DNA of 64,000 nucleotides from a virus: the IMG/VR virus record IMGVR_UViG_3300018432_000002, positions 1 to 64,000 of that record. The stretch is one strand, 5' to 3'. Position 1 is the stretch's first letter. Each line of letters begins with the position of its first letter. Made by a program: the position numbers and the translations under genes. The notes beneath the pieces were generated by a model that was given only the letters and a program-made list of their open reading frames with translations, searched no databases and was not told the DNA's origin. Shown here piece after piece: positions 1 to 64,000 of the stretch.

Positions 1-99
1 AACTTCCAGTACTTCGTCCACATGCTGCGCGTGGTGGAGGGATTGAGCGCCGGCCTGAACACCGTGCTCTCCCGCCCCGTGACCTTGAAGGAGAACTGA
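1..99 (+). CDS. 3' end of an upstream CDS (partial; ...NFQYFVHMLRVVEGLSAGLNTVLSRPVTLKEN*)
   Basis: Frame is open from the window edge to TGA 97-99, with GC-rich third positions. Confidence 0.4.
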   Translation, partial: NFQYFVHMLRVVEGLSAGLNTVLSRPVTLKEN

Positions 100-100
100 C

Positions 101-1198
101 ATGGCGATCATCGGTTTGCAGCTGTCCCAGGCGGAATCGGGCCGGATCCGGCTCGGCATGAAGGTCGCGTCGGGCCGCGGTACCCGGCCGGCGAAACTCG
201 ACCGGTTCCGTTTCACCTCTCCCCGGAAGAACCTGATCGAGAAGATCGCCGAGCTGTACGGCGGGGCGGTCGAGGAGTGGCAGCCGCCGCGTGGTGCCGG
301 GCAGTGGCAGGTGATCACGAACGCCACGGACATTCCGGTGGTGGTGCCGCCGCAGGACCCGGCGGAGTCGCAGTGGCTTGAGCTGTGGTCGGCGGGTGGC
401 TGCCAGCGTCGCTGTGACGGGCAGACGGAGAAGATTTCCGGGCAGGCCTGCATGTGCGACCCGGACCCCGCGCGGCGGGACTGCAAGATGCACACCCGGC
501 TGCGAGTGATGCTCGAGGACGTTCCCGGTCTGGGGGCGTGGCGGGTCGACACCGGCTCCTACTACGCGGCGACCGAACTGCCGGGTATCGCGCAGCTCCT
601 CGCCCAGGCGCAGGGCGCCATCCCCGGCCGGCTGGTACTGGATCAGCGGACGGTGGTGCGGGACGGCAAGACCAAAAACTTCGTGGTGCCGGTCTTGGAC
701 TGCACTGAGCTCACCCCGAAGGAGTTAATGTCCGGCCGGGTGCAGGAGTTGATGGCGGCCCGCGCGCAGGTCGCGATCGACGGGCGGCTCCAGCAGGCGG
801 CGATCACCGCTGGTGCAACGAAGGACTATCCGTCGCTGATCGATGCGGCGAAGACCCGTGAGGCGCTGGTGGACCTGCACAAGCAGGCACAGCAGGACTT
901 CCAGGGTCAGGTCCCGGAGGCTCTGCTGGCGCTGTTCACCAGCCGTGCCGAGGCGATCAAGCAGCCCGAGCCGTCGCAGCCGGCCGCGTCACCTGTTCCC
1001 GTTCCGGCAACCTCGGACGACCCGATCGGGGAGCTGTGGACGCAGATCCTCGAGGAGTCGCCATGGGACAACGCGGAGCAGCTTGAGCAGCACTTCTGTG
1101 AGCTGGTCGGCCATTCGTCGGATGAGGCGTCGGAGCAGGACATGCGCAAGTTCCTGGACGCGATCCGGCAGGCCAAGACCGCGGGGGTGGCGGCATGA
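101..1198 (+). CDS. phage early-region protein, function unknown (globular N-domain with Cys cluster CQRRCDG..CMCD..C, Q/A/E-rich linker, acidic C-terminus)
   Basis: 365-aa ORF with a GGAG RBS upstream and an ATGA overlap with the next gene; composition is not low-complexity. Confidence 0.75.
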   Translation: MAIIGLQLSQAESGRIRLGMKVASGRGTRPAKLDRFRFTSPRKNLIEKIAELYGGAVEEWQPPRGAGQWQVITNATDIPVVVPPQDPAESQWLELWSAGGCQRRCDGQTEKISGQACMCDPDPARRDCKMHTRLRVMLEDVPGLGAWRVDTGSYYAATELPGIAQLLAQAQGAIPGRLVLDQRTVVRDGKTKNFVVPVLDCTELTPKELMSGRVQELMAARAQVAIDGRLQQAAITAGATKDYPSLIDAAKTREALVDLHKQAQQDFQGQVPEALLALFTSRAEAIKQPEPSQPAASPVPVPATSDDPIGELWTQILEESPWDNAEQLEQHFCELVGHSSDEASEQDMRKFLDAIRQAKTAGVAA

Positions 1199-1413
1199 CC
1201 GCCGGTTTTGGTCCGCCGTCGGAGCAGCGTCCCGAGGATTTCCTCACCGTCACCGACTCGCACGGCGCGTCCATCGTCTTCGAGCGTGACCCGGACGACG
1301 GCGTGGTGAGCGTGTGGATCGCGCCGCCCGGCGAGAGCGACGGCTACTCGGTGCTCCTTGGCGAGGGCTCCCGTGAGCAGATCGCCGGGTTCCTGGCGGG
1401 CGGCAACCGATGA
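1195..1413 (+). CDS. hypothetical protein
   Basis: ATGA coupling at both ends, high GC3. Confidence 0.6.
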   Translation: MTAGFGPPSEQRPEDFLTVTDSHGASIVFERDPDDGVVSVWIAPPGESDGYSVLLGEGSREQIAGFLAGGNR

Positions 1414-1778
1414 CTGACCAGTTGGATCCGCAGGTCGACAACCCGGTCTCGGCGGAGCAGCGCATCCAGTTCTGCATCGACAACATCGAGAAGGCGCCGT
1501 GGGTCATCAAGGAACGCTTGAAGGCGTACCAGGAGGCGAAGCGGATCCTCGACCAGAAAATGGCCCGCACTGCGGCCGGCACCGAGGGTTCGGATGCGGC
1601 GAAGCGCCGGGCGGCAATCCTGGCGTGCGCGGACGAGCAGCAAGAACGCGACGACGCGTACGAGGCGTTGCAGTACGCGAAGGAGCGGTTCAAGGCGTTG
1701 CGTGAGGAACTGTCCGGGTTGCAGACGATCAACCGGTCGGTGTCGGACGCGTACAACACGGCTGGGCGGCGCTGGTGA
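1410..1778 (+). CDS. hypothetical protein, predicted helical/coiled-coil
   Basis: 122-aa ORF, translationally coupled, charged heptad-like sequence. Confidence 0.65.
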   Translation: MTDQLDPQVDNPVSAEQRIQFCIDNIEKAPWVIKERLKAYQEAKRILDQKMARTAAGTEGSDAAKRRAAILACADEQQERDDAYEALQYAKERFKALREELSGLQTINRSVSDAYNTAGRRW

Positions 1779-2293
1779 AGAGGTCGCCGGCTCCGAAGAG
1801 GAAGACGTCGCTCAAGACCCTTCCCAGCCTTGAGCGGAAGGTGGGTTGGAGCGTGCCGGAGCGGGCGCGTTCCACCCTCCACAACCAGGCTGCACGGCAG
1901 TCCCGGACGAAGCGCCCGACGGCTTCCCGCCCGACGATCCCGGCCACCGTCCGGGCTGCTCTGGCCGCCCGGTCCGATGGTATCTGCGAGATGGCGCTGC
2001 CTGCCTGCACCGGCCTGGCCGTTGACCCGGCTCACCGGATCCGGACGGGCATGGGTGGCCGTAAGCGTGAGGCGAAGATCGCCCATGACGTGCTCTCCAA
2101 CTTGATCCACTCGTGTCGTTCTTGCCACAGATGGACGCATTCCGAGCCGACCGCGTCCGACGGTATGGGCCTGATCGTCCGCGACGGTTCGGACCCGCTG
2201 AAGCGGCCCGTCTTGTACCGCGGTTCCTGGCGCCTGCTCGACGACTGCGGCTCCGTGACCCCCACCGACAAGCCTGAGGAGGCTGCTGCATGA
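1775..2293 (+). CDS. HNH endonuclease
   Basis: C-terminal motif HRIRTG...N.IHSCRSCHRWTH (His-Asn-His with Cys pairs); GTGA overlap start. Confidence 0.8.
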   Translation: MKRSPAPKRKTSLKTLPSLERKVGWSVPERARSTLHNQAARQSRTKRPTASRPTIPATVRAALAARSDGICEMALPACTGLAVDPAHRIRTGMGGRKREAKIAHDVLSNLIHSCRSCHRWTHSEPTASDGMGLIVRDGSDPLKRPVLYRGSWRLLDDCGSVTPTDKPEEAAA

Positions 2294-2436
2294 CCACGCC
2301 CGTGATTCCCCTGCTCGCCGACGAAGACGTGCAGCTGGTCGACGTCGACACTGCTCTGATCCTCGACACCGTCCTTGACCTGCAGCCCGTGGACTGGAAC
2401 GACGAGGACCAGTACGACCGGGACGGGGCTGCCTGA
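2290..2436 (+). CDS. small acidic hypothetical protein (48 aa, below ORF-track cutoff)
   Basis: ATG 2290 overlaps the previous stop (ATGA); its TGA overlaps the next ATG (TGATG); high GC3. Confidence 0.4.
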   Translation: MTTPVIPLLADEDVQLVDVDTALILDTVLDLQPVDWNDEDQYDRDGAA

Positions 2437-2789
2437 TGGGCTACCTGAACCCCCACACCCACAACCTGGATGGCCACCGCCCGCTGGTGGTGACGATCTG
2501 CGGCTCAACCCGCTTCCGCACCGAGATGGCCGAGGCCAACCGGGTGCTGACCCTGGCCGGCCACATCGTGCTGGCGCCGGGCGTGTTCGCCCACGACGGC
2601 GATGAGATCACCGAGGAGCAGAAGCGCGAGCTGGACGACCTGCACTTCGCCAAGATCCGCATGTCGGACGGCGTCTACATCGTCAACGTCGGCGGCTACG
2701 TGGGCGAGTCGACCGGTCGGGAGATCGAGTATGCCCGGCAGCTGGGCAAGCTGATCACGCATCTGGTTCCGGTCGGGGCTGCGGCGTGA
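2436..2789 (+). CDS. nucleoside 2-deoxyribosyltransferase-like (Rossmann-like) protein
   Basis: Pattern ICGSTRF...LHxxKIxxSDxVYIVNxxGYxGxSTxxEIxYA is typical of the NDT-like phage family; the family call is from memory. Confidence 0.55.
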   Translation: MGYLNPHTHNLDGHRPLVVTICGSTRFRTEMAEANRVLTLAGHIVLAPGVFAHDGDEITEEQKRELDDLHFAKIRMSDGVYIVNVGGYVGESTGREIEYARQLGKLITHLVPVGAAA

Positions 2790-2965
2790 TGGGCGACTTC
2801 CTGATCCGGCTCATGTGGGCCGCCGTCGTCGCCCTGGTCGTGAAGGGTGGGGTGGCGCTGCTCGGCAGCACAGCCCCGTGGTGGCTCGCCGCTGGGCTCG
2901 GCGGGGTGCTGCTGTTCCTGATCGTTCCGTGGTGGAGTCGCAGCGCTGGGGCAGGCGTCCGGTGA
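2789..2965 (+). CDS. small membrane protein (58 aa, two hydrophobic segments)
   Basis: TGATG coupling with the previous gene; sequence MGDFLIRLMWAAVVALVV...LLFLIVPWW; ends 5 nt before the rusA start. Confidence 0.45.
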   Translation: MGDFLIRLMWAAVVALVVKGGVALLGSTAPWWLAAGLGGVLLFLIVPWWSRSAGAGVR

Positions 2966-2970
2966 CAGCC

Positions 2971-3372
2971 ATGACCATCACCCGAAGCTGGCAGCTCACC
3001 ATTCCCGCCCCGGCGATCTGGCTGAACGCGAACCAGCGCACCGACCTGCGACGGCAGACCCCGGACCGTCGGGCGTGGCGTGACGCCGGCCGGGTGTATG
3101 CGATGCAGGCGAAGCTACCCAAGCTTCAGCGGGCGCACATCCTCGCCGAGTTGTGCTTTGCGGATGCGCGCCGCCGGGATGTCCACAACCTGTATCCGAC
3201 GATCAAAGCGCTGGTCGACGGCCTGATCGATTTCGGGCTCCTCCCCGATGACGACCACCTGCACCTGGTCGGCCCGGACCTGCGTTATGGGCCGCGGATC
3301 GCCAAGCGGGTGGGTGGCGTGTCCGGTGAGGTTCGTCTGACCGTCACTGACCTGAGCGGTGAGCAGCCATGA
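2971..3372 (+). CDS. rusA: RusA-family Holliday junction resolvase
   Basis: Motif RRRDVHNLYPTIKALVDGLIDFGLLPDDD (D-x2-N...K..D.L...DD). Start moved to ATG 2971 within ORF 2815..3372. Confidence 0.85.
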   Translation: MTITRSWQLTIPAPAIWLNANQRTDLRRQTPDRRAWRDAGRVYAMQAKLPKLQRAHILAELCFADARRRDVHNLYPTIKALVDGLIDFGLLPDDDHLHLVGPDLRYGPRIAKRVGGVSGEVRLTVTDLSGEQP

Positions 3373-3800
3373 CTGGCCTGCTGTGTCGCTCGGTGCCCGC
3401 CGAGTACTTCGACACGGGCGACGCCGGCAACAGTCTCGCGGTGCGGATCTGTGCCCGCTGCACAGGCTGCCCCGACGACGACCCGGAACCGCACGGTGTG
3501 ATCCGCCACGGCGTGGCCTACTCGGACGCGGGCAAGCCGCTGCCGCCGTGCTCGAACTGCGGCAACCCGAACGTCACGTTCAGCGGCGGAGACCCGTCCA
3601 CGAAACGGTGCGCCAACTGCGCGGACCCGCAGATCAGCATTCCGGACGCGCGCCTGTCGCGGCAGCGGTGGGTCGGGAAGCTAGCCCGGCGCGGGTTCAC
3701 CACTGAACAGATCGCCGCCGAGGCCGGTGTGGGGGTGCGCAACGCCGAACGGCTGCGTGCCGCCGCTAACCGGGCCGCACTGCTGGGAGCGGCGGCATGA
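3369..3800 (+). CDS. Cys-rich (CxxCxxC + CxxC-x16-CxxC zinc-ribbon) protein with C-terminal HTH
   Basis: Cys spacing read from the translation; C-terminal segment GFTTEQIAAEAGVGVRNAERL looks like an HTH. Confidence 0.6.
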   Translation: MTGLLCRSVPAEYFDTGDAGNSLAVRICARCTGCPDDDPEPHGVIRHGVAYSDAGKPLPPCSNCGNPNVTFSGGDPSTKRCANCADPQISIPDARLSRQRWVGKLARRGFTTEQIAAEAGVGVRNAERLRAAANRAALLGAAA

Positions 3801-4645
3801 GACTCCTGACCGCGCATGTCCCGTACGGCACTGACTTGGGTCGCCTCGACGCCACCTGCCCTGCCGACAAGCACGGCACCTATACCGCGTACGCCCGCGG
3901 ATGTCGCTGTCCGCACGCCCGCGAAGCGGAACGTCTGTACCGCAAGCGCCGTCGGTTCGGTGTGCAGCCGGCTGGCCTGGTCGATGCTTGCGGCACCCGC
4001 CGCCGGATCGAGGCGTTACACGCGATTGGGCACACCGGGGCGGACATCGCCGCGAAAATGGGCCCGCCTTACGACGCGGCTTGGCTGCGTAAGGTCCGCA
4101 GCCGCAACTCGTCGGTGACGATCCGTTCGCATCATGCGGTGAAGGCGGCGTACGCCACGCTGGCGTCGGTGCCGGGTAGCTCTGCGGTCACTCGCAGGCG
4201 AGCGGCGGCGAGTGGTTTCCCGACTCCCGGCCAGTGGGGTGCCGACATCGACGACCCGAAGGCTGTTCCGGATCTGGGTGAACCTGACCTGTTGGACCCG
4301 GCGGACCTGTCGGTGGTTGACGAGCAGGTGGTGGAACGTGCCCTTGCCGGGGAGCGGGTTTTCCTGACGGACGTCGAGTTGGTCGTCGCCCTGCGCATGG
4401 GCACGGCCCGCGGCGGTTCAGTGTCGGCGGTGTCTGCCCTGCTCGGCTTGAACCATGTGGCGGCGAAGCGGCTGCTGGCGGGCGAGTCCACGCCGAGCCG
4501 GGCGCGGTGGTCGCTGATCGCCGCCGAGTTATGCCGGGACCCAAACGTGCAGGCCGGCGCTTTAGCTGCCCGTCTCGGTGTCCGTGTTTCCGCTGTCGCC
4601 GGCGTGCGTGACCGGCTGCGTTCCCGTCTGTCTTTGGCCAGTTAG
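3797..4645 (+). CDS. DNA-binding protein (HGTxxAYxxGCRCxxxR motif, HTH-like segments)
   Basis: HGTYTAYARGCRCPHAREAE motif is common in actinophage HTH proteins; 282-aa coupled ORF. Confidence 0.6.
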   Translation: MRLLTAHVPYGTDLGRLDATCPADKHGTYTAYARGCRCPHAREAERLYRKRRRFGVQPAGLVDACGTRRRIEALHAIGHTGADIAAKMGPPYDAAWLRKVRSRNSSVTIRSHHAVKAAYATLASVPGSSAVTRRRAAASGFPTPGQWGADIDDPKAVPDLGEPDLLDPADLSVVDEQVVERALAGERVFLTDVELVVALRMGTARGGSVSAVSALLGLNHVAAKRLLAGESTPSRARWSLIAAELCRDPNVQAGALAARLGVRVSAVAGVRDRLRSRLSLAS

Positions 4646-4693
4646 TTGCGGGCGCGGCTGCCGGGTCGCGCCCGCCCAACCCTTGGAGGGTCC

Positions 4694-4897
4694 ATGTCTC
4701 ACGTTCAAGTCGTGTTTGACGTGTCGTTGCGGTTCAACGTCCACGACCAGGGTGCTGCTGCCGACCTTGCGGCGAAGTTGGCCCGGATCGCGGTCGGGTT
4801 TGCGGGTGAGCCTGGCGTGTTGGGTTCGACGATCGACGTGGACACGTACGAGCAGGTGTGTCACCACGAGCACGAGCATGACGGGGTTGAGCCGTGA
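4694..4897 (+). CDS. hypothetical protein
   Basis: ATG 4694 preceded by GGAGGG RBS (4685-4690); within ORF 4646..4897. Confidence 0.55.
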   Translation: MSHVQVVFDVSLRFNVHDQGAAADLAAKLARIAVGFAGEPGVLGSTIDVDTYEQVCHHEHEHDGVEP

Positions 4898-5082
4898 CCG
4901 GCCGCTGCCCGATCGACCCCGACTGCGACCGGCATGTCTTCCCCGCGCCGCCGCCTGAGGCTCGGTTGCGGGAGTTCGTGGAGTTGGTGGCCCGCCTGGA
5001 CGAGCCGGGTGTGCCGCCGTTCGGCGACCGGGGCATCACCTCGCATGATCTGGCTGCCGCGGCGCGGGAGGTTCTCGGATGA
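4894..5082 (+). CDS. hypothetical protein
   Basis: GTGA/ATGA coupling, high GC3. Confidence 0.5.
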   Translation: MTGRCPIDPDCDRHVFPAPPPEARLREFVELVARLDEPGVPPFGDRGITSHDLAAAAREVLG

Positions 5083-5864
5083 GGACCTTCAACCTGTTGG
5101 CTGAACCGCGCCGGATCGCCTTCGCCGGCGACTGGCACATGAACGTCCGCTGGGCCGAGCGTGCGATCCGGTGCGCCGTAGACCAAGACGCTGACGTGAT
5201 CGTTCACGTCGGCGACTACGGCTACGACTTCCATCCCGGCTTCGTGCGCAAGGTTGAGGAGGCGCTGACCCGGGCCGGTATTCCGCTGCTGTTCGTCGAC
5301 GGCAACCACGAGGACTTCACCCTGCTGCTTCAGCAGCCGGTCGGCGGGGACGGTCTGCGCCGGATCAGCGGGCATGTGGCGCACTTGCCGCGCGGTTTCC
5401 GCTGGGAGTGGGCTGGCGTGCACTTCCTCGCCATGGGCGGTGCGCATTCGGTTGACCGGCCGTACCGGGTGCCTGGTGTGTCGTGGTGGCCGGAGGAGAC
5501 GATCACGGCCCGGCAGGTGTATGAGGCCGCGGAGCCCGGCACCACGGATGTTCTGATCTCGCACGACTGCCCGCACGGTGTTGTCATCCCCGGCATCGAC
5601 GACCGCACCAGCCCGCCACCGTTCTCGCCGGCCGAGATCGAACGGTCCAACGAGCATCGGAAGTTGCTGCGGGTGCTGGTGGAGCAGGTGCAGCCGTCGG
5701 TGATCTGGCACGGCCACTACCACGTCGGCTATCAGGCGGTCGCTGACCTCGGGTACGGCCCGGTTGTGGTGAACGGCCTGGACTGTGACGAGACGACGCT
5801 GGACGCGAACGTCCGGGTAGTTGATGTGGCTGACCTACTGGTACGCCCGGGAGGTGGGCTGTGA
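5079..5864 (+). CDS. calcineurin-like metallophosphoesterase
   Basis: Motifs GDWH, HVGDYG, DGNHED, GGAH, SHD, GHYH in canonical order. Confidence 0.85.
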   Translation: MRTFNLLAEPRRIAFAGDWHMNVRWAERAIRCAVDQDADVIVHVGDYGYDFHPGFVRKVEEALTRAGIPLLFVDGNHEDFTLLLQQPVGGDGLRRISGHVAHLPRGFRWEWAGVHFLAMGGAHSVDRPYRVPGVSWWPEETITARQVYEAAEPGTTDVLISHDCPHGVVIPGIDDRTSPPPFSPAEIERSNEHRKLLRVLVEQVQPSVIWHGHYHVGYQAVADLGYGPVVVNGLDCDETTLDANVRVVDVADLLVRPGGGL

Positions 5865-6151
5865 CCGCCCTCGGCCCAAACGACCTTCAGGCCTGCCCGT
5901 CGCTGGGCCGCCTGAAGTCGCACCGCGCCCATGGGATCACGTGCTTCGAGTGTGAGCCGGATTTGCGGCAGGACGTGCGCTGCCCGCTGTGCCTGGACAT
6001 GGTGCCCGCGGTCGGTGCGGTGATCGAGCCGCACGACGTTGAAGGGCGCGGGCGCGGGTTTCCGGGTTTCGAGTGCCCCGGTTCGGGTGCGGTCGTGGAG
6101 CTGCCGGTCCCGGTCGAGCAGCCGTTGCGCCTGTCGAGGGCCGCCGCATGA
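5861..6151 (+). CDS. hypothetical protein with CxxC..CxxC zinc-finger-like motif
   Basis: CFECEPDLRQDVRCPLCLD; coupled start and stop. Confidence 0.55.
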   Translation: MTALGPNDLQACPSLGRLKSHRAHGITCFECEPDLRQDVRCPLCLDMVPAVGAVIEPHDVEGRGRGFPGFECPGSGAVVELPVPVEQPLRLSRAAA

Positions 6152-6203
6152 TCGTCCGCACTCTCGATGAGATCCGCGCCGAGCGTCCACCGTTGGTGAT
6201 CCG

Positions 6204-6404
6204 GTGACCGCCCGCCAACTCGCCCAGGCATGGCATGACGAGCAGACCGTCGCGGATGCCGTGCATGCGGAGGCGTATTCGTCGTGCTGGTGTTGCTGTA
6301 CGGCCTGCGACCCAGATTGGGTTGAGGGTGGCGGCAACCCGCATTTCGTGGCCGCCTCGGCGGAGGATGTGTCCGGTCAGCCGGGTTCGGGGTCGGCCTC
6401 GTGA
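6204..6404 (+). CDS. hypothetical protein (Cys-rich: CWCCCTAC)
   Basis: GTG start overlapping the stop of a 19-codon micro-ORF (6148..6207); coupled to the next gene. Confidence 0.45.
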   Translation: MTARQLAQAWHDEQTVADAVHAEAYSSCWCCCTACDPDWVEGGGNPHFVAASAEDVSGQPGSGSAS

Positions 6405-6760
6405 GCCAGATTCCTTACGGCTGGGCCGCCGACGTGGACTTCGAGTGCTGCATCGTGTCGCCCACCAACGCGCATCGCATGCTGTGCGGCCGGTGGGTGG
6501 CGTACGCGCCGACGGTGCCGCCGCAGTTCCCGCACGCCGTGCACGACGAGTGCCGGCGCCTGTGGACGGAAGGCGGGCACAAGCCGGTTGAGGTGCTGGA
6601 TGTGTACGGCATCTGCCCGGACTGCGCAGGTGAGACGCCGCTAAAGGGCGGCCTGGTCGGGGCACATGCGGCGTGGCGGATGGGCAGGCATGGGCTGTAT
6701 CCGTCGGCGGAGGCGTGTACCGGTGAGGGCAAGGCACCGGAGCCGGAGGGCGAGCGGTGA
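6401..6760 (+). CDS. hypothetical Cys/His-rich protein
   Basis: 119-aa ORF, GTGA coupling, high GC3. Confidence 0.55.
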   Translation: MSQIPYGWAADVDFECCIVSPTNAHRMLCGRWVAYAPTVPPQFPHAVHDECRRLWTEGGHKPVEVLDVYGICPDCAGETPLKGGLVGAHAAWRMGRHGLYPSAEACTGEGKAPEPEGER

Positions 6761-6765
6761 GGCGG

Positions 6766-7047
6766 CTACTCGGCCGTGTCCCCGGCCTTCTCGACGAGCG
6801 AAGCGACGTACTCGCGTGTGTATCCGGCTCGGCGCCCGACTTCGGACTTCGACATGCCTGACCGTACGGCTGCCACGATCGCGGCGTGCAGCGCAGCCCG
6901 CTGCTTTTCGAGCTGGGCTTCGACGCGTTGGAAGGACTTCGCCGCTTCGTCGAGGGAGAGCGCCTCGGGGGTTTTGGTGAGGCGTGGAGTCCTGGGCATG
7001 GTCGGGATTGTCGCATGACGGTGATCGCGAAGCGAGGTAGCGGACAT
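6766..7047 (-). CDS. small HTH transcriptional regulator (the only reverse-strand gene in the early region)
   Basis: HTH-like MSKSEVGRRAGYTREYVASLV; GGAAGG RBS upstream of ATG 7047; convergent with the 6401..6760 gene and divergent from 7156. Confidence 0.65.
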   Translation of the reverse strand: MSATSLRDHRHATIPTMPRTPRLTKTPEALSLDEAAKSFQRVEAQLEKQRAALHAAIVAAVRSGMSKSEVGRRAGYTREYVASLVEKAGDTAE

Positions 7048-7068
7048 GGTTATCGGCCTTCCGGGGAC

Positions 7069-7097
7069 TTGATAGTGAGAACTGACTCCGCAATACT
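7069..7097 (+). promoter_or_regulatory. candidate sigma70-type promoter (TTGATA-17 nt-AATACT) for the operon starting at 7156
   Basis: Hexamers read directly in the A/T-richer 108-nt intergenic region. Confidence 0.3.
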
Positions 7098-7155
7098 AGT
7101 TCGCGTACCTAGCTGACGTGAAGAGACCGTCGGCACCTCTTCAAAGGAGTTCCAG

Positions 7156-7356
7156 ATGCCCAAGCACGCAGACGACGAGCTGGTCCTGTTCGGCTACAGC
7201 AGCGACTTCAATGTCGGCTTCGAGGATCGCCACGGCGATGACCGGGGGGTGACTTGGGGCGAGTGGCGTCAGATGAACTCGACCGAACGCGAACGGGTCA
7301 TGCAGGAGTACGTCAACGAGCTGGTTGAGGTCTTCGTCGTGGACGGAGAGAACTGA
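7156..7356 (+). CDS. hypothetical acidic protein
   Basis: AAAGGAG RBS upstream; TGATG coupling with the next gene. Confidence 0.6.
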   Translation: MPKHADDELVLFGYSSDFNVGFEDRHGDDRGVTWGEWRQMNSTERERVMQEYVNELVEVFVVDGEN

Positions 7357-8138
7357 TGAGCACCACCAGCAAGATCGAATGGACCGAGAAGACGTGGAAC
7401 CCCACCACCGGATGTGACCGCATCTCCCCCGGGTGCGACAACTGCTACGCCCTCACCCTCGCCAAGCGACTCAAGGGCATGGGCCAGGCCAAATACCAGA
7501 ACGACGGAGACCCGCGAACCTCCGGCCCTGGCTTCGGCCTGAGCGTCCACCCCGACTCCCTGAGCGAGCCGCTGCGCTGGCGCAAGCCCACCGTCGTGTT
7601 CGTCAACTCCATGTCCGACCTGTTCCACGCCCGAGTCCCCCGCGAGTTCATCGCGCAGGTCTGGGACGTCATGGCCCGAACGCCGCAGCACACCTACCAG
7701 GTGCTCACGAAACGGCCCGAGCGCTTGCCCCGAGTGCTCGCTGACCTGCCCGAGCTACCGAACGTGTGGCTCGGCACGTCGATCGAGTCCGACGATTTCA
7801 CCCGTCGCGCAGACTCCCTTCGTGCTGCGCCGGCCGCCGTCCGGTTCATCTCCGCCGAACCGCTGCTCGGCCCGCTCCCGTCGCTCGACCTGAGTGGGAT
7901 CGACTGGCTGATCCTCGGCGGCGAGTCCGGCCCCGGCTCCCGGCCGCTCGACCTGGGCTGGTTCCGCGAGCTAATCGCTATGGCCCGAGATTCGGGTACC
8001 GCCGTGTTCGTCAAGCAACTCGGCTCTGTCTGGGGGCGTGGCGCTGGCGCCGACAACAAGGGCGGCAACTGGTCCCTGTGGTCTGACTGGCTCCGAGTCC
8101 GGGAGTACCCGCGCATTGCCGAGGCGGTGGCCCGATGA
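7356..8138 (+). CDS. phage Gp37/Gp68 family protein (DUF5131)
   Basis: N-terminal IEWTEKTWNPTTGCDRISPGCDNCYA and FVNSMSDLFH / ISAEPLLGP / LILGGESG blocks are characteristic of this family. Confidence 0.85.
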   Translation: MSTTSKIEWTEKTWNPTTGCDRISPGCDNCYALTLAKRLKGMGQAKYQNDGDPRTSGPGFGLSVHPDSLSEPLRWRKPTVVFVNSMSDLFHARVPREFIAQVWDVMARTPQHTYQVLTKRPERLPRVLADLPELPNVWLGTSIESDDFTRRADSLRAAPAAVRFISAEPLLGPLPSLDLSGIDWLILGGESGPGSRPLDLGWFRELIAMARDSGTAVFVKQLGSVWGRGAGADNKGGNWSLWSDWLRVREYPRIAEAVAR

Positions 8139-8359
8139 CTCACTTCCACGCCTGCGACGCGACCTGCGCGATCCAGTCCGACGTCGTCGACAAGGCCGAG
8201 TTCGACGCCTGGGTGAACAACCTGCTGAAGCGCACCCCTGAGTCGTGGGACGGCGACGCGAGCGCCGAGTACATCGTCGGCGAATACCTGCACGAGCTTG
8301 AGCGACGCGTCCTTGCTTTCGGCGGCTCGCTTGAGAAGCACCCTGAGGACGCATCGTGA
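8135..8359 (+). CDS. hypothetical protein
   Basis: Coupled ATGA start, high GC3. Confidence 0.55.
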   Translation: MTHFHACDATCAIQSDVVDKAEFDAWVNNLLKRTPESWDGDASAEYIVGEYLHELERRVLAFGGSLEKHPEDAS

Positions 8360-8553
8360 CCGGTTGGGGCGAGCTGGAACGCGGTGACCTCGCTGCCGGG
8401 GTCACCCGCCACCCGCTGCGCAAAAGCATCGCCGTGACAGTCCGTCGTGGCACAACCGTCTACACCGCCGCGTACTGCCGCAACGAGGAAGAAGCTGACC
8501 GACTGTGGGCGGCCCTGGTCGAGCTGTCCGGCGCCGAACGGGAGGTGTCGTGA
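8356..8553 (+). CDS. hypothetical protein
   Basis: GTGA-coupled ORF. Confidence 0.5.
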   Translation: MTGWGELERGDLAAGVTRHPLRKSIAVTVRRGTTVYTAAYCRNEEEADRLWAALVELSGAEREVS

Positions 8554-8780
8554 CCGCCCCTGACGTCCGAACCACCCCTGACGGCCTGTGCAAGGGCGGT
8601 GAGTGGGTGTGGGCAGGTGACCGGAAACTCGGGCGGATCTTCCCCCGGATCGTGGCCGCCCCGTCCGGTGAGTGGTGGGGCAAACGGTTCGGGGTGGACG
8701 CCCACAAATGCGACAGCCGGCAGGAAGCACTCGACTTCGTGACCAGGACAGCCCGACTCGCATCCGGAGAGACGACATGA
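8550..8780 (+). CDS. hypothetical protein
   Basis: GTG 8550 overlaps the previous TGA; GGGAGG RBS; within ORF 8505..8780. Confidence 0.5.
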   Translation: MTAPDVRTTPDGLCKGGEWVWAGDRKLGRIFPRIVAAPSGEWWGKRFGVDAHKCDSRQEALDFVTRTARLASGETT

Positions 8781-9016
8781 CCACCGAATGGCCGCTCGAA
8801 TCCAAGCGCCTCGAAGCGCTCAAGGAAGCCGTCCGGTACGCCAAGCAGCGCGCCGATGATCTGCACGTCAGTGACCCGGAGGATGCCGCCGAGTGGGCGA
8901 TGGTCGCCGACATCGTCAGCACCGAGGGAGGCGCGATTCAGGGCCGTGACCTGTGGCCGACAATCCGCGACCACCACGCCCGCCTCGCCGCCCAGAACGA
9001 CACGGAGGACTCCTGA
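8777..9016 (+). CDS. hypothetical protein
   Basis: ATGA coupling at 8777; within ORF 8672..9016. Confidence 0.5.
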   Translation: MTTEWPLESKRLEALKEAVRYAKQRADDLHVSDPEDAAEWAMVADIVSTEGGAIQGRDLWPTIRDHHARLAAQNDTEDS

Positions 9017-9017
9017 C

Positions 9018-9221
9018 ATGGCCGACACCGCCGCGATCGTCCGGCTCATGACCCACGCAGCCGACCGCCTCGCCGAAGAGGAACCGCACGACATCGTCCC
9101 GCCCGGCGCGCGCATCGACTACCGGGAACGCGCCGTGTCCGCTGCCGCTGCCATGACCTACGCCGAGGCCATCCTGCGGACTGTCGCGGCCGTGCTCAGC
9201 GAGACCGAGGAGCAGCCGTGA
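9018..9221 (+). CDS. hypothetical protein
   Basis: ATG 9018 lies 2 nt after the previous stop; within ORF 8856..9221. Confidence 0.5.
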   Translation: MADTAAIVRLMTHAADRLAEEEPHDIVPPGARIDYRERAVSAAAAMTYAEAILRTVAAVLSETEEQP

Positions 9222-9517
9222 CCCGCTACCGAGTCGGCGGCAGTTGGCGCCGGCACACGATCGTCCTCGAAGGCGCCCAGTCAGCCGACGAGAATGGGCG
9301 CCGCGCTGACGACCAGGTGGTGGCGTTCGTGGACAGCGCAGCACCCGAAGGGCTCGCCGCACGGATCTGCGACCTGCTCAATGACAGCGTCGGGCCCTGC
9401 TCGTCGTCGCTGCCGCATCTCCACGACAGCGAATTCGGCACCTTCTGCGAGCTGCGCCACGGTCACGCCGGCGACCACGAGGCAGGCCCGACGCGCTGGC
9501 GGGAGGTCCAGCCGTGA
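9218..9517 (+). CDS. hypothetical protein
   Basis: GTGA-coupled 99-aa ORF. Confidence 0.55.
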   Translation: MTRYRVGGSWRRHTIVLEGAQSADENGRRADDQVVAFVDSAAPEGLAARICDLLNDSVGPCSSSLPHLHDSEFGTFCELRHGHAGDHEAGPTRWREVQP

Positions 9518-9768
9518 CCGACCTGCGCGACCAGATCCCCACGGATAACTGCGTGATCCGCATCGTCAACGGCAACCACCTCGGCCCTGCCCTGCGTGAC
9601 ATCCGCCGGGGTGCCGGCCTCACCCAGGCAGACCTCAGTGCGCTCGCCGGCATCAAGCAGCCCAGCGTCAGCGCCCACGAGCGCAGCTGCACCACACCCG
9701 ACGTTCGGACACTGCTGCGGGTGGTCAACGCCCTCGGCTACGACCTGGCCCTGGTGAAAAAGCGGTGA
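9514..9768 (+). CDS. XRE-family helix-turn-helix protein
   Basis: LRDIRRGAGLTQADLSALAGIKQPSVSAHE is a classic XRE/Cro-type HTH. Confidence 0.75.
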   Translation: MTDLRDQIPTDNCVIRIVNGNHLGPALRDIRRGAGLTQADLSALAGIKQPSVSAHERSCTTPDVRTLLRVVNALGYDLALVKKR

Positions 9769-10001
9769 CCGCGGCAAGGATCGCCGTCCATCCGTCGACG
9801 CTGACCGTCGAGTTCGACTGCGAACGCGGCTGCCAGGTCGAGCTGGACCTGTCCGACATGCACATCCGGATGACGCTCGGGATGATGCAGCAGCGTGCGG
9901 AGCATGCGCATAAGGCCGCCCATGAGGCGGAGCCGGTGAAGGTGTTTGCCTTCCGGTCGGGTGTCAACTGCTCGCTGGTCCGGGCGGGAGTGCTGCGGTG
10001 A
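9765..10001 (+). CDS. hypothetical protein
   Basis: Coupled ORF. Confidence 0.5.
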   Translation: MTAARIAVHPSTLTVEFDCERGCQVELDLSDMHIRMTLGMMQQRAEHAHKAAHEAEPVKVFAFRSGVNCSLVRAGVLR

Positions 10002-10198
10002 GCGGGGCCGACGACCTCTACGCCGAACTCCTCCGGGAACGGTTCGGCGCCGGCGTCCCCTACCGCGAACGCACCAACAAGCCGACCAGCGAACACCCCG
10101 AAGACAACGACCTCGTCAAGGCCCAACGCAGGCGCGAACTCAACGACGCGATGGAAGACGTGCACCCGCGCTACCGGCGCGGCTACCACGCTGCTTGA
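9998..10198 (+). CDS. hypothetical protein
   Basis: Coupled ORF. Confidence 0.5.
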   Translation: MSGADDLYAELLRERFGAGVPYRERTNKPTSEHPEDNDLVKAQRRRELNDAMEDVHPRYRRGYHAA

Positions 10199-10232
10199 CC
10201 CCCTGAACGACGACATAGAGCAGGAGGCACGG

Positions 10233-11270
10233 ATGCCTAGAGTGAGTGTTGGTAAGGCCGAACTTGAAACCCGGCCGCACATCCTCTACCGGTTCTACGA
10301 CCGGACCGGAGTGCTCCTGTACGTCGGCATCACCGTCGACCTGGCGGTTCGCATGGCGACCCACGCCAAGGAGAAGACCTGGTGGCTCCGAGTGGACCGT
10401 AGTGCCACTCGGATCGAGTACTACGACAGCCGGCGCGCAGCACTGGATGCCGAACGCGATGCGATCAAGACCGAGAAGCCGTTGGAGAACGACCAGCATA
10501 ACGAGTGGGCAGAAATTGAGCCCGATGGCGAGGGCGATCAAGCGCACGCGCTCGCACGAGAGATCATCTCGTTTCTTGAATCACGCGACCGAGAGGCGGT
10601 CTTGAAGCGAGCGTCCGTCGGCTGGGATGACGAGCCAATTTCCGACCGCGATCGCGACCTAGAAGCAGCCACGGGTGCCGTTTCACTGCTGTGGGGTAAG
10701 CGGTTCGACTTGGCGACGATGATCGATGAGTTGCTCGACCTGATTCCGGATGGTGAAGGGATGGCCTATCGCGATTATGCGCGCGCAGAGTACCGGGAGA
10801 GCGGACAGGCGGACGAATCCATCACGGCGATTTCCGAGCGTGCATTGCGAAAGTTGATTATGGCCAAGGCGGATGCTGTGTTGAGGGTGTTGCCCATCGA
10901 AGAAGCCAGAGAGTGGGTTGCGTCCGGTGCAGTCCTCCTCCCAGGTCAGGAGCACATCGACCACGTCGTCTTTGGAGCACGGTATTGCTCACTGTTCAAG
11001 CAACGTGGGGTCACCTTCCGCAGACTATGCAACGGTCCCGGCCGACATGTGGCTCGATGCGCGAGCAAGGCGAATGTCAAGACCTATTTCGAGCTTTGCG
11101 ACACGTGTCCTGCCGGGCATCCGTGTGAAGGGCATACGCGCTGGTGCTCTCGACACGCTGTTGAAGCTGAGCAGGGCAAGCTTTCCGTCGTAGACGGAAA
11201 CTCCGTTGCACTCCTTCCCATTGCTAGGTCAACCCCTCTCCCTTCCGACTCCGACCCTTGGCCGTTCTGA
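10233..11270 (+). CDS. GIY-YIG nuclease domain protein (N-terminal GIY-YIG, C-terminal Cys/His-rich domain)
   Basis: ILYRFYDRTGVLLYVGIT.DL..R...H ... R..A...E..AI..EKP..N; visibly more A/T-rich codons than its neighbours. Confidence 0.75.
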   Translation: MPRVSVGKAELETRPHILYRFYDRTGVLLYVGITVDLAVRMATHAKEKTWWLRVDRSATRIEYYDSRRAALDAERDAIKTEKPLENDQHNEWAEIEPDGEGDQAHALAREIISFLESRDREAVLKRASVGWDDEPISDRDRDLEAATGAVSLLWGKRFDLATMIDELLDLIPDGEGMAYRDYARAEYRESGQADESITAISERALRKLIMAKADAVLRVLPIEEAREWVASGAVLLPGQEHIDHVVFGARYCSLFKQRGVTFRRLCNGPGRHVARCASKANVKTYFELCDTCPAGHPCEGHTRWCSRHAVEAEQGKLSVVDGNSVALLPIARSTPLPSDSDPWPF

Positions 11271-12226
11271 TGGCCTGGGGACGCATGGACGACGGCTTCG
11301 ACGACCACCCAAAGGTGGTTGCGCTCCTCGACGAGGACGACTTGGTGACTGCCGGGGTGGCGATCGGCCTCTGGACGCTGTGCTGGACGTGGGCGCACCG
11401 CAACACCCGCAAGCGCGGCAAGACGCCCGGCCTGATTCCTGCTGGGCTGCCACGCCGTTTCTTTGGACCGGCCGGGAAGGACGCCGCGCAGCTACTCGTT
11501 AAGCACCGCTTGTGGGATTCGGCTGACGACGGCGGGTGGTTCATCCACGACTTCGAGGACTTCCTGCCGACCGAGGAGACCCGCGAGGCGCGCGCGGAGG
11601 CTGGCCGGCGTGGAGCCGCTAAGCGCTGGGCCGGTCACCAGAAAGCCGCAGAAGCGGACGAAGAGTCTGCCGAGGATGGCAATTTGCCATCGGCTTGCCA
11701 TGACGCTGATAGCAACGCGGTGGCAAGCGATGGCTCGCGCGCGCCGGCGCGCTGGGATTCCCACTCCCATACCCAATCCCAAACCCAAGAAGAAGATCTA
11801 CCTTCGGTAGATCTGTTTGGGGCGGCTGCGCCTGCCAAGAACGATACGAAGCAGAAGCCCGCAAAGGCGGCACCGAAGACGGCGACGCGTATCCCCGATG
11901 ACTTCTCTGTCTCGGAGCCGATGAAGGCTTGGGCGGCCGAGAATGCCAAGCTCGTCGACTGGCCTGCCGAGACTGAACACTTCGTCGACTATTGGCGGGC
12001 ACGGGCAAAGGACGACACTAAGAAAGACTGGGCAGCAGCGTGGCGTACTTGGCTGCGCAATGCCCAGAAGGACCTCGAAGGACGTGGCGTCACCCGGCGA
12101 TGGCAGGCCGGCACAGAAAACCAAGGACGCGCCGGCCCTGAATTGGGTCGCCGGTCCGGAGGCGTCCCGAGTCAGCACAAGCCCTTCAAGAACCCACCCA
12201 TCGACGCCTACCACGGAGAACTGTGA
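11270..12226 (+). CDS. replisome organiser / replication initiation protein (DnaD-like N-domain), tentative
   Basis: Sits directly upstream of the DnaC-like loader; N-domain WGRMDDGFDDHPK...GLWTLCWTWA...; ATG 11270 overlaps the previous TGA. Confidence 0.55.
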   Translation: MAWGRMDDGFDDHPKVVALLDEDDLVTAGVAIGLWTLCWTWAHRNTRKRGKTPGLIPAGLPRRFFGPAGKDAAQLLVKHRLWDSADDGGWFIHDFEDFLPTEETREARAEAGRRGAAKRWAGHQKAAEADEESAEDGNLPSACHDADSNAVASDGSRAPARWDSHSHTQSQTQEEDLPSVDLFGAAAPAKNDTKQKPAKAAPKTATRIPDDFSVSEPMKAWAAENAKLVDWPAETEHFVDYWRARAKDDTKKDWAAAWRTWLRNAQKDLEGRGVTRRWQAGTENQGRAGPELGRRSGGVPSQHKPFKNPPIDAYHGEL

Positions 12227-12966
12227 TGACCCACCCGACCAGTTTCAGCCGCGAGTTCGACCAGGTGATGTCTCCGCGTCAGCGCGCCGAGGCCGAGTTG
12301 GACTCAAGCTGCACCCGCCATCCGGAGCATGCGTTCGTCGGTTGTCCTCGGTGCAAGGTTGAAGAGCGCATCGAGGAGAAGCGGGAGATCGCCGCGGCTG
12401 CTGCGGAGAAGTGCCGGGAGCGTTTCCCGTTGCGCTACCGGGACGCCGAGGTGCAGAACTCGACGGTGGACGAGTGGGTGCGGCAGTTCCAGAACGATTA
12501 CCGGCATGCGCCGTCGCTGCTGCTGATGGGCCCGACGGGGACGGGGAAGACGCATGCTGGCTACGCGGCGCTGCGGATGGCGGTGTCGGTGGCGTGGGTG
12601 GCGCCGTCGGGTGCGATCCGGTCGCCGAATTGGCAGGCGATGACGTACGCGGACCTGTGCGCTTCGCTGCGCCCTCGGGGCCGTGACTACGACACGGAGG
12701 CGGTGCTTAAGACGTACCGGGACACGAGCCTGCTGTTCATCGACGACTTGGGTGCCGGGAAGGTGTCGGAGGCGGTGGAGGAGGTCACATACCGCCTGGT
12801 GAATGACCGGTACAACGACATGCGCCCGTCGATCTTCACCACGAACCTGTCGTTGCAGGCGCTCAAGGACGCAGTCGGCGACCGGATCGCGTCGCGGCTG
12901 GCGGAGACGTGCACGCGGGTTGTTCTCGACGGTCCTGACCGCCGCCGGCAGGTTCGAGCTGCCTGA
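12223..12966 (+). CDS. DnaC/IstB-like AAA+ helicase loader
   Basis: Walker A GPTGTGKTH, Walker B LLFIDDLG, NDRY...IFTTNL. Confidence 0.85.
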   Translation: MMTHPTSFSREFDQVMSPRQRAEAELDSSCTRHPEHAFVGCPRCKVEERIEEKREIAAAAAEKCRERFPLRYRDAEVQNSTVDEWVRQFQNDYRHAPSLLLMGPTGTGKTHAGYAALRMAVSVAWVAPSGAIRSPNWQAMTYADLCASLRPRGRDYDTEAVLKTYRDTSLLFIDDLGAGKVSEAVEEVTYRLVNDRYNDMRPSIFTTNLSLQALKDAVGDRIASRLAETCTRVVLDGPDRRRQVRAA

Positions 12967-13045
12967 CCTGCGCGGGGACCTGCCTGATCAAAGCAAGCAG
13001 GTCCCCGCGCCCCCATCCTGCCCCACTACCCGAACGGAGATCCAC

Positions 13046-13435
13046 ATGACTGGCGAGCCGATGGCCGTCGTCAAGTACGAGTACGCGATGCCTGGCGTCC
13101 CCGTAAGCCCCGAGCAGGATGCCTTGAACCGAGCGATCCGGGAGATCGGAAACCGGGCCGTCGCCGGAATCGGACGCTGGATGAACGCCACCCCTGAGCA
13201 GCGTGCCGAATGGGTGCGAGAACGCGAGCTGCGGGAGGCTGAAGCTGCCTGTGTACGCGCCGGAGAGCGCGCCGCTACCGCCACGGTGCCAGCGACCGTG
13301 GCGGCACTGATCGCGAAGATGGGCTGGTGTCGTGAGTACGCCGAGCACCTGGTGCAGCCGTACTGCGAATGCGGCGACGACATTGACGGGTGGTCGTACT
13401 GCGAACACGCGCAGGATCTGGGGCTGGCGCCGTGA
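13046..13435 (+). CDS. hypothetical protein
   Basis: ATG 13046 with GGAGA RBS; within ORF 12803..13435. Confidence 0.55.
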   Translation: MTGEPMAVVKYEYAMPGVPVSPEQDALNRAIREIGNRAVAGIGRWMNATPEQRAEWVRERELREAEAACVRAGERAATATVPATVAALIAKMGWCREYAEHLVQPYCECGDDIDGWSYCEHAQDLGLAP

Positions 13436-13761
13436 CTGACTGGAACCCGCAGCCCGGCGACTGGGTGACCATCACCGGCAAGATCGTGGAACTGCACCCG
13501 AACCAGATCGACTTGGGCGTCGAGGTGTTCTCGAAGACGGACCAGTACACGGCGTTCGTCCGCCGCGACCTGTGCGCGCCGACCGCGAAGCCGATTCCAG
13601 ATGAACCCGACGAAGGGTCGGTGGCCATGGTCAATGACGTCGCCCACCAGCGTCTCGGTGACGGCCACTGGTATTCGGCAGGCGAGGTAGGCCGTGCTGA
13701 TGGCCTGACGTGGGCCCAGCTGCACATGCTCGGCGACGTCGAGGTGATCCACCATGCCTGA
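13432..13761 (+). CDS. hypothetical protein
   Basis: GTGA coupling at 13432. Confidence 0.5.
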   Translation: MTDWNPQPGDWVTITGKIVELHPNQIDLGVEVFSKTDQYTAFVRRDLCAPTAKPIPDEPDEGSVAMVNDVAHQRLGDGHWYSAGEVGRADGLTWAQLHMLGDVEVIHHA

Positions 13762-14326
13762 CTTCGTGGTGGCCGGCACTGGCCCACGGAGCATCAAGAC
13801 CGCCGACGCCCGGACGCGCGGGCAGGCGTGGGATTTGCTCATCGACCGTTTGGACCACCTGCGCGCCGTCCACCGAGACGACCTGGTGGTGATGAGTGGC
13901 TTCGCGGAGGGCTGGGACGAGGCCGTCGCCAAGGCTGCGATCAAGCTGAACCTGCGCCTGTGGGCTGCTGTGCCGAATCGCGGCTACGGCCGCTGGTACT
14001 GGTCGGCCGAGCACAGCCAGACCCACACGAACCGCCTCGGGGGGTTCGCTGATCTTCTCGGCCGGGCGTGGCGGGTCACGTACGTCATGGAGGACGTGCA
14101 CCGCACCACCGCGCTGAAGCTGGGTGGCAAGCATGCGAACTCGTGGCGCAACGACTTCATGGTGACGGGCGGCTTGGACTTTCCCGGCGCCGATGACTTC
14201 GTCGTGCTCGGGCCGGTGAAGCCGGGCAGCGGCACCGCGCACTGCGTCGCGGCGATCCGGCGGGCCGGGAAGTGGCGCGACGACATGGTGCTGTCGGCCG
14301 CTTCGATTCAGACGGCGCTGCCGTGA
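13754..14326 (+). CDS. SLOG-fold protein (YpsA/DUF1273-like), tentative
   Basis: VVAGTGPRS...LVVMSGFAEGWDEAVAKAAIKLNLRLWAAVP resembles the GhR...G.A.G.D...P pattern of the YpsA-type SLOG family (from memory). Confidence 0.45.
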   Translation: MPDFVVAGTGPRSIKTADARTRGQAWDLLIDRLDHLRAVHRDDLVVMSGFAEGWDEAVAKAAIKLNLRLWAAVPNRGYGRWYWSAEHSQTHTNRLGGFADLLGRAWRVTYVMEDVHRTTALKLGGKHANSWRNDFMVTGGLDFPGADDFVVLGPVKPGSGTAHCVAAIRRAGKWRDDMVLSAASIQTALP

Positions 14327-14517
14327 CGGGCACGAACCAGGCGCCGGCCGACGAACTACAGCGCTGTTCTTCGCTCGTTCGTCTTGCTGCTGACCTGCAC
14401 TGGAGTGATCGTTGATGTTGCCGGGGTCGCCCGGTCCGCGGAAGCAATGGACCTCTCAAGGTGATCGTCCACCCACCGGCGGGCGGCCCGGCACACTCCG
14501 GGATACACCCTGGAACC

Positions 14518-14712
14518 ATGCCGCAGCCCGCTGAGAGCGCCGTACGCCGCCGATGTAGGCGTTGTCGTCGGTGGGTGCACCCCGACCGGTTGCGGGGCGG
14601 ATACGGCCCCGAATGCGCCCGGGTCCTCGGTCTTACCGGCAGCACCCTCGACATCGGCCACGAAGGCCCCGACCTCCTCGACCTGCTCGACACCACCCCC
14701 GAGATCCCCTAA
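14518..14712 (+). CDS. small CxxC...GYGPxC protein (DUF6011-like, tentative)
   Basis: RRCRRCRRWVHPDRLRGGYGPECARV; ATG 14518 within ORF 14461..14712; preceded by about 190 nt of non-coding DNA. Confidence 0.5.
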   Translation: MPQPAESAVRRRCRRCRRWVHPDRLRGGYGPECARVLGLTGSTLDIGHEGPDLLDLLDTTPEIP

Positions 14713-14761
14713 CGGGTGGCCGGACCTGCACAAACCCGACCCCGGCTGATACAACAACGCC

Positions 14762-14953
14762 GTGAGCATCGAAACCCTCGCCTGGCGCAAATCCAGCCGC
14801 TGCGGCTCAGCCACCTGCGTCGAAGTCGCCCCCGCCGGCGAACAGGTGCTGATGCGGGACTCCAAAAACCCCGACCAGCCGCCAATCGCCGTCAGCGCAG
14901 CCGACTGGGCCGGGTTCCTTGAGGCGGTACGCGCCGATGACTACCCCGCCTGA
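14762..14953 (+). CDS. DUF397 (BldB-like) domain protein
   Basis: WRKSSRCGSATCVEVA...MRDSKNPDQPPI...W..F is the DUF397 signature. Confidence 0.85.
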   Translation: MSIETLAWRKSSRCGSATCVEVAPAGEQVLMRDSKNPDQPPIAVSAADWAGFLEAVRADDYPA

Positions 14954-15131
14954 CCTGTCCTGGCATCGGTCCACGCGGTGCACCGCCAGCTCGTGTGTTG
15001 AAGTGGCCGCCACCCGCACAACGGTGTATGTCCGCGACACGAAAGACCCCGACCGGGAGCCGCTCGAATTCACCCACGACCAGTGGGAAGACTTCACCGA
15101 AGGCGTTCGTCGTGGGGACTTCCCCGACTGA
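14937..15131 (+). CDS. DUF397 (BldB-like) domain protein, second copy
   Basis: WHRSTRCTASSCVEVA...VRDTKDPDREPLEF..DQW..F; ATG 14937 overlaps the first copy by 17 nt. Confidence 0.85.
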   Translation: MTTPPDLSWHRSTRCTASSCVEVAATRTTVYVRDTKDPDREPLEFTHDQWEDFTEGVRRGDFPD

Positions 15132-15137
15132 GCAGAA

Positions 15138-15166
15138 GGGCGCCGAACCCCTCCGACCCGGCGCCC
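15138..15166 (+). terminator. stem-loop after the DUF397 pair (GGGCGCCG/CGGCGCCC, 13-nt loop)
   Basis: 8-bp perfect inverted repeat read directly; no clear U-tract. Confidence 0.4.
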
Positions 15167-15241
15167 CACCCCAACCGCGAACCCGCAGATCATCAACGGT
15201 CCGAGCCCGAGGTTAACCCACAGGCCGGAAGGTGATCCACC

Positions 15242-16039
15242 ATGCTGCCCGACACCACCCCAGACGGCTACTGCAACAGCGGGCCAGCATGCAAGTTGCA
15301 CGACGGCCGCACCGCGCACCCCACCACGGAACCGCTGTGCGAAACCTGCCTCGAACGAGCCGGCCAAGACATCCGGGCACTCACCTACGACTACCTCGAC
15401 CTCGCCCAGCTGCACGAGCCGGCCATGTCGCAGGCCATCAGCGAGAAAGCGTCCGGCAGCAAAGACAAGCCCATTCCGATCAACCAGCACGTCGAGGAAC
15501 TCCAAGCCGAAATCCTGCACGTCACCGCCGTCTGGGAGTACGAACTGCGGGTGGCCTGCCGACTGTCCGACCCGTACGTGTCCGCCCCGGTCGCCGACTG
15601 GCACACCACCCTGACCAAACCCACCCCGCTGGCCCTCGTCCGGCCCGGCGCCGCCGTCCAACGCGCGGTTGGGATCATCGGCAACCGGGTGCGGCACCTG
15701 TCCCGCATCCCCGCCACCAACGTCCTGCCCACCGGCGTTGAGGACGCCCCGCAAGACATGCACGGCTGGGAAGCGGTCCTGCAACTGTCTGCCCTGCACG
15801 GACGGGCCAGGGCGATGCTCGGGCGGACTACCCGCCGGTTCTGGATCCCCGGCGAGTGCTGGGCATGCAAAGCCCACCCTGTTCGCGGTGTCGACGGGCC
15901 GCTCTACCGGTCCGAGCCGCGCGACTTTGAAGACCCCATGCAGGTCAACTGCGACAAATGCTCGGCCTACCGGGCGTATCCCGAATACGAGACGTACATG
16001 GCCACCCTGCTATGGCCGGAACTCCAGGAGGCGGCGTGA
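15242..16039 (+). CDS. hypothetical phage protein
   Basis: 265-aa ORF, GGAAGG RBS, high GC3. Confidence 0.65.
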   Translation: MLPDTTPDGYCNSGPACKLHDGRTAHPTTEPLCETCLERAGQDIRALTYDYLDLAQLHEPAMSQAISEKASGSKDKPIPINQHVEELQAEILHVTAVWEYELRVACRLSDPYVSAPVADWHTTLTKPTPLALVRPGAAVQRAVGIIGNRVRHLSRIPATNVLPTGVEDAPQDMHGWEAVLQLSALHGRARAMLGRTTRRFWIPGECWACKAHPVRGVDGPLYRSEPRDFEDPMQVNCDKCSAYRAYPEYETYMATLLWPELQEAA

Positions 16040-16233
16040 GTGCAGGCGGAACACGCGAATGGTGGATGCACCGACTCACCTGGTCGGACGGTCGGGTTGA
16101 AAGATCCCGGCTCCGCGAGGGACGCCCCGGGCAGGCGTGCTTCGCTGGCGCCTCTCAACTGGTCGCCCGCAAGCGCGACCCCGGCGCCACCGTCGAGCAC
16201 GTCGTTTTCGCTCGCGTCGAGGTGGTGGCGTGA
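16036..16233 (+). CDS. hypothetical protein
   Basis: GTGA coupling at 16036. Confidence 0.45.
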   Translation: MSAGGTREWWMHRLTWSDGRVERSRLREGRPGQACFAGASQLVARKRDPGATVEHVVFARVEVVA

Positions 16234-16454
16234 ACGACCAGCCCTGCCCTACCTGCGAAGGTGCCACCCGCGAAACCACCGACATGATCTGCCGGACCTG
16301 TCTGCGCAGCTACAGCCCCGAATCGTGGGCATGGTGGTCCATCGCCGGCGACGAACTGATGAAACTGCTTTACCGGGTCCAGCGGGGCGAAGACCCCGGC
16401 CTCACCTACACCGAGGCGTACGTCAACTCCGACCACGAAGACCACTGGCTGTGA
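16230..16454 (+). CDS. zinc-ribbon protein (CPTC...CRTC)
   Basis: GTGA coupling at 16230; two CxxC pairs. Confidence 0.5.
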   Translation: MNDQPCPTCEGATRETTDMICRTCLRSYSPESWAWWSIAGDELMKLLYRVQRGEDPGLTYTEAYVNSDHEDHWL

Positions 16455-16870
16455 ACCCCGACCTCGACCGGCAACCCCGCCGCGGCGCCTGGCCCAACCC
16501 CGTCGACACCGCCCTCGACCGGGCACGCAGGATCGCCGGCATGTACCGCGCCCACCTGCGGATGCTCGACCGTGACGCCTGCAACACCCTCGACGACACC
16601 ATGACCGCGTTCGGGGAGACGTGGATGCTCGACAAGCCGGACCTTGTCGACGGCGACCGCGAGCTCACCACCCTCGAGGCCGCCGAACTGATCAACGTGC
16701 CGATCCGCAGGATCCGGGACTGGGCTCAAGCCACCCACCCCGAAGACCGAAACCGGCCACTACTGCCCCGCTTCAAGATGCGCGGACGGGAACGCACGTT
16801 CCTCGCTCAGCACGTCCTCGAGGCCGCCGCAGCGATGGCCCGATACCGACACGCCAACGGCGGTGGGTAG
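16451..16870 (+). CDS. HTH (MerR/excisionase-like) DNA-binding protein
   Basis: LTTLEAAELINVPIRRIRDWA; GTGA coupling at 16451 within ORF 16040..16870. Confidence 0.55.
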   Translation: MNPDLDRQPRRGAWPNPVDTALDRARRIAGMYRAHLRMLDRDACNTLDDTMTAFGETWMLDKPDLVDGDRELTTLEAAELINVPIRRIRDWAQATHPEDRNRPLLPRFKMRGRERTFLAQHVLEAAAAMARYRHANGGG

Positions 16871-16988
16871 CAGGACGTGACGGTCGGCTGCTATGTTCGC
16901 CGAGACGCAATGCGTCCACTGCCCGCTGAGCCTTCCGGCCTGGCGGGCTTTTCGCATGTCCGGAAGTGATCAGGCGAGGGCGGGCACG

Positions 16989-17222
16989 ATGTCCAGCCGG
17001 CGCCGCGTCCACATCCACCGGGCAGCAACCGTCGTCTGCGTCCTACTCGCCATTCCGGGCATTCTGTGGTGGAAGACAAGCATTCTCTTCGTGATCATGC
17101 TTTCTCTTGCGACCCAGGCCTACACCAGCTGGTCCAGCGCCGAGGCCGCCGACGATCGCGAACTCTGCGACCGCCTCGACCGCATCGAAGCCCTCCTCGA
17201 GCAGCGGGAGGTCGAGCGGTGA
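16989..17222 (+). CDS. small membrane protein (2 TM) with C-terminal helix
   Basis: ATG 16989 with GAGGG RBS; AATVVCVLLAIPGILWWKTSILFVIMLSLA. Confidence 0.5.
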   Translation: MSSRRRVHIHRAATVVCVLLAIPGILWWKTSILFVIMLSLATQAYTSWSSAEAADDRELCDRLDRIEALLEQREVER

Positions 17223-17410
17223 CCGACCAGGAAATGCCGTTCAGCCTCGAATGGCTGGTTGGTGCGGCGGGCCGGCCAGCGGAAGTGCTGTCGGTCTGTG
17301 ATGACGGGCATCTGGTCGTCCATGGCAGGACTCACTACCAACCGACCCGCCTCTCCGCCGATTTGCATGCGCTGTGGATGCGCTGGGTCGACCACCCTGA
17401 CGACGAGTAG
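17219..17410 (+). CDS. hypothetical protein
   Basis: GTGA coupling. Confidence 0.45.
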   Translation: MTDQEMPFSLEWLVGAAGRPAEVLSVCDDGHLVVHGRTHYQPTRLSADLHALWMRWVDHPDDE

Positions 17411-17425
17411 ACCGGGAGGTGTTCG

Positions 17426-17713
17426 ATGCCCGCGACGCCCCAGCACTTCACCCTCGCAGCGGACACCGAAAAGATCTTCACCTTGGACCGCAACTGCGGC
17501 ATGGTGCGTATCGTCGTCGTCGCCAACCCGGCCGTCATCTACTTCAACACCAAAAACACGGCCGTACCCGCCGTCGCCTCCTCCCAGGACGGCCACCAAG
17601 TCATCCCCGCAGTGATCACCGCCGTTGAGGTCGAAGACGAAACCTCCGGCACCGAAACCATCATCCGCATGCGCTCAGCCGGCACCCCCACCGTCATGGT
17701 CACCGGGTGGTGA
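17426..17713 (+). CDS. hypothetical protein
   Basis: GGGAGG RBS 7 nt upstream of the ATG. Confidence 0.6.
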   Translation: MPATPQHFTLAADTEKIFTLDRNCGMVRIVVVANPAVIYFNTKNTAVPAVASSQDGHQVIPAVITAVEVEDETSGTETIIRMRSAGTPTVMVTGW

Positions 17714-17717
17714 CCTG

Positions 17718-19070
17718 ATGGGCTACGAATTCCTCGCCGGCGGCATCACCGACCCCGCCACCCTCACCGGAAGTGCGGGCGGACCCGGACTCGGCCTGTA
17801 CCCGCCGCCGCGCATGGTGTTTCCCCGCCTCCAAGACAAAGTGATCTCCGCGTTTCAGGCCGCCCATGGCTGGACCCTGTCCGGCACTACCGGCACCACC
17901 TACGCCGACGACACCAGCGACTACCTGCTCGGCTCCCAGTCGATCCGGCTCACGACCGGCGGCACCGGCGGCACCCATGAGATCCGATCCCCCGCGCTGA
18001 GCCTCGACCTGAGCACGTCGAACCTGGTGTTCGCCGTGAAAATCGACGACTACGCGCGGTACTCGGACCTGCAAATCCGGCTGTCATCCAACGGGTTCAC
18101 CGACTTCGCCTACTGCAAGCCTTTGGCCACCGGCGTCTCGCAACGCTGGGTCGAAGCCGGCCAGTGGCAGATCATCACCATCTCCCGGGCTGAGATCGTC
18201 TCCGGGATCTCGTGGGGCAACGGCGGCATCCAATACTCCGGTGTCAAAGCCAACGTGAACTGGTCGGCGATCACCGGGATCAGGTTCAAAGTCACCGACG
18301 ACGCCGCCGGCCCCATCACCGTCCGGCTCAACCTGCTCGGCCATTTTCCGCAGCCGACGAAGCCACTCCTGTCGATCGTGTTCGACGACGGACGGTCCAC
18401 CCACTGGACTGTCGCCAAGGCATACATGGACCGGTATCGGCTGCCCGGCACGTCCGCGGTCATCGTTGACAGCCTCGACTCCGGCTCCCCGTACATGACC
18501 ACCGCCCAGGTCAAAGAGCTGCAGGACAAGTCGAAATGGTCGATCGTCTGCCACGCCAACGAAAACACTGTCGGCAGCCAAGCCCACCAGCTCGGCTATG
18601 ACGGCATCAGCTATCCCGCCGGTGAAGCGGACATCCTGCGGATCAAAAACTGGCTGCACCGCAACGGCCTGACCGGCGGGAACGGGCTGTGCTACCCGCA
18701 CGGCACCTACTCTGTTGGCGGCGTCAACACCAGTGTGGTGCCGATGGTCCGCAAATATTTTGACTGGGCCAGAACCACCTACGCGTCAACCCTCGAAACG
18801 TTCCCGCCGGCAGATCCGTGGCGGCTGCGGTCCTGGTCGGTCAGCAACACCGACACCGCCCAGCAGCTCCTTGACGTCGTCGACCAGGGCATCGCCTCCA
18901 AAGCGTGGACGATCATGCAGTGGCACAACCTGGTCAGCCCGGCCAGCAACAACTCAGACTCCACCCCTGCCGTGTTCCAGGCGTTCATCGACGGCGTCAA
19001 CACCCGCGTCCTGGCCGGCACCATCGCCGTGCGCACCATCCACGAAGTCATCCAGTACGGGGCGGTGTGA
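17718..19070 (+). CDS. polysaccharide deacetylase (NodB/CE4 domain) with N-terminal beta-sandwich-like domain
   Basis: LLSIVFDDGRSTHW...GTSAVIV...MTTAQVKELQ...IVCHAN matches the NodB motif order; ATG 17718 within ORF 17625..19070. Confidence 0.75.
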   Translation: MGYEFLAGGITDPATLTGSAGGPGLGLYPPPRMVFPRLQDKVISAFQAAHGWTLSGTTGTTYADDTSDYLLGSQSIRLTTGGTGGTHEIRSPALSLDLSTSNLVFAVKIDDYARYSDLQIRLSSNGFTDFAYCKPLATGVSQRWVEAGQWQIITISRAEIVSGISWGNGGIQYSGVKANVNWSAITGIRFKVTDDAAGPITVRLNLLGHFPQPTKPLLSIVFDDGRSTHWTVAKAYMDRYRLPGTSAVIVDSLDSGSPYMTTAQVKELQDKSKWSIVCHANENTVGSQAHQLGYDGISYPAGEADILRIKNWLHRNGLTGGNGLCYPHGTYSVGGVNTSVVPMVRKYFDWARTTYASTLETFPPADPWRLRSWSVSNTDTAQQLLDVVDQGIASKAWTIMQWHNLVSPASNNSDSTPAVFQAFIDGVNTRVLAGTIAVRTIHEVIQYGAV

Positions 19071-19071
19071 C

Positions 19072-19314
19072 GTGGACGTACAGCTCATCCCCGCCCCGAA
19101 CGCCTGCTGCAGCAACCTCTCCGGGGCAGACGCCTACATCGGCGCCACGGTGCACCACCGGGACCCGAACGACGACACCAGCCACGAACTGCACGTGTAC
19201 TGGCGCGACACCCCGCCAGGCAGGCAGACCGTCGACCTGGCGACGTTCGAACCGCTGGTCATCGACGGCGAGCTGGCCTGCCCGTGCGGTTGGACCGGCA
19301 CCATCCACGGCTGA
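19072..19314 (+). CDS. hypothetical protein
   Basis: GTG 19072 lies 1 nt after the previous stop; within ORF 18715..19314. Confidence 0.45.
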   Translation: MDVQLIPAPNACCSNLSGADAYIGATVHHRDPNDDTSHELHVYWRDTPPGRQTVDLATFEPLVIDGELACPCGWTGTIHG

Positions 19315-19334
19315 CCGGTGCGGCAACCCCACCC

Positions 19335-19865
19335 GTGAGCACCGCAGTCACCCTCGCGTTCGCCGCCCTGTTCGCGCTCGCCTTCACCGCCGCCTGGCCG
19401 CTCCTCGGCCACCTCGACAACCGGCTGGAGGAACCCATGACCAGCCTCAAGCAGCACCTGCGCACGTACCTCGGTATCGCGGGCCTGCACCACCACATTG
19501 ACGAACTGGAGAGCAACATGGCTGACTGGAACACCGTCCTCAACGGCCTCGTCGAGCAGACCACCGCTACGAGCGCCGCCCAGGCCACCTCGTTCAGCAA
19601 CCTGCAGAACGGCCTCAACGCGCAGGGCGACCAGATCCGCGAGCTGCGCCAGCTCCTGGACGACGCCATCGCGAATCAGGGAACCGTCACGCCGGAGATG
19701 CAGGCCAAGGTCGACGAAATCTCCCAGTCCCTGACCACCATGAAGGACGCCGCCGACTCCGCCGACAACGGCTTCGAGCCGGTCGAGCCGGTCGAGCCGG
19801 AGCAGCCCACCGTGCCGGTCACCCCGGACGACACCACCCCTGCCGGGAACACTTCCCGGCGCTGA
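19335..19865 (+). CDS. membrane-anchored coiled-coil protein
   Basis: N-terminal TM (AVTLAFAALFALAFTAAWPLLG), then heptad-like Q/N/L-rich region. Start is uncertain (GTG 19335 or ATG 19437). Confidence 0.5.
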   Translation: MSTAVTLAFAALFALAFTAAWPLLGHLDNRLEEPMTSLKQHLRTYLGIAGLHHHIDELESNMADWNTVLNGLVEQTTATSAAQATSFSNLQNGLNAQGDQIRELRQLLDDAIANQGTVTPEMQAKVDEISQSLTTMKDAADSADNGFEPVEPVEPEQPTVPVTPDDTTPAGNTSRR

Positions 19866-19874
19866 CGCGTGCGT

Positions 19875-19907
19875 GGGCCGCGTGGGGTTCGACTCCCTGC
19901 GCGGCCC
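19875..19907 (+). other. tRNA-like minihelix / terminator hairpin (8-bp acceptor-like stem stacked on a 5-bp stem with loop TTCGACT)
   Basis: GGGCCGCG-TGGGG-TTCGACT-CCCTG-CGCGGCCC read directly. It contains the GGTTCGAnTCC T-arm consensus but has no D or anticodon arms. Confidence 0.5.
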
Positions 19908-19997
19908 GACTTCAACACAGAGTAATCACTGATGATCTTCAAGCCCGGCCTGAGACCGCCATTGTGACAATGCGTAGATGATCGGCGGTGAAAGCGT

Positions 19998-20477
19998 GTG
20001 CCTCCTCGCCTACCCGACGACAAACGCGCCGCGATCCTCGCCGACATCCAGGCAGCCCGAAAGAGCCGCGCCCAGATCGGACGCGACCACGGCGTAAGCG
20101 CCTGGACGGTCGGCAACATCGCCAAGGAAGCGCAGATCGATGGTGCGTTCTCTCGGGAGAAGACCCAAAACGCGACCGCCGCGGCGGTGGCTGACAGTCG
20201 GGCGATGCGAGCGGCCGAGGCGATGGCGGCAATGGCCGCCGCGCCGCAACTGCGTTTGAATGTGCTGGCGTCGGAGACTGGGCGCGACGCTCAAGGTTGG
20301 GCAGTCGCTTACGGAATCATGATCGACAAGCACGCGATGCTGGAGAAGCACGACTCCGGCAGCAGTGACGCGGCGACTTCGCTGCTTGACGCTGTTGCGA
20401 ATGGGTTGCAGGCCGCGTTCGACGCAACCACGGCCGCAAGTGATCAAGGCGCGGAAAAGGTAGAATCAGAGCAATAA
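19998..20477 (+). CDS. terS: terminase small subunit (HTH type)
   Basis: Position upstream of TerL; N-terminal HTH RAQIGRDHGVSAWTVGNIAK; follows a 130-nt non-coding region. Confidence 0.65.
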   Translation: MPPRLPDDKRAAILADIQAARKSRAQIGRDHGVSAWTVGNIAKEAQIDGAFSREKTQNATAAAVADSRAMRAAEAMAAMAAAPQLRLNVLASETGRDAQGWAVAYGIMIDKHAMLEKHDSGSSDAATSLLDAVANGLQAAFDATTAASDQGAEKVESEQ

Positions 20478-20538
20478 AGGGCCCGGCGGGTGCGCTAACA
20501 CCCCCGGGCTGTGGCCGATCCTCTTCAGAAGGAACGAC

Positions 20539-21279
20539 GTGCCTGACGATACCTGCTGCGTGCAGGAATGTACGCGACCCATCAAGGTCAAGAGCCGCAA
20601 ACTCTGCGGCATGCACGACATGCGCCGACGCCGTACTGGCGATCTTCAACCCAACCGGCCATGCCGCCACGACCGCCGCGCGGACGGGCACCTCTGGTGT
20701 TCACGCTGCGAGACCCACAAGGAACCCAGCGGCTTCTACCGCAACCGGGCAACCAAGACGGGCCACGACGGTGTTTGCATTGCATGCACCGTCCAGCGAC
20801 GGGCCGAAACTTCGGTTGGCCGCTCCGTCACTCGGAAGGCATGGCTGAGTCGGCCAGGCGTGCATGATCGAGTTAAGGCCAACAAACGGCGCTACTACCA
20901 GTCGGCGGACCGGGAACGTTCGACTGAGATCAAGCGCATGTGGCGGAAGAACAACCCCGAGCGCCTGAGACTTCAGATTCGTGCCCAGAACGCCGCTCGA
21001 TACGCCCGGTTCAAAAACGCACCGGGCAGGGCCAATGCGACCCAGATCGCGGCCCGATGGGACTACTACGGCGGGCGGTGCTGGATATGCGGCGCCTCAG
21101 CCACCGACACGGACCACGTCAAGCCGCTCGCGGCGGGTGGCTCGAACTGGCCTGCGAACCTGCGTCCCTCGTGCAGTCCATGCAATCGCAGCAAGTCGGA
21201 TGCATGGCCCTATGAACCCCGCACCCACGCTCGCGCTCTCGCCGAAGCAGATCGCCTCGATTGTCCAGTCGCGGCATAG
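20539..21279 (+). CDS. HNH endonuclease (terminase-associated)
   Basis: C-terminal DTDHVKPLAAGGSNWPANLRPSCSPCNRSK; several CxxC pairs; lies between terS and terL. Confidence 0.85.
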   Translation: MPDDTCCVQECTRPIKVKSRKLCGMHDMRRRRTGDLQPNRPCRHDRRADGHLWCSRCETHKEPSGFYRNRATKTGHDGVCIACTVQRRAETSVGRSVTRKAWLSRPGVHDRVKANKRRYYQSADRERSTEIKRMWRKNNPERLRLQIRAQNAARYARFKNAPGRANATQIAARWDYYGGRCWICGASATDTDHVKPLAAGGSNWPANLRPSCSPCNRSKSDAWPYEPRTHARALAEADRLDCPVAA

Positions 21280-22527
21280 CCGCATTGCCCTGTGGTCTGG
21301 GGCAGTCCGCTCGGGAAAACGATCGCCTCTCTGATCGCCTTCGTGCTTGCGGTCAGAGAGGCCCCCCACTCGGGCCTGATCATCATTGCGGGGAGAACCC
21401 TGCAGACGATCGAGCGAAACCTGCTTGACCCGCTTCAGGACCTCGCGCTGTTCGGCGCTGTCGCAGACACGGTCCAGCACACCCGAGGATCGAACGTTGC
21501 CGTCATCCTCGGCCGCACCGTGCACCTCATCGGCGCGAACGACTCGCGTAGCGAAGGCCGTCTTCGAGGACTCACTGCCTGCCTCGGCATGATTGACGAG
21601 GCCACGCTGGTACCGAAGGCCTTCTTCACGCAGTTCCTGGCCCGGCTCTCCGTTCCCGGTGCACGCCTACTCCTTACAACCAACCCTGATTCACCTGCGC
21701 ATTGGCTGCGCAAGGAATTCATCCAGCGGGCCGGCGAACTCGACCTTGCCCACTTCCACTTCACTCTCGACGACAACCCGTCCCTGGCCCCTGAGTACGT
21801 CGCCGCCATCAAGGCCGAGTTCACCGGCATGTGGTTCAAGCGAATGGTCCTTGGACTCTGGGTTTCCGCCGAGGGCGCCGTCTACGACATGTGGGATTCG
21901 GACCGCCACGTCATCGACATCATCCCGCCGATCTGGCGGTGGATCTGCGCCTCCGTCGACTATGGGACGTCAAATCCGCTGCATGCGCTCCTGCTCGGCA
22001 TCGACGCCTCCCAGACGATCTACGTGGCGTCGGAGTGGCGCCACAGTGCTCGGGATACCCGGCGTTCCCTGACGGACGCCGAATACTCGGCCGAACTGAA
22101 GAAGTGGCTCGCCGACTACCGGCAGCCCGGACTTCAGGCGACCGGAGTGACGCCCGAGGCGATCGTGGTGGACCCGTCCGCCGCATCGTTCATCGAGCAA
22201 CTGTGGCGCGACCGGATGACCCCCACGCCAGCCGACAACAGCGTGGCCGACGGCATCCGCCTCGTCTCCTCGGTGCTCGGCGCCGGGAAGTTGAAAGTCC
22301 ACCGCTCATGCAAGGCGCTCATCGATGAGTTCCCCGGCTACTCGTGGGACGACAAGAAGGCGCTGCGCGGCGTGGACGCGCCGATCAAGGTTGATGACCA
22401 CGGGCTGGACGCGCTGAGGTACGGCGTAAAGACCACCGAGAGTGCCTGGCGCCGACCGAACGGCTTCCAGATGCCACATACGCCCCGCCCGTTCGACGAG
22501 GTCGACCTTATGGGCGCCGCTATGTAG
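21212..22527 (+). CDS. terL: terminase large subunit. It reads intact only with a -1 shift at 21313-21319 (frame A 21212..21319, frame B 21319..22527)
   Basis: Frame A gives MNPAPTLALSPKQ...LWSGAVRSGK and frame B continues TIASLIAF...; together they form Walker A GAVRSGKT and a protein of about 438 aa. Confidence 0.8.
21313..21362 (+). promoter_or_regulatory. candidate -1 programmed ribosomal frameshift signal (G_GGA_AAA + 5-nt spacer + 10-bp stem-loop)
   Basis: The heptamer is in the correct 0-frame phase; GCCTCTCTGA (21325-21334) pairs with TCAGAGAGGC (21353-21362); 0-frame TGA at 21332-21334. Confidence 0.55.
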
Positions 22528-22545
22528 TCGAGGCGGTGGTCTTCC

Positions 22546-23979
22546 GTGACCGCACCGACCTCCGTCAAGGGCTATGTCGACCCGTATGCGCTGGGCAACA
22601 GTTGGGGTTCGCTGTACAGCGATCTGCTCGAGCATGTCCCAGACCTGACGTTCCCCATGTCCATTCCGGTGTATTCGCGGATGCGGCGTGACCCGAAACT
22701 GTCCTCGATCAATCAGGGCTGGACGCTCAACCTGCGGCGCTGCCAGTGGCAGCTAGATCCGGCCGGCTGCCGGCCCGAGGTCGTGGGCCTGGTCGCTGAC
22801 GGCATGGGCCTGGCGATCAAGGGTGCGGACAAGCCCGGCGCTGCCCGCCTGCGTGGTGTCTCCTGGGGTGACCATCTCGCTGCGGCGCTGCGGATGGTGC
22901 CGTTCGGCTTCGCCGCGTTCGAGATCGAAGCTGAGGCCGGCGACAAGGCTCAACTGTCCGGGCTGTGGGAGCGCCCGCAGTGGACGATCTCCCACCTGCA
23001 CGTCAACGGGAAGACCGGCCTGCTTGAAGGCGTCACCCAGGATCAGGCGGGCAAGCTTGAATCGCCGCAGATCCTGGCGAAGAACATGGCGTTCTACGTG
23101 CGGGAGCGCGAAGGCAGTAACTGGGCGGGTACAAGCCTGCTGCGAGCTTCATATGCTTCCTGGCTGATCAAGGAAGAGGTCCGGCGAGCCTACGGGGTCG
23201 CAAACGTCCGCTGGTCTGCCGGTGTGCCGGTAATGGAAGCACTGCCCGGGACCAACCCGACACCCGCCCAGATGGGTGAGGCTGCGCAGATGGCGCAGGC
23301 CTCCCGGGCGGGAATCGCCGCGGGTGCCGCATCGCCGCCAGGATTCACTCTGCGGATCAAAGGCATCGAGGGTGGCCTGCCGAACTCGCAGGAGTTTCTT
23401 CGCTACCTCGATCAGCAGATGACAGCGTCCACGCTGATGGGCGCATTCGACCTGGGTGATACCCCGAACGGGTCGCGGGCGCTCGGGCAAGTGTTCATGG
23501 ACTCGTTCCTGCTTGCCCTGGAGTCCGAGGCCGAACTGGTCGCCGACGTCGCTACCCGGCAGATCGCTGCCCGAATCGTGGACTGGAACTACGGCGAAGA
23601 CGAACCTGTCCCGCGTGTGGTGGCGTCCGGTGTCGGTTCTCGCCGTGAGGTGACCGCCGAGTCCCTGCAGCTGCTCCTGTCATCTGGGGCTCTCGCGGCC
23701 GACCCTCGCCTTGAGGCGTGGGTGCGCCGCGAATACCGGCTACCCGAACGTGACGGTATGGCTTTGCCGAAGGTGACCGCTCCGGGAGTTGAGCTCAAGC
23801 CCGACGAAGACGAGCCGGCCACCGACACGGACCCGGACGACCTGCCTGCTGATGTCGCAGCACGGCAGGCCGACCTGGACTGGGGCCTGTTCGGCGGGGC
23901 CAAAGCCGACCAGCCGGAACAGCCGTCACTGTTCGACGACGACGAAGCCGTTGATCTCGGGGCCTTCGCCCCGGCCTGA
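22546..23979 (+). CDS. portal protein
   Basis: 477 aa immediately after TerL; acidic C-terminus; the sequence pattern recalls Mu gp29/DUF935-type portals. Confidence 0.8.
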   Translation: MTAPTSVKGYVDPYALGNSWGSLYSDLLEHVPDLTFPMSIPVYSRMRRDPKLSSINQGWTLNLRRCQWQLDPAGCRPEVVGLVADGMGLAIKGADKPGAARLRGVSWGDHLAAALRMVPFGFAAFEIEAEAGDKAQLSGLWERPQWTISHLHVNGKTGLLEGVTQDQAGKLESPQILAKNMAFYVREREGSNWAGTSLLRASYASWLIKEEVRRAYGVANVRWSAGVPVMEALPGTNPTPAQMGEAAQMAQASRAGIAAGAASPPGFTLRIKGIEGGLPNSQEFLRYLDQQMTASTLMGAFDLGDTPNGSRALGQVFMDSFLLALESEAELVADVATRQIAARIVDWNYGEDEPVPRVVASGVGSRREVTAESLQLLLSSGALAADPRLEAWVRREYRLPERDGMALPKVTAPGVELKPDEDEPATDTDPDDLPADVAARQADLDWGLFGGAKADQPEQPSLFDDDEAVDLGAFAPA

Positions 23980-23994
23980 CCGTGCGGGGGTGCT

Positions 23995-26325
23995 GTGGCC
24001 GCCCGCAAGTTCGACCCGGCACGACACCCGAGGGACCGGTTCGGCCGCTTCACAAAATCCCGGACGGTCAAAGCGTCGGCGAAGGACAAGGCCGCGGCCC
24101 GGGAGGTTGCCGAAGGCTTCCAGCCGCAGGCGGTCGGCCGCCAGGAACGTGCCGCCTACCTGCAGCGGATTGCCGGCAGTCAGCCCACCGACGCGTTCGG
24201 GGATGTGCTCGAGGCGAACAAGGCGCTGCGTTCGGGTAAGGACTCGGACGCTGCCGAACGGCTCAAGGCCGCTGCGGTTGAACTTCCGGACGACATGCTG
24301 CTGTCCCGGGCGGTCCCCCTGTCGGTGTTTGGTCGCACTGACCCGCAGTCGCTGCAGGGCATGAAGGTCCGCGACGCAGGGTTCGCACCGGCGCAGCTCG
24401 GCACCGTCCGGCCCGTCGCCGACCACGTGCGCATGCACATGGCGGTTCCTGCGGGCACGCGTGCCGTGGTGAACCCGGAGACAGGCGAGATTGCCCTCGA
24501 CCACGACACCGAGATGGTCGTGGCGAAGGTCGCGGTAAACGATGCAGGCGGCGTCGACATGTGGCTGACTGTCCTGCCGAAGCAAAGCGTGCAGCGATCC
24601 GAGGACGACGGTGAGGGAGGCGACAAAACCAGCCCCACCGCAGACGGTGAGGCTGTCGAAGCGGACGACGCAGGACGCGCCGAGCTGATGAAGCTGAAGT
24701 TGCCTGAGCTGCGTGAACGGATGCGGGAACGTGGGCTGAAGCCGGGCCGTATGCGTAAATCCCAGATGGTCGACGCGCTCGTAGCTGACGAAACTGGCAA
24801 CGACGAGCCGGCAGGCGACACGCCCCCAGAACCCGAACCGCAGGCCGCACCGGATCCGGGGCCGGCCTCGGTCCCGGGCGACCAGACCGCAGCGCCGGCC
24901 ACGGATGCCCGATCGTTCGACGAACGAATCAAAGCCGCCGCCAAGGGCCGTAAAGCCCTCGACGCGATGCCGCTGTCGCTGCTACCCCGCAGCCGCGGCA
25001 ACCCGGACCTGACACCGGAACGCGCGAAGATCCTCCGGAGTCACCTGGTCGGTGAGACCGGGGATATCGACAGGGCACTCCAGAAGGGCGGCGACACCCC
25101 GAAGGCCACCGCCGACCGTGTCGCCGTTTTCGACGGCATCATGCAGGCATCGCCGCTCGGGCAGGACGCCGTCTACTACCGGGGCGCATCCACAACCCGC
25201 GGCATCTTCGGCGACGCAGCGACAGGGGATCTGACCGGCCACGAGTGGGTGGAGCACCGCTTCGCCGAGGTTTCCCCCTCTGACCAGACAGCACAAAACA
25301 TGGCCGGGGGGCGCGGAGCGGTCCTGCGGATCCTCGCCCCTCAGGGCACTGGTGCTGCCGCCATTTCCGGTGGCGCTTCCCAGGAAGTGCTGCTGGACCG
25401 CGGGCACACATGGCGGGTCGTCAAGGATTCGGGGCCCCGACAGAACGCGCCGCGCCTGATCGACGTGGAAATCGTCCCGAAGACCGGTGATGAACCAGCC
25501 CGGATCAAGCCGGTCGAAGTCGAGGTCACCACGGCCGACAATCCACTGTCGGCAGAGCAGGTGGCGGCACTGCCGGACACCCCGCTAGGCCGCAGTATCG
25601 CCTCTGGTGTCGCTTCGTCGAAGACCCTGTCGGGTGGCGCCGTCGGTGATGTGCGGCTGGTGACGTTCGGCGACGGCAGTAAAGCCATCCAAAAGATCGC
25701 CAAGGCCGACTTTGCCGGCTCGTCGCAAACCGACCTGACCGACGGTGAAGTTCTCGCAGGTCGGCTGGGGCGGGCAATCGGCGCCCCCGTGCCGGAGGTT
25801 GTTCACACCCGCCAGTACGAGATTTTCATGGAGTACGTGCCGGCCGCGAAACCCGGCATGGCCGTCCTGAACAGGTACACGGACCTGGTGGAGCGTGCCG
25901 GCAAGTGGGAAGAGTTCGTCGACTCCCGCGACGGACGGCTGCTCGGTGTCCTCGACCTGGTCACGGCGAACGCTGACCGGCATGCCGGTAACTGGCTGGT
26001 CCGTAAGGACGGCACGATCACCGGTATCGACCACGGCCTGGTGTGGTCGAAGCGGCTGACTGGTGCTCCGGATGTGCGCTCCTCCAACCCGGAGTTCGAC
26101 AGCCCGTTCGCCGGAAGGTTCTTCGGCGACAACTTCTCGGAGCGGCGCGGCTGGCAACCGAACGATCTGAGCCCGGCGGACGTTTTGTGGATGCGCCGGC
26201 AGGCCGAAGGGTTGCGGGAAGAGTTTGACCGGCGTGGGCGTGGCGACTGGCTGGACTTCACCCTGACCCGCATTGATCAGCTCGGCGAGTATGCGCGCGG
26301 AACGACGGACAGGGTGGCGACGTGA
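23995..26325 (+). CDS. multi-domain putative virion-associated effector: ART-like domain, SAP/Rho_N-like motif, second ART domain (R, SxS, E present), C-terminal PI3/PI4-kinase-like domain
   Basis: N-terminal HPRDRFGRF motif; ANKALRSG...LSRAV...GEIALD; LKLPELRERMRERGL; ILRSHL...VYYRGAS...VSPSD...SQEVLLDRG; KAIQK...DRHAGNWLV...GIDHG. Confidence 0.7.
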   Translation: MAARKFDPARHPRDRFGRFTKSRTVKASAKDKAAAREVAEGFQPQAVGRQERAAYLQRIAGSQPTDAFGDVLEANKALRSGKDSDAAERLKAAAVELPDDMLLSRAVPLSVFGRTDPQSLQGMKVRDAGFAPAQLGTVRPVADHVRMHMAVPAGTRAVVNPETGEIALDHDTEMVVAKVAVNDAGGVDMWLTVLPKQSVQRSEDDGEGGDKTSPTADGEAVEADDAGRAELMKLKLPELRERMRERGLKPGRMRKSQMVDALVADETGNDEPAGDTPPEPEPQAAPDPGPASVPGDQTAAPATDARSFDERIKAAAKGRKALDAMPLSLLPRSRGNPDLTPERAKILRSHLVGETGDIDRALQKGGDTPKATADRVAVFDGIMQASPLGQDAVYYRGASTTRGIFGDAATGDLTGHEWVEHRFAEVSPSDQTAQNMAGGRGAVLRILAPQGTGAAAISGGASQEVLLDRGHTWRVVKDSGPRQNAPRLIDVEIVPKTGDEPARIKPVEVEVTTADNPLSAEQVAALPDTPLGRSIASGVASSKTLSGGAVGDVRLVTFGDGSKAIQKIAKADFAGSSQTDLTDGEVLAGRLGRAIGAPVPEVVHTRQYEIFMEYVPAAKPGMAVLNRYTDLVERAGKWEEFVDSRDGRLLGVLDLVTANADRHAGNWLVRKDGTITGIDHGLVWSKRLTGAPDVRSSNPEFDSPFAGRFFGDNFSERRGWQPNDLSPADVLWMRRQAEGLREEFDRRGRGDWLDFTLTRIDQLGEYARGTTDRVAT

Positions 26326-27269
26326 ACGGCCGGTTCGAGCTGGTTGACGCCGAAACGGGCGATGTCCTGGACCTGGTGACGTTCACCGACGGTGAGGTTA
26401 CCTACGAGTCGGGGCTGGCCGAGTCGATTGTCGGCACCCGCCGCCGGCTCATCCCTGCCACCGGTGAGCTGCTGGCGTCGTTTGACGGCTGGTCCAACGG
26501 CTACCTGATCACCCGCCTTATTGGCGGTGAAGTTCAGGCAGCTGCGGGCGACACGGACGCCGAACGGATTCAGGCGCAGTGGGATGCGGCGAAAGCCCGT
26601 CTGCTGCGGCGCTGGCCGAAACTCGCGAAGCCGATGGTCGACGAACTCGCATCGCAAGCGGAAGGCCTGGTCGAGACGGGGGATCTGGCCCGGCTCGGTG
26701 AGCTGCAGGCCTCCGCCGGCGTGGTCGCCGCGGTTGCCGTGCCACTACGTCAGTCCGGCACGGACCTTGCAGCCGAGGCGGCTGCGGGCGTGGTGGAGGA
26801 AGCCGCCGTGCAAGACGTGTCGATCGCCGCCCCGGACGCGCCTGGTGTTGAGCGGGTGCGGCAGCACGCCGACGTGGTCGCCCGGATCATCGCGAACGGC
26901 TACGCCTCGGGTGCGGCACGAACGGCCCTGCAGCTGTCGGGCGCCGGGCCGCAGGAAGTCCGCGACGAGGTCGAACGGCACCTGACCGAACTCGGGCAGT
27001 CCACGAACGGTCTCGTCGGTACCGAGATCGGCGGGCTGCTGTCGGCGGCCCAGCACGCCGGACGGCTCGCGGTGCTCGAGCAAGAACCCGGTAACACCGT
27101 GCAGGCGATAGAGATCAACGACCTCAATCGGTGTGAACCCTGCAGCGAGGACTCGAACCGCGTCTTCCCTGATCTACGAGCCGCACTTCAGGTGTACGTC
27201 GTGGCCGGCAACCGGCATTGTCTCGGAAGATCGCGTTGTCGCGGGTACCTCCGCATGATCTGGCGCTGA
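26322..27269 (+). CDS. MuF-like head morphogenesis / minor capsid protein (tentative)
   Basis: Position after the portal; C-terminal D..NRCEPC....V....H.C....RCRG resembles the Mu F/SPP1 gp7 C-terminal motif. Confidence 0.55.
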   Translation: MNGRFELVDAETGDVLDLVTFTDGEVTYESGLAESIVGTRRRLIPATGELLASFDGWSNGYLITRLIGGEVQAAAGDTDAERIQAQWDAAKARLLRRWPKLAKPMVDELASQAEGLVETGDLARLGELQASAGVVAAVAVPLRQSGTDLAAEAAAGVVEEAAVQDVSIAAPDAPGVERVRQHADVVARIIANGYASGAARTALQLSGAGPQEVRDEVERHLTELGQSTNGLVGTEIGGLLSAAQHAGRLAVLEQEPGNTVQAIEINDLNRCEPCSEDSNRVFPDLRAALQVYVVAGNRHCLGRSRCRGYLRMIWR

Positions 27270-27303
27270 TCTGAGCGCTCCCTCGACCCGAAAGGAGGTC
27301 GAG

Positions 27304-27597
27304 GTGGAGCAGAAGCCCAGCGTCGGCCGCATCGTTCGATACGTCGGCAAGCACGGAGTGAACGCCGTACGGCCCGCCATCGTCACCGTCGACACCAGCA
27401 CCTACGTCGAGCACGACGAGGGCGTACCTCTCGACTCCGACCAGCACGTGCACCTGTGGGTGTTCACCACCAAGACCCGCACCGTCCACGAGGTGCACGG
27501 CAACGCGGACCCCGGACTGCCCGGCTTCCACGAAATGAACATCCCGCACGACGCTGACAAGGCACCCGGCACGTGGCATTGGCCGGCACGGTCGTGA
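27304..27597 (+). CDS. hypothetical protein
   Basis: GTG start with AAAGGAGG RBS. Confidence 0.55.
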   Translation: MEQKPSVGRIVRYVGKHGVNAVRPAIVTVDTSTYVEHDEGVPLDSDQHVHLWVFTTKTRTVHEVHGNADPGLPGFHEMNIPHDADKAPGTWHWPARS

Positions 27598-27609
27598 GGC
27601 GGGTGAGCG

Positions 27610-29364
27610 ATGCCTGACGTCGAACTCGCGCGCCGTGAAGGCGTAGAGCTTGTGAACTCCGGTTCGTGGCAGCTCCTCTCCGGCAGCTGGAACCCGAACA
27701 GCAAAGACATCGCCGACGCTGTTGAAGCGTCCAAATGCCCCGCCGTACGCCGTCCCCGACTCAAACTGGGACACCTGGACGAGCGGTTCAATCCCGCAGA
27801 CAATGCGGTCCTCGACGGCACACCGGCGCTCGGTTGGTTCGACAACCTGCGCGCCAGCGCCGACGGCAACACCCTTGTCGGGGATCAGGTGGCGCTGCCA
27901 TGGCTGTCAGCCGTCCAGCCTGCCGCATGGCCCGACCGGTCGATTGAGGGCAAGTATCAGTCGCAGTGCGCTTTGGGCCATACCCACCCGTTTGTGGTGA
28001 CGGCGGTGTCGCTGCTAGGTGAAACCCCGCCGGGCATCCCGACACTGAAGTCCATCAAGACTCTCGACGATCTGCCCGCCGCCCTTGGTGTGGCGGCCTC
28101 CGGCGAAGCGTCCGAGGGCGGCGAAAGCGTCCAGGCGATCATCCGTGCTTCCGTCGAGGTGCACACCGGCACGATGGTGGCGCTGATCCCCACCGCCGAG
28201 GATGCGGCACGGCTAGCGGTCGGCGGGGGCGAGCCGGCCGACGAGCTGCACTGCACCTTGGCCTACCTGGGTGACGCCGCAGCCCTGGGCGCCGGTGGCC
28301 GCCAGGATGTCCTCGACGGCGTGACCCGTGCGGCGAACGGCCTGCCCGAGATCGAGGCGGACGCTTTCAGCCTGAACGTTTTCAACCCCGGAACGGCCAG
28401 CGACCGGGACACGTGCATTGTGCTCGGCCTGTCCGGCGATCCGATCGACGCCGTTCACGATCTGGTGTCGGAGGCGCTGCGGGAAGCCCTGTGGGATCGG
28501 CTGCTGGAACTGCCGCCCCCGCACCGCCCTTGGCACGCGCACATGACCTTGGAGTACACCGAGGACCTGGCGCGTCTGACCGCCCTCACCGACCGGATCG
28601 GCCCGGTCCGGTTCGACCGGATCCGGATCGCGTTCGGCGGTGAACGCATCGACATTCCGCTGATCCCGCCCAGCGAGGACGAGACGGTGGCCGCGTCGGC
28701 TGCCATCCGGGACCGCATCGCACCGATCCGCGAGCGACTGGCCCGGCTCGAAACCGTCGCCGCTGCGGCAAGCCCCACCTCTGATCTCCCGGCCGCCGAG
28801 CCGGAGCAAGAAATCAACCCCGAACCGATTGAGGAGGACTTTGTGTCCACCGAACTGAGCGGTCTCCGCTCACGGCTCGGCCTGCCCGACGACGCCGACC
28901 TTGCCGCCATTGAGGCGAAGGTCGACGCGATCAAGGCGGACGCCGAGAAGACCCCCGAGCCGACCCCCGAGATGGTCGCTGCTTCCGCCGCCGCCGTCGA
29001 GCAGGCCACCAAGGCTGAGGCGGAGAAGGACGAGCTCCGCAAGGAAGTCCAGGTCCTTGCCTCGCAGATGCAGCAGGTCACCACGGAGCTGTCCGCGGCG
29101 AAGGCAGCCCAGGCTGCCACCGTCAAGGCCAGCGTGTTCGACGCTGCGATCAAGGACGGCAAGCTGAAGCCCGCCGACCGCGAGCAGTGGGAGAAGGACT
29201 ACGACGAGGCGCCGGGCGCGATCACCCGCGTCCTGGCGTCCATCGCTGTCGGCACCGCCGTTCCGGTGATGGCGTCCGGCACCGTCGGTGACCCGGAGCC
29301 GCAAGGCTCCGACGACGACTGGGACGCCATCGTTTCCCGCCTCGACAGCCCGAAGGCGGTCTGA
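27610..29364 (+). CDS. Mu gpI-like protease/scaffolding protein with an embedded 2H phosphoesterase (LigT-like) domain
   Basis: N-domain LGH...ALGWFDNL...DGNTL...SIEG...AVSLLGETPPGIP; two HxT motifs, HCTLAY (nt 28249) and HMTLEY (nt 28540); C-terminal coiled coil ...AAIKDGKLKPADREQWEKDY. Confidence 0.7.
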   Translation: MPDVELARREGVELVNSGSWQLLSGSWNPNSKDIADAVEASKCPAVRRPRLKLGHLDERFNPADNAVLDGTPALGWFDNLRASADGNTLVGDQVALPWLSAVQPAAWPDRSIEGKYQSQCALGHTHPFVVTAVSLLGETPPGIPTLKSIKTLDDLPAALGVAASGEASEGGESVQAIIRASVEVHTGTMVALIPTAEDAARLAVGGGEPADELHCTLAYLGDAAALGAGGRQDVLDGVTRAANGLPEIEADAFSLNVFNPGTASDRDTCIVLGLSGDPIDAVHDLVSEALREALWDRLLELPPPHRPWHAHMTLEYTEDLARLTALTDRIGPVRFDRIRIAFGGERIDIPLIPPSEDETVAASAAIRDRIAPIRERLARLETVAAAASPTSDLPAAEPEQEINPEPIEEDFVSTELSGLRSRLGLPDDADLAAIEAKVDAIKADAEKTPEPTPEMVAASAAAVEQATKAEAEKDELRKEVQVLASQMQQVTTELSAAKAAQAATVKASVFDAAIKDGKLKPADREQWEKDYDEAPGAITRVLASIAVGTAVPVMASGTVGDPEPQGSDDDWDAIVSRLDSPKAV

Positions 29365-29366
29365 TC

Positions 29367-29726
29367 ATGGGTGCCTACGAACCGCAGTTCCTGTACGGCG
29401 ATGTCATCACCGGCACCGCCTCGGCGACGATCGTCGGCGGGCAGACCCTGATCGTGTCCGGCAACGGCACCGTCGGCCCCGCCACGGCCACTTCCCCGGC
29501 CGTCATCGGTGTCGCCGCGTATGACGCCGCGAACACCGAGGACGTGTCGTACTTCCCCCGCGGGAAAGTCCACATCTCCACCGCGTCGGGCTCCATCACC
29601 GCTGGTGCCCGCGTCGACTCCGGTGCCGCCGGCACGGTCGCCTCGGGCGCGGCGTCGGTGAACAACATCGGGATCGCCCTGACCACCGCCGCGGACACCG
29701 CGCTGGTGACGTGGATGGAGATCTGA
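29367..29726 (+). CDS. DUF2190-type head decoration-like protein
   Basis: 119 aa, Gly/Ala/Val-rich beta pattern (VIGVAAYDA...GKVHI...IGIALT); lies between scaffold and capsid. Confidence 0.6.
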   Translation: MGAYEPQFLYGDVITGTASATIVGGQTLIVSGNGTVGPATATSPAVIGVAAYDAANTEDVSYFPRGKVHISTASGSITAGARVDSGAAGTVASGAASVNNIGIALTTAADTALVTWMEI

Positions 29727-29740
29727 CCCGCACCACCGTG

Positions 29741-29778
29741 GCGGCGCCCTTCCTGACGGGCGGGCGCCGCACTTTCTG
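29741..29778 (+). terminator. rho-independent terminator-like hairpin
   Basis: GCGGCGCCC (29741-49) pairs with GGGCGCCGC (29762-70), followed by ACTTTCTG. Confidence 0.6.
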
Positions 29779-29816
29779 AACATCGTCTTTCCAGGCCCCA
29801 CGCATCGCGTGCGGGT

Positions 29817-29834
29817 CTTTTCGTCATGCCCGGA
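29817..29834 (+). repeat. intergenic motif copy 1 (hairpin + CTTTTCGTCATGCCCGGA) upstream of the major capsid gene
   Basis: Shares the exact 16-mer TTTCGTCATGCCCGGA with copy 3. Confidence 0.7.
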
Positions 29835-29861
29835 TACCGGGCGCAAGAAAGGACTACCACC

Positions 29862-30797
29862 GTGCCCGGTGCCTACCCCCCAAGCGGCCCGTCGCTGACG
29901 GGTGACCTGCTCTCCGTCCACCGCCTCCTGCAGAACCCCACCTACCTGCAGCGCCGGCTGCGCGGCATCCCGGACCTGCGGTTCATCGCCGACCGTGTCC
30001 TGACGCAGCGGCTGCGGACCTCCGGCGGTGCGGTGGCGTACGAGATCGGTGAGCCGATCGTGAACGCCCGCCCGATCCGGGCGGTGTCGCCGGGTGCCGA
30101 GTACCCGCGTGACAGCCCGGCCGACGGCACTGCCGCCCTGGCGAAGGTGTCGAAGTGGGGCGAGGCGGTCCCGCTGACCGACGAGAAGCTGAAGCGGTCG
30201 GTGTACATGGGTGACGAGGTGAACCGCACCCTGCGCAAGGCGGCGAACACCATCATCAGCAAGGTCGACAAGCTGACCACGACCGCCGCGGCTTCGGCGA
30301 TCACGGCGACGTCGGCTGCGGCGCAGACGTGGGACAACGCGTCGGCGCTGCTGTTCCGTGACGTGGAGAAGGCCGCGGCGAAGATCGTCGACGCGAACCA
30401 GGGCTACCGCCCCAACACGATCATGATGTCGACGACGAAGTACGCGATGCTCGTCACCGACCCGGCGATCGCCGCCCTCCGCAAGCGGGAGGACTCGACG
30501 AACCCGATCTACGGCGGGTCGATCGAGTCTCTCGGCAAGTACAACATCGTGGCGACGGCGCTGGCGAACCTGCCCTCCGACGACGTGTGGATCTTCGACG
30601 ACAACGAGCTCGGCGGCATGGCCGACGAGAACGAGGTCGACCCGGGCTACGCGACGATGGACAACAACCTGCAGTTCAAGGTCATCCGGAAGGAGTCCCG
30701 CGATGCGTGGGACATCCAGTGCCGGCGGATCACCGTCCCGGTCGTGCTGGAGCCGGCCGCCGGTGTGAAGATCACCGGTACTGGGGCGCTGGGCTGA
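29862..30797 (+). CDS. major capsid protein (HK97-fold type)
   Basis: Position, size, and AAGAAAGGA RBS before GTG 29862 (the ORF-track ATG 29826 lies inside a repeated intergenic motif). Confidence 0.8.
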   Translation: MPGAYPPSGPSLTGDLLSVHRLLQNPTYLQRRLRGIPDLRFIADRVLTQRLRTSGGAVAYEIGEPIVNARPIRAVSPGAEYPRDSPADGTAALAKVSKWGEAVPLTDEKLKRSVYMGDEVNRTLRKAANTIISKVDKLTTTAAASAITATSAAAQTWDNASALLFRDVEKAAAKIVDANQGYRPNTIMMSTTKYAMLVTDPAIAALRKREDSTNPIYGGSIESLGKYNIVATALANLPSDDVWIFDDNELGGMADENEVDPGYATMDNNLQFKVIRKESRDAWDIQCRRITVPVVLEPAAGVKITGTGALG

Positions 30798-31285
30798 TGA
30801 GCGTCTACCAGGTGGTCGCTGAGTGCGCCCACGTCACCATGGATGGCCCGACTGGTCGGGCGGTGAACCTGCTGATGAAGGGTGCGCACGTCCCGGCGGA
30901 CGCCCCGGAACTGAAGCGGCTGCTGGCGGACAAGTTCGTTGCCGAGGTCGGTAAGGACGACACCGGTGGTGTGGACGCCTATGGAATCCCGGCGGGTGCT
31001 TACGGGGCGGATGTCCCGGCGAACCTGACGACGACTCCGCTGGAGAAGTCCGAGGAGCAGCGCAAGGCCGAGGCGGAAGCCGAGGCCAACTACCGCGCCG
31101 CCGCCGACCTGGCGGAGAAGCGTCAGGCGGCGAAGGCGAAGCTGCCCGAGGACGGTTCGGAGCCGGATGGCCGCGCCGGCCAGGACGTCTGGGTGGAGTA
31201 CCTCGTCGCCCGCGGAAGCATGTACGAGGACGTGAAGGACGCGTCGAAGGCTGATCTGCGGAAGCTCGCCGAGCAGCAGTCGTAG
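30797..31285 (+). CDS. hypothetical head-module protein (E/A/K-rich centre)
   Basis: TGATG coupling to the capsid gene; within ORF 30587..31285. Confidence 0.6.
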   Translation: MSVYQVVAECAHVTMDGPTGRAVNLLMKGAHVPADAPELKRLLADKFVAEVGKDDTGGVDAYGIPAGAYGADVPANLTTTPLEKSEEQRKAEAEAEANYRAAADLAEKRQAAKAKLPEDGSEPDGRAGQDVWVEYLVARGSMYEDVKDASKADLRKLAEQQS

Positions 31286-31375
31286 CAGTCGTGGGGGTGC
31301 CGGCTCCGGACGGCCGGCATCCCCGCCCACCTTCGGGGGTGTTGCGTGCAGCCTTCACGTCTGCAGGAGCAGGAC

Positions 31376-31522
31376 ATGATCGCCCGGCAGTTGGCGCAGC
31401 AGGCCAAGGACATGGCGGCGCAGAGTGTGGCGGGCATGGCTGCTGTCACCCCGTCGTTCGGGACGGCGCTGCTGGCTGTCGGCGCGGGCGCCGTCGTGCA
31501 GGTACTCGCGTTCCGGGTGTAG
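31376..31522 (+). CDS. small hydrophobic-tailed protein (48 aa; alternative GTG 31346)
   Basis: GGAG RBS before ATG 31376; high GC3; below the ORF-track cutoff. Confidence 0.35.
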   Translation: MIARQLAQQAKDMAAQSVAGMAAVTPSFGTALLAVGAGAVVQVLAFRV

Positions 31523-31550
31523 CCCGAGCCCCTTCTTTCCGTTTCGTGAA

Positions 31551-31586
31551 GCCGCTCCGGGCGGCCTTTTGCCATGCCCGAAGGAG
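31551..31586 (+). repeat. intergenic motif copy 2 (hairpin GCCGC/GCGGC + CTTTTGCCATGCCCGAAGGAG)
   Basis: Read directly upstream of ATG 31592. Confidence 0.6.
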
Positions 31587-31591
31587 CCGCG

Positions 31592-31909
31592 ATGCGCAGC
31601 CCGATCCTGCTCGAGCCACCCGTCACCCGATGGGAATGCGGCTCCTGCTCCTACAAGGACGTCACGCGCACCCACGGCCCTCACTCGCGCTTCCATCCGT
31701 GCGCCGGCCTGGGTGGGCTGACCGCGCCGATGGTCCCCGAAGGCGAAAGCCGGAAGGTCACCACGCTGGAGCGCGAGGACTACATCGGCGGTGAAGACGT
31801 CCAGTACGCCAACGGACGGCCTGTGATGCAAACCGTGACCGAGCACGACGACGGGCACACCGACGTGATCGTGTACGCGCCCACCGCGCATTCAAGGAGC
31901 GTGGGATGA
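31592..31909 (+). CDS. hypothetical protein
   Basis: GAAGGAG RBS before ATG 31592; within ORF 31574..31909. Confidence 0.55.
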   Translation: MRSPILLEPPVTRWECGSCSYKDVTRTHGPHSRFHPCAGLGGLTAPMVPEGESRKVTTLEREDYIGGEDVQYANGRPVMQTVTEHDDGHTDVIVYAPTAHSRSVG

Positions 31910-32175
31910 CCAGCAGCAACGGCGTCGGCGCATACAACGCGACCGTACGGGCAGCCGAACCGCACCACATCGTTCAGGCTGCCCGCGAGCAGCGGGTGAC
32001 AGACGCGGCGGCTGCGGTTACACACCTCGAAGAGAAGATCGCCTCCGTCGAAGCCGACTGTGAAGCGGACCCGAAGTGGCGTAAGACGCGACTGGCCGCA
32101 CTGAACACCAATCTTGAGACAGCTACGGCCGAGGCCGATAACGCGCGCTGCGAGGCGCAGGAAGGTGCGGAGTAA
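31906..32175 (+). CDS. hypothetical helical protein
   Basis: ATGA coupling. Confidence 0.5.
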   Translation: MTSSNGVGAYNATVRAAEPHHIVQAAREQRVTDAAAAVTHLEEKIASVEADCEADPKWRKTRLAALNTNLETATAEADNARCEAQEGAE

Positions 32176-32657
32176 TGGCATTCGGCAGCACTAGCTCGGT
32201 GTTCCGTGAGTGGAACGTCATGATGCTCAACAACTCGGGTACCTCGTACACCGGAATCGACAGTGACACGATCTTGGCGGCGTTGTTCAACAACTCCGTC
32301 ACTCCCGACAAAGACGCCGTGGTTGGCTCGACCGGCTACAACACCGGCACGTGGGTGACCGCCAACGAGCTGACGGACGCCAACTGGGCTGCGAAGGGCC
32401 GGGCGCTCGCGTCCAAGACGATCACCACCCCGACGACGGGTGTTGTCATGTTCGACGCGGCGGACACGGCCGGCGCGGGCAACGTCACCATCTCCAACGC
32501 GTACGGGGTGTTGGTTTTGGACGACAGCGTCACGGGAGGCAGCGTGGTGGATCAAGGGATCTGCTTCAACGCCTTCGGTGGTGCGGCATCGGTCACGGCC
32601 GGTTCGTTCACGGTGGCCTGGAATGCCAACGGCGTTGCTCGTTGGACCTCCTCCTGA
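32175..32657 (+). CDS. hypothetical structural protein (beta-rich)
   Basis: TAATG coupling; 160 aa. Confidence 0.6.
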   Translation: MAFGSTSSVFREWNVMMLNNSGTSYTGIDSDTILAALFNNSVTPDKDAVVGSTGYNTGTWVTANELTDANWAAKGRALASKTITTPTTGVVMFDAADTAGAGNVTISNAYGVLVLDDSVTGGSVVDQGICFNAFGGAASVTAGSFTVAWNANGVARWTSS

Positions 32658-32687
32658 TCAGCGGTTCCTACTGACGGGAGGTGAGCC

Positions 32688-33209
32688 ATGGCTACCGGAT
32701 CAATCTTGCTCACGCCTGGCGCCGCGATCCTGCCGGACGGGTCGGCGTCGAATGCGGCCCCCGGTCTCGCTCGAGTGAAGTCCTCGGCAACCGCGCCGGG
32801 TATCTACTTCCTGCATTTGCTGTTCGACACCACGACGGAAGAGTGGTGTACCTGGCAGTTCCGGATGCCCGCCGACTATGCGTCAGCCCCCGTGGCGGTG
32901 GTGCAGTACAAGATGGCGTCGGCCACATCGGGTGGCGTGGCGTGGGATGTGCGGGTCGCGGCGGTGTCGGATGGCGACAGTGTTGACGTGGACGCGAAGG
33001 GCTTCGGATCCGCGAACACCGGCACCGCAACAGTGCCGGGGACGGCGGGCTACCTCGACGAGGTGTCGGTGACTCTGTCTAACGCGGACAGTGTGGCAGC
33101 CGGGGACTTCGTGGTGATCCGGCTGGCGCGGGCGGTCGCGAACGGGGCCGACACGGCCTCCGGTGACGCCGAATGCGTAGGGATTTCCGTTCAGTACACG
33201 ACCACCTAG
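32688..33209 (+). CDS. hypothetical structural protein (beta-sandwich-like)
   Basis: GGGAGG RBS; 173 aa. Confidence 0.6.
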   Translation: MATGSILLTPGAAILPDGSASNAAPGLARVKSSATAPGIYFLHLLFDTTTEEWCTWQFRMPADYASAPVAVVQYKMASATSGGVAWDVRVAAVSDGDSVDVDAKGFGSANTGTATVPGTAGYLDEVSVTLSNADSVAAGDFVVIRLARAVANGADTASGDAECVGISVQYTTT

Positions 33210-33221
33210 CAGGGGGTCGGT

Positions 33222-35792
33222 GTGGCACGTAACTTCAACGGGTCCTCCTACCTCGACTTCTCGGCCGGCGGCGCACCGCCGAACAATCATTTCACTTGGG
33301 CGGCCCTGTACCGCCCTACCGTGGTCACCGGCACTAAGACTCTGCTCGCGATTGGCTTCTCCTCGCCAGGCGGAAACCTAAGAATTCTTTCCGGCGCTCT
33401 GACTGCATCCATCGGTGGCACTGCCATTGCGCCTGCGGTGTCCATTCCGATCACATTGTCGGACGGTTGGTGCATTGCCGCACTGACCAAGCCACTGTCC
33501 GGATCAGCCCCGTTCCGTTTCCACCTGTACAAGTACGACACTGACACGTGGCTGCGGGAAGACAGCGCGACGACCACGGGTGGATCGGGTGCCGCCCGCT
33601 CCGAGATTCGAATCGGCGACTCGACCAGCGGCGGCGAGCGGTTCACCGGCGACATGGCAGCCGTCGGAATGTTCGACACGGCCCTCAGTGATGACCAGCT
33701 CTCTACTCTGCCGTATTCGCTGAACGCTTGGCTGTCGGCTCGTCCGACCGTCATGTTCGTCTTCGACCAGCATGCGACCACGCAGACGGTCCGGGACTGG
33801 ACGGGTGGCGGAGCAAACCAGACTGGGATCACCGGAACCACGGTTTCGACCGTCAGTGTTCCGATCCTGACCTACGGCCACCCGGTCATCCTGCCCACCC
33901 GCACGGGTGGCGCACCGGCCGCAGTGCCCATCTCTACAGTGTCGGACAACTTCGACGACAACGCCGTTGACCCGACTCTGTGGTCGGGTGACTCCGGCAC
34001 TGTCGGCGAGTCCGGCGGCGTAGCGACGATCACCGCCGACACTGGCTACAACGCCAAGCGCACCGGGTCCGTCTACACGTTTGACGACGCCTACTCCAAG
34101 GTCAACCCGTTTCCGGCAGGCACCTCGACTGGTGCCGCCATGGACTGGGGTGTCGCTTCGGCTGCGGAGGCGGCCGGCACCGACCTGGTCTTCTACCTCG
34201 ACGTCGTCGCTGGAACCCTGTACTTCGCGAACCGGGTCGGCTACACCGACGGCGGCGCAACGTCGGTCACCTACAACTCGACCAGCCACGCGTGGTGGCG
34301 GCTCCAGCGCAGCGCCGGGAACGTACTCTGGCAGACCAGCCCGGACGGCGCCACCTGGACGACACAGCGCACCCTCACCGAGCCATCGTGGGTGTCGGCG
34401 AACCCGGCCGACATTTCGTTCCACTCGGAAGCGCACCGCAACGACGGCTCCGGCGGCGGCGCCACCCTCGACAACTTCAACGTTGCCCCGGCTGCAACGA
34501 CAGCGAATGCTGGCCAGGCTGCGGTCGGCGTTGACGCCCACAACGCAACGACCGCCACTGCGGTCACCGCCACGGCAGGCGTTGCGCAGGTCGGCGTCAA
34601 CGGCTACAACCCGGCGCCGGTTCTCACCTCCACGGCGACCGCCGGGCAGGCCGACGTCACGGCAACGGGGCATGACCCCGCTGCGGTCACGACTTCTCAG
34701 ACCACCGCCAACGCCGGTACCGCCGACGTGGGCGTGGACGCCTACAGCGCCAGCGCGGTCATCGCGGTCACTGCCGACGCCGGGCATGCGGCAGTCCAGG
34801 CCGACGGGCACAACCCGACGGCGGTCACCGTCCCCACGGTCGTCGCCGATGCGGGTGTCGCCCTCGTCGGGGTGGACGGCCTCAATCCGACGGCAACCAC
34901 TTCGGCCAGCGTCACAGCTGGAACCGCGGAGGTCACCGCTGCCGCCCACAGCGTCATGGCAGTCATGGCCGGAACGCCAGACGCCGGTACTGCTGCTGTC
35001 GGGGTCGACGCGTACAACCCGGCCGCCCTGGTCACCTACACCGCCGACGCCGGAACAGCCACGGTCGGAACGGACGCCCACAACGCGACCACCGCACTGG
35101 CCAGCATCGCCACGGCAGGTAACGCCCTAGTGGATGTGTCGGCCATCAACCCGACCGTCTCCACGTCCTCGTCGGTCACCGTCAACGTCGACGTTGCGTC
35201 GGTCGGGGTCAGCGCCGACAACCCGACGCAGGACATCACCCAGCCCGCCGGGCTGGCAGCAGTCGACAGCACGGCCTACAACGCCACCGCTGTCACCGTT
35301 GCCGCCGGGGTCGCCAACGCGGGCACCGCTGAAGTCGCCGCGACTGCCCACGACCCGGCGGCCCAGCCGGCGCTCACCGCCACAGCCGGGCAGGCCGCGG
35401 TCACGGCGGACGGCTACAACGCGTCGGTGTCCACGGAGGCCAGCTACACGGCACAGGCAGGTGTCGCCGAAGTCGGGGCCGACGGGCACAACCCGCAAGC
35501 CCTGACCATCCTGATTGCCGCACCCGGCGCCGCTGAAGTCGGGGCCGAGGCGTACGGGGCGACAGTCTCGACCGCAGCGGCAACCGAGGCTCAGGCACTC
35601 GAAGCACTCGCTGGGGCGCAAGCGTTCAACGCGCTCGTCATCATCGGCGTCAGCGCTGGAACCGCTGAGGTCACAGCTGCGGCGTTCGACGTGCCGAAGA
35701 AGCGGACACCCGGTGTTCTCGTTGCCGGCACCATCCGATCCCGGCTCACCGCAGGCACCATGCGCGGACCCACCTACATGAGCGGGGGCTGA
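33222..35792 (+). CDS. LamG/concanavalin-like domain protein with about 18 tandem 22-aa Ala/Thr/Gly-rich repeats
   Basis: N-terminal ARNFNGSSYLDF...FTWAALYRP...GDMAAVGMFDTALSDDQL (LamG-like); repeats such as A[ND]AG.A.VGVDA[HY]N. Confidence 0.75.
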   Translation: MARNFNGSSYLDFSAGGAPPNNHFTWAALYRPTVVTGTKTLLAIGFSSPGGNLRILSGALTASIGGTAIAPAVSIPITLSDGWCIAALTKPLSGSAPFRFHLYKYDTDTWLREDSATTTGGSGAARSEIRIGDSTSGGERFTGDMAAVGMFDTALSDDQLSTLPYSLNAWLSARPTVMFVFDQHATTQTVRDWTGGGANQTGITGTTVSTVSVPILTYGHPVILPTRTGGAPAAVPISTVSDNFDDNAVDPTLWSGDSGTVGESGGVATITADTGYNAKRTGSVYTFDDAYSKVNPFPAGTSTGAAMDWGVASAAEAAGTDLVFYLDVVAGTLYFANRVGYTDGGATSVTYNSTSHAWWRLQRSAGNVLWQTSPDGATWTTQRTLTEPSWVSANPADISFHSEAHRNDGSGGGATLDNFNVAPAATTANAGQAAVGVDAHNATTATAVTATAGVAQVGVNGYNPAPVLTSTATAGQADVTATGHDPAAVTTSQTTANAGTADVGVDAYSASAVIAVTADAGHAAVQADGHNPTAVTVPTVVADAGVALVGVDGLNPTATTSASVTAGTAEVTAAAHSVMAVMAGTPDAGTAAVGVDAYNPAALVTYTADAGTATVGTDAHNATTALASIATAGNALVDVSAINPTVSTSSSVTVNVDVASVGVSADNPTQDITQPAGLAAVDSTAYNATAVTVAAGVANAGTAEVAATAHDPAAQPALTATAGQAAVTADGYNASVSTEASYTAQAGVAEVGADGHNPQALTILIAAPGAAEVGAEAYGATVSTAAATEAQALEALAGAQAFNALVIIGVSAGTAEVTAAAFDVPKKRTPGVLVAGTIRSRLTAGTMRGPTYMSGG
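34503..35695 (+). repeat. in-frame degenerate tandem repeat (about 66-nt unit) inside CDS 33222..35792
   Basis: Recurrent ...AGTA.VGVDAYNP.A.T... units read in the translation. Confidence 0.8.
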
Positions 35793-35793
35793 G

Positions 35794-36561
35794 GTGGCTT
35801 CGGATCTGAGTCTGGGGGACGTCGAGACCCCGTTCATCGTGGTCTCCCCCGCCGACGCCGACACCCAAGTCACCCTCGAAGTCCGGCCACCCAACGCCGA
35901 CCCTTACCCGCTCGTCATGGCCGGCGGGGACCTCGAACCCATCGCCAACTCCAGCCCGCAGCAGTACAGCCAGCGGTGGGAAGCCGTCAGCCCCGTCACC
36001 TACGACGCGGCCAGCAAATGGGTGCTGCACTTCGACGTCACCGGCACCGGCGAAGGCGACGAAGACCTTGAGATCTACGTTGTTCCGTCGCCGGTTGCGG
36101 GCGGGCCAGCTTGGTGGCCGGGACGCAGTCGCGTGGCCGCATACGTTCCTCATCGCACTCTCGTCAGGTCCGTCGCCAGCACCATCAACTCCCAAGACGG
36201 CTACGCGATGACCTTCGACTCGACCACAGTGCCCGACGGCCTGACCGTTTCAAGGCTGATCGCCGACGGGGGCGCCTGGGTGGGCGCGCTGATCAGCCCG
36301 CTGCACGCCAAGAGCGAAGGACTGGCGAGCCTACTCGTTGCCCTCTGGGCTGCCATCGCTGTAGAACGCGGATATCCCGACGACGACCAGTCGCTGCAGC
36401 GGGCCAACGACATGGAGAAACAACTCAACACCATGCTCGGGCAGCTCACCGAAGCGAACAACGCCGCGAACGGGACTGATTCGTACGGCCTGGATCTGGC
36501 CTACCCGGTGTACAGCTTTCCGCCCGCCGACCTGCGCTACGACTACTCGACCTACTGGTGA
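35794..36561 (+). CDS. head-tail connector/adaptor candidate
   Basis: Position between the head genes and the gp10-like gene; GTG start 2 nt after the previous stop. Confidence 0.45.
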   Translation: MASDLSLGDVETPFIVVSPADADTQVTLEVRPPNADPYPLVMAGGDLEPIANSSPQQYSQRWEAVSPVTYDAASKWVLHFDVTGTGEGDEDLEIYVVPSPVAGGPAWWPGRSRVAAYVPHRTLVRSVASTINSQDGYAMTFDSTTVPDGLTVSRLIADGGAWVGALISPLHAKSEGLASLLVALWAAIAVERGYPDDDQSLQRANDMEKQLNTMLGQLTEANNAANGTDSYGLDLAYPVYSFPPADLRYDYSTYW

Positions 36562-36572
36562 GGCGGTGAGCC

Positions 36573-36962
36573 GTGGCGCAAGTCAAGGTCACTTTCCGTC
36601 CGAACCGGGCAGGCGTGAACGCCGCAGGTCGGTCGAACGCCGTTTACCGCGAGCTTGAGCGCCGCGCTGACAAGGTGATTGCGCTCGCCCAGGCCATCGC
36701 GCCTGTCGACACCGGCGTCTACCGGGCCAGTTTCGCCAAAGAACGAACCCGCGTCCGAGGCCAGGCCGCGGTACAGGTCACCAACACTGCCCCCTACGCG
36801 GCGGTGGTTGAGCACGGGTCGCGGCCCCACGTCATCGAGTCCACCGGGCCGTGGCCACTGCGTAACGCCAAGACCGGGCAGGTGTTCGGCCGCAAGGTCA
36901 ACCACCCCGGCACGCCCGCCTTCCATGTCCTGCGGCGTGCACTCCGGGCGGCCGGCCGGTGA
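36573..36962 (+). CDS. HK97 gp10-family head-tail joining protein
   Basis: APVDTGVYRASF...APYAAVVEHGS pattern. Confidence 0.7.
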   Translation: MAQVKVTFRPNRAGVNAAGRSNAVYRELERRADKVIALAQAIAPVDTGVYRASFAKERTRVRGQAAVQVTNTAPYAAVVEHGSRPHVIESTGPWPLRNAKTGQVFGRKVNHPGTPAFHVLRRALRAAGR

Positions 36963-37348
36963 CCGGATACGCCGACCCGGAACTGCTGATCACCGAGTGG
37001 ATGCGGGACACCATAGGCGGGAAGTTCTGGACCAGCTATCACCTGCCCCCGAACGAACGGTACGTCGCCCCGCTTACCCATGTGCTTCGCGACATCAGCC
37101 CGAACGATCTGCCGTTGACACTCGATGACGTGCTCCTAGACGCCAACACGTACGCGGCGGACGAGGACCGGTGCAAGGCCGTGTCCCTGGATATCTGGAA
37201 CGCGATGGTGTTCAAGCTTCCGGGCACGGTCTTCGGCAACGGCGTCCTGGTCAAGCATTGCCGGGCGACGCCGCCGATCTGGGCGCCTGACCCGTCTGTC
37301 TACCGACGCACCGCGGCCTACCGCGTGATCCTGCACGGCGTCATCTGA
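36959..37348 (+). CDS. tail terminator / tail completion candidate
   Basis: Position and size only; GTGA coupling. Confidence 0.45.
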   Translation: MTGYADPELLITEWMRDTIGGKFWTSYHLPPNERYVAPLTHVLRDISPNDLPLTLDDVLLDANTYAADEDRCKAVSLDIWNAMVFKLPGTVFGNGVLVKHCRATPPIWAPDPSVYRRTAAYRVILHGVI

Positions 37349-37366
37349 TCCCAGCTCACCCCTGCA

Positions 37367-37404
37367 CCCGGCGATAACCGCCGGGCTTTCGTCATGCCCG
37401 GAGG
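37367..37404 (+). repeat. intergenic motif copy 3 (hairpin CCCGGCG/CGCCGGG + CTTTCGTCATGCCCGGAGG)
   Basis: Read directly upstream of ATG 37410. Confidence 0.7.
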
Positions 37405-37409
37405 TTGCC

Positions 37410-37748
37410 ATGCCCCGCACTGCCCTGACCGCCGTCGAATCGTCCAAGGCGGGCACTGTGCTCGCCGCGGGCACTGCCGCTGATGTGGCGAACGGCAACA
37501 GCGTCGCCCACGACGGCCGGTCGGTCATCATCATCGCCACCAATGCTGGTGCGTCGCCACGCACGATCACGATCACGCCGACCGCGACGGTCGATGGCCT
37601 GGTTCCGGCAGCGCGAACGGTGTCGCTGGCCGCGAGCGCCGTGAAGGTGCTCGGCCCGTATGACCTAGCCAGCTATTCGAGCGTGCTGCAGATCTCCGGC
37701 GATCACGCCGACGTGAAGTTCCAGGTCATCCGGGTTCCCGGTATCTGA
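37410..37748 (+). CDS. hypothetical structural protein
   Basis: Preceded by a hairpin + CATGCCCGGAGG motif; 112 aa. Confidence 0.55.
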   Translation: MPRTALTAVESSKAGTVLAAGTAADVANGNSVAHDGRSVIIIATNAGASPRTITITPTATVDGLVPAARTVSLAASAVKVLGPYDLASYSSVLQISGDHADVKFQVIRVPGI

Positions 37749-37774
37749 CCGCCTCTTCTGGCTTTTCCCTCTCA

Positions 37775-37808
37775 CCCGGCGACCGCCGGGCCTTCACCAT
37801 GCAAGGAG
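37775..37808 (+). repeat. intergenic motif copy 4 (hairpin CCCGGC/GCCGGG + CCTTCACCATGCAAGGAG)
   Basis: Read directly upstream of the major tail gene ATG 37816. Confidence 0.6.
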
Positions 37809-37815
37809 ATGACCC

Positions 37816-38382
37816 ATGGCGGTCGATGTCACCAAGATCCGCGCCTATCAGAACGGGCTCGTCGCGGTTTCGGGGTTCGGTGTCACCAACCCTGTTTTGC
37901 CGACCGATCCAACCACGTCGATCAACTCGGCGATCTACTCCGAGGTTGGGGCGCTGACTGACGAAGGCGTGACTGACGCAACCTCGCAGGATTCGACGGA
38001 CATCTTCATGTGGCAGGGCAACGCTCTGGCCGCGTCGATCCCCGGCGAAGTCACCAAGACGTTCGCGTTCGGAGCCATGGAGACCAACCTGGTCACCCTC
38101 GGCATCCAGTACGCCGGCTCCACCATCACGCAGACCGCCTATGGCGTCTCCATCGCCGAAAAGGCGCCAGTCAAGGACGTGCGGACGTGGATCCTGCACG
38201 GCATTTCCGACTCCGGCAAGGCGCAGCGTGTCGTTGTGCCGCTCGGTCAGGTGTCGGAGCGCGGTGACGTCCTTTGGTCGTCACAGGAAACGACTGTGTA
38301 CGCCTGGACGATCAAGGCGTTCCCTGACGCCAGTAATAACGTGGCTTATAGGTACATTTTGGACAGTTCGCTCGCGGTCTGA
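37816..38382 (+). CDS. major tail protein
   Basis: Position upstream of the chaperones and tape measure; 188 aa; AAGGAG RBS; followed by a strong hairpin. Confidence 0.7.
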   Translation: MAVDVTKIRAYQNGLVAVSGFGVTNPVLPTDPTTSINSAIYSEVGALTDEGVTDATSQDSTDIFMWQGNALAASIPGEVTKTFAFGAMETNLVTLGIQYAGSTITQTAYGVSIAEKAPVKDVRTWILHGISDSGKAQRVVVPLGQVSERGDVLWSSQETTVYAWTIKAFPDASNNVAYRYILDSSLAV

Positions 38383-38399
38383 CCTGCCTACCCCTGAAC

Positions 38400-38436
38400 G
38401 ACGCAGCCGGCCCTCGGGCGGGTGGCCGGCTGCGTC
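38400..38436 (+). terminator. strong stem-loop after the major tail gene (13-bp stem)
   Basis: GACGCAGCCGGCC pairs with GGCCGGCTGCGTC, 11-nt loop. Confidence 0.6.
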
Positions 38437-38467
38437 TCTACCCGCCCACACCCGCCAAGGAGAAACC

Positions 38468-38983
38468 ATGAACAGCCCTTCCCGAGTGGAACTCGTACGC
38501 GTCGAAGAGTCCGCCGACCCCAGAACTGTCGCCGACCGCGAGTCCACGGTGCAGCGCCTCGCCGAGCTGGGCCACATCGACCCGGCAGCGGGTGAGGTCA
38601 ACACGGTGTCGGCCGGTAGTTGGCAAGCACGCATCAACGGCGGCACCCCTATCGAAGTCCAGGACTTCGCGGTCTCCCCCGACGGCGAAGGGGGCGTGGT
38701 CCTGAACCTCGTCATGCCGGTAGATGCGCTGACGATCGGCGATGCCTCGCTCGGCCAGGAAGCACCCAACGTGCGCCCCGCCGTTCCGGCGCAGCCGATC
38801 TCGATGTGGGGTGGCATTCCGCAGCCGGACGGGCTCGGCTCGCAGGTTGCCGCGAACGCGGAACAGAACACGCACGATCACACGCTTAAGCGGTGGACGT
38901 GCGGATGCGACCCGGTGCTGCTCGGCATTCAGGACGCTGCGGCGAAGACCGGCAACATCGACCTTCGGGTGGTGCAGTCGTGA
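38468..38983 (+). CDS. hypothetical tail-module protein
   Basis: AAGGAGA RBS before ATG 38468; within ORF 38141..38983. Confidence 0.55.
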   Translation: MNSPSRVELVRVEESADPRTVADRESTVQRLAELGHIDPAAGEVNTVSAGSWQARINGGTPIEVQDFAVSPDGEGGVVLNLVMPVDALTIGDASLGQEAPNVRPAVPAQPISMWGGIPQPDGLGSQVAANAEQNTHDHTLKRWTCGCDPVLLGIQDAAAKTGNIDLRVVQS

Positions 38984-39312
38984 CCACCGATGTGAGTGTG
39001 GATTGGGCGCCGGGAGACGACGGCGACCAGCTGCTCAACGCCCTGCGCGACATCATCCAGAAGCACTACCACGGCGATGTCCTCGCAGCGCTCGGTGGCC
39101 TGCCCGTCAGGCCGAAGCCCGCGCCTTGGTCGACGGAGGCCCTGCTGCTTGCGCGGGTCGAGCACCGCCTGGCGCGCATGGAGTGGACCCAGAATGGCCG
39201 GAAGGGCCCGGAGCCGAAGCTTCTGACTTCGGCGGACGATGCGGCTGAGCGTCTGCGTCGTATCGGTCTGCTGCCGGACGAAGACGAAGGCACGACGGGG
39301 GTGACGGCATGA
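38980..39312 (+). CDS. hypothetical protein
   Basis: GTGA coupling at 38980. Confidence 0.5.
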   Translation: MTTDVSVDWAPGDDGDQLLNALRDIIQKHYHGDVLAALGGLPVRPKPAPWSTEALLLARVEHRLARMEWTQNGRKGPEPKLLTSADDAAERLRRIGLLPDEDEGTTGVTA

Positions 39313-39893
39313 GCGAGACCCCAGAGGACGAGACCATCCAGGGTGTCCCGGTCCTGAAGCCCGCCAAGGCCAACCCCAAACCGAGCCCCGTCCTTGGTCG
39401 CACCGTCGCCGACGATCTGGATGCCGCCTACGCGGAGATCCGCCGCGAGCCGTATTTCTTCACCTGGTCTGGCCGTGAGTGGTCCCTGCCGCACATCGGC
39501 GACCTGGACTACCGCGTGCTGGCCGAGATCGAGTCGATGGACGCCATCGACACCGAGCAGGTCCTCAGCCTTTTCTCCCGCATGTTCACCGCCGACCAGG
39601 TTGCGGCGTGGGCCGAAGTGCAGGTCCCCACCCCCGTCCTGTTCATGCTGTTCGAGCGGTGGGTGGCGCACGGCGGCGGCAAGTTGGGGGAAGCGCCGGC
39701 CTCGAGCGGCTCCTCCGGGAGCATTGGAAAGAGCTCGAGGCGGACTTCCGGTTCAAGTACGGTCTCCGCCTCTCGGAAGTCGTCTTCGGCCAAACCGAAG
39801 AAGGCCGCGGCGAAGCGCACACCGCGCAAGGCTGCCGCGGCACCTGCGGTTGTGGAACTGGCCGACTCCCCGCCAGGGAGCTCCTCAACCTGA
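39309..39893 (+). CDS. tail assembly chaperone (G-like, 0-frame product)
   Basis: Position before the tape measure; WSLPHIGDLDYRVLAEI... Confidence 0.7.
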   Translation: MSETPEDETIQGVPVLKPAKANPKPSPVLGRTVADDLDAAYAEIRREPYFFTWSGREWSLPHIGDLDYRVLAEIESMDAIDTEQVLSLFSRMFTADQVAAWAEVQVPTPVLFMLFERWVAHGGGKLGEAPASSGSSGSIGKSSRRTSGSSTVSASRKSSSAKPKKAAAKRTPRKAAAAPAVVELADSPPGSSST

Positions 39894-40174
39894 TCCAAGG
39901 GTTGGCCGGGTACGAGGATTCACTGCTGCACAAGAAGCTGCGCGGACCGATGGCGTCGTGGGACATGACCGCCCTACTGCTGCGGCAGATCGACCTGCGG
40001 CTTGCCGGTGCGAACTGGCAGCGGGCGGGCGGCAAAGGACAGAAGCCCAAGCCGATCGATCTGCCGTCTACGACGAGCCGCGGCAACCAGCCGGCCAGAG
40101 GCAAGCCGTCGGGTGACGACCTCGCCCAGCGGCTGCGGAACCTGAACCTGATCCCTCCCGGAGCCTCTGACTGA
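39309..40174 (+). CDS. tail assembly chaperone GT-like fusion via -1 frameshift at G_GGG_GAA (39686-39692)
   Basis: The -1 frame continues ...GGSAGLERLLREHWKELEADFRFKYGL...WDMTALLLRQIDLRLAGANW (T-like) and ends at TGA 40172-40174, 20 nt before the tape measure gene. Confidence 0.7.
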
Positions 40175-40194
40175 TTGCGGCCGGGGGTGTCTTC

Positions 40195-43100
40195 GTGACC
40201 TCTCCGACGAGCGTTGGCCAGGTCAGTGTCGAGGTGGTCGCCGAACTGCGATCCCTCGTGAAGGACATCCGCAAGCGCGTCGAGGAAGGCCTCCGGAACC
40301 TCGACGTTGGCAGGCGGATCCGCGACTCCATCGGCCAGGACCCCATCTCGGTGCCGGTTGAGATGGACGTCGACACCAGCGCCATCAACCAGCAGCTGCG
40401 CAACCTGAACGGCCTGCGCGTGCCGGTCGAGGTCGAACCGGAGACTGGTAGCTTCGCCGGCCGGTTGCGGTCGCAGTTGGCGCGCGTGACGTCGCAGGTG
40501 CGGTCAGCCGTCACCGTCGATGTCGACGTTGACCAGAACCGGTCGTCGTCAAGGCTCGGAAGTCTTCTGCAGGGCGCTGTCGGTGCTGCAGGCGCGGTGG
40601 GTGGGGCACTGACCGGGGCGGCGGGTGCCGCAGGTTCACTGCTGGGCGCACTCGGCCCGGTGGTCGGTGTTGTCGGCGCGATCGCTGCCGGCCTGACGTT
40701 GCTGCCGCCTCTGCTGGCAGCGGCGGCAGGTGCGGCGGCGGCGATTCCCGGTGCAATGGCCGGCATCGGTGCGGCGGTCGGCACCCTGGCGCTCGGATTC
40801 AAAGGCATCTCCGAAGCATTCAAGCCGTCCGCAGGTGGCGGCGGCGGCGGCGGTGGTGGGGCGGCCGGCCAGGCGGCGAACCAGGCCCGCCAGATCGCGT
40901 CCGCGTCCCGGCAGGTGGAGGCAGCGCGGCGGGGTATCGCCGCGGCGAACCGCCAGTATTTGGCGTCGCTGCGGTCGGTGGCCGCCGCAGAGCGTGGCCT
41001 GGTGGCGGCGCAACGCGCTGTCGGCGAGTCGCAGGACACGCTCATCGAAGCCCAGCAGCGCGCCATCCGTAGCCAGGAGGCCGTGAATCGGGCCCGCCGT
41101 GAGGCCCGCGAGGACATTGAAGACCTCGGCCGGGCGTTGCGCGGGGCGGTCATCTCCGAGGCGGAGGCGGCTCAGGCCGTCAACGATGCCTTGTTCGCCT
41201 TGAACGAGGCGAAACTGACCGGCGACCTGAAAGCGATCGCCCGCGCGTCGAACGCCTACGACCGTTCGGTGTTGTCGTTGGAGGATGCCAAGGATTCCGT
41301 CGAGGATTTGACGGAGGAGTCGCAGGAGTTCGCGGCGAAGGGCGTCGAGGGCAGCGACAAGGTTCAGGGCGCCCTTGAGGACCAGGTATCGGCGTGGGAT
41401 GCGGTCAAGGACGCGCAGCAGGGTGTTCGGGACGCACAGAACGGTGTCATTGACGCCACCGACTCTCTGATCTCCGCGCAGGACGGCGTCAAGTCGGCCC
41501 TGGACGGCCAGAAGTCCGCCACGGATGGGCTGATCGCGGCGCAGGAGTCGCTGGCGGCGGCGCAGCAGAAAGTTGCTGCCGGTTCTGGCGGGGTGGCCAA
41601 AGAGGTCATCAAGCTCGCCCCGGCGGCGCAGAGGTTCGTCAACGCGATCAAGGCACTCAAGCCGGCGTTCGAGAACCTGCGACTTGATGTGCAGCAGAGG
41701 CTGTTCGAGGGCCTTGACAAGACGGTGACCCGGGTAGGTGAGGCGTGGATTCCGCGGCTGCGGGAGACGCTGGGCAGCTACGCGGACACGTTCAACGGAT
41801 TTTTCAAAAACCTCGGCAAGAGCATCACCACGCCGAAGTTCATGGACGATATCCAGGCCGGCGCGGAGGGGTTCCGGCAGCTGCTGGACAAGCTCGGCGC
41901 GTCGATCACTACCAGTCTGGTACCGGCGTTCGGTGCCCTGTCGAAGGCGGCCGGGCCGTTCCTGTCGAAGCTCGGCGACGAACTGGCCGGGATCGTCACC
42001 GAGTTCTCGAACTGGGTGCTTCAGGGCGAGAAGACCGGCGGCCTGGAATCGTTTTTCGACAAGGCCGCGAAGGCGATGCACGACATCTTCGACATTGGCA
42101 GGTCCGTCGGGTCGATCATCGCCAGCCTGTTCGAGATCATCACCGGGGACAACACGAACACCGGCAAGACCCCACTGGAGTCCTTCAAGCAGGCGCTCGA
42201 CAAGGTCGCCGTGTGGCTGAAGGACCCTGACAATCAGCAGCGCATCCGCCAGCTGATCGACGACGTAAAAGAGGCAGGCCAGCAGTTCCTGGAGTTCGCC
42301 AACACGGTCCGTCGTGCCTTCGACCGCGTCCAGGAAGCGTTCTTCCGCCTCCAAACCTTCATCTACCAGCTGTCCGACATTTTCGGCCTGAGCGGTTCGG
42401 CCGGCGGCGAGGTCGGCAAAGCGATCAGCGGTGCCGTGACCGGCAACGACGGTGGCAGCCTGGTCGAGCAGTTCCGCGAGGGCGGCCGGAACATCATTGA
42501 TGGCCTGATCGAAGGCATCGAGGAACGTCTCGGCCAGTTCTCGATCGCCGGCCTGCTGTGGGAGGGCCCTGATTCTCTGCTGGGCCGGATCCGGGCCGGG
42601 TTCGGGATCGCGTCGCCGTCAACGGTCATGGCTGAGGTCGGCCGGAACCTGATTGACGGGCTTGTCCTCGGAATTGGGGAGAAGTTCGGGCAGCTGGTGG
42701 ACAAGGTGCGGGAGATCCCGGACCGGGTCCGGGGCGCCCTTTCCGGTGCCGGTACGTGGCTTCAGCAGCATGGTCAGAGTGCGATCAACGGCCTGAGCTC
42801 GGGTGTCTCGTCGAGGATGGCGGACCTGCGTAGTCGTGCCGGCCAGGCCCGAACAACAGTGCAGAACGCCCTGTCGAATGCGGGCACGTGGCTCTCCACC
42901 CATGGGCGCAACGCGATTATCGGCCTTGCCAACGGCATGACCTCCTGGTTCGGGAACCTGCGCGCCTACGCGGGCAACGCCCGGGTGACGGTGCAGAACG
43001 CTCTGGCCAACGCCGGGTCGTGGCTGGTGAATCATGGACGCGCCGTGATTTCCGGCCTTATGCAAGGCATTTCGTCGATGTTCAACACGCTCGGCTCGTT

Positions 43101-43458
43101 CCTCGGCGGGGTCGGCCGGTTCATTCAGGCCAACAAGGGGCCGATCGAGAAGGACCGGGTACTGCTCCGCCCGGCTGGTGCCGCGATCATGTCTGGCTTG
43201 ATCACCGGGATTGCGGACCGGAAATCCGCGCTGGCTGCGGAACTGAGCGACGTGACCTCGATCGTCGCAGGGACGAACCTGCCGGCGCTCGGCGCCGACA
43301 TGGACGCGTCGATCCGGTCCAGCCTGTCGGTGGCGGACAACAAGACGATCACCGCGGAGTGGAAGACCGGCAGCTCGGGAGACCCGGTGCTTGACTCGCT
43401 GCGGGACATGATCGGGTTCCGGTTCCGGGGAGACCCCGTCGCGGCGCTGTCGAGCTGA
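40195..43458 (+). CDS. tape measure protein
   Basis: 1087 aa, extended coiled-coil A/Q/E-rich segments, hydrophobic Gly/Ala-rich region, poly-Gly; canonical position. Confidence 0.9.
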   Translation: MTSPTSVGQVSVEVVAELRSLVKDIRKRVEEGLRNLDVGRRIRDSIGQDPISVPVEMDVDTSAINQQLRNLNGLRVPVEVEPETGSFAGRLRSQLARVTSQVRSAVTVDVDVDQNRSSSRLGSLLQGAVGAAGAVGGALTGAAGAAGSLLGALGPVVGVVGAIAAGLTLLPPLLAAAAGAAAAIPGAMAGIGAAVGTLALGFKGISEAFKPSAGGGGGGGGGAAGQAANQARQIASASRQVEAARRGIAAANRQYLASLRSVAAAERGLVAAQRAVGESQDTLIEAQQRAIRSQEAVNRARREAREDIEDLGRALRGAVISEAEAAQAVNDALFALNEAKLTGDLKAIARASNAYDRSVLSLEDAKDSVEDLTEESQEFAAKGVEGSDKVQGALEDQVSAWDAVKDAQQGVRDAQNGVIDATDSLISAQDGVKSALDGQKSATDGLIAAQESLAAAQQKVAAGSGGVAKEVIKLAPAAQRFVNAIKALKPAFENLRLDVQQRLFEGLDKTVTRVGEAWIPRLRETLGSYADTFNGFFKNLGKSITTPKFMDDIQAGAEGFRQLLDKLGASITTSLVPAFGALSKAAGPFLSKLGDELAGIVTEFSNWVLQGEKTGGLESFFDKAAKAMHDIFDIGRSVGSIIASLFEIITGDNTNTGKTPLESFKQALDKVAVWLKDPDNQQRIRQLIDDVKEAGQQFLEFANTVRRAFDRVQEAFFRLQTFIYQLSDIFGLSGSAGGEVGKAISGAVTGNDGGSLVEQFREGGRNIIDGLIEGIEERLGQFSIAGLLWEGPDSLLGRIRAGFGIASPSTVMAEVGRNLIDGLVLGIGEKFGQLVDKVREIPDRVRGALSGAGTWLQQHGQSAINGLSSGVSSRMADLRSRAGQARTTVQNALSNAGTWLSTHGRNAIIGLANGMTSWFGNLRAYAGNARVTVQNALANAGSWLVNHGRAVISGLMQGISSMFNTLGSFLGGVGRFIQANKGPIEKDRVLLRPAGAAIMSGLITGIADRKSALAAELSDVTSIVAGTNLPALGADMDASIRSSLSVADNKTITAEWKTGSSGDPVLDSLRDMIGFRFRGDPVAALSS

Positions 43459-43469
43459 AAGGCGGACTG

Positions 43470-43643
43470 ATGTCGATCGTCCACGTTCTCCCGGTCAACG
43501 ACCTCATCGAGCATGAGGACGAAGGCGAAGACTGCCCGTGCGGGGTCCGTACCGAGCCGGTCAAGGACGAGGAGACCGGGGCGGTCGGCTGGCTGGTCGT
43601 GCACAGTTCGCTCGACGGCCGGGAGCGATTCGAGAAGGCGTAG
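43470..43643 (+). CDS. small conserved-looking protein (57 aa; HVLPVNDLIEH...CPCG...VVHSSLDGRE)
   Basis: ATG 43470 lies 11 nt after the TMP stop; high GC3; below the ORF-track cutoff. Confidence 0.5.
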   Translation: MSIVHVLPVNDLIEHEDEGEDCPCGVRTEPVKDEETGAVGWLVVHSSLDGRERFEKA

Positions 43644-43644
43644 A

Positions 43645-43682
43645 GCAGGGCGGGTGCGGCCTCGCGGCGACACCCGCCCTGC
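43645..43682. terminator. bidirectional terminator hairpin between convergent genes
   Basis: GCAGGGCGGGTG pairs with CACCCGCCCTGC, 12-bp perfect stem. Confidence 0.6.
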
Positions 43683-43701
43683 AGCCACCGGAAGTCGACT
43701 C

Positions 43702-44043
43702 CTACTGGCCAAGCCAAGACGGCTCGGTCAGGTCGACTACAAGCGGGTTCCCATCAAACGGATCGCGGGTCTTGCGGGACGGCGGCGGGGTTTCCTGCCG
43801 CAGTCGATCAACCCGATCCGCAGCCTCAAGCCGCATGAGCTCCTCCACCTCGTCGAGAAACGACCAGTCGGCGGACTTCACGGCGCGCCCGTCGGCAAAC
43901 TGGATACCGAGCGGTACGCCCTGACTGTCGTCGCGGAGACAGACAGCGAACCGGGCCGCCTCCTCCTCGGTGGCACACAGTTCGTATTCGATGTTGTAGT
44001 AGCGCATGTACCAGACAGCGCAGGTGTACGACGGGTCGGTCAT
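43702..44043 (-). CDS. hypothetical protein (reverse-strand cassette gene 2)
   Basis: GAGGAGAA RBS; 113 aa; more A/T-rich than its flanks. Confidence 0.6.
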   Translation of the reverse strand: MTDPSYTCAVWYMRYYNIEYELCATEEEAARFAVCLRDDSQGVPLGIQFADGRAVKSADWSFLDEVEELMRLEAADRVDRLRQETPPPSRKTRDPFDGNPLVVDLTEPSWLGQ

Positions 44044-44079
44044 TCGCTTCTCCTCGGTGCATCTTTGAGCTTCAACTAC

Positions 44080-44763
44080 TCATCGGTATGCCTTGCCGTT
44101 GTAGTACGGCAGAGGTTGAGCGGATCGAAGCAACAGGTCTTCCGCCACGTAGGCCGCCTCGCGATCGACGTGCGGTTCGGCCATCCAGGATTCGAAGATC
44201 TTCCCGTCGTCCTTGTGCCACTTCAGCCGATCACGCAGGTTGCCGCTGCTTCCGATATAGCAGCAAGCCCCAGATCCGTCATAGAGGTAGTAGACAACGG
44301 CTTGGCGGGCGGCGGGGAGTGACAGGCCAGAGTAAAGCGGCCAAGGCCCGCGCCACCTCCCGTCCGAGTCGGGCTCGTTGTACATCTGCCCGATCACAAG
44401 ACTCGACTTGAACGAAACGGTCTCATCCCAGCGAGCGCTGTGCCCTGGACGGGCAAGTGGTCGGTATCCCTCGTAGATCTGACGAAGGTCGCGCTGGGTG
44501 AACCTGCCCGACCGGTACCCGGCTTCCACGTCTTTCAGGAAGCGGCGCTCAGCGTGATCGAGAAGACGCTCCGCCTCGGCTAAATCGTTGACCATGCGCT
44601 CAGGGTCGAGACCCATCGGCGCAAGTCGTGCAATAGCCGCCTCGGCGGGAAGAACAACCAGCGCGGGCGGGCGCCGAGGATCCGGGGGCTCCTGCACGGT
44701 GTGCTTGGGCTCAAAGCCAGGTGCGCAGACTGTTTGCCGAAACTCGGCGATAGCATTACCCAT
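44080..44763 (-). CDS. protein with C-terminal GIY-YIG nuclease domain (reverse-strand cassette gene 1)
   Basis: VVYYLYDGSGACCYIGSSGNLRDRLKWH...REAAYVAEDLLL...YYN; GGAGGG RBS. Confidence 0.7.
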   Translation of the reverse strand: MGNAIAEFRQTVCAPGFEPKHTVQEPPDPRRPPALVVLPAEAAIARLAPMGLDPERMVNDLAEAERLLDHAERRFLKDVEAGYRSGRFTQRDLRQIYEGYRPLARPGHSARWDETVSFKSSLVIGQMYNEPDSDGRWRGPWPLYSGLSLPAARQAVVYYLYDGSGACCYIGSSGNLRDRLKWHKDDGKIFESWMAEPHVDREAAYVAEDLLLRSAQPLPYYNGKAYR

Positions 44764-44909
44764 TGGGTCGCCCTCCGTTGGCGATCAAGAGCCCGGCACG
44801 GCGGTGTAGGAGTCGCCATGTCGGGCTCGTTTCTGCTCTCTATTGTCTCATTCCTGAATGATCAATAGAGCTGCGGATTGCCTCCCGAACTAGTGAAAGG
44901 GAGGCGGCA

Positions 44910-46721
44910 ATGGCGCGTTCTTCATACGGCGGCGGCGCCGACGATGTGATCGTCTCCGAAGTCACCATCTCCGGCCAGCAAGTCGCCGGACTCCCCGCAG
45001 CACAAACCTTCCAAGTCTGGAACCTCGCGAACACCGTCCAGCTCACCGGCATTGTCGACGGCGTCGGTTCGGCCCTCCCGTCGAACCTGGTCACCTCCAC
45101 CACGCTCGGGCAGATCCCCGTCTTCCAAGGCCCCGACGGGTTCATCGGCTCCCTACGCCTGAAACACGTCGGCACGGGCGTGTCCTGGATTCTCGACCCC
45201 CACGACAACGGCATCAGCGCCTCCGGCATGGTCAACGTCCGGGCGTTCGGTGCCCGCGGTGACGGCACCACCGACGACGCGGCAGCGATCAACGCCGCCA
45301 TCACCTACGCGGCAGCGTTGGGCGCATCCGGGACCGGCTCGGCAGGCCAGAGCCTGACCGGCGGGACCGTGTTCTTCCCGGCCGGCGTGTACCTGCACTC
45401 GCAGACCATCGCCCTGAAGTCGCAGGTCCGGCTGATGGGCGCGTCCCGCGAAGCCGTCACACTGCGCCGCACCGCCAACGTCGTGTCGTTGGGTATCTAC
45501 GGCACCGGCTCGGCTGATGTGAACCGCAACTGGTACGCGTCGGTGGAGCACCTGACGATCGACGGCGACGGCGAAACCGCGACCGGCGTCGACATGGTGT
45601 ACGCCTCCCAGGTCGTGTTCAACTCGGTGTTCATCTTCAACGTGTCCGGCATTGGCATGGACCTCGTCGAAGTCTGGGACTCCCAGTTCTACAGCCTGTG
45701 GATGCAGTACTGCTCCGGTATCGGCGTCACCGAACAACCAGCCCTGTACGTCCGCTCCAAGCGGGCCAGTTCCGGGTTCGGCTCATCGGTCGACAGCTCG
45801 AATGAAATCGTCTTCACGGGCTTGCACATCGAGCATTTCCGGGCGGGCGCGGTCCGGATCGGGCCGGGTTTCGCGGGGTACAGCAACGGCCCGAACGGCA
45901 TCTACATCCAGAAGCTGAAGACCGAGTCGCCGTTCATCTCCTTCGGCGAACCCGTCGTGATGATCGAAGCGAACACGGAACGGATCCACCTTGAACGGCA
46001 TTACGCGTTCTGCGCGGACCTGTCCGACGGCGGGCCGGTCACGGTCATCCAGAACAACAGCTTGGGCATGACGAGCCTGCGGGACATTTTCGTCGCCAAC
46101 GCCGGCGTGGACACCATCTCGACGGCGGTCACCCTGTCCTGCGATGACGGGTATCCGATCGTCGACGGGGTGTACGGCAACTACGGCACCGCCCCGTCGA
46201 CTGCGCATGTGCAGGTCGATTCCCTGTTCGCGGGCTCGATCACGAACCTGCGCACCAACCTGGGCACGCTGATCGCCAACCATGAGCAGGCGTCACACTC
46301 CCGCGGTAAAGCGCTGACGTCGGACTTGACGACCACGTCGACGACGACGGCGAACATCACCGGTCTAACGTTCAACGACGTCCCACCGGGCACCTACCGG
46401 GTGTCCTTGGAGGGCCTGTTCCAGTCGTCGTCGACCACGAACGGACCGCGGTTCGGGGTGGGCGGTAGCGCGACGACCACGGTCAACTCGGGTTTCGTGA
46501 CCATGTGGACGTCCCCGACCGCATCCACCACCACGGCGATGACCGCCTGGAACACGGCGGTGGGTACAAGCCCGGCTGCGACCGCGACCAGCTACCGCGT
46601 TGACCTTGTATTCGTCATGACGGTCACCGCGATCGGCACGGCCGGGATCCGCTGGAACGTCAACGCGTCGGCCACCGGCACCCTGAAAGCCGGGGCGGTC
46701 GCCACCCTCACCCGCCTCTAA
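44910..46721 (+). CDS. tailspike / depolymerase with pectate-lyase-like right-handed beta-helix
   Basis: VNVRAFGARGDGTTDDAAAINAAI...GGTVFFPAGVY signature of the Pectate_lyase_3-type domain; GGGAGG RBS. Confidence 0.75.
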   Translation: MARSSYGGGADDVIVSEVTISGQQVAGLPAAQTFQVWNLANTVQLTGIVDGVGSALPSNLVTSTTLGQIPVFQGPDGFIGSLRLKHVGTGVSWILDPHDNGISASGMVNVRAFGARGDGTTDDAAAINAAITYAAALGASGTGSAGQSLTGGTVFFPAGVYLHSQTIALKSQVRLMGASREAVTLRRTANVVSLGIYGTGSADVNRNWYASVEHLTIDGDGETATGVDMVYASQVVFNSVFIFNVSGIGMDLVEVWDSQFYSLWMQYCSGIGVTEQPALYVRSKRASSGFGSSVDSSNEIVFTGLHIEHFRAGAVRIGPGFAGYSNGPNGIYIQKLKTESPFISFGEPVVMIEANTERIHLERHYAFCADLSDGGPVTVIQNNSLGMTSLRDIFVANAGVDTISTAVTLSCDDGYPIVDGVYGNYGTAPSTAHVQVDSLFAGSITNLRTNLGTLIANHEQASHSRGKALTSDLTTTSTTTANITGLTFNDVPPGTYRVSLEGLFQSSSTTNGPRFGVGGSATTTVNSGFVTMWTSPTASTTTAMTAWNTAVGTSPAATATSYRVDLVFVMTVTAIGTAGIRWNVNASATGTLKAGAVATLTRL

Positions 46722-46764
46722 CTCACCGCCCTGAGCTCGCTCCTACGAGTCGCGGGGGTGGACT

Positions 46765-49635
46765 GTGCCGATCCTCATCCCAGGCCTCCTGTCGAGCACA
46801 CCGGGGGTGGACATGCCGTCTTTCGTCGACGGCGGCGACCTCGAAATGACGTTGGAGCTGGCGTTCGGCGCCGACCTCAACGCGTCCCCCGCCAGCTGGG
46901 ATTTCGTCGACTTCTCCGACCGCATCACCACCGTCTCCCCCATCCAGATTTCCCGTGGTGTGACCGTCGGGGCGGGCACCCGCAAAACCGCCTCCTGCAC
47001 CGGGTTGACGCTGCTCAACGACGACGGCGCTTTGACGCCGGAACTGGTCACCTCCCCGTACTGGCCGTACGTCGACCTCGGGGTGCCCGCCCGGCTGTCC
47101 ATCCGCACCGACGCCAGCGTGTGGCTGTCCGACACGTTCACCCGGACTGTCGCCTCCGGCTGGGGCACCGCCGACGTCGGCGGTGCGTGGGCGGGAATCA
47201 CCGGCACATCCGTGTCCGCCGGCGCCGGAAAGCTGGCGTTCTCGGCAACCAACCAGATCCGGCTGATGCGCGCCGGTATCCCGCACCGCGACGTCGACCT
47301 GACGTTTGATTCGTCGGTTGCGGCTGTGACGACGGGCGCCCCGATCACCGTCGGCCCGGCCCTGCGATCCAGCATGACCATGAGCGACTTCGTGTGGCCG
47401 ATGGTCGAATTCGATCCGGCCGGCACCATCCGGATCGGCCTGTGGCGGCGAACCGGCGGCACCTACTCGCAGATCACCTCCATCGTCCAGCCCGGCCTCA
47501 CCTACACCGGCGGCACCGCCATCCGCTGCCGGATCCTGCACGTCGGCAACCGGCTGCGGGCGAAAGCATGGCTAGCGGCGGGCACCGAGCCCGACAACTG
47601 GCTGTTCGACCTGGTCGTGGACACGCACACCACCGGCACCGACTATCTCGGGGTGGCGTCGTGGTGCCTGCCCGGCAACACCAACGTCACACCCGTCGTG
47701 TCCGTCGACAATGTGACGGCGCAGCAGCCCCGCTACCCACGCATCGAAGGATTCATCGCCGACATCCGGGCGACGTTCCGGCCGATCGGTGACGGCACCA
47801 CCCACAGCCTTGTACAGCTCGACATCGGCGGGGTGTCGACCCGCCTGGAACGGCGCACCGCCGACGCGATTTCACCACTGCGGCGGTCGATGGAGAAAGC
47901 ACCGATCCCGCCGATCGCCTACTGGCCACTCGAAGACAAAGCGCAGTCCACGTCGGCCGCCTCGGCGTTCCCGGATCAGCCGCCGATGGTGCCCACCGGC
48001 CCCGTCGGATTCGCCTTCGACCTTGGCGTGCCCGACGACACCATCATCAGCCAGTTCGGATCCAGCGCCCTCGTCTCCCTCGCGGCCGGTGCCCGCCTGT
48101 CCGGGCCGGTACCGCTGTCCGCGACCGGCGAATGGACAGTGTCTGCGGAACTGCAAACCCTCGCCCCACTGGCGGGCGGCGGCATCACCGAAATCCGCAC
48201 CATGGAATGGTCAACCCCGTCCGGCACCCACCAGCGCTGGGCTTTGGTCAACACGGCTACGGGTTTCCAGGTGCGCGCCTACAACGACACCACCGCCACG
48301 GTCACCAACGTCGTCACCTACGGAACCCTGTTTTCCAGCCTGGTCAACTATTCGGTGACGGCGGAACAAAACGGCGCCAACATCGACGTCGTCCTGTACG
48401 GCAATGCCTCCTCCCTCGCCGTCGGGTCGGTGGCGGGCACCCTCGGCGCGGTAGGCCGGCTGAACCTGAACCCGGACCAGAAGAACACCACCGCGTCGGT
48501 GGACCCGTTCGGTATCCGCTTCCTGGCCGGGCATGCCACCGTCCACGACCAGGTCGCCACCGCCCTGCCGTTCTACTACGACGGGTTGCTCGCGGTCCGC
48601 GCGGACCGGGGGTGGGCGTACGAGCGGCTGCACATGCGGGCGGCGCGGCTGGCCGATGAGGAGAATGTGCCGCTCCGGTGGGTCGGTGACGTCGAGCAGG
48701 TGACGTCGTTGAATGCCCAGCCGGAGGGTGCGTTCATCGATTTGATGACGGCCACCGTCGACTCCGGCAGCGGATCGTTGCTGTGGGAGGCGGAGTTCGG
48801 GTACCTGTACCGGGACCGCACCGACCGGTACAACCAAGACCCGGCGTTGGTTGTCGACTTGGGGGCGTTCGCCCATTCCGGGTCAGTGGATCCAGCGGAC
48901 GTGCTCGTCCCGAAGTTGAATGTCGGCAGCCCCAACTTCTGGACGGTAGAACGCCGCAACGGGTCTGCCTCGACTGCCGCCGCGGCCAAGGAGTTCCGGG
49001 ACCGCAGAGGGACCGTCGCCGACAAAGCCACCCTGGACGTGCTGTACGACGCCGACACCGGCCCGCACGCCCAATGGCGGGTCCACACCTCCGTTGACGG
49101 TAAAGGCGCCCACTACCCCGCCTTTACCGTCGAACTGCACGCCAATCCGGATCTGATCGACGACTGGCTGCTGTGCGACATCGGCTCCCGCGCCCAATGG
49201 CCGAACGCACCCACCATCGCCGGGCTGTCCACGATCGACCAGATCGTTGACGGGATCACCGAACGGTTCAGCGCCCGGCAGTCGGGTGACGGCATCACCT
49301 GGACCGCAGGCTTGGACACGTCGCCCGCTTCGGTGTGGGACGTAGGGGTGTGGGACGGCGACTCGGTGTGGGAGCCCTCCAACACCGTCCTGTCGTCGGG
49401 TGTGATCAGCTCCGCGACGTCGTGGTCGATGAACTCCAACGGCGAACCCTGGACCACCGGCGCGGTGAGCCTGCGGGCGCAGCTCGGCAAAGAAGAAGTC
49501 CTCATCACCAACATCTCCGGCTCCGGGTCGGCGTGGACGTTCACCGTCACCCGGGCCGTCAACGGCGTCTCGACCGCACACACGGCGGGCGCCGACAAGG
49601 TGACCCTGCTCGACGCCGGCGCCTGGGCGCTATGA
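46765..49635 (+). CDS. minor tail protein (Dit-like N-terminus fused to a large distal domain)
   Basis: N-terminal ...WDFVDFSDRITTVSPIQISRG...LTLLNDDGALTP... resembles a siphovirus distal tail protein. Start is GTG 46765 or ATG 46810. Confidence 0.7.
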   Translation: MPILIPGLLSSTPGVDMPSFVDGGDLEMTLELAFGADLNASPASWDFVDFSDRITTVSPIQISRGVTVGAGTRKTASCTGLTLLNDDGALTPELVTSPYWPYVDLGVPARLSIRTDASVWLSDTFTRTVASGWGTADVGGAWAGITGTSVSAGAGKLAFSATNQIRLMRAGIPHRDVDLTFDSSVAAVTTGAPITVGPALRSSMTMSDFVWPMVEFDPAGTIRIGLWRRTGGTYSQITSIVQPGLTYTGGTAIRCRILHVGNRLRAKAWLAAGTEPDNWLFDLVVDTHTTGTDYLGVASWCLPGNTNVTPVVSVDNVTAQQPRYPRIEGFIADIRATFRPIGDGTTHSLVQLDIGGVSTRLERRTADAISPLRRSMEKAPIPPIAYWPLEDKAQSTSAASAFPDQPPMVPTGPVGFAFDLGVPDDTIISQFGSSALVSLAAGARLSGPVPLSATGEWTVSAELQTLAPLAGGGITEIRTMEWSTPSGTHQRWALVNTATGFQVRAYNDTTATVTNVVTYGTLFSSLVNYSVTAEQNGANIDVVLYGNASSLAVGSVAGTLGAVGRLNLNPDQKNTTASVDPFGIRFLAGHATVHDQVATALPFYYDGLLAVRADRGWAYERLHMRAARLADEENVPLRWVGDVEQVTSLNAQPEGAFIDLMTATVDSGSGSLLWEAEFGYLYRDRTDRYNQDPALVVDLGAFAHSGSVDPADVLVPKLNVGSPNFWTVERRNGSASTAAAAKEFRDRRGTVADKATLDVLYDADTGPHAQWRVHTSVDGKGAHYPAFTVELHANPDLIDDWLLCDIGSRAQWPNAPTIAGLSTIDQIVDGITERFSARQSGDGITWTAGLDTSPASVWDVGVWDGDSVWEPSNTVLSSGVISSATSWSMNSNGEPWTTGAVSLRAQLGKEEVLITNISGSGSAWTFTVTRAVNGVSTAHTAGADKVTLLDAGAWAL

Positions 49636-49648
49636 ACGGAGGTATCCG

Positions 49649-50167
49649 GTGACGGCACCTGTGGCCGGCGGGAAGACGTTCCTCGCCAACCTGATGTCGG
49701 TGATCGCCGGGACGACGGCGAAACCGCTCGTCCGGTTGAAACAGTCGGCGGCGCAGACCGGCATCGCCAACAACACGGCGACGACCATCCTGTTCGACAC
49801 CGAAGACTTCGACACCCACGGCTACCACTCCACGTCGAGCAATACGGGCCGGATCACCCCGTTGAAGGCCGGCTACTACCGGGTGGCGGGCACCGTGATC
49901 TGGCAGAACCGCACGGACTGGCAACTGCTGTATTGCTTCCTGCGGTTGAACGGGTCGACGCAGATCCCGCCCGGCGGCCGTAATCCGGGTACGACCCAGT
50001 CGTTCGCGCATGCCGTGTCCTGCACCGCACTGATCGCGTTCAACGGCACCACCGACTACGTCGAACTGATGGGCCAGGCGGCCATCCTCGCCGGTGGCAC
50101 CCATTCGACGGTGGTGGGTGGCGCCCAGAACTCGGTCCTCGAACTCGAGTTTGTCCGCGACCTCTGA
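49649..50167 (+). CDS. minor tail / receptor-binding candidate (jelly-roll-like)
   Basis: Position; 172 aa, beta-rich. Confidence 0.5.
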   Translation: MTAPVAGGKTFLANLMSVIAGTTAKPLVRLKQSAAQTGIANNTATTILFDTEDFDTHGYHSTSSNTGRITPLKAGYYRVAGTVIWQNRTDWQLLYCFLRLNGSTQIPPGGRNPGTTQSFAHAVSCTALIAFNGTTDYVELMGQAAILAGGTHSTVVGGAQNSVLELEFVRDL

Positions 50168-50299
50168 GTCGCCCCTGTTCGGGGTGTTCCGGGCGTGGTT
50201 CTCTTCGTGCCCCCACGATGCGCGCCGGCCCTGCGAAGTCACGGTCTTCGGGCCGTCCGGAACACCCTCTTCAACCCGCCTGATCGAAAGACCAAGGTC

Positions 50300-50434
50300 A
50301 TGAACGACGTCTTCAGTACGGACGGCTGGACCGTCATCGGCTGTCACGAGGCCCATCCGGGACAGAGCTGCTCCGAATATGAGGCGTGGCTTGACCGGAT
50401 TGAGAAGGAAGGCGAGGCCGACGATGCAGCTTGA
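50300..50434 (+). CDS. small hypothetical protein (44 aa)
   Basis: AAGG RBS before ATG 50300; within ORF 50195..50434. Confidence 0.35.
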   Translation: MNDVFSTDGWTVIGCHEAHPGQSCSEYEAWLDRIEKEGEADDAA

Positions 50435-50624
50435 CAGTGACGACCTGATCGCACGGTTCCGGCAGCAGTACCCGGTCGAGTTTGAATTGTGCCGCCTCTC
50501 CCTTCTGGCCGAGGTGCAGGCCGCCCGCATCCAGGAACTCGAGGCTCTCCTGCCGACCAGCTACTCGGCGTCCACGGCCCGCCCGTACGTGACCGCCCAC
50601 GAGCAGGACCACCGCCATGAGTGA
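50424..50624 (+). CDS. hypothetical protein
   Basis: ATG 50424 within ORF 50379..50624. Confidence 0.4.
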   Translation: MQLDSDDLIARFRQQYPVEFELCRLSLLAEVQAARIQELEALLPTSYSASTARPYVTAHEQDHRHE

Positions 50625-50937
50625 GGCTGTGACCGCCTGGTGCGAGGAGGGCCCGCTCAACGGCAAGCAGGTTACGGTCACCTCACCGGATGGGTTCATC
50701 GCCACCGACCGCGCCGCCGGCAAGGCGTGGATCTACAAGCGCAGCAGCTCAGACCGGTTCACGCTTTGCTTCGATCATGACAACTCGCTGGTCTACCCGC
50801 AGGGCGTGGACACCGGTGAGCGTCGCATCGACTGGGACCGGCTGCCGCTGGCCACCGACCCGATGAACGAGATCAAGCTGGGCGACAGTGCTGAAGCCCT
50901 GTCTGGGGATCCGGTCGACGACGGCTGGGGGCAATGA
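50617..50937 (+). CDS. hypothetical protein
   Basis: Overlapping-coupled 106-aa ORF. Confidence 0.5.
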   Translation: MSEAVTAWCEEGPLNGKQVTVTSPDGFIATDRAAGKAWIYKRSSSDRFTLCFDHDNSLVYPQGVDTGERRIDWDRLPLATDPMNEIKLGDSAEALSGDPVDDGWGQ

Positions 50938-51494
50938 CCATGCGCTACTTCTACGACTGCGAATTCCTCGAGGACGGCAAGACGATCGAGCTGATCTCGA
51001 TCGGCATTGTCGCTGAGGACGGCCGGGAGCTGTACCTGGTTAGCCGGGACGCCCCGTGGAAGCGGATCAAGAAGGACGAGTGGCTGATGGCCAACGTCGT
51101 GCCGAAGCTCCCGCAGCCGCATGGCGACCGGCGCAACCAGGTGCCGAAGAGCTGGCTGATCGACTTCCACGACCCGGCCGTCCGCGAGCGGGAAGCCATT
51201 GCCAACCGGGTGGCCGCCTTCCTGCTCGGCAACGACCTGGAGACCTACACCGACCTGGAGCTGTGGGCGGACTACGGCGCTTATGACCACGTCGTGCTCT
51301 GCCAACTCTTCGGGCCGATGGTCGCCCTGCCGTCCGGCATCCCGATGTTCACCCACGACTTCCAGCAGGCGCTGCGAGCGGCAGGCAATCCGCCGATCCC
51401 GGAGCAGGCCGCCGGGCAGCACAACGCGCTGGACGACGCACGGCACCTGCGCGCTTGCTTCAACGCTTTGCATGCGACGGCAAGCCATGGCTAG
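50934..51494 (+). CDS. DEDDh 3'-5' exonuclease (DnaQ-like/exoribonuclease-like)
   Basis: YDCEFLEDG (DxE), YGAYDHVVL (D), HNALDDAR (H-x4-D). Confidence 0.8.
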   Translation: MTMRYFYDCEFLEDGKTIELISIGIVAEDGRELYLVSRDAPWKRIKKDEWLMANVVPKLPQPHGDRRNQVPKSWLIDFHDPAVREREAIANRVAAFLLGNDLETYTDLELWADYGAYDHVVLCQLFGPMVALPSGIPMFTHDFQQALRAAGNPPIPEQAAGQHNALDDARHLRACFNALHATASHG

Positions 51495-52314
51495 CTGGTC
51501 GCTTGTGCCATGCCTGGTAGCGCTGCGGTCCGAGGTCAACACCCTCGCGCCGGGGCGAGACAAAGGCAGCGACGGAGCCGTCGGCGATCTTCGGCACCAG
51601 GCGACGAAGTCAGACCACAACCCGGACTCCCGTGGCTGGGTACACGCTCTGGACCTTGACAAAGACCTTCGCAAGCCGGGCTGGCCGATGGACCGGATCG
51701 TGCAGATCCTTGTCACCCGCTGTCGAGCCGGTCTCGAAGATCGCATCCAGTACATCATCTGGAACGGCCGGATCTGGTCACGCTCGTGGGGCTGGACCGC
51801 CCGCACCTACACCGGACCGAACCCGCACGACAAGCATGCACACGTGTCTGCCCGTGACCTGGTCGCGCTCGAACAGAACACCCGCCCGTGGGGGCTGCTG
51901 GCCGCCGCACCCGCCAAGCAGGAGGACGACGACATGACCACCAAGGCCGAGTTCACGACCTGGCTCAAAGACCCCGATGTCCGCAAAGCCCTCTGCTCCG
52001 CCGTCCTCGGCACCGACGGCGTCCTCGCCGCACCCGGCAAACCCGCACCGGGCAAGAACGCGGACGGCTCCGAGGTCAACACACATTGGGCTGGGGTGTC
52101 GTGGCTCGAACAGATCTACGCCCACGTGCTGGTGCTGCGGCAGTACGCCGGCCTCGAAGCCGCCGAAGTCCCGCCCAGCGCCGCGCAGAACGCCGCCGCG
52201 GTCATCGAAGCCCTCGGCGCAGGCGATCGGACGCCCGTGCAGATCGCTGACGCTCTGCGGGCCGCGCTCGGCACGAAAGCAGCCGACGTGGGGCGCATCC
52301 TCGCCTCCATCTAG
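51487..52314 (+). CDS. endolysin candidate: LAS-type zinc peptidase (M15-like) N-domain + C-terminal domain
   Basis: KSDHNPDSRGWVHALDLD and NPHDKHAHVS (H-x-D...H-x-H arrangement); sits upstream of the holin-like genes. Confidence 0.6.
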   Translation: MASWSLVPCLVALRSEVNTLAPGRDKGSDGAVGDLRHQATKSDHNPDSRGWVHALDLDKDLRKPGWPMDRIVQILVTRCRAGLEDRIQYIIWNGRIWSRSWGWTARTYTGPNPHDKHAHVSARDLVALEQNTRPWGLLAAAPAKQEDDDMTTKAEFTTWLKDPDVRKALCSAVLGTDGVLAAPGKPAPGKNADGSEVNTHWAGVSWLEQIYAHVLVLRQYAGLEAAEVPPSAAQNAAAVIEALGAGDRTPVQIADALRAALGTKAADVGRILASI

Positions 52315-52350
52315 CTCCAGCAGAACACTGCGCCATCACGGGGGACGGCC

Positions 52351-52875
52351 ATGCATGATCCAGGTGAACTCCAGCATGACCTCGACAACCTGCGGCACAG
52401 CCTCGCATCAGTCGGCCGAGACCTGACCGACCTGACCGAGCATCAGCGCCGCTCCACCACCGGCAGGCTGTCGCTGCTGCACATCCACGCCATCACCGCT
52501 GTGCTCGTCGGCGGCGCGGTTATTGCGAACGGGCCGGCCGGCATCGCAACACCTGCGTACGCCGGCATCCGGATAGTGCCGGGCGCCCCGTTCACCGTCG
52601 GTGCCGTCTTGGTCATCCTCGGCCTGGTGCTGGGTGTCGCAACGTGGCGGCGCCACGTCCAGACGGAGATGGTTGCCGCCGCAGGCATCGTGATCTGGTA
52701 TTTGATGTTCGCGACCAGCTTTGCCGGAGCCATGATCGCCTGGCAGATAAATCCGGACGGCCAGAAGCCGTCTTGGCAGGGCATGTTTTCGTACTACGGA
52801 TGGGCGGCACTACTTATCGCCCACCTGCGCATCCTCACCTGGGTGCGCGCCACCCGGGTTCGGGTAAAGAAGTGA
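52351..52875 (+). CDS. holin candidate (4 TM membrane protein)
   Basis: Four hydrophobic segments, basic C-terminus, position after the lysin. Confidence 0.55.
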   Translation: MHDPGELQHDLDNLRHSLASVGRDLTDLTEHQRRSTTGRLSLLHIHAITAVLVGGAVIANGPAGIATPAYAGIRIVPGAPFTVGAVLVILGLVLGVATWRRHVQTEMVAAAGIVIWYLMFATSFAGAMIAWQINPDGQKPSWQGMFSYYGWAALLIAHLRILTWVRATRVRVKK

Positions 52876-53450
52876 CAGCAGCACCAGCGCTGGAAAGCAC
52901 CGTCTGGATTCCAGCGCTGATCGTTCTGGCCGGCACCATCATCACAGCGGGGTTGGGTTTCTTGGGCACAGTGCTGGTGAAGCGGATGTCCCGCTCGAGT
53001 GAGACGGCGACGGCCCGCCGCATGGAGGCGGAGGCCCGCAAGCTCGAGGTGGAGGCGGGGGTGTTGACGGAGCGGGAACGCGACGACGACGCCGACCGGG
53101 ACCTGGCCCGCATGCAGAAAACCCTCGCGTTCGCGTTCGACACGCTGGACCGGCTGACGCAGCAGGTCGCCGCCCAGTCGGCTGCCTACGACCAGCTGGT
53201 GGCACAGGAACGCGCGGACCGGACGGCGCAGTTCGCGGCGCATGTGGAGTCCGCGGACCAGCGGATCAGTGCGTTGCAGGAGCAGGCGGACCGGCGGTTC
53301 GAGTTCATGCGTTCCGAGGTGCAGGAGCTGCGCGAGGAACTCGGGGCGACCCGGACCAGGATCCGCGGGCATAGGCCCTGGGACGAGAAGGTCGCGAAGA
53401 TGGTCCGCGACAACTTGGACCACGAGTTCCCCGACCCACCTGACCTGTAG
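52872..53450 (+). CDS. N-terminally anchored coiled-coil protein (lysis accessory candidate)
   Basis: GTGA coupling; TM WIPALIVLAGTIITAGLGFLGTVLV, then charged coiled coil. Confidence 0.5.
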   Translation: MTAAPALESTVWIPALIVLAGTIITAGLGFLGTVLVKRMSRSSETATARRMEAEARKLEVEAGVLTERERDDDADRDLARMQKTLAFAFDTLDRLTQQVAAQSAAYDQLVAQERADRTAQFAAHVESADQRISALQEQADRRFEFMRSEVQELREELGATRTRIRGHRPWDEKVAKMVRDNLDHEFPDPPDL

Positions 53451-53461
53451 GGGGTGCGGTC

Positions 53462-53698
53462 GTGGGCATCCAGTTTGAGGAGCATCTGGCTGGCCTGGTC
53501 GGTCCGGGCCATTCGACGTCCAGCCATTACCTGCTGGGCTGGTGCGCGAAGTGCCCCGGCTACTCCCACGTGCAGGAATGCGATGCGTGGCGCAGGTGGG
53601 CGATCAGGAACGTGCCTGAAGTGATGGATCTGATCGGGCCTGGTGTTCGGCTGCCTGCTTCAACTCCTGCCACATCCCTGGTCCGCCCCGGCGCCTGA
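53462..53698 (+). CDS. hypothetical protein (uncertain)
   Basis: GTG start with G-rich RBS. GC3 is high only in the first two thirds; the 3' end overlaps the reverse gene. Confidence 0.35.
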   Translation: MGIQFEEHLAGLVGPGHSTSSHYLLGWCAKCPGYSHVQECDAWRRWAIRNVPEVMDLIGPGVRLPASTPATSLVRPGA

Positions 53699-53903
53699 TC
53701 CATGACGTGACGGCGTCGCAGGCCTGCCGTTCACTGTGCGCCGCCCATGCCTGGTTGCGGCCATGCTCGGCGCGGGCGGCGAACCATGTGCCGTCGATGG
53801 TTTGGCCGAGCCCGATGGCGGCATGGCCGATCTCGCCGGGTTGGCCTCTGATCCACCAGCGGTGAACAACGTGTTCGACGGACCCCAGGTCGATGCGCTG
53901 CAT
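53604..53903 (-). CDS. hypothetical protein
   Basis: High GC3 across the reverse frame; ATG 53903 within ORF 53604..53960. Confidence 0.5.
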   Translation of the reverse strand: MQRIDLGSVEHVVHRWWIRGQPGEIGHAAIGLGQTIDGTWFAARAEHGRNQAWAAHSERQACDAVTSWIRRRGGPGMWQELKQAAEHQARSDPSLQARS

Positions 53904-54085
53904 GCCCGCATTCTGGCGGCGGGGTCTGACATCTTTCCGGCCTAACCTTTCTTTGATCATGGCCGGATGGAACCTTACGGCCGATCCTTTTGATCCACAT
54001 GAAATCCGGCAGCTGAATCTCTCGCCAAAGCCGACCTACTTCAAAACCGCCCTTGCGGCGGCACTCAACCCTGCAAGGAGCACCC

Positions 54086-54457
54086 ATGGACTCGATCGTC
54101 TTTCCCACGTTGCCGACCTACCTGTTCGAGCCGTCGCTGGCCGGCGTCCTCAGCCTCGCGCTGACCGTGATCCTGCCGCTGCTCGCCGCCGTGCTGATGC
54201 GCTCCAACTGGGGCAGCTTCAAGAAGGGGCTCGTGCTTCTGGCGATGGCTGCAGTGAAGGCATTCCTCGAGGCGTGGATCGGCTCCGTCGAATCCGGCGA
54301 GTTCTTCGACTTCGCTCGCACCGCCTACAGCGTCCTCATCAACTTCGGCATCGCGGTGATCTTCTACTTCGGCATCCTCAAGGGATCCGACATCCAGAAG
54401 TCGGCGCTCAACTCCGGCGTCCAGCCCAAGACCATCGACGGTCACGTCGTCAACTAA
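54086..54457 (+). CDS. integral membrane protein (3-4 TM)
   Basis: AAGGAG RBS before ATG 54086; hydrophobic segments LAGVLSLALTVILPLLAAVL, LVLLAMAAV, VLINFGIAVIFYFGIL. Confidence 0.6.
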   Translation: MDSIVFPTLPTYLFEPSLAGVLSLALTVILPLLAAVLMRSNWGSFKKGLVLLAMAAVKAFLEAWIGSVESGEFFDFARTAYSVLINFGIAVIFYFGILKGSDIQKSALNSGVQPKTIDGHVVN

Positions 54458-54472
54458 CCGGAAAGGCTCCCG

Positions 54473-54793
54473 TTGAGCTTCGACAACTGCGCCCAGGCAT
54501 ACGACGCCGGCCAGTCACACATCAAGAAGACCAGCCCGCTGTACGCCAAGCATCTCGACCGCGACCGGGACGGGATCGCCTGCGACAACCCGCCCGAAGG
54601 GTTCGTCGCCAAGCCTGCTGTGACGAAGACCGCGAAGCCGCAGCCGACCGCCACCACCACAGCGCAGGCCGGTGTCGGCACCGCGGACCGGCTGCCGGTG
54701 ACCGGGCCTGGCGAGGTCGGGGGTGTCGCTGCGCTGCTGCTGGTTATCGGCGTTGCTGTTCTTGCGGTGACCCGGCGCCGCCGTCGTTCCTGA
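54473..54793 (+). CDS. Excalibur calcium-binding domain protein with LPXTG cell-wall sorting signal
   Basis: FDNCAQAYDAG...LDRDRDGIACD (Excalibur); LPVTG + hydrophobic stretch + RRRRRS; TTG start with GAAAGG RBS. Confidence 0.75.
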   Translation: MSFDNCAQAYDAGQSHIKKTSPLYAKHLDRDRDGIACDNPPEGFVAKPAVTKTAKPQPTATTTAQAGVGTADRLPVTGPGEVGGVAALLLVIGVAVLAVTRRRRRS

Positions 54794-54863
54794 TCCACCG
54801 CACCACCCATGATCACGCCGGTCGGCGTTTTCGTCCCCAGCGTCCCGCCGACCGGCGTCTAGC

Positions 54864-54907
54864 AGCCCGTCCTCCGCCTCACGCGGAGGACGGGCTCTTT
54901 TTGTTTG
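54864..54907 (+). terminator. rho-independent terminator
   Basis: 14-bp stem AGCCCGTCCTCCGC/GCGGAGGACGGGCT, 5-nt loop, then CTTTTTGTTTG. Confidence 0.85.
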
Positions 54908-55030
54908 TGCGTTTCGGGGCCGCTTGGGCGACCCCTATCTAGCGACTATTCGGAAAGAGGCGATAGCCCTACGTTTGTGTCGTTGCCGAGGAAACAGCTC
55001 GGACCACCACCTAATAGGAGAACCATTCTT

Positions 55031-55606
55031 ATGTCGCTGTACCAGGACGAGACCGCATTCATCGCCGCGAAGACCGCCGAGGCCGAGAAGATCGCTGCCG
55101 GCGCCGCGAAGAAGAAGTCCCGCAAGATCTGGGCGTTCGCCGCCGTCGGCACCGTTTTCGCAGGTGGCGCCGCGTTCGCCGCCGTGCAGCTGTTCGGCTT
55201 CGGCACCCTCGACCAGGGCCCGGCCACCATGAAGAACCTCGCAGTCGCCAGCCCGAAGCTCACCGGGTCGCTGGTTCCCGGCCAGTCTGTCGGCGGTTCG
55301 GTCGACGTCGGCAACGAGAACGACTTCCCCGTCAAGGTCACCGGTGTGATCATCCAGGACTCGAGCCTGCAGGTCAGCGGTGACGGCTGCGACCCGGCCA
55401 GCCTCAGCCTCAACGGCAGCGCGGCCACCTACCCGGGTCAGAACGGTGGACCCGGTCACCAGATCAACCTGACCACCCCGATCACCCTGAACCCGGGCGA
55501 GGGCAAGACCATCACCGTGCAGAACGTGGTGTCGCAGAACGCCGGTGCGACCAAGCTGTGTGGCGTCAAGGCCAACTTCGCGGTCGTCGCGTCCGTGGGA
55601 AACTGA
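55031..55606 (+). CDS. signal-anchored/secreted beta-sandwich protein
   Basis: AGGAGA RBS; TM IWAFAAVGTVFAGGAAFAAVQLF, then a beta-rich domain with a Cys pair. Confidence 0.65.
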   Translation: MSLYQDETAFIAAKTAEAEKIAAGAAKKKSRKIWAFAAVGTVFAGGAAFAAVQLFGFGTLDQGPATMKNLAVASPKLTGSLVPGQSVGGSVDVGNENDFPVKVTGVIIQDSSLQVSGDGCDPASLSLNGSAATYPGQNGGPGHQINLTTPITLNPGEGKTITVQNVVSQNAGATKLCGVKANFAVVASVGN

Positions 55607-55720
55607 CCCGGCCTGCCGCACTTGCTTTAACCGGCGGACGCCCGTCGCTCCTTCTGGGGGCGGCGGGCGTCGCCGTCGTTGTGGCGGACCTACTCCTGTA
55701 CCGAACACCCCGGAAACGGC

Positions 55721-55756
55721 GATGAGCGCCAGTCCCGGGACCTGGACTGGCGCTCA
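55721..55756. other. 14-bp perfect inverted repeat (hairpin/operator candidate)
   Basis: ATGAGCGCCAGTCC-8 nt-GGACTGGCGCTCAT read directly, in the intergenic region upstream of the PadR-like gene. Confidence 0.6.
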
Positions 55757-55860
55757 TCTGTGCCGTTCAAACCATCCACCTGCTACAAGCGTAGGCAGCA
55801 ACCAAGCGAACCGGTGTCGGTCGTGCGGGCGACCCCGACTGGGTGCCTACGGGAGGCCTC

Positions 55861-56256
55861 GTGTCTGAGATCAAGTTGACGCCGTCAACCCAGGCGGTTC
55901 TGCAGGCCATCTGGGGCGGCTACAACTGGGGCGTCGCCATCATCAAAGAGTCCGGGGTGTCCATGACCACCGTCTACGACACCCTCCGGCGCCTACGCAA
56001 GGCAGGCTGGGTGACCGAACAGCTCGAACCCGTCGAACTGATGCACGAACTCGGCCGGCCGCGGCGGCGCATCTACCACCTGTCCCCCACCGCCCTCGAG
56101 GCACTGGGCTGGACTGAGAACGTCGCCCTACCTGCTGGCGTTGCTACGCCGCCGCCCCACATCGATCAGCCAACGGCGGAGCTGGACTTCATCCTCGACG
56201 CTCAAGTCTACGAGACCACCGGCGGCGTTGATCCAGACGGTTCCGCCGGGTCGTAG
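55861..56256 (+). CDS. PadR-like winged-helix transcriptional regulator
   Basis: ...VYDTLRRLRKAGWVTEQ...GRPRRRIYHLSPTALEAL; GGGAGG RBS before GTG 55861. Confidence 0.65.
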   Translation: MSEIKLTPSTQAVLQAIWGGYNWGVAIIKESGVSMTTVYDTLRRLRKAGWVTEQLEPVELMHELGRPRRRIYHLSPTALEALGWTENVALPAGVATPPPHIDQPTAELDFILDAQVYETTGGVDPDGSAGS

Positions 56257-56336
56257 CCCTGCACGCAGCTGCCCGCCGTCAACCGGGTCACCCACGACCA
56301 GTTCCCGCGGCGAGTGCCGCTCATTCGTCGGCCGGG

Positions 56337-57143
56337 TCACCGGACGCCGCCAAGCATGGACGCTGCCGCAAACCCGATCGCGGCCATCAAAGCGACCACC
56401 ACGGTCTCGGTGCGAGATCCGGTGCGGAACCGCAGCCACCTCGGAGCTCCCACCCGGGCCCAGCGGCAGCCACGGATCCGAGCCGGCCAGAGTAGCGGCA
56501 CTCGCGAATAGGTGAGCGCGTCGCCGAGGCTGTGTGCCAGGCATCCCCAGCCGACGGCCAACCCGAGCCACCAGCCGATCTGCTGGTCGGCGACCAGGGC
56601 GACAGCGAGCAGCCCGACGAGGGCGGCGCCGACGGCCGCGGTGAACCGGAAAGCCGTCCTGTTGAGCCGCCGGAACTTGCCCGGCAGGATCAGGTCGCCG
56701 AGCTGGGCGCGAACTTTGGAACTGAGGGCGGTGTGGGCGAGCAGCCACACCGCGAACCCGATCACCGCGAGGGCGAACCCGCGGCCGGCCAGCAGGACGC
56801 CTGCCGTGACGGCGAGACCGGTCGTCAGCGCACCTGCAGCGGTGTGGGTCAACCCGCGGTGCCCGCCCGATTCGGGATCTCGGCCGCAGTGGGTGCAGGA
56901 CACCTGCTGGCTTTGTCGGGCCACCCACACCACCGCTGCCGACAATCCTCGGGTGATCGGGCCGAGCGTGCGTGACACGGTCGAGCCGGGGTGGTCAAGG
57001 TCGGGCAGCAGCGCCAGCCCGGCGGACACTGCGGCACCCATCCAGACGGTGGCCGGTTCGAGGTCGACGCCGCAGGTGGTGAGCACTGCCGAGCCGGCCA
57101 GCCAACCGACCGCCCCGGACAGGGCATGAGATTTCCCCATCAC
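56337..57143 (-). CDS. YdjM-family membrane-bound metal-dependent hydrolase (DUF457)
   Basis: SHALSG...LLPDLDHPGS...HRGLTHT...HSLGDALT motifs and multiple TM segments. Confidence 0.75.
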   Translation of the reverse strand: MMGKSHALSGAVGWLAGSAVLTTCGVDLEPATVWMGAAVSAGLALLPDLDHPGSTVSRTLGPITRGLSAAVVWVARQSQQVSCTHCGRDPESGGHRGLTHTAAGALTTGLAVTAGVLLAGRGFALAVIGFAVWLLAHTALSSKVRAQLGDLILPGKFRRLNRTAFRFTAAVGAALVGLLAVALVADQQIGWWLGLAVGWGCLAHSLGDALTYSRVPLLWPARIRGCRWARVGAPRWLRFRTGSRTETVVVALMAAIGFAAASMLGGVR

Positions 57144-57172
57144 CGGGCATCACCGCGCAGATCGTCATTCAG

Positions 57173-57185
57173 CGAACGAGCGTTT
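57173..57185. promoter_or_regulatory. weak LexA/SOS-box-like element CGAAC-GAGC-GTTT upstream of the YdjM-like gene
   Basis: Partial match to the Gram-positive CGAAC-N4-GTTCG consensus, 30 nt upstream of start 57143. Confidence 0.2.
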
Positions 57186-57196
57186 ACCCTGATCGC

Positions 57197-57457
57197 ATGG
57201 TCACGGTGCAGCTGCGCGACGAATCCAACCCGGAACGGCTCCTGATCGACCACATCATGCTGCCGTTCGAACCGAAACTCGGCACCCCGATCTACGTCTT
57301 CGACCGGTTCGAGCAGGCCAAACTGAGCTTCTTCAGCTTCCGCAGCAAAGGTAAACAGCGCTGCTACATCGCCACCGAAGTGCTGCAGTACGAGATCTCC
57401 CTCGACGACCCTGCCCAGTCCGGGATCGTCTACCTGGCCCGCGAAGTTAAGCCGTAG
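57197..57457 (+). CDS. hypothetical protein
   Basis: 86-aa ORF, convergent with the translocase gene (stops 1 nt apart); somewhat A/T-richer. Confidence 0.45.
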   Translation: MVTVQLRDESNPERLLIDHIMLPFEPKLGTPIYVFDRFEQAKLSFFSFRSKGKQRCYIATEVLQYEISLDDPAQSGIVYLAREVKP

Positions 57458-57458
57458 C

Positions 57459-59504
57459 TCACGCATCCGCGTCCACCTCGACCAGCACATACGCGCCGTG
57501 CCCGTCACGCTTCACCGCACCGAACTCGTCCATCAGCTCGTCAAGGATCTGATGGACTCGCCGCACCGAATAGCTGGTGGCCTCAGCGATCGGGGTCGGT
57601 GATGTGATGCCCACCTTCACCGCGTCGAGGACTTTGCGATGCCCGTCGTGCATCTGCCGGGCCTGCACCTTCTGCGTCGCCGGATTCCACACCGGGAACT
57701 CCGCCACCGCAGGCAGGTCCCCCAGCCCGGCGGCGCCGTCTGTGCCCCTGGCCGCTGCGAAGATCCGGTCAGTGTCACCACCGATGTAAGTACCGTTGCG
57801 CCGTTCCTTGACTCGGCGCCGGATCTCCTCACGGGCCATCTCCGCGAGTTGCGCGCGCATCAGGTACACCACGCCGGCGGCGTTGCCGGAGCCGGTGTCC
57901 AGCGACCGCCACCGGATCTTCGCGGGCCACTCCTTGCGCTGATCGTTGGTCAGTTCGTACGCCCGGAACGGCGCGTCCCGCCCGCCGGAGTCGCCGGCCA
58001 CGAACCGGCCGTAGCCGGGCAGCTCGGGGAACTGCGACGGGTCGTCGTCGACTTTGAACACCTGCCGGGCGTTCGCGTCCATCGAACGCATCATGATCCC
58101 GTTGCCCATGAGCAGGTTCGAACGGATCATCTCGGCGGCGTTGCCTGCCCCACCGAACGCACCCAGCGTGGACTCCTGCGTCTCGAGGATCTCGGCGACG
58201 CCGACCTTCTGCCCCTCACGGGCGATCTGCATGATGATTTTCTGGAGACCTTCCCACATCTCTGGGTTCTCGGCCTTCATCAGCGGCTTGTGGCACTCCG
58301 AAAGGATCAGCAGGAGACCAGGCCGGTCCTCACGTGGCGTGAACCCGATCAGCTCCTCAAGACCGTTCTCGTCCTGCCGCAACTCCATCACCAGCTGCGC
58401 CGCGGCGAACTGGGTGCAGATCTGCTCGTGGGTCTGCGCACCCCAATCGGAGTACTTCATCAGCGTCGGGCTCGACGAGTTGCCCTGCCCGTCGCCGTAC
58501 CAGACCACCGTCGGATAGTCCTCCGACGCGGCCACACTCATGGCGATGATCTCGATCAGGCGGGTCTTCCCGGCGTTGCTACCGCCTTGGACGAAACCGC
58601 CCTTCATCCGCTGATGCTCGAGGTTGTACACCGTCCACGAGGCGGTGCCCTCACCGTCGACGTACGGGCCGAGCCGCACCTTCCCGTCGACGAACACCGA
58701 CGGACCGGGCCACTGGTGCGAGTCCTTGATCTGAGGTTTCGTCACCACGGTCAGCAGAACCGCAGGCTCCTCGAGAACGGGGTGCCGTTCGGCGATGACG
58801 TCCTGCTCGATGGTCAGGCCCAGCCCGCCGCGGACAAGGATCATCACCGACATAAGGGCGGCGATGGACTGCTTGCCGGGGACGAGGCGCAGCACGTACC
58901 GCCAGCCGGCTTTGACCTGTTCCGGCGATTCGAGCCGCGAACCTGCGAGGGTGCCGTTCGGGCAGCCGAGGTACTTGTCCCAGCGGGCGGTGTACCGGTC
59001 CACGGTCGGCTCAGCCTGGCTTTCCGCGACGGGGGTGGCCGGGGTGCTGTTGGGGATGCGGTGCTTGCGCCACCAGTGCAACGACAGCGCCGACCCGAGA
59101 GCGGTCAGGATGCCGACGGCGTTCCAGGACAGCCCCCACGCCGTGGTGGTGGTCAGCCACGTCGCGGCGACTGCTACGAACGCGAGGCCACGGTGCAGGC
59201 TTTTGCGGTCATCGAGGCGCTTACGCATCTGGTGCGCGGCGACAACGGCGACCACCACGCACACCGCGGCGGTCCCGCCGAGGATCTCCGCGTCATTGGT
59301 GCTCGCGGTCTTCGCCGCGTTCAGGGCGGCCGACGCCAGTACGAGCAGGCCCATGCCGGCGAACGGCGCGACCTGCTTCTGCACGCCACGGGTGTGGGTG
59401 TGGGCGGTCTGCGCGTAAGCCCGGTAGCGGACGGCACGCTGCCGGTACGTCTCGGGAGGCTGCGGCGTCGCCTGAGTCTTCGAGTTGGTCTGCTTGGTCG
59501 GCAT
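57459..59504 (-). CDS. FtsK/SpoIIIE-family DNA translocase (TraB-like)
   Basis: N-terminal TM helices, Walker A GGSNAGKT, Walker B LLLILSECH, C-terminal wHTH-like region. Confidence 0.9.
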   Translation of the reverse strand: MPTKQTNSKTQATPQPPETYRQRAVRYRAYAQTAHTHTRGVQKQVAPFAGMGLLVLASAALNAAKTASTNDAEILGGTAAVCVVVAVVAAHQMRKRLDDRKSLHRGLAFVAVAATWLTTTTAWGLSWNAVGILTALGSALSLHWWRKHRIPNSTPATPVAESQAEPTVDRYTARWDKYLGCPNGTLAGSRLESPEQVKAGWRYVLRLVPGKQSIAALMSVMILVRGGLGLTIEQDVIAERHPVLEEPAVLLTVVTKPQIKDSHQWPGPSVFVDGKVRLGPYVDGEGTASWTVYNLEHQRMKGGFVQGGSNAGKTRLIEIIAMSVAASEDYPTVVWYGDGQGNSSSPTLMKYSDWGAQTHEQICTQFAAAQLVMELRQDENGLEELIGFTPREDRPGLLLILSECHKPLMKAENPEMWEGLQKIIMQIAREGQKVGVAEILETQESTLGAFGGAGNAAEMIRSNLLMGNGIMMRSMDANARQVFKVDDDPSQFPELPGYGRFVAGDSGGRDAPFRAYELTNDQRKEWPAKIRWRSLDTGSGNAAGVVYLMRAQLAEMAREEIRRRVKERRNGTYIGGDTDRIFAAARGTDGAAGLGDLPAVAEFPVWNPATQKVQARQMHDGHRKVLDAVKVGITSPTPIAEATSYSVRRVHQILDELMDEFGAVKRDGHGAYVLVEVDADA

Positions 59505-59583
59505 CGCTGCCTCCCTCCTTCACATGGTGAGGCCCGGCCCTCGGAGGCTCAGGGGGTGAGGGCCGGGCCGGTACAGGGTTGGG

Positions 59584-59913
59584 TTACTCGTTGGTGTTGG
59601 CGTGCTTGTTCGCCGCGTTCGGGCTGGCCGAGTACGCCTCGGCGACGGGCATGTTGTTCTGCCGCACCCCGTCCGCGGTCATCTGCCACCAGTCACCGGC
59701 CGCCTGCGACTGCGCCATGGCCTGCTGCACCAGATCGACGTCGGACTGGCCGACCTCCATCGTGTTCAGCGACCCGGCGAACCCTTCGTTGCCGGCGACC
59801 TGACGGTTCTGGTTGGCGACACCCTCGAGGTAGGCGATCAAACCCCGAACACTGGTGATCTCGTCGTTGGACTGGGTGGCGGGCTGCGTCATCGAGGTCT
59901 CCTCGCTGCTCAT
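59584..59913 (-). CDS. hypothetical helical protein, paralogous to the C-terminus of the upstream gene product
   Basis: ATGA coupling at 59913 (alternative ATG 59892); shared ending V.EAY.A.P.AA.K. Confidence 0.55.
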   Translation of the reverse strand: MSSEETSMTQPATQSNDEITSVRGLIAYLEGVANQNRQVAGNEGFAGSLNTMEVGQSDVDLVQQAMAQSQAAGDWWQMTADGVRQNNMPVAEAYSASPNAANKHANTNE

Positions 59914-61295
59914 TCGGCGGTCTGGTACTGCTTCTCGGCGGCACCCGGCGCGGCACCGTACGCCTCCCGCACACCCTGGTTGTGCAGCTCGATCGCGTCG
60001 GCGGCCGTCTCCCACGCGGCGGCGGCCTTCTCGGACGCCTCCTTCGCGGTGGCCAGGTTGTTCTCGTCGCTGCCGGTGACCGTCATCTTCTGCATGGCGT
60101 GGCCGGCCTGTTCGGCACTGGCGGCGTGGGTGCGGTGGATCGCCGCGACCTGCCGCATGTAGTGGATCGCGGACGGGATACCGGTGACTTCACCGGACAT
60201 GGCTGCGGTCATGTCGTCTCCTCGGGTGATCGTGTCGAGCGGGTTGGCCGGGTAGCCGGGCGCCGGGTCGTAGTTGACGCCGAACAGTTCCTGAACGTGT
60301 TGCGGGTCGACCGGTGCGGTGGCGGTTGCTTCGTCCCAGCAGGCCTGATCGGCGGGGCAGGCGAACGGCGGATGTTGGGTGCCGCACAGGTCGCAGATGC
60401 TGTGGCGCGGCCCTTGGCACAGCCCGGCATGGACTTTCTCCGCCGCGGCTGCGTCGGCCGGGTGCTGCAGGTACTGGAACGTCCGATCACACTTCGGGCA
60501 GTGGAAGCCGAAGTTCGGCGACGGGCCGTTGGCTGGGTTCTTCGGGCAGTCCCGTTCATGCCGGTCGACGCCGACCTTCGCGCTGACCGGATGGGTGGAG
60601 GTGACCGGGTGTCCGCAGAACTGGCAGTTCAGCGTGGTGGTCAGCGACTGCAGCGGCTTCCGGGGCTCCGCGGGAACTGGCTTGCGGTGGGCCTTCGGGC
60701 AGTTGCTGCCCGCTGGGTGCTCCCAGGCGCCTTCGGGCAGCGTGACGCCGCACTCGTCGCACGCAATGACCGGCTCGTCAGGCTTGGGCCGGTCATCCAA
60801 GTCAAGGTCTAGCCCCATCGGACCGTCGACACTGTCGGCCTTGTCGGCCGGCTGCGGTTCTTTCTTCTCCCCCACCGGCCGGACCAGGGCGTTGTCGAGC
60901 AGCCACTGCCATATGGCCCTCTTCTCCGACTTCACCGTCGGCTTCGCGGGCGGCGCCGTGCCCTCGGCGACGGCTTTCGCCTTGTCGGCCATGTACTGCT
61001 CATGCCGGGCTTTGTGGTCGGCGGCGAGGCCTTCCCACAGCGCCCGCCAGCGCTGCCACGCGTAAGCCCACATGCCCGGCTTGGCGACCTTCGCCGACGC
61101 GGGGGCCTTCCCCCGCGCTTTGCGGCCTTCCAGCCACTTCTCGACCAGGCCGTACGAGGCGGGCGGCTTCCCTTGCTTCGCCAGCTCCCGGTCGACGGTT
61201 GCCACCTTCAACCCGGTGGTGATCGCCGCGGACATGAGCAAGACCGCACCGAGGAGCGGATTGGCGAGGAACACCAGCGCCGAGATACCCCACAT
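59910..61295 (-). CDS. membrane-anchored protein with four zinc-ribbon/C2HC-like repeats
   Basis: N-terminal TM hairpin; ACDECG...NCPKAH, NCQFCGH...HERDCP, HCPKCDR...HAGLC, ICDLCG...ACP. Confidence 0.7.
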   Translation of the reverse strand: MWGISALVFLANPLLGAVLLMSAAITTGLKVATVDRELAKQGKPPASYGLVEKWLEGRKARGKAPASAKVAKPGMWAYAWQRWRALWEGLAADHKARHEQYMADKAKAVAEGTAPPAKPTVKSEKRAIWQWLLDNALVRPVGEKKEPQPADKADSVDGPMGLDLDLDDRPKPDEPVIACDECGVTLPEGAWEHPAGSNCPKAHRKPVPAEPRKPLQSLTTTLNCQFCGHPVTSTHPVSAKVGVDRHERDCPKNPANGPSPNFGFHCPKCDRTFQYLQHPADAAAAEKVHAGLCQGPRHSICDLCGTQHPPFACPADQACWDEATATAPVDPQHVQELFGVNYDPAPGYPANPLDTITRGDDMTAAMSGEVTGIPSAIHYMRQVAAIHRTHAASAEQAGHAMQKMTVTGSDENNLATAKEASEKAAAAWETAADAIELHNQGVREAYGAAPGAAEKQYQTAE

Positions 61296-61804
61296 CAGCG
61301 GCCACCCCCGCCCTGTGCTTTCGCCGCAGACTGCTTCGCCAGAACCCGCTTGGCGGTGACAGTCGCGATCAGGATGCAGATGATGCCCAACCCGGACGCG
61401 CCGATGTCACCGATCCAGGCGGCCAACTGACCGCCGACCTTGCCTTGCAGCGCCGTTGACCAGCCCTCAACCCTGTCGGCAAGCTTCGCCGGGTGCGGAC
61501 CGTTGTTGACGATCACCGCGATGATCGGTGCGAGGATCGCGGAGCTGACGGCTCCCTGGTTGGGTGTCATGTCGCCGACCAAGTCGAGGAATGTGACGAC
61601 GAAGCCGACTGCGAGCAGGGCGTGCGGCAGGTAGTCCCACGGCACGATGCCGAGAATGAAGCCGACGGTGTCGCCGATCCACGTGCTTGCGGCGAACGTG
61701 CCGCCGACGATGGCGAGGCCGAAGGACATCCAGCCGAGAATGTAGATCCCGGCTTCCTGCTTCTGCTTGACGCCCTGGCGCTCGGTGAGGAGGTTGCGGC
61801 CCAC
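61295..61804 (-). CDS. polytopic membrane protein (Spd-like candidate)
   Basis: GTG 61804 with AAAGGA RBS after the upstream stop; four hydrophobic segments. Confidence 0.6.
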   Translation of the reverse strand: MGRNLLTERQGVKQKQEAGIYILGWMSFGLAIVGGTFAASTWIGDTVGFILGIVPWDYLPHALLAVGFVVTFLDLVGDMTPNQGAVSSAILAPIIAVIVNNGPHPAKLADRVEGWSTALQGKVGGQLAAWIGDIGASGLGIICILIATVTAKRVLAKQSAAKAQGGGGR

Positions 61805-61818
61805 AGCGGTGGTCCTTT

Positions 61819-62397
61819 CTAGAGGAGGATGTGGCCCGCGATGCGCGCGGCCGGGTAGACGATGTGGTCGACGACCCAGATGCCTGGGCCGGTCAGGGAG
61901 AACACTTTGATGCCGCCAGCCAGGGCGGCGAGGCGCAGCGGGCGCTGCACCAGCCACTCCCGGTAGCGGGAGATGACGGTGTAGGGGATGGCGACGGTGT
62001 GCTGGTAGCCGACACCGGCTTTGCGGAGGATCCCGGCCTGCTGGTGGGTCCACGGCGCGTGGCGGGCGTATACGGCGAGGTCAGTGAGGGCGGGCGGCCG
62101 TTCGGTGAAGATGGCCGGCGGGGTCCAGTAGGCCCGGCTGGCGGCCCGGAACTCTGCAATCCGCGACCGTACGGGGGCCGGGATTGCACTATCTGCGGTT
62201 CCCGGCACATCGCTGACCTGCGAATCTTCACTGCGGGGGGTGTTCTTGGCGGCTGCAGTTTCAGGTTGCAGAGTCGGCTCGGGCACAACGTGCAGGTGGG
62301 CCGAGTCCGGGCGTGACTGACCCGCCGGCCGGGGACGCGGGCTGGGCCGGTACACCCCGGCAGTAGCAGCGGTTTCAGTCACAGCGGACTCCTTCAT
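61819..62397 (-). CDS. hypothetical protein (P/A/S-rich N-terminus)
   Basis: 192-aa ORF co-oriented in the operon. Confidence 0.55.
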   Translation of the reverse strand: MKESAVTETAATAGVYRPSPRPRPAGQSRPDSAHLHVVPEPTLQPETAAAKNTPRSEDSQVSDVPGTADSAIPAPVRSRIAEFRAASRAYWTPPAIFTERPPALTDLAVYARHAPWTHQQAGILRKAGVGYQHTVAIPYTVISRYREWLVQRPLRLAALAGGIKVFSLTGPGIWVVDHIVYPAARIAGHILL

Positions 62398-62413
62398 CAG
62401 ATGTTTCCGCAGG

Positions 62414-62602
62414 TCAGACGCTCGACAGCAGGAAGCCGGCGAAGAACACGGCCAGCAGGATCAACACGAACGCGGTCAGCGCCCCGCCGAGGGTCGGACC
62501 ACCGCGGACAGCGCGGTACCGGCCGTCGATCGTGCGGCCGTCATCGGCGGCGGGCAGGGTGGTCACGTTGGCGGGCCGCTTGCGGGCCAGCTCGCGGGGC
62601 AT
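62414..62602 (-). CDS. small tail-anchored membrane protein
   Basis: ATG 62602; C-terminal TM LGGALTAFVLILLAVFFAGFLL. Confidence 0.45.
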   Translation of the reverse strand: MPRELARKRPANVTTLPAADDGRTIDGRYRAVRGGPTLGGALTAFVLILLAVFFAGFLLSSV

Positions 62603-62607
62603 GGTGG

Positions 62608-62808
62608 TCACAGGACTTCCTTCCGCTGGTAGGCGACGTACTGGTTGACCAGCAAGGCTCCTGCCGCGACGAACCCGTCGAACAGGCCGAAGATGGCGAA
62701 TGACGCGTTGCTGCCGAAGAAGGCGACGATGAGCAAAAGGCACGCCGCGACGATCAGGCCGGCGGCAACACTGCGCAGATCAAAAGGGCCGAAGTGGGTG
62801 GTGGCCAT
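62608..62808 (-). CDS. small 2-TM membrane protein
   Basis: GAGGAG RBS before ATG 62808; two hydrophobic segments. Confidence 0.5.
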   Translation of the reverse strand: MATTHFGPFDLRSVAAGLIVAACLLLIVAFFGSNASFAIFGLFDGFVAAGALLVNQYVAYQRKEVL

Positions 62809-62852
62809 GAGTGCTCCTCGGAGGGGGTTCGGGTGGGTCTCTGGCGTGCTGC

Positions 62853-64000
62853 TCACTGGTTCACCGCGCGGTCTTCGGAGGCGTCCTCCGCGGTGAGGTT
62901 TCGCTGCGCCTCCGTGACGGCCTCCAAGAGCCGGGGTGCCCTCGACCAGCCCACCGGGAGGGTGTCGACGATGGCCTGCTGTGACCATTCGCGGACGTCG
63001 CCGGAGGGCAGGTTTCTGACCGGGTCGGGGGGCGCCTCCAACAGGCGCTGAACTGCTTCTTCGTCGGTGAGGCGGGCACGGTTGGAGGGCTTGAGGTTGG
63101 CCCTCCCGGTGGTGGCCCTCCGCCCGCCGGAGATGTTCGGGATCTTCGCCTCGGCCTTGGCTTTGCGGAGGGCGTCCGTGTGCTCTTTGGCGGTGTCGCG
63201 GAGGCGCTCCTCCAACCCGCCGACCTTGGTGGTCAGAGAGGCCACTTCGGAGGTGCGCTCCTTCAGGTCGGAGGTGGCCTCCGACAGTCGTTCGGTGGCG
63301 GTGTCGAGCTTGCTCTGGAGGTCCCCCAGCGTCCCCTCCGCGGCGGTGAGCCGGGTGGTCGTGGAGGACACCTCCGAGCGGAGGTCCTCAAGCTCGCGGA
63401 GGTGCTCTTCCCGTTCGGCGGAGAGGGTTGCCACGGAGGCGTCGGCCGCCTCGAGGAGGTGCGCGGCGGATGCCAGCTCCGCCCGGTTCTGATCGAGCGC
63501 GGAGGTCGCCTCGGCCAGCCGCGTCTCCAGGTCGGTGATGCGGGAGGCCTGCCCGGCGTTGATGGTGCGCTGCTCGGTGAGCCCGGCGGTCAACTGCCGG
63601 ACCCGGGCGACCGGGTTGACCCGCATCCACCAGCCGGGTGTGTCGACGCTGCGCGCCCACCGCTGCCGCAGCTCCGCGTTGTAGCCCTCCCACGCCTGCT
63701 TGGGGTCGGTGACGTAGTTGTCGATGGACCAGCGGCGGGCGGCGTAGGCACGGAACGGGAACGAGCGGACCCGCTCGCCGGAGAACGTGGCGCCGGTGGC
63801 GTCGACGACGCCTTCTTTGCGCAGCTGCACGTGCTGCATGCGCCGGGTGTGCAGCCCCCACAGCCACGGGGACAGCAGGGACAGCAGCCCGAACGCGAGG
63901 GACGCGGCGGTGAGGCCGAGCCGGTTGTCGTCGGCGGGGTTGGCGAAGTGGGCGTAGTTGATGCCGGCGACGAGCGCGGCGATGACGTAGGAGGCGCGGC
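62853..64000 (-). CDS. membrane + long coiled-coil protein (5' end outside the window; possibly DUF2637-like N-domain)
   Basis: The reading frame stays open upstream of the ORF-track Met (…YAHFANPADDNRLGLTAASLAFGLLSLLSPWLWGLHTRRMQHV…); central heptad-rich region. Confidence 0.65.
   Translation of the reverse strand, partial: RASYVIAALVAGINYAHFANPADDNRLGLTAASLAFGLLSLLSPWLWGLHTRRMQHVQLRKEGVVDATGATFSGERVRSFPFRAYAARRWSIDNYVTDPKQAWEGYNAELRQRWARSVDTPGWWMRVNPVARVRQLTAGLTEQRTINAGQASRITDLETRLAEATSALDQNRAELASAAHLLEAADASVATLSAEREEHLRELEDLRSEVSSTTTRLTAAEGTLGDLQSKLDTATERLSEATSDLKERTSEVASLTTKVGGLEERLRDTAKEHTDALRKAKAEAKIPNISGGRRATTGRANLKPSNRARLTDEEAVQRLLEAPPDPVRNLPSGDVREWSQQAIVDTLPVGWSRAPRLLEAVTEAQRNLTAEDASEDRAVNQ

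Follow-up and report, generated by a model that had tools for sequence, protein, structure and literature searches.

A 2H phosphoesterase domain between a putative protease module and a Mu Z-type scaffold module in an actinobacterial prophage

Phosphoesterases of the 2H superfamily have been described previously in fusion with the head proteins of phages. Iyer, Burroughs, Anand, de Souza & Aravind 2017 (PMC5512222) and Iyer et al. 2022 (PMC9503650) predicted that 2H domains fused to MuF or portal proteins are packaged in the head and injected into the next host. Two options were proposed for the activity of these head-fused domains, the degradation of (oligo)nucleotide defence signals or an RNase function, and such 2H versions were never associated with RNA ligases (PMC5512222). 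The idea of a head-packaged 2H effector is not new, and a preliminary description of the locus reported here, which called a scaffold-borne 2H enzyme unusual, overstated its novelty, since head-protein-fused 2H domains are widespread in actinophages and have already been interpreted in this way (PMC5512222, PMC9503650).

Biochemical and physical evidence is available for two relatives. According to Doherty et al. 2025 (bioRxiv 10.1101/2025.08.21.671373), the 2H domain of gp87 of the Arthrobacter phage Kharcho (2H PDE-16) cleaves 3'3'-cGAMP in vitro via GpA>p, and the substrate range varies between 2H structural groups, two of which cleaved none of 18 messengers. The same preprint includes Stormageddon gp17 (PDE-15), which, at 33% identity, is the closest assayed relative of the 2H domain described below, and the structure deposited as PDB 9q2y ('BCSR5' phosphodiesterase), for which a literature search by name alone returned nothing. 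Meanwhile, Orf10 of the Gordonia phage GMA2 was detected in purified virions by mass spectrometry by Dyson et al. 2015 (PMC4524720, S5 Table), whose authors did not recognise its 2H domain. The GMA2 Orf10 virion peptide at aa 825–846 spans HIT836, the second catalytic motif of a 2H domain of the same subfamily as ours. In hhalign comparisons with the 2H domain studied here, the GMA2 Orf10 domain scored 98.8% (E 5e-17, 32% identity) and the Kharcho gp87 domain scored 98.1% (E 7e-14), the latter at an identity of only ~25–27%.

Here, we describe a 2H domain encoded in a 64,000-nucleotide stretch of viral DNA (IMGVR_UViG_3300018432_000002:1-64000; hereafter, the window), where it occupies the middle of a long ORF in the head module of a prophage. 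We propose that the product of this ORF is a capsid-loaded, possibly injected phosphodiesterase directed against nucleotide immune signals and is the long form of an I/Z-type pair, a reading to which we give about an even chance of being correct.

Head module and architecture of the long ORF

The host element is an actinobacterial (Micromonosporaceae-type) prophage with a Mu-like head module. The head genes follow the order terminase, Mu-type portal, 776-aa effector-like protein, 2H ORF, cement-like protein, and major capsid protein, and the 2H ORF accordingly lies between the portal/MuF position and the major capsid gene, as do gpI and gpZ of Mu (Table 1). The 776-aa protein in the MuF position carries, in addition to its kinase-like domain, sub-threshold signals for SAP (E 0.0065) and for the ADP-ribosyltransferase family ADPrib_exo_Tox (E 0.039), and it is probably another head-associated effector protein. 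When nucleotides 20–40 kb of the window were compared by megablast with 50,697 phage genomes, no matches were found, indicating that the element has no close cultured relative in that set. A protein identical to the product of the long ORF (P0001) is encoded on a 112-kb contig of SRR6958552. Homologous loci are present, for example, in P. polyasparticus and A. campanulatus.

Table 1. Positions of the features of the locus, counted from the first nucleotide of the window
Feature	Coordinates	Strand	Basis
Mu-type portal protein	22546..23979	+	PF06074 Portal_Mu, E 3e-38
776-aa protein in the MuF position, with PI3/PI4-kinase-like domain	23995..26325	+	PF00454, E 1.7e-8
Long product, 584 aa: N-terminal protease-like module, 2H phosphoesterase, and scaffold module	27610..29364	+	ORF and translation
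N-terminal module (aa 1–165), putative protease; 'capsid/head maturation protease' in the annotation of relatives	27610..28104	+	phrog_3894, E 2e-62
2H phosphoesterase domain (aa 186–351)	28165..28662	+	PF13563 above gathering score; AlphaFold2; Foldseek
First catalytic motif, H214-C-T216	28249..28257	+	H214 and T216 invariant in 104/104 homologues; aligns with LigT motif LHLTLAFLG
Second catalytic motif, H311-M-T313	28540..28548	+	H311 invariant in 104/104 homologues; aligns with LigT motif PHITL
Conserved LPAAEPE motif (aa 393–399) in an otherwise variable linker; candidate cleavage site or translation-initiation context	28786..28806	+	
Shine–Dalgarno sequence GAGGAGG of the predicted nested scaffold gene	28831..28837	+	5 nt upstream of GTG at 28843
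Predicted nested in-frame scaffold gene, 173 aa, counterpart of Mu Z within I	28843..29364	+	Conserved start and Shine–Dalgarno sequence; PF10123
Cement/decoration-like head protein	29367..29726	+	PF09956, E 1.6e-5; phrog_673, E 1.2e-15
Major capsid protein	29826..30797	+	phrog_1650, E 2.4e-71; PF25209, E 1.6e-17

The 584-aa ORF stands as the preliminary description gave it. Its three modules occur in the same order (N-terminal module, 2H domain, C-terminal module) in 99 of the 120 best homologues; 16 others have the N- and C-terminal modules without a 2H domain, and the remaining five have only the N-terminal module and the 2H domain. Because one architecture is present in 99 of 120 independent homologues, we rejected a gene fusion or assembly artefact as the source of the three-module ORF. 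A phmmer search of PDB sequences with the whole protein as query returned only a chance match to ribosomal protein L14. Many of the homologues in NCBI and JGI are labelled '2'-5' RNA ligase family protein'; this label, like 'RNA ligase' and 'capsid maturation protease' on such actinophage genes, is probably misleading.

A 2H phosphoesterase fold with conserved catalytic motifs

The two H-x-T motifs that had been noted earlier at a distance of about 100 residues were readily confirmed: HCTLAYLG lies at aa 214–221 and HMTLEY at aa 311–316, with a spacing of 97 residues between H214 and H311. The Pfam family 2_5_RNA_ligase2 (PF13563) matched the isolated segment with 29.6 bits, above its gathering score of 27 (E 8e-7), and matched the full-length protein with 26.4 bits, slightly below that score. 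The PHROG family phrog_2659, annotated as 'RNA ligase', also matched (E 9e-27). In the AlphaFold2 model of the domain (pLDDT 91.3, pTM 0.85), the strands extend from aa ~187 to ~350, in agreement with the span first suggested for the domain (nt 28162–28659, aa 185–350), and the model has a bilobed alpha+beta fold in which the catalytic motifs open the strands at model residues 45–52 and 141–146. A structure prediction followed by a Foldseek search had been suggested as a check on the assignment, and its outcome was a 2H fold with significant matches to 2H proteins exclusively: all 47 PDB matches with E ≤ 1e-3 belonged to the 2H superfamily (TM 0.5–0.64), and they included LigT, Usb1, CPDase, AKAP18, Acb1, VP3, and ns2. 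Against BFVD, the model matched actinophage 'RNA ligase' and structural proteins with E-values down to 7e-15, and Acb1 entries with E-values of about 1e-5 to 4e-4. The PF13563, phrog_2659, and Foldseek results place the similarity to the 2H family well beyond chance.

The preliminary description had staked the assignment on the conservation of the His-x-Thr motifs. Both histidines and both Thr/Ser residues are retained in 104 of 104 homologues, despite overall identities of 45–70%; residue 313 is Thr in 96 of these sequences and Ser in eight. Other invariant positions of the domain in the same set are R201, G207, G221, P307, F335, D336, and R339. The H-x-T/S motifs are also invariant in 65 proteins of other, unrelated architectures. 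The middle domain is a genuine 2H phosphoesterase fold in which both catalytic motifs are conserved.

The Foldseek search placed LigT, Usb1, plant CPDase, and archaeal proteins resembling 2'-5' ligases nearest among solved structures, with E-values between ~1e-7 and 1e-6, and Acb1 was more distant (PDB 7t27, E ~7e-5). Acb1, which had been named at the outset as a related two-histidine enzyme, does share the 2H fold and is among the structural matches, but it ranks behind LigT, Usb1, and CPDase. The Pfam Acb1 family (PF23474) had no match at E ≤ 1 in either the ORF protein or its 2H domain, and one of 65 members of the same 2H subfamily matched it weakly (E 9.6e-5). This ranking of structures would fit an alternative to the hydrolysis of immune messengers, in which the domain, packaged or not, would be directed at RNA, either healing RNA ends on which host anticodon nucleases or toxin RNases have left a 2',3'-cyclic phosphate, in the manner of LigT/ThpR or CPDase, or acting as a Usb1-like 3' exoribonuclease on host or CRISPR RNAs. 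Profile alignment of both motifs with those of E. coli LigT fits this alternative, as do the RNase option of Iyer et al. 2017 (PMC5512222) and the inactivity of some 2H structural groups on all 18 messengers in Doherty et al. 2025. However, the LigT equivalog TIGR02258 scored only 16.1 bits, far below the cut-off of 65.7 that applies to LigT/ThpR orthologues. RNA ligases, which are never found with such 2H versions (PMC5512222), were also absent, together with polynucleotide kinase and Tpt1, from the 20 other window genes and the head-module neighbours that were scanned, and a related fused 2H domain, that of Kharcho gp87, cleaves cGAMP (Doherty et al. 2025). We consider an RNA-directed function unlikely and prefer a nucleotide messenger as the substrate.

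Flanking modules, nested start, and middle segment

The N-terminal module is 47–50% identical to the N-termini of Gordonia and Rhodococcus phage proteins named 'capsid maturation protease'. In 114 sequences, H55 and S111, the candidates for a catalytic His and Ser, do not vary, but the same holds for C43, E113, C120, H124, and H126. Its designation as a protease derives entirely from the annotation of phrog_3894 ('head maturation protease') and from database names. Pfam gave no match to the N-terminal 165 aa even at E ≤ 1, a profile search of the module against PDB sequences returned nothing, and its AlphaFold2 model (pLDDT 70.7) had no significant Foldseek match (best E 0.14; HCMV protease at rank 9, E 0.56). 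The module showed no significant similarity in hhalign to Mu gpI or to the XkdF-type protease of Kharcho, and a BLASTP comparison of the whole protein with Mu gpI was likewise not significant, so that the link to Mu comes solely from the Pfam profile of the C-terminal part. Because none of the Pfam, PDB profile, Foldseek, and hhalign searches supports it, we do not endorse the term 'Mu-I-like protease' for this module.

The Pfam family PF10123, of the Mu gpI/gpZ type, matched aa 376–565 of the long product (profile positions 126–300; 39.1 bits, gathering score 25.2). The protein had been characterised in the preliminary description as a Mu gpI-like protease and scaffold whose N-terminal ~150 aa resembled gpI; the likeness holds for the C-terminal part and was not detectable by hhalign, BLASTP, or Pfam in the N-terminal part. 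Nor does the protein end in DGKLKPADREQWEKDY, as had been stated, since this sequence occupies aa 516–531 and is followed by 53 more residues. Within the linker that precedes the scaffold, the LPAAEPE motif is conserved, with A396, E397, and P398 each present in 114 of 115 homologues, including those without a 2H domain.

Comparative sequence evidence suggests that an internal start at nt 28843 (V412) gives rise to a separate, Z-like scaffold of 173 aa, which would have a mass of ~18 kDa, compared with 62 kDa for the long form. This product alone matched PF10123 at profile positions 156–301 (E 4.9e-9). All 12 genome loci with the C-terminal module have a Shine–Dalgarno-type motif (GGAGG or GAAGGAG) equivalent to that found here, and, of the 456 codons in these genes that are in frame and could serve as starts, only 16 are preceded by such a motif. 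The codon at the nested start is start-capable, with a Shine–Dalgarno sequence upstream, in 13 of 13 sequences (GTG in 10, ATG in two, and TTG in one); GTG makes up 36% of the Val codons in these genes, and a naive calculation from codon usage gives P 4e-5 for the conservation of the nested start. In Mu, the annotated start of Z is codon 179 of I, and Z is 183 aa long. If the nested start yields a separate scaffold, the 2H domain is confined to the long form, which is probably a minor species, and the high copy number first envisaged for a scaffold-borne enzyme becomes doubtful.

The segment that separates the flanking modules is a cargo slot with exchangeable contents, which is occupied by nothing, by other inserts, by an ADP-ribosyltransferase, or by a 2H domain. 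Homologous genes without the insert, the presence of which had been raised as a point to check, do exist: in a 369-aa homologue (P0111), only about 5–8 residues lie between the modules, so that there is essentially no insert, and other 2H-less proteins among the 16 carry 115–520 aa of unrelated sequence at this position. In another homologue (P0054), an ADP-ribosyltransferase precedes the 2H domain. The N-terminal modules of the 2H-less proteins are up to 92% identical to those of 2H-bearing proteins, indicating that the content of the slot has been exchanged between close relatives. The same 2H subfamily comprises 3,935 cluster representatives, and its fusion partners elsewhere include MuF, prohead proteases of the ClpP, S78, and XkdF types, and ART, zeta toxin, GNAT, and PI3/PI4-kinase-like domains. 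The locus therefore has the features by which head-packaged effector or polyvalent proteins are recognised, namely fusion to a head protein, a late-gene setting, and domains that vary between orthologues. A study of Microbacterium phage genomics (PMC7302621) mentions MuF–protease fusions, and the 2H segment is absent from its text.

Proposed role and comparison with known systems

In the role that we propose, the 173-aa scaffold would be translated from the internal start, and the 584-aa form, because it shares the C-terminus of the scaffold, would co-assemble with it into the procapsid and bring along the putative protease module and a catalytically competent 2H domain. The 2H domain would then remain in the capsid after head maturation and enter the next host with the DNA, where it may hydrolyse nucleotide messengers of CBASS or type III CRISPR-like systems, for instance cGAMP-type molecules or other oligonucleotides that are cyclic or 2'-5'-linked. 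Catalysis would rely on the two histidines, without a metal, and would pass through a 2',3'-cyclic phosphate. We infer the co-assembly, the release from the long form, the retention in the head, the injection, and the actual substrate. By analogy with Kharcho gp87, the 2H domain of which acts on 3'3'-cGAMP (Doherty et al. 2025), a role against immune signalling is plausible.

The domain may instead serve as a late enzyme of the cytoplasm that is never delivered. Its fusion would couple its expression to that of the head genes, its work would be done late in infection, in the cell making the virions, as nucleotide-signalling defences respond to capsid assembly, and any encapsidated copies would be degraded or irrelevant. 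During the maturation of HK97, lambda, and Mu-type heads, the protease and scaffold are as a rule broken down and leave the particle. Solo members of the 2H subfamily, such as phage E3 gp74 and Stormageddon gp17, also occur in head-gene clusters without an obvious capsid-targeting module, so that the common factor could be late co-expression and not packaging. We nevertheless judge this alternative to be rather improbable: the recurrent partners are all head-internal (MuF, portal, and three unrelated prohead-protease types), a 2H domain flanked by the N-terminal module and the scaffold would unavoidably be targeted to the procapsid, and a 2H domain of the same subfamily has been detected in purified GMA2 virions (PMC4524720). 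A degenerate 2H domain that merely spaces or folds the protease–scaffold protein is very improbable, because, although inactive 2H domains of the AKAP18 type and of mitoribosomal proteins are among the fold matches and close relatives assemble heads without any 2H domain, the catalytic residues and the other invariant positions are retained in all of the divergent homologues and the motifs recur unchanged across the 65 unrelated architectures.

If, as proposed, the 2H domain is scaffold-loaded and injected, the phage could neutralise CBASS, type III CRISPR, and Pycsar-like immunity before any phage gene is expressed, a route that has been predicted since 2017. The I/Z-type nested arrangement would provide a simple loading mechanism that is open to testing, and it would be a natural counterpart to the engineered loading of cargo into virus-like particles by scaffold fusion. 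More tentatively, it is possible that the slot separating the N-terminal module from the nested start is a natural cargo loader in general, the contents of which are co-assembled, freed at maturation, and injected; the 2H domain would clear cyclic-oligonucleotide alarms without phage gene expression, and the 115–520-aa inserts of the sister proteins would constitute a reservoir of virion-delivered counter-defence enzymes. These uncharacterised inserts may represent new anti-defence activities.

The delivery of capsid-resident proteins with the genome is well known from T4 Alt, the T4 internal proteins IPI–III, and DarA/DarB of P1. The present proposal resembles these systems in that an enzyme would be loaded through the assembly core and be active at once in the next host, and T4 Alt and DarA/DarB were cited in this connection by Iyer et al. 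(PMC5512222). In T4, however, loading depends on a short capsid-targeting sequence that is cleaved by gp21, instead of on fusion to a scaffold. Rotavirus VP3 also carries a 2H enzyme within the virion, at its C-terminus, which degrades 2'-5' oligoadenylate and was recovered as a fold match (4ye2, 6o3v), but rotavirus is a eukaryotic dsRNA virus. E. coli LigT/ThpR is among the best solved matches (5ldm, E 4.5e-7, TM 0.55–0.58), with both motifs aligned, but it is only ~16% identical, falls far under the TIGR02258 cut-off, and is a cellular stand-alone enzyme. Acb1 of T4 and FBB1 (Hobbs et al. 2022, PMC9117128) shares with our protein the 2H fold and two catalytic histidines, and it represents metal-independent phage counter-defence against cyclic oligonucleotides; it differs in being a small (~150 aa) stand-alone protein of a family (PF23474) that the ORF protein does not match, and in being structurally less near than LigT, Usb1, and CPDase, with a similarity confined to the level of the superfamily.

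The arrangement of the scaffold is most similar to that of Mu gpI/gpZ, with a Mu-type portal, a long product of which the C-terminus would be a separately initiated scaffold of ~175–185 aa, a PF10123 match, and a position just upstream of the major capsid gene; in our locus, the N-terminal module is separated from the nested start by ~245 residues, which comprise the 2H domain and linkers. Lambda C/Nu3 is an analogous nested pair of protease and scaffold. Among the relatives that share the 2H subfamily, GMA2 Orf10, an 883-aa 'putative structural protein', is likewise a large protein encoded directly after the portal gene, but its 2H domain is C-terminal, after ~700 aa, and it has neither the N-terminal module of the window protein nor a Z-like scaffold. 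Kharcho gp87 is also an actinophage protein encoded downstream of a portal gene, and its 2H domain is joined to a domain of the prohead-protease type. In gp87, however, the 2H domain precedes the protease, the protease is of the XkdF/Peptidase_S78_2 type and is unrelated to the N-terminal module described here, and there is neither a scaffold module nor a nested gene; the assay concerned the isolated 2H domain. The fusions described by Iyer and colleagues are alike in placing a 2H domain inside a virion-morphogenesis protein among the late head genes, in their variable partners (ART, kinase-like, zeta toxin, and GNAT domains), and in the predicted mechanism. Whereas those 2H domains are borne by MuF and portal proteins, the one described here is carried by a scaffold of the Mu Z type, with a predicted nested gene, together with a protease-like module, and it occupies an internal slot instead of an end of the protein.

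A 2H phosphoesterase domain in the long head protein

The same long head protein (P0001) is also encoded on a 112-kb contig assembled from SRR6958552. The preliminary description had noted two H-x-T motifs about 100 residues apart, and these were found at H214 (HCTLAYLG) and H311 (HMTLEY), with a spacing of 97 residues. It had also taken the string DGKLKPADREQWEKDY as the end of the protein; the string lies at aa 516–531 and is not the C-terminus, because 53 residues follow it. The excised 2H segment matched Pfam PF13563 2_5_RNA_ligase2 (29.6 bits, E 8e-7; gathering score 27), phrog_2659 'RNA ligase' (E 3e-26), and phrog_18402 'head maturation protease' (E 1e-22), and its profile aligned both motifs to LigT (LHLTLAFLG, PHITL). 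Structure prediction agreed with the suspected 2H fold: the AlphaFold2 model of aa 171–357, built from 32 homologous segments, had a mean pLDDT of 91.3 and a pTM of 0.85, with both motifs opening two central strands, and all 47 Foldseek matches in the PDB at E ≤ 1e-3 were 2H proteins. These included P. horikoshii 1vdx, E. coli LigT, human and yeast Usb1, T. thermophilus 1iuh, Arabidopsis CPDase, AKAP18, the phage PDE 9q2y, Acb1 7t27, the rotavirus VP3 C-terminal domain, and the penguinpox cGAMP PDE, with MHV ns2 slightly outside the cut-off. However, the protein scored far under the LigT equivalog threshold (16 vs 65.7 bits) and had no match to the Pfam Acb1 family, so the middle domain is a member of the 2H phosphoesterase superfamily outside the LigT and Acb1 families.

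The motifs were conserved in homologues, as the 2H reading requires. Across 104 homologous 2H domains (roughly 45–70% identity), H214, T216, and H311 were invariant, as were R201, G207, G221, P307, F335, D336, and R339, and position 313 was Thr in 96 and Ser in 8. The four motif residues were also invariant in 65 proteins of quite different architecture. Judging from this conservation, the catalytic residues of the domain are under selection.

A 2H profile search of 1.84 billion cluster representatives returned 3,935 members of the subfamily at E ≤ 1e-3 (658 at E ≤ 1e-30), 216–2,462 aa in length, with the domain in an N-terminal, middle, or C-terminal position. Its partners in 65 2H proteins outside the present family were ADP-ribosyltransferase (17), MuF (7), peptidoglycan-binding (5), ClpP-type protease (3), SDH-type protease (3), and Peptidase_S78 (1) domains, and also zeta toxin, GNAT, and PI3/PI4-kinase-like domains. 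The 2H domain occurred in 343 isolated-phage genomes (204 Mycobacterium, 117 Gordonia, 17 Streptomyces, and 4 Rhodococcus), either labelled 'RNA ligase' or within genes labelled 'head maturation protease' or 'capsid maturation protease and MuF-like fusion'. In Rhodococcus phage E3, it forms a solo gene with the portal on one side and the protease on the other. Across several hundred actinophage genomes, many of them SEA-PHAGES records, 'RNA ligase' is probably a misleading name for these proteins.

N-terminal module, predicted nested scaffold start, and variable slot

The N-terminal (N) module matched the PHROG family 'head maturation protease' at E 2e-62 and was 47–50% identical to the N-termini of 'capsid maturation proteases' of Gordonia and Rhodococcus phages. 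Its supposed resemblance to the Mu gpI protease was not borne out: no similarity was found to Mu gpI or to the XkdF-type protease of Arthrobacter phage Kharcho gp87, and there was no match in Pfam or among PDB sequences. The predicted model was moderate (pLDDT 70.7), and searching with it returned nothing significant (best E 0.14; HCMV protease E 0.56), leaving the module with no detectable relative of known structure. None of these searches confirmed the putative protease identity of the module. Its invariant residues (H55, S111, E113, C43, C120, H124, and H126) are compatible with a His/Ser dyad, with a metal site, or with both, and C43 with C120/H124/H126 (C-x3-H-x-H) suggests a metal site besides or instead of a Ser/His protease dyad.

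Codon 412 (nt 28843) is a GTG with GAGGAGG ahead of it at a 5-nt spacing; the Shine–Dalgarno (SD) sequence of the full-length start is weaker. The aligned proteins share a conserved (K/E)-E-D-x-(V/M/L)-S within a linker that otherwise varies; across 115 sequences, its start position holds V (107), M (5), or L (2). A start-capable codon stands there in the window and in 12 of 12 loci having the C-terminal (C) module; these 13 sequences use GTG (10), TTG (1, as Leu), or ATG (2), each with GGAGG or GAAGGAG ahead of it, and such a motif lies upstream of 16 of the 456 in-frame start-capable codons in the same genes. In these genes, GTG accounts for 36% of the codons for Val and TTG for 6% of those for Leu, so that GTG in 10 of 10 has a naive probability of 4e-5, which is not a strict probability because the sequences are related; synonymous sites should be well mixed at the 45–68% protein identity of the sequences compared. 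The predicted 173-aa nested product alone matched Pfam Mu-like_Pro positions 156–301 (E 4.9e-9). In Mu, Z begins at codon 179 of gene I and has 183 aa; the corresponding values here are codon 412 and 173 aa. No nested scaffold was annotated among the homologues seen (loci L005–L017 compared). From the sequence, we conclude that the ORF and its nested start form a putative I/Z-type (lambda C/Nu3-type) gene pair, with the 2H domain predicted on the long form only. The long form is the minor species in I/Z-type systems. Within the variable linker, LPAAEPE (aa 393–399), about 13 residues ahead of the nested start, is conserved in 114 of 115 homologues, including those lacking 2H, and may serve as a cleavage site in maturation or belong to the initiation region.

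When the three parts were searched separately in the 120 best homologues, mostly from Actinoplanes, Paractinoplanes, Micromonospora, Polymorphospora, and Verrucosispora genomes and metagenomes, 99 had the N-2H-C architecture, 16 were N-C without 2H, and 5 were N-2H only. Homologues without the insert, which the preliminary description had proposed to look for, therefore exist. In P0111 (369 aa), the N and C modules are about 5–8 residues apart, and the other 2H-less proteins carry 115–520 aa of unrelated sequence in the slot. The N modules of 2H-less and 2H-bearing proteins are up to 92% identical, indicating that the slot content has been swapped among close relatives. Many 2H-bearing members have an extra 150–400 aa before or after 2H, with no Pfam match except an ADP-ribosyltransferase in P0054. 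This domain also occupies the slot of P0063, and inserts of 200–520 aa without a Pfam match occur in P0006, P0010, P0025, P0032, P0108, P0114, and P0120; these inserts are possibly packaged effectors, as yet uncharacterised. Among 14 genome loci fetched, 9 had the 2H domain, and those of Paractinoplanes maris, one Micromonospora, Streptosporangium, Dactylosporangium, and Rhodococcus lacked it. The whole N-2H-C architecture was not found in isolated phages (50,697-genome collection).

Gene context

The 776-aa protein directly after the portal had no MuF profile match; its SAP/Rho_N-like segment and its R-S-E ADP-ribosyltransferase signal (E 0.039) were both weak. Since the 2H subfamily is joined to these domain types in other proteins, the 776-aa protein probably represents a second effector associated with the head. 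Two small or unknown ORFs separate it from the long head protein. An ORF of 315 aa in this interval had no Pfam, PHROG, or NCBIfam match and failed the GC3-based gene filter. Cement-like, major capsid, and connector proteins follow the long head protein. The window (66.8% GC) is largely one plus-strand phage block, and minus-strand genes from ~56 kb may mark the prophage end. The directionality factor, DUF5131, and IstB/DnaC-like genes are consistent with a temperate actinophage. The exoribonuclease-like and metallophosphoesterase genes add two more nucleic-acid- or nucleotide-processing enzymes to the same element.

Features of the window discussed in the text
Feature	Position (nt)	Strand	Remarks
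Gp3-like recombination directionality factor	101–1198	+	E 5e-46
Calcineurin-like metallophosphoesterase	5079–5864	+	E 1e-10
DUF5131 protein	7356–8138	+	E 2e-84
IstB/DnaC-like ATPase	12223–12966	+	
Large terminase	21292–22527		
Mu-type portal	22546–23979		
776-aa protein	23995–26325	+	MuF position; PI3/PI4-kinase-like domain, E 1.7e-8
315-aa ORF	26322–27269	+	Called as gene on source contig
Long head protein ORF	27610–29364	+	584 aa
N-terminal module	27610–28104	+	aa 1–165; phrog_3894 match
LPAAEPE	28786–28806		
SD and GTG of nested start	28831–28845	+	GAGGAGG-N5-GTG
Predicted nested in-frame scaffold gene	28843–29364	+	SD and GTG start; 173-aa Z-like product
Rv2179c-like 3'-5' exoribonuclease domain protein	50934–51494	+	E 2e-11

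Proposed role and published relatives

Comparative genomics has already presented the head-protein-borne 2H phosphoesterase as a presumptive packaged effector, with one related enzyme assayed, and databases already carry labels for homologues of the window protein. Iyer et al. 2017 (PMC5512222) described 2H domains both within polyvalent proteins of phages and as fusions with MuF or portal proteins, and proposed that they act as RNases or degrade defence signals, either 2'-5' oligoadenylate or cyclic nucleotides. That such fusions imply packaging and injection was restated by Iyer et al. 2022 (PMC9503650), who also noted other effectors (Nudix) fused to the capsid-processing peptidase. The present analysis establishes that the long product of a nested gene of the protease/scaffold type, within a Mu-like head module, carries an intact, conserved 2H catalytic domain in its variable slot; for relatives, others have shown a same-subfamily domain in virions and cGAMP cleavage by a related domain. 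In the literature, we found no description of a 2H domain flanked by a protease-like module and a Z-like scaffold whose nested start is conserved, of cassette-like exchange of the slot, or of the Gordonia phage GMA2 data as proteomic confirmation of a 2H domain in virions.

The scaffold sequence common to both products would carry the long form into the procapsid, and maturation proteolysis would free the 2H domain. This ~20-kDa domain could then stay in the head, be ejected along with the DNA, and hydrolyse nucleotide immune messengers via a 2',3'-cyclic phosphate intermediate. We give the whole chain, from scaffold loading through proteolytic release, retention, and ejection to messenger hydrolysis, an even chance of being correct. 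An RNA-directed role, in end healing or as an RNase, would suit the structural neighbours LigT, Usb1, and CPDase, but appears unlikely given that a relative is active on cGAMP and that no repair partner (RNA ligase, kinase, or Tpt1) turned up among 20 further window genes scanned. Solo 2H genes in head clusters would fit an enzyme acting late in the cytoplasm without delivery, which we regard as distinctly improbable because the fusion partners are exclusively head-internal and GMA2 virion proteomics argues against it. A non-catalytic spacer is very unlikely, since the motif residues are invariant across both the 104 domains and the 65 proteins of other architecture.

The proposed packaging of the 2H domain and its proposed messenger hydrolysis can be compared with published relatives. 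Doherty et al. 2025 (bioRxiv 10.1101/2025.08.21.671373) found 75 phage 2H PDEs, of which 13 are multidomain, with 'proteases' among these, and showed that substrate range varies by structural group, with two groups inactive on all 18 messengers. Their PDE-16 is Kharcho gp87 (L023:17918-19057), a 2H and Peptidase_S78_2 (XkdF) prohead protease fusion encoded after the portal, whose isolated 2H domain converted 3'3'-cGAMP through GpA>p and is related to the window domain (hhalign 98.1%, E 7e-14). Stormageddon gp17 (PDE-15) is closer (99.6%, E 1e-24, 33% identity). Dyson et al. 2015 (PMC4524720 S5 Table) detected only three proteins in purified GMA2 virions, namely Orf10, the portal, and the major capsid protein. 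Orf10 (L025:3529-6180, 883 aa) is encoded next to the portal, and at its C-terminal end (aa 728–876) it has a 2H domain of the same subfamily, which went unnoticed in that study. The published virion mass-spectrometry peptides span aa 142–846 of Orf10, and one, SEVGDYDAYTPHITAVTGQQAR (aa 825–846), covers the second catalytic motif, HIT836, of a domain that aligns with that of the window protein at 98.8% (E 5e-17).

What the first reader, a model, noticed from the sequence alone, without database searches (positions are those of the whole stretch)
43645..44909. Reverse-strand two-gene cassette (C-terminal GIY-YIG protein + 113-aa partner) inserted between tape measure and tail-tip genes
The morphogenesis operon otherwise runs strictly on the + strand. 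Here two minus-strand genes with their own strong RBSs (GGAGGG, GAGGAGAA) sit between the TMP/small ORF and the tailspike. On one side they are bounded by a 12-bp bidirectional terminator (43645-43682). On the other side is an A/T-richer intergenic region carrying an 8-bp inverted repeat, CTCTATTG (44838-45) / CAATAGAG (44863-70). Both genes look more A/T-rich than their flanks, which suggests recent acquisition. The 227-aa protein has an unrecognised N-terminal ~140 aa and a C-terminal GIY-YIG nuclease core (YYLYD..G..CYIGSSGNLRDRL.WH ... E ... N). That is the opposite domain order from classical I-TevI-type homing endonucleases. A lysogen-expressed moron in this orientation is a typical location for a superinfection-exclusion or defence system (nuclease effector plus small sensor or immunity partner). 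A free-standing homing endonuclease is the more mundane alternative.
Basis: partly seen in the sequence, partly recalled or inferred. Interest (0 to 1): 0.65.

Follow-up and report, generated by a model that had tools for sequence, protein, structure and literature searches.

The report
Mobile GIY-YIG nuclease cassette in prophage tail operon
A temperate actinophage carries, backwards in the middle of its tail genes, a self-contained nuclease gene with its own promoter and folded mRNA leader that sits at different sites in related phages, while the small gene next to it is not a conserved partner; it is an unusual variant of a known kind of selfish or accessory phage gene, not a new two-gene defence system.

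Summary
Two minus-strand ORFs (227 aa, 44080-44763; 113 aa, 43702-44043) with strong ribosome-binding sites lie between the tape-measure gene plus a 57-aa ORF and a pectate-lyase tailspike. A strong hairpin bounds one side and a GC-poorer intergenic region the other.

The 227-aa protein has a genuine C-terminal GIY-YIG core, closest to that of UvrC, with all catalytic residues invariant. Its helical N-terminal domain matches nothing known. It belongs to an uncharacterised actinobacterial and prophage family of about 334 clusters. That family usually sits co-oriented in replication modules, often beside dnaB.

The "two-gene system" reading fails. The 113-aa gene never accompanies the nuclease in any other locus, and the nuclease has a different or no downstream neighbour elsewhere.

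What travels together is an extended -10 promoter, a covarying two-hairpin leader that part-sequesters the ribosome-binding site, the nuclease ORF, and a roughly 40-nt 3' motif. This unit sits at different late-region sites in related phages. It is more conserved than its flanks and has atypically low GC3.

The phage is temperate, with a serine integrase and a repressor-like gene upstream, so a lysogen-expressed role is possible but untested.

Best reading: an autonomous mobile nuclease module, like a homing endonuclease or moron. Interest is moderate.

The parts
43645..43682 (.). Strong GC-rich hairpin between the convergent 57-aa ORF (stop 43643) and the 113-aa ORF (stop 43702). It is a likely bidirectional terminator but has no U-tract.
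   Evidence: free energy -35.3 and -38.9 kcal/mol, z -4.6 and -4.7.
43702..44043 (-). 113-aa acidic protein (pI 4.3) of unknown function. It has no transmembrane segment and no family match. Its relatives lie in runs of small early genes of other actinophage contigs. It is not a conserved partner of the nuclease.
44044..44079 (-). Conserved 3' motif between the nuclease stop and the next start codon. It includes the palindrome GTTGAAGCTCAAA (44064-44076) and the ribosome-binding site GAGGAGAA (44048-44055). It is conserved in W, L002-L004 and L005 although the downstream ORFs differ.
44080..44763 (-). 227-aa nuclease gene. Residues 1 to about 39 are low-confidence. A helical domain of unknown function spans residues 40-128 (44380-44646). 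The GIY-YIG core spans residues 150-227 (44083-44316) with Y158, Y169, G171, R179, H183, E208 and N222.
44768..44784 (-). Leader hairpin P2 (UCGCC...GGCGA). The ribosome-binding site GGAGGG (44771-44776) lies in its loop and 3' arm. Relatives show compensatory changes (UCGCU/AGCGA, UCUCC/GGAGA).
44789..44828 (-). Leader hairpin P1 near the 5' end of the predicted transcript. The base of the stem is conserved, with covariation, in four loci.
   Evidence: z -2.6 to -4.6.
44842..44850 (-). Extended -10 promoter-like element TGAGACAAT (consensus TGnGAnAAT), invariant in W, L002, L005 and L001.
   Evidence: The consensus scan did not flag it because there is no -35 element.
44838..44870 (.). It is specific to W, and one arm overlaps the -10 element.

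Best explanation
The real unit is one gene, not two. It is an autonomous, horizontally mobile nuclease module of about 0.8 kb (about 44044-44850, minus strand). It consists of four pieces:
- a host-type extended -10 promoter;
- a two-hairpin mRNA leader, made of a hairpin near the 5' end of the transcript and a small hairpin that part-occludes the ribosome-binding site;
- a 227-aa protein with a helical N-terminal domain of unknown function and a catalytically complete, UvrC-like GIY-YIG nuclease core at the C-terminus;
- a short conserved 3' motif.

The module has landed backwards between the tape-measure region and the tailspike gene of a temperate actinophage. It sits at other late-region sites in related phages.

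Inferred mechanism: host RNA polymerase transcribes the module independently of the late operon. The leader keeps translation of a potentially toxic nuclease low. The nuclease nicks or cuts DNA of related phage genomes that lack the module, or DNA at replication or recombination intermediates, and recombinational repair then spreads or retains the module. That is homing-endonuclease-like behaviour in a package built like a moron.

The 113-aa gene is an unrelated small actinophage gene that happens to be co-transcribed here.
For: Shown:
- The GIY-YIG core is real. In an 80-sequence alignment Y158, Y169, G171, S172, R179, H183, E208 and N222 are invariant. The predicted fold's best PDB matches are the UvrC GIY-YIG domain (Foldseek probability 1.0, TM 0.60 on the target). 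The family profile hits UvrC across the whole domain at E 4.5e-4. 74 of 80 relatives hit PF01541.
- The gene is under purifying selection: dN/dS 0.115 for W against L002.
- There is no partner. tblastn finds no co-occurrence of the two proteins in any fetched locus. The downstream genes differ: a 49-aa Cys-rich ORF plus DUF6221 in L002-L004, an 86-aa ORF in L005, a convergent 68-aa ORF in L001, and none in L024.
- The promoter element, both leader hairpins with compensatory changes, the linker CUUGAUC and the ribosome-binding-site context are conserved with the ORF in four otherwise unrelated contexts. The 3' motif is conserved in three of those contexts and is found nowhere else in the window or the fetched loci.
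- The module occupies different sites. In W it lies between the TMP/57-aa ORF and the tailspike. In L002 it lies two genes after the 956-aa tail protein homologue. In L005 it lies next to a homologue of W 51487-52314. In L024/L056 it lies about 3.8 kb past the tail protein homologue. In all four it is on the strand opposite to the tail genes.
- The cassette is 73% identical between W and L002, while the adjacent tail protein is 42% overall and 51% in the best segment.
- GC3 z is -2.4. The only gene with lower GC3 is the window's other GIY-YIG gene, which has the classical domain order.

Inferred: promoter activity, translational throttling by the leader, and the DNA target.
Against: - No cassette-less allele of the same junction was found, so homing is not shown.
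- The protein has no recognisable sequence-specific DNA-binding module such as NUMOD, an HTH or a zinc finger. Its core is closest to UvrC, which is structure-specific.
- The wider family of about 195-aa proteins is co-oriented in replication modules. It lies within a few genes of dnaB in at least 6 loci, directly adjacent in two of them. Three loci share the gene order C5, C2, nuclease, and two of those also C4. That looks like a stable functional gene rather than a sporadic selfish one.
- The close subfamily has only 4 members, so the covariation and site-variation arguments rest on few sequences.
- The extended -10 element begins with G rather than T and was not flagged by the consensus scan.
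Confidence: 0.5

Rival explanations
1. Lysogen-expressed moron acting as a superinfection defence. The prophage expresses the nuclease from its own promoter while the late genes are silent, and the nuclease degrades incoming DNA of competing phages. In this version the defence needs only the one gene. The 113-aa protein is at most an accessory.
For: - The phage is temperate: a serine integrase and a repressor-like HTH gene lie upstream, and a Gp3-like RDF lies in the window.
- The module has reverse orientation, a promoter-like element that needs no phage activator, and a strong terminal hairpin.
- In L024 the homologue is transcribed divergently from an HTH_3 regulator gene across a palindrome-bearing intergenic region, and a hairpin follows its stop codon.
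- Precedents: SNIPE is a defence nuclease with a C-terminal GIY-YIG domain that acts with tape-measure proteins (PMC13190303). The HK97 gp15 moron is a superinfection-exclusion gene (cited in that paper).
Against: - There is no PADLOC match beyond weak hits to the GIY-YIG core, E about 2e-3.
- There is no transmembrane segment and no DUF4041, so the protein is not SNIPE-like.
- No mechanism for telling self from non-self is evident, and no methylase lies next to the gene in W.
- Most of the wider family sits co-oriented inside replication modules, not in moron-like positions.
- No expression data exist.
Confidence: 0.25
2. Accessory replication or recombination nuclease of the phage, acting on structures as UvrC or Slx1 do. 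In this lineage it has been relocated out of the replication module. It is not selfish and not defensive.
For: - Wider-family genes are co-oriented with dnaB within a few genes in L014, L015, L017, L019, L021 and a Streptomyces avidinii linear plasmid, directly adjacent in the last two. RecT, an IstB/DnaC-like loader, helicases and exonucleases are among the other neighbours.
- The core is most similar to UvrC.
- The N-terminal domain is conserved across about 334 clusters, as expected for a protein-protein or structure-recognition domain.
Against: - The subfamily in the window carries its own promoter and leader, and sits at variable late-region positions on the opposite strand.
- Its composition is atypical.
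- It is absent from all 50,697 cultured-phage records at tblastn E 1e-3, so it is not a general requirement.
Confidence: 0.15
3. Two-gene toxin-immunity or effector-sensor pair. The acidic 113-aa protein inhibits or senses for the nuclease.
For: - The two genes are 36 nt apart with no terminator between them, so they are probably co-transcribed.
- The 113-aa protein is small and acidic, pI 4.3, like many nuclease inhibitors.
Against: - The two genes do not co-occur in any of the 10 relative loci.
- Relatives of the 113-aa protein lie among small early genes with no nuclease homologue nearby. The one nuclease-family neighbour seen is an HNH gene in L006.
- The nuclease has other downstream neighbours or none.
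- The sequence conserved with the nuclease stops exactly at the start codon of the 113-aa gene.
Confidence: 0.05

Closest known systems
Free-standing GIY-YIG homing endonucleases of phages (I-TevI and the T4 Seg proteins; the "G-I-Y Y-I-G endonuclease" genes of actinophages)
   Same: - The catalytic fold and residues are the same.
- It is a small stand-alone gene in a phage.
- It sits at variable positions among relatives and has atypical composition.
- Expression appears tightly controlled. Translational control of such genes through hairpins over the ribosome-binding site is from my own knowledge of I-TevI and mobE.
- BFVD structural hits are to actinophage GIY-YIG endonucleases, over the core domain only.
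   Different: - The domain order is reversed.
- There is no NUMOD, HTH or zinc-finger DNA-binding module, and the N-terminal domain is unknown.
- The core is closer to UvrC than to I-TevI: E 4.5e-4 against 9e-3, and only the first motif aligns to I-TevI.
- No target site or empty allele is known.
Morons of temperate phages (for example HK97 gp15, next to the tape-measure gene)
   Same: - It is an independent transcription unit inside a late operon of a temperate phage.
- It has its own promoter-like element and a terminal hairpin.
- Its composition is atypical and its position differs among relatives.
   Different: - The payload is a nuclease, not a membrane or exclusion protein.
- Expression in the lysogen has not been shown.
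- The same gene family lies mostly in replication modules elsewhere.
SNIPE defence nuclease (transmembrane segment + DUF4041 + C-terminal GIY-YIG; PMC13190303)
   Same: - The GIY-YIG nuclease domain is C-terminal.
- There is a link to siphovirus tape-measure biology, though here it is only by gene position.
   Different: - No transmembrane segment: the maximum 19-residue hydropathy is 1.54.
- No DUF4041.
- The protein has 227 residues. SNIPE must be longer, since its catalytic residue is E414.
- There is no significant PADLOC match.
UvrC / Cho N-terminal GIY-YIG domain
   Same: It is the best sequence-profile and structural match to the core, including the motif ...E..L(I/L)....P.(Y/L)N.
   Different: No other UvrC domain was detected. 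The protein is phage-borne and carries an unrelated N-terminal domain.

Membership tests
GIY-YIG nuclease superfamily (PF01541 / clan CL0418) | The beta-beta-alpha-beta-alpha core fold | tested here: met
   The AF2 model has strands 155-161 and 167-172, helix 176-186, strand 192-198 and helix 201-214. The top Foldseek PDB hits are UvrC GIY-YIG domains, probability 1.0. BFVD hits are GIY-YIG endonucleases.
GIY-YIG nuclease superfamily (PF01541 / clan CL0418) | The catalytic set: Tyr of GIY, Tyr-x-Gly of YIG, Arg, His/Tyr, Glu and Asn | tested here: met
   Y158, Y169, G171, R179, H183, E208 and N222 are invariant in 80 sequences. They align with the UvrC motifs.
GIY-YIG nuclease superfamily (PF01541 / clan CL0418) | Score above Pfam's gathering threshold | tested here: not met
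   The window protein scores 16.7 bits against a cut-off of 22.6, E 0.0089, and only 31 residues align. However, 74 of 80 relatives match at E <= 0.01, best 1.6e-7.
I-TevI / Seg-type free-standing homing endonuclease | N-terminal GIY-YIG domain followed by a C-terminal DNA-binding module | tested here: not met
   The core is C-terminal and no DNA-binding module was detected.
I-TevI / Seg-type free-standing homing endonuclease | Sporadic or variable position among related genomes | tested here: met
   The gene sits at four different late-region positions in W, L002, L005 and L024. The cassette is 73% identical between W and L002, against 42% for the flanking tail protein.
I-TevI / Seg-type free-standing homing endonuclease | Cleavage of the cassette-less allele and preferential inheritance of the cassette | not testable with these tools
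   No empty-site relative was found. An experiment is needed.
Moron (independent transcription unit in a late operon of a temperate phage) | Own promoter and terminator | tested here: inconclusive
   An extended -10-like element is conserved and there is a strong hairpin without a U-tract. The consensus scan found no sigma-70-type site. There are no transcript data.
Moron (independent transcription unit in a late operon of a temperate phage) | Temperate host phage | tested here: met
   A serine integrase and an HTH repressor-like gene lie on the same contig upstream. A Gp3-like RDF lies at window 101-1198.
Moron (independent transcription unit in a late operon of a temperate phage) | Composition different from the flanks | tested here: met
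   The nuclease gene has GC3 z -2.4. The 113-aa gene, at z -0.9, does not differ.
Two-gene defence or toxin-immunity system | Conserved co-occurrence of the two genes | tested here: not met
   The two genes do not co-occur in any of L001-L010.
Two-gene defence or toxin-immunity system | Match to a known defence-system model | tested here: not met
   PADLOC gives only PDC-S14 at E about 2-3e-3 over the GIY-YIG core, and nothing for the 113-aa protein.
SNIPE | N-terminal transmembrane segment and DUF4041 | tested here: not met
   No hydrophobic segment and no DUF4041 hit. The architecture is taken from PMC13190303.

The most novel reading that the evidence does not exclude
The 227-aa protein and its roughly 334-cluster family form an undescribed class of actinophage GIY-YIG nucleases. 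They combine a new helical N-terminal targeting domain with a UvrC-like core. One sub-lineage has become a self-regulated mobile module, with its own promoter, a covarying two-hairpin leader and a palindromic 3' site. Temperate phages carry this module in their late operons as a weapon against related phages, so that it acts both as a homing element and as a superinfection defence.
Probability: 0.2. Interest if true: 0.6.

Novelty: new variant of a known kind. Interest (0 to 1): 0.4.

Why it matters
If the module is a mobile nuclease with a new N-terminal targeting domain, it adds an architecture to the GIY-YIG homing and defence repertoire. It would also be a compact, self-regulated cassette whose leader and 3' motif can be tested directly.

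The wider family's repeated placement beside dnaB in actinobacterial prophages and plasmids points to an unstudied nuclease in phage replication modules.

The work also gives a practical warning. Two adjacent reverse-strand genes in a late operon need not be a system. Here, checking for co-occurrence in relatives removed the partner hypothesis.

Tried and rejected
- Cultured-phage collection, window genes. Megablast of the region and tblastn of both proteins against 50,697 phage records found nothing.
- Cultured-phage collection, wider family. tblastn with a typical wider-family member also found nothing.
- Close relatives. Searches for close relatives of the nuclease in IMG/VR and in GTDB genomes found none. 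The 80-sequence alignment was too diverse to search with.
- Cassette-less allele. I looked through relatives of the 956-aa tail protein in IMG/VR and in metagenomes. Only 24-28% identical relatives and one short contig came back. Relatives of the 57-aa ORF turned out to lie in unrelated contexts, so that ORF cannot anchor the junction.
- PDB sequence searches gave nothing for the N-terminal domain or the 113-aa protein.
- 113-aa structure. The structure model was poor (pLDDT 59.6), and its Foldseek matches are not meaningful.
- NCBIfam and PADLOC gave nothing useful.
- The 3' motif as an RNA structure is rejected: z is about 0 in two of three loci.
- An R-M-like pairing was considered because a C5 methylase precedes the homologue in L014. 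Methylases appear near only 2 of 15 loci, and none is adjacent in W.
- A look-up to extend the contig past the window's right end failed.
Full report
**1. What is there**

The window is part of a 112-kb metagenome-assembled contig (Logan SRR6958552), where it corresponds to contig positions 24931-88930.

From about 17.6 to 55.6 kb the genes run on the + strand. They encode a terminase, a Mu-like portal and protease, a capsid protein, a tail tube protein, a 1087-aa tape-measure protein (TMP), a pectate-lyase tailspike and a 956-aa minor tail protein.

The stated ribosome-binding sites are there. The public gene caller for the source contig also called both ORFs.

Between the TMP and the cassette lies a 57-aa ORF (phrog_2864). 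Its 24 IMG/VR relatives sit in many unrelated contexts, so this junction already carries accessory genes.

The hairpin at 43645-43682 is very stable, with z about -4.6 on both strands, but it has no U-tract.

The 8-bp inverted repeat is real but not conserved in relatives.

The nuclease gene has the second-lowest GC3 of 68 genes (0.70, z -2.4). The 113-aa gene is unremarkable (0.78, z -0.9).

**2. The nuclease**

Pfam alone is weak: GIY-YIG at E 0.0089, below the gathering threshold. The assignment is still secure, for four reasons:
- The four close homologues keep VVY(Y/H)LY, CYIGSSG, R, H, E and YN.
- An exhaustive HMMER profile search found 334 cluster representatives. Most are about 190-200 aa and cover query residues about 65-236.
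- In an 80-sequence alignment Y158, Y169, G171, S172, R179, H183, E208 and N222 are invariant. 74 of the 80 hit PF01541.
- The family profile aligns to the whole UvrC GIY-YIG domain at E 4.5e-4. The AF2 model (pLDDT 69) has the expected core fold, and its best PDB matches are UvrC GIY-YIG domains at probability 1.0.

The N-terminal helical part (residues 40-128, pLDDT about 80) matches nothing in Pfam, the PDB or BFVD.

dN/dS against the 73%-identical homologue is 0.115. There is no transmembrane segment.

**3. The family and where it lives**

Neither the window protein nor a typical family member has any tblastn match at E 1e-3 in 50,697 cultured-phage records.

The family does occur in 13 IMG/VR contigs, in Nonomuraea and Sphaerisporangium genomes, and on a Streptomyces avidinii linear plasmid, where PGAP names it "GIY-YIG nuclease family protein".

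In most of these loci the gene is co-oriented with its neighbours inside replication or recombination modules. A DnaB helicase lies within three genes in 5 of 15 loci, and directly upstream on the plasmid. Other neighbours include HTH proteins, RecT, an IstB/DnaC-like loader, helicases, exonucleases and methylases.

**4. The partner hypothesis fails**

The 113-aa protein has only three relatives among 5.8 billion clusters. All of them lie in runs of small same-strand genes, with no homologue of the nuclease nearby.

Conversely, no locus holding a nuclease homologue has a 113-aa homologue. What follows the nuclease gene differs from locus to locus:

| Locus | Downstream of the nuclease gene |
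|---|---|
| L002-L004 | hairpin, a 49-aa Cys-rich ORF, then a DUF6221 gene |
| L005 | an 86-aa ORF |
| L001 | a convergent 68-aa ORF |
| L024 | a terminator-like hairpin |

The 113-aa protein itself is acidic (pI 4.3). It has no family, PDB or defence-model match, and its structure model was poor.

**5. What does travel with the nuclease**

I aligned the upstream regions of W, L002, L005 and L001 (48-73% protein identity, otherwise unrelated contexts). Four elements are conserved:
- An invariant TGnGAnAAT, an extended -10-like element (W 44842-44850, minus strand).
- A long GC-rich hairpin P1 (W 44789-44828). The base pairs of its stem covary: G-C, C-G and A-U at one position, and C-G and U-A at another.
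- An invariant linker CUUGAUC.
- A 5-bp hairpin P2 holding the ribosome-binding site. It changes in a compensatory way (UCGCC/GGCGA, UCGCU/AGCGA, UCUCC/GGAGA).

Each of the four leaders folds into the same two-hairpin shape, with z from -2.6 to -4.6.

About 40 nt downstream of the stop codon are also conserved in W, L002-L004 and L005: GAG..GTTGAAnnTCAAA..CACCGA, running up to the next start codon. The ORFs that follow are unrelated. The palindromic motif occurs nowhere else in the window or in the fetched loci. It is not a conserved RNA fold. Its role is unexplained.

**6. Mobility**

The module lies on the strand opposite to the tail genes in four lineages, at a different place in each:

| Locus | Position of the module |
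|---|---|
| W | between the TMP/57-aa ORF and the tailspike |
| L002 | two genes past the homologue of the 956-aa tail protein |
| L005 | beside a homologue of W 51487-52314 |
| L024/L056 (35% identical) | about 3.8 kb past the tail-protein homologue, divergent from an HTH_3 gene |

Between W and L002 the nuclease is 73% identical. The neighbouring tail protein is 42% identical overall, and 51% in its best segment.

The window's only gene with lower GC3 is a second GIY-YIG gene. It has the classical domain order, with the core at the N-terminus, and lies at 10233-11270 in the replication module.

**7. Lifestyle**

Upstream of the window the contig carries a 498-aa serine recombinase next to a repressor-like HTH gene on the opposite strand. 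The window begins with a Gp3-like recombination directionality factor. The phage is therefore temperate, and expression of the module from the prophage is possible. Nothing here shows that it happens.

**8. Interpretation**

The best-supported reading (confidence about 0.5) is an autonomous mobile nuclease module. It behaves like a homing endonuclease and is built like a moron. The 113-aa gene is an incidental neighbour.

The rivals are:
- A single-gene prophage defence (0.25). The temperate lifestyle, the independent promoter, the L024 arrangement and the SNIPE precedent (PMC13190303) favour it. The absence of any defence-model match and of any way to tell self from non-self count against it.
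- A relocated replication or recombination nuclease (0.15). The dnaB linkage and the UvrC-like core favour it.

Promoter activity, the function of the leader and the DNA target are all inferences.

**9. Novelty and score**

GIY-YIG genes in actinophages, and morons in tail operons, are both familiar. Four things are new here:
- the reversed architecture with an unknown N-terminal domain;
- the size of the family and its absence from cultured phages;
- the conserved promoter, leader and 3' motif that move with the gene;
- the dnaB linkage of the wider family.

I rate it a new variant of a known kind, interest 0.4.

Noticed in passing
window 10233-11270 (+): A second GIY-YIG gene (345 aa) with the classical domain order, core at the N-terminus. 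Pfam scores it 25.6 bits, above the gathering threshold. It has the lowest GC3 in the window (0.67). It lies just upstream of a 322-aa ORF and an IstB/DnaC-like loader (12223-12966). It has distant hits to mycobacteriophage "G-I-Y Y-I-G endonuclease" genes and is probably a conventional free-standing homing endonuclease.
   Followed up: partly
window 43470-43643 (+): The 57-aa ORF after the TMP (phrog_2864, CPCG motif) is itself an accessory gene. Its 24 IMG/VR relatives lie in many different contexts and are not linked to a TMP.
   Followed up: partly
L058 826-2754 (contig upstream of the window); window 101-1198: A 498-aa serine recombinase lies next to a 143-aa HTH_31/HTH_3 repressor-like gene on the opposite strand, with a GntR gene further upstream. 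A Gp3-like RDF lies at the start of the window. Together these indicate a temperate phage or prophage with a phiC31-type integration system.
   Followed up: partly
window 44044-44079 (-); L002 1612-1660; L005 1700-1748: A conserved 3' motif with the palindrome TTGAAnnTCAA runs up to the start codon of unrelated downstream ORFs. It is not an RNA fold. It could be a binding site or a recombination junction.
   Followed up: partly
L014, L015, L017, L019, L021; L059 (S. avidinii plasmid NZ_CP108617, 88383-90432): The wider family of about 195-aa proteins (unknown N-terminal domain plus GIY-YIG core) repeatedly lies within a few genes of dnaB in prophage or plasmid replication modules, directly adjacent in L021 and the plasmid.
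   Followed up: partly
L024 9691-10543: The distant homologue (35% identical) starts 7 nt after a TACTAT box, so its transcript may be leaderless. It is divergent from a 76-aa HTH_3 gene. The palindrome CATGCTCAAGCATG lies at the 5' end of that gene.
   Followed up: partly
window 6766-7047 (-): A lone 93-aa reverse-strand gene in the otherwise + strand early region. It has no family match.
   Followed up: no
window 40600-41000: The TMP contains a poly-glycine run, and GC rises locally to 0.75.
   Followed up: no
window 55843-59504: After the tail and accessory genes come a PadR/TrmB-like HTH gene (+), a YdjM-like membrane hydrolase (-) and a 681-aa protein with no match (-). This may be the right-hand end of the prophage. 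No tRNA gene was found in the window.
   Followed up: no
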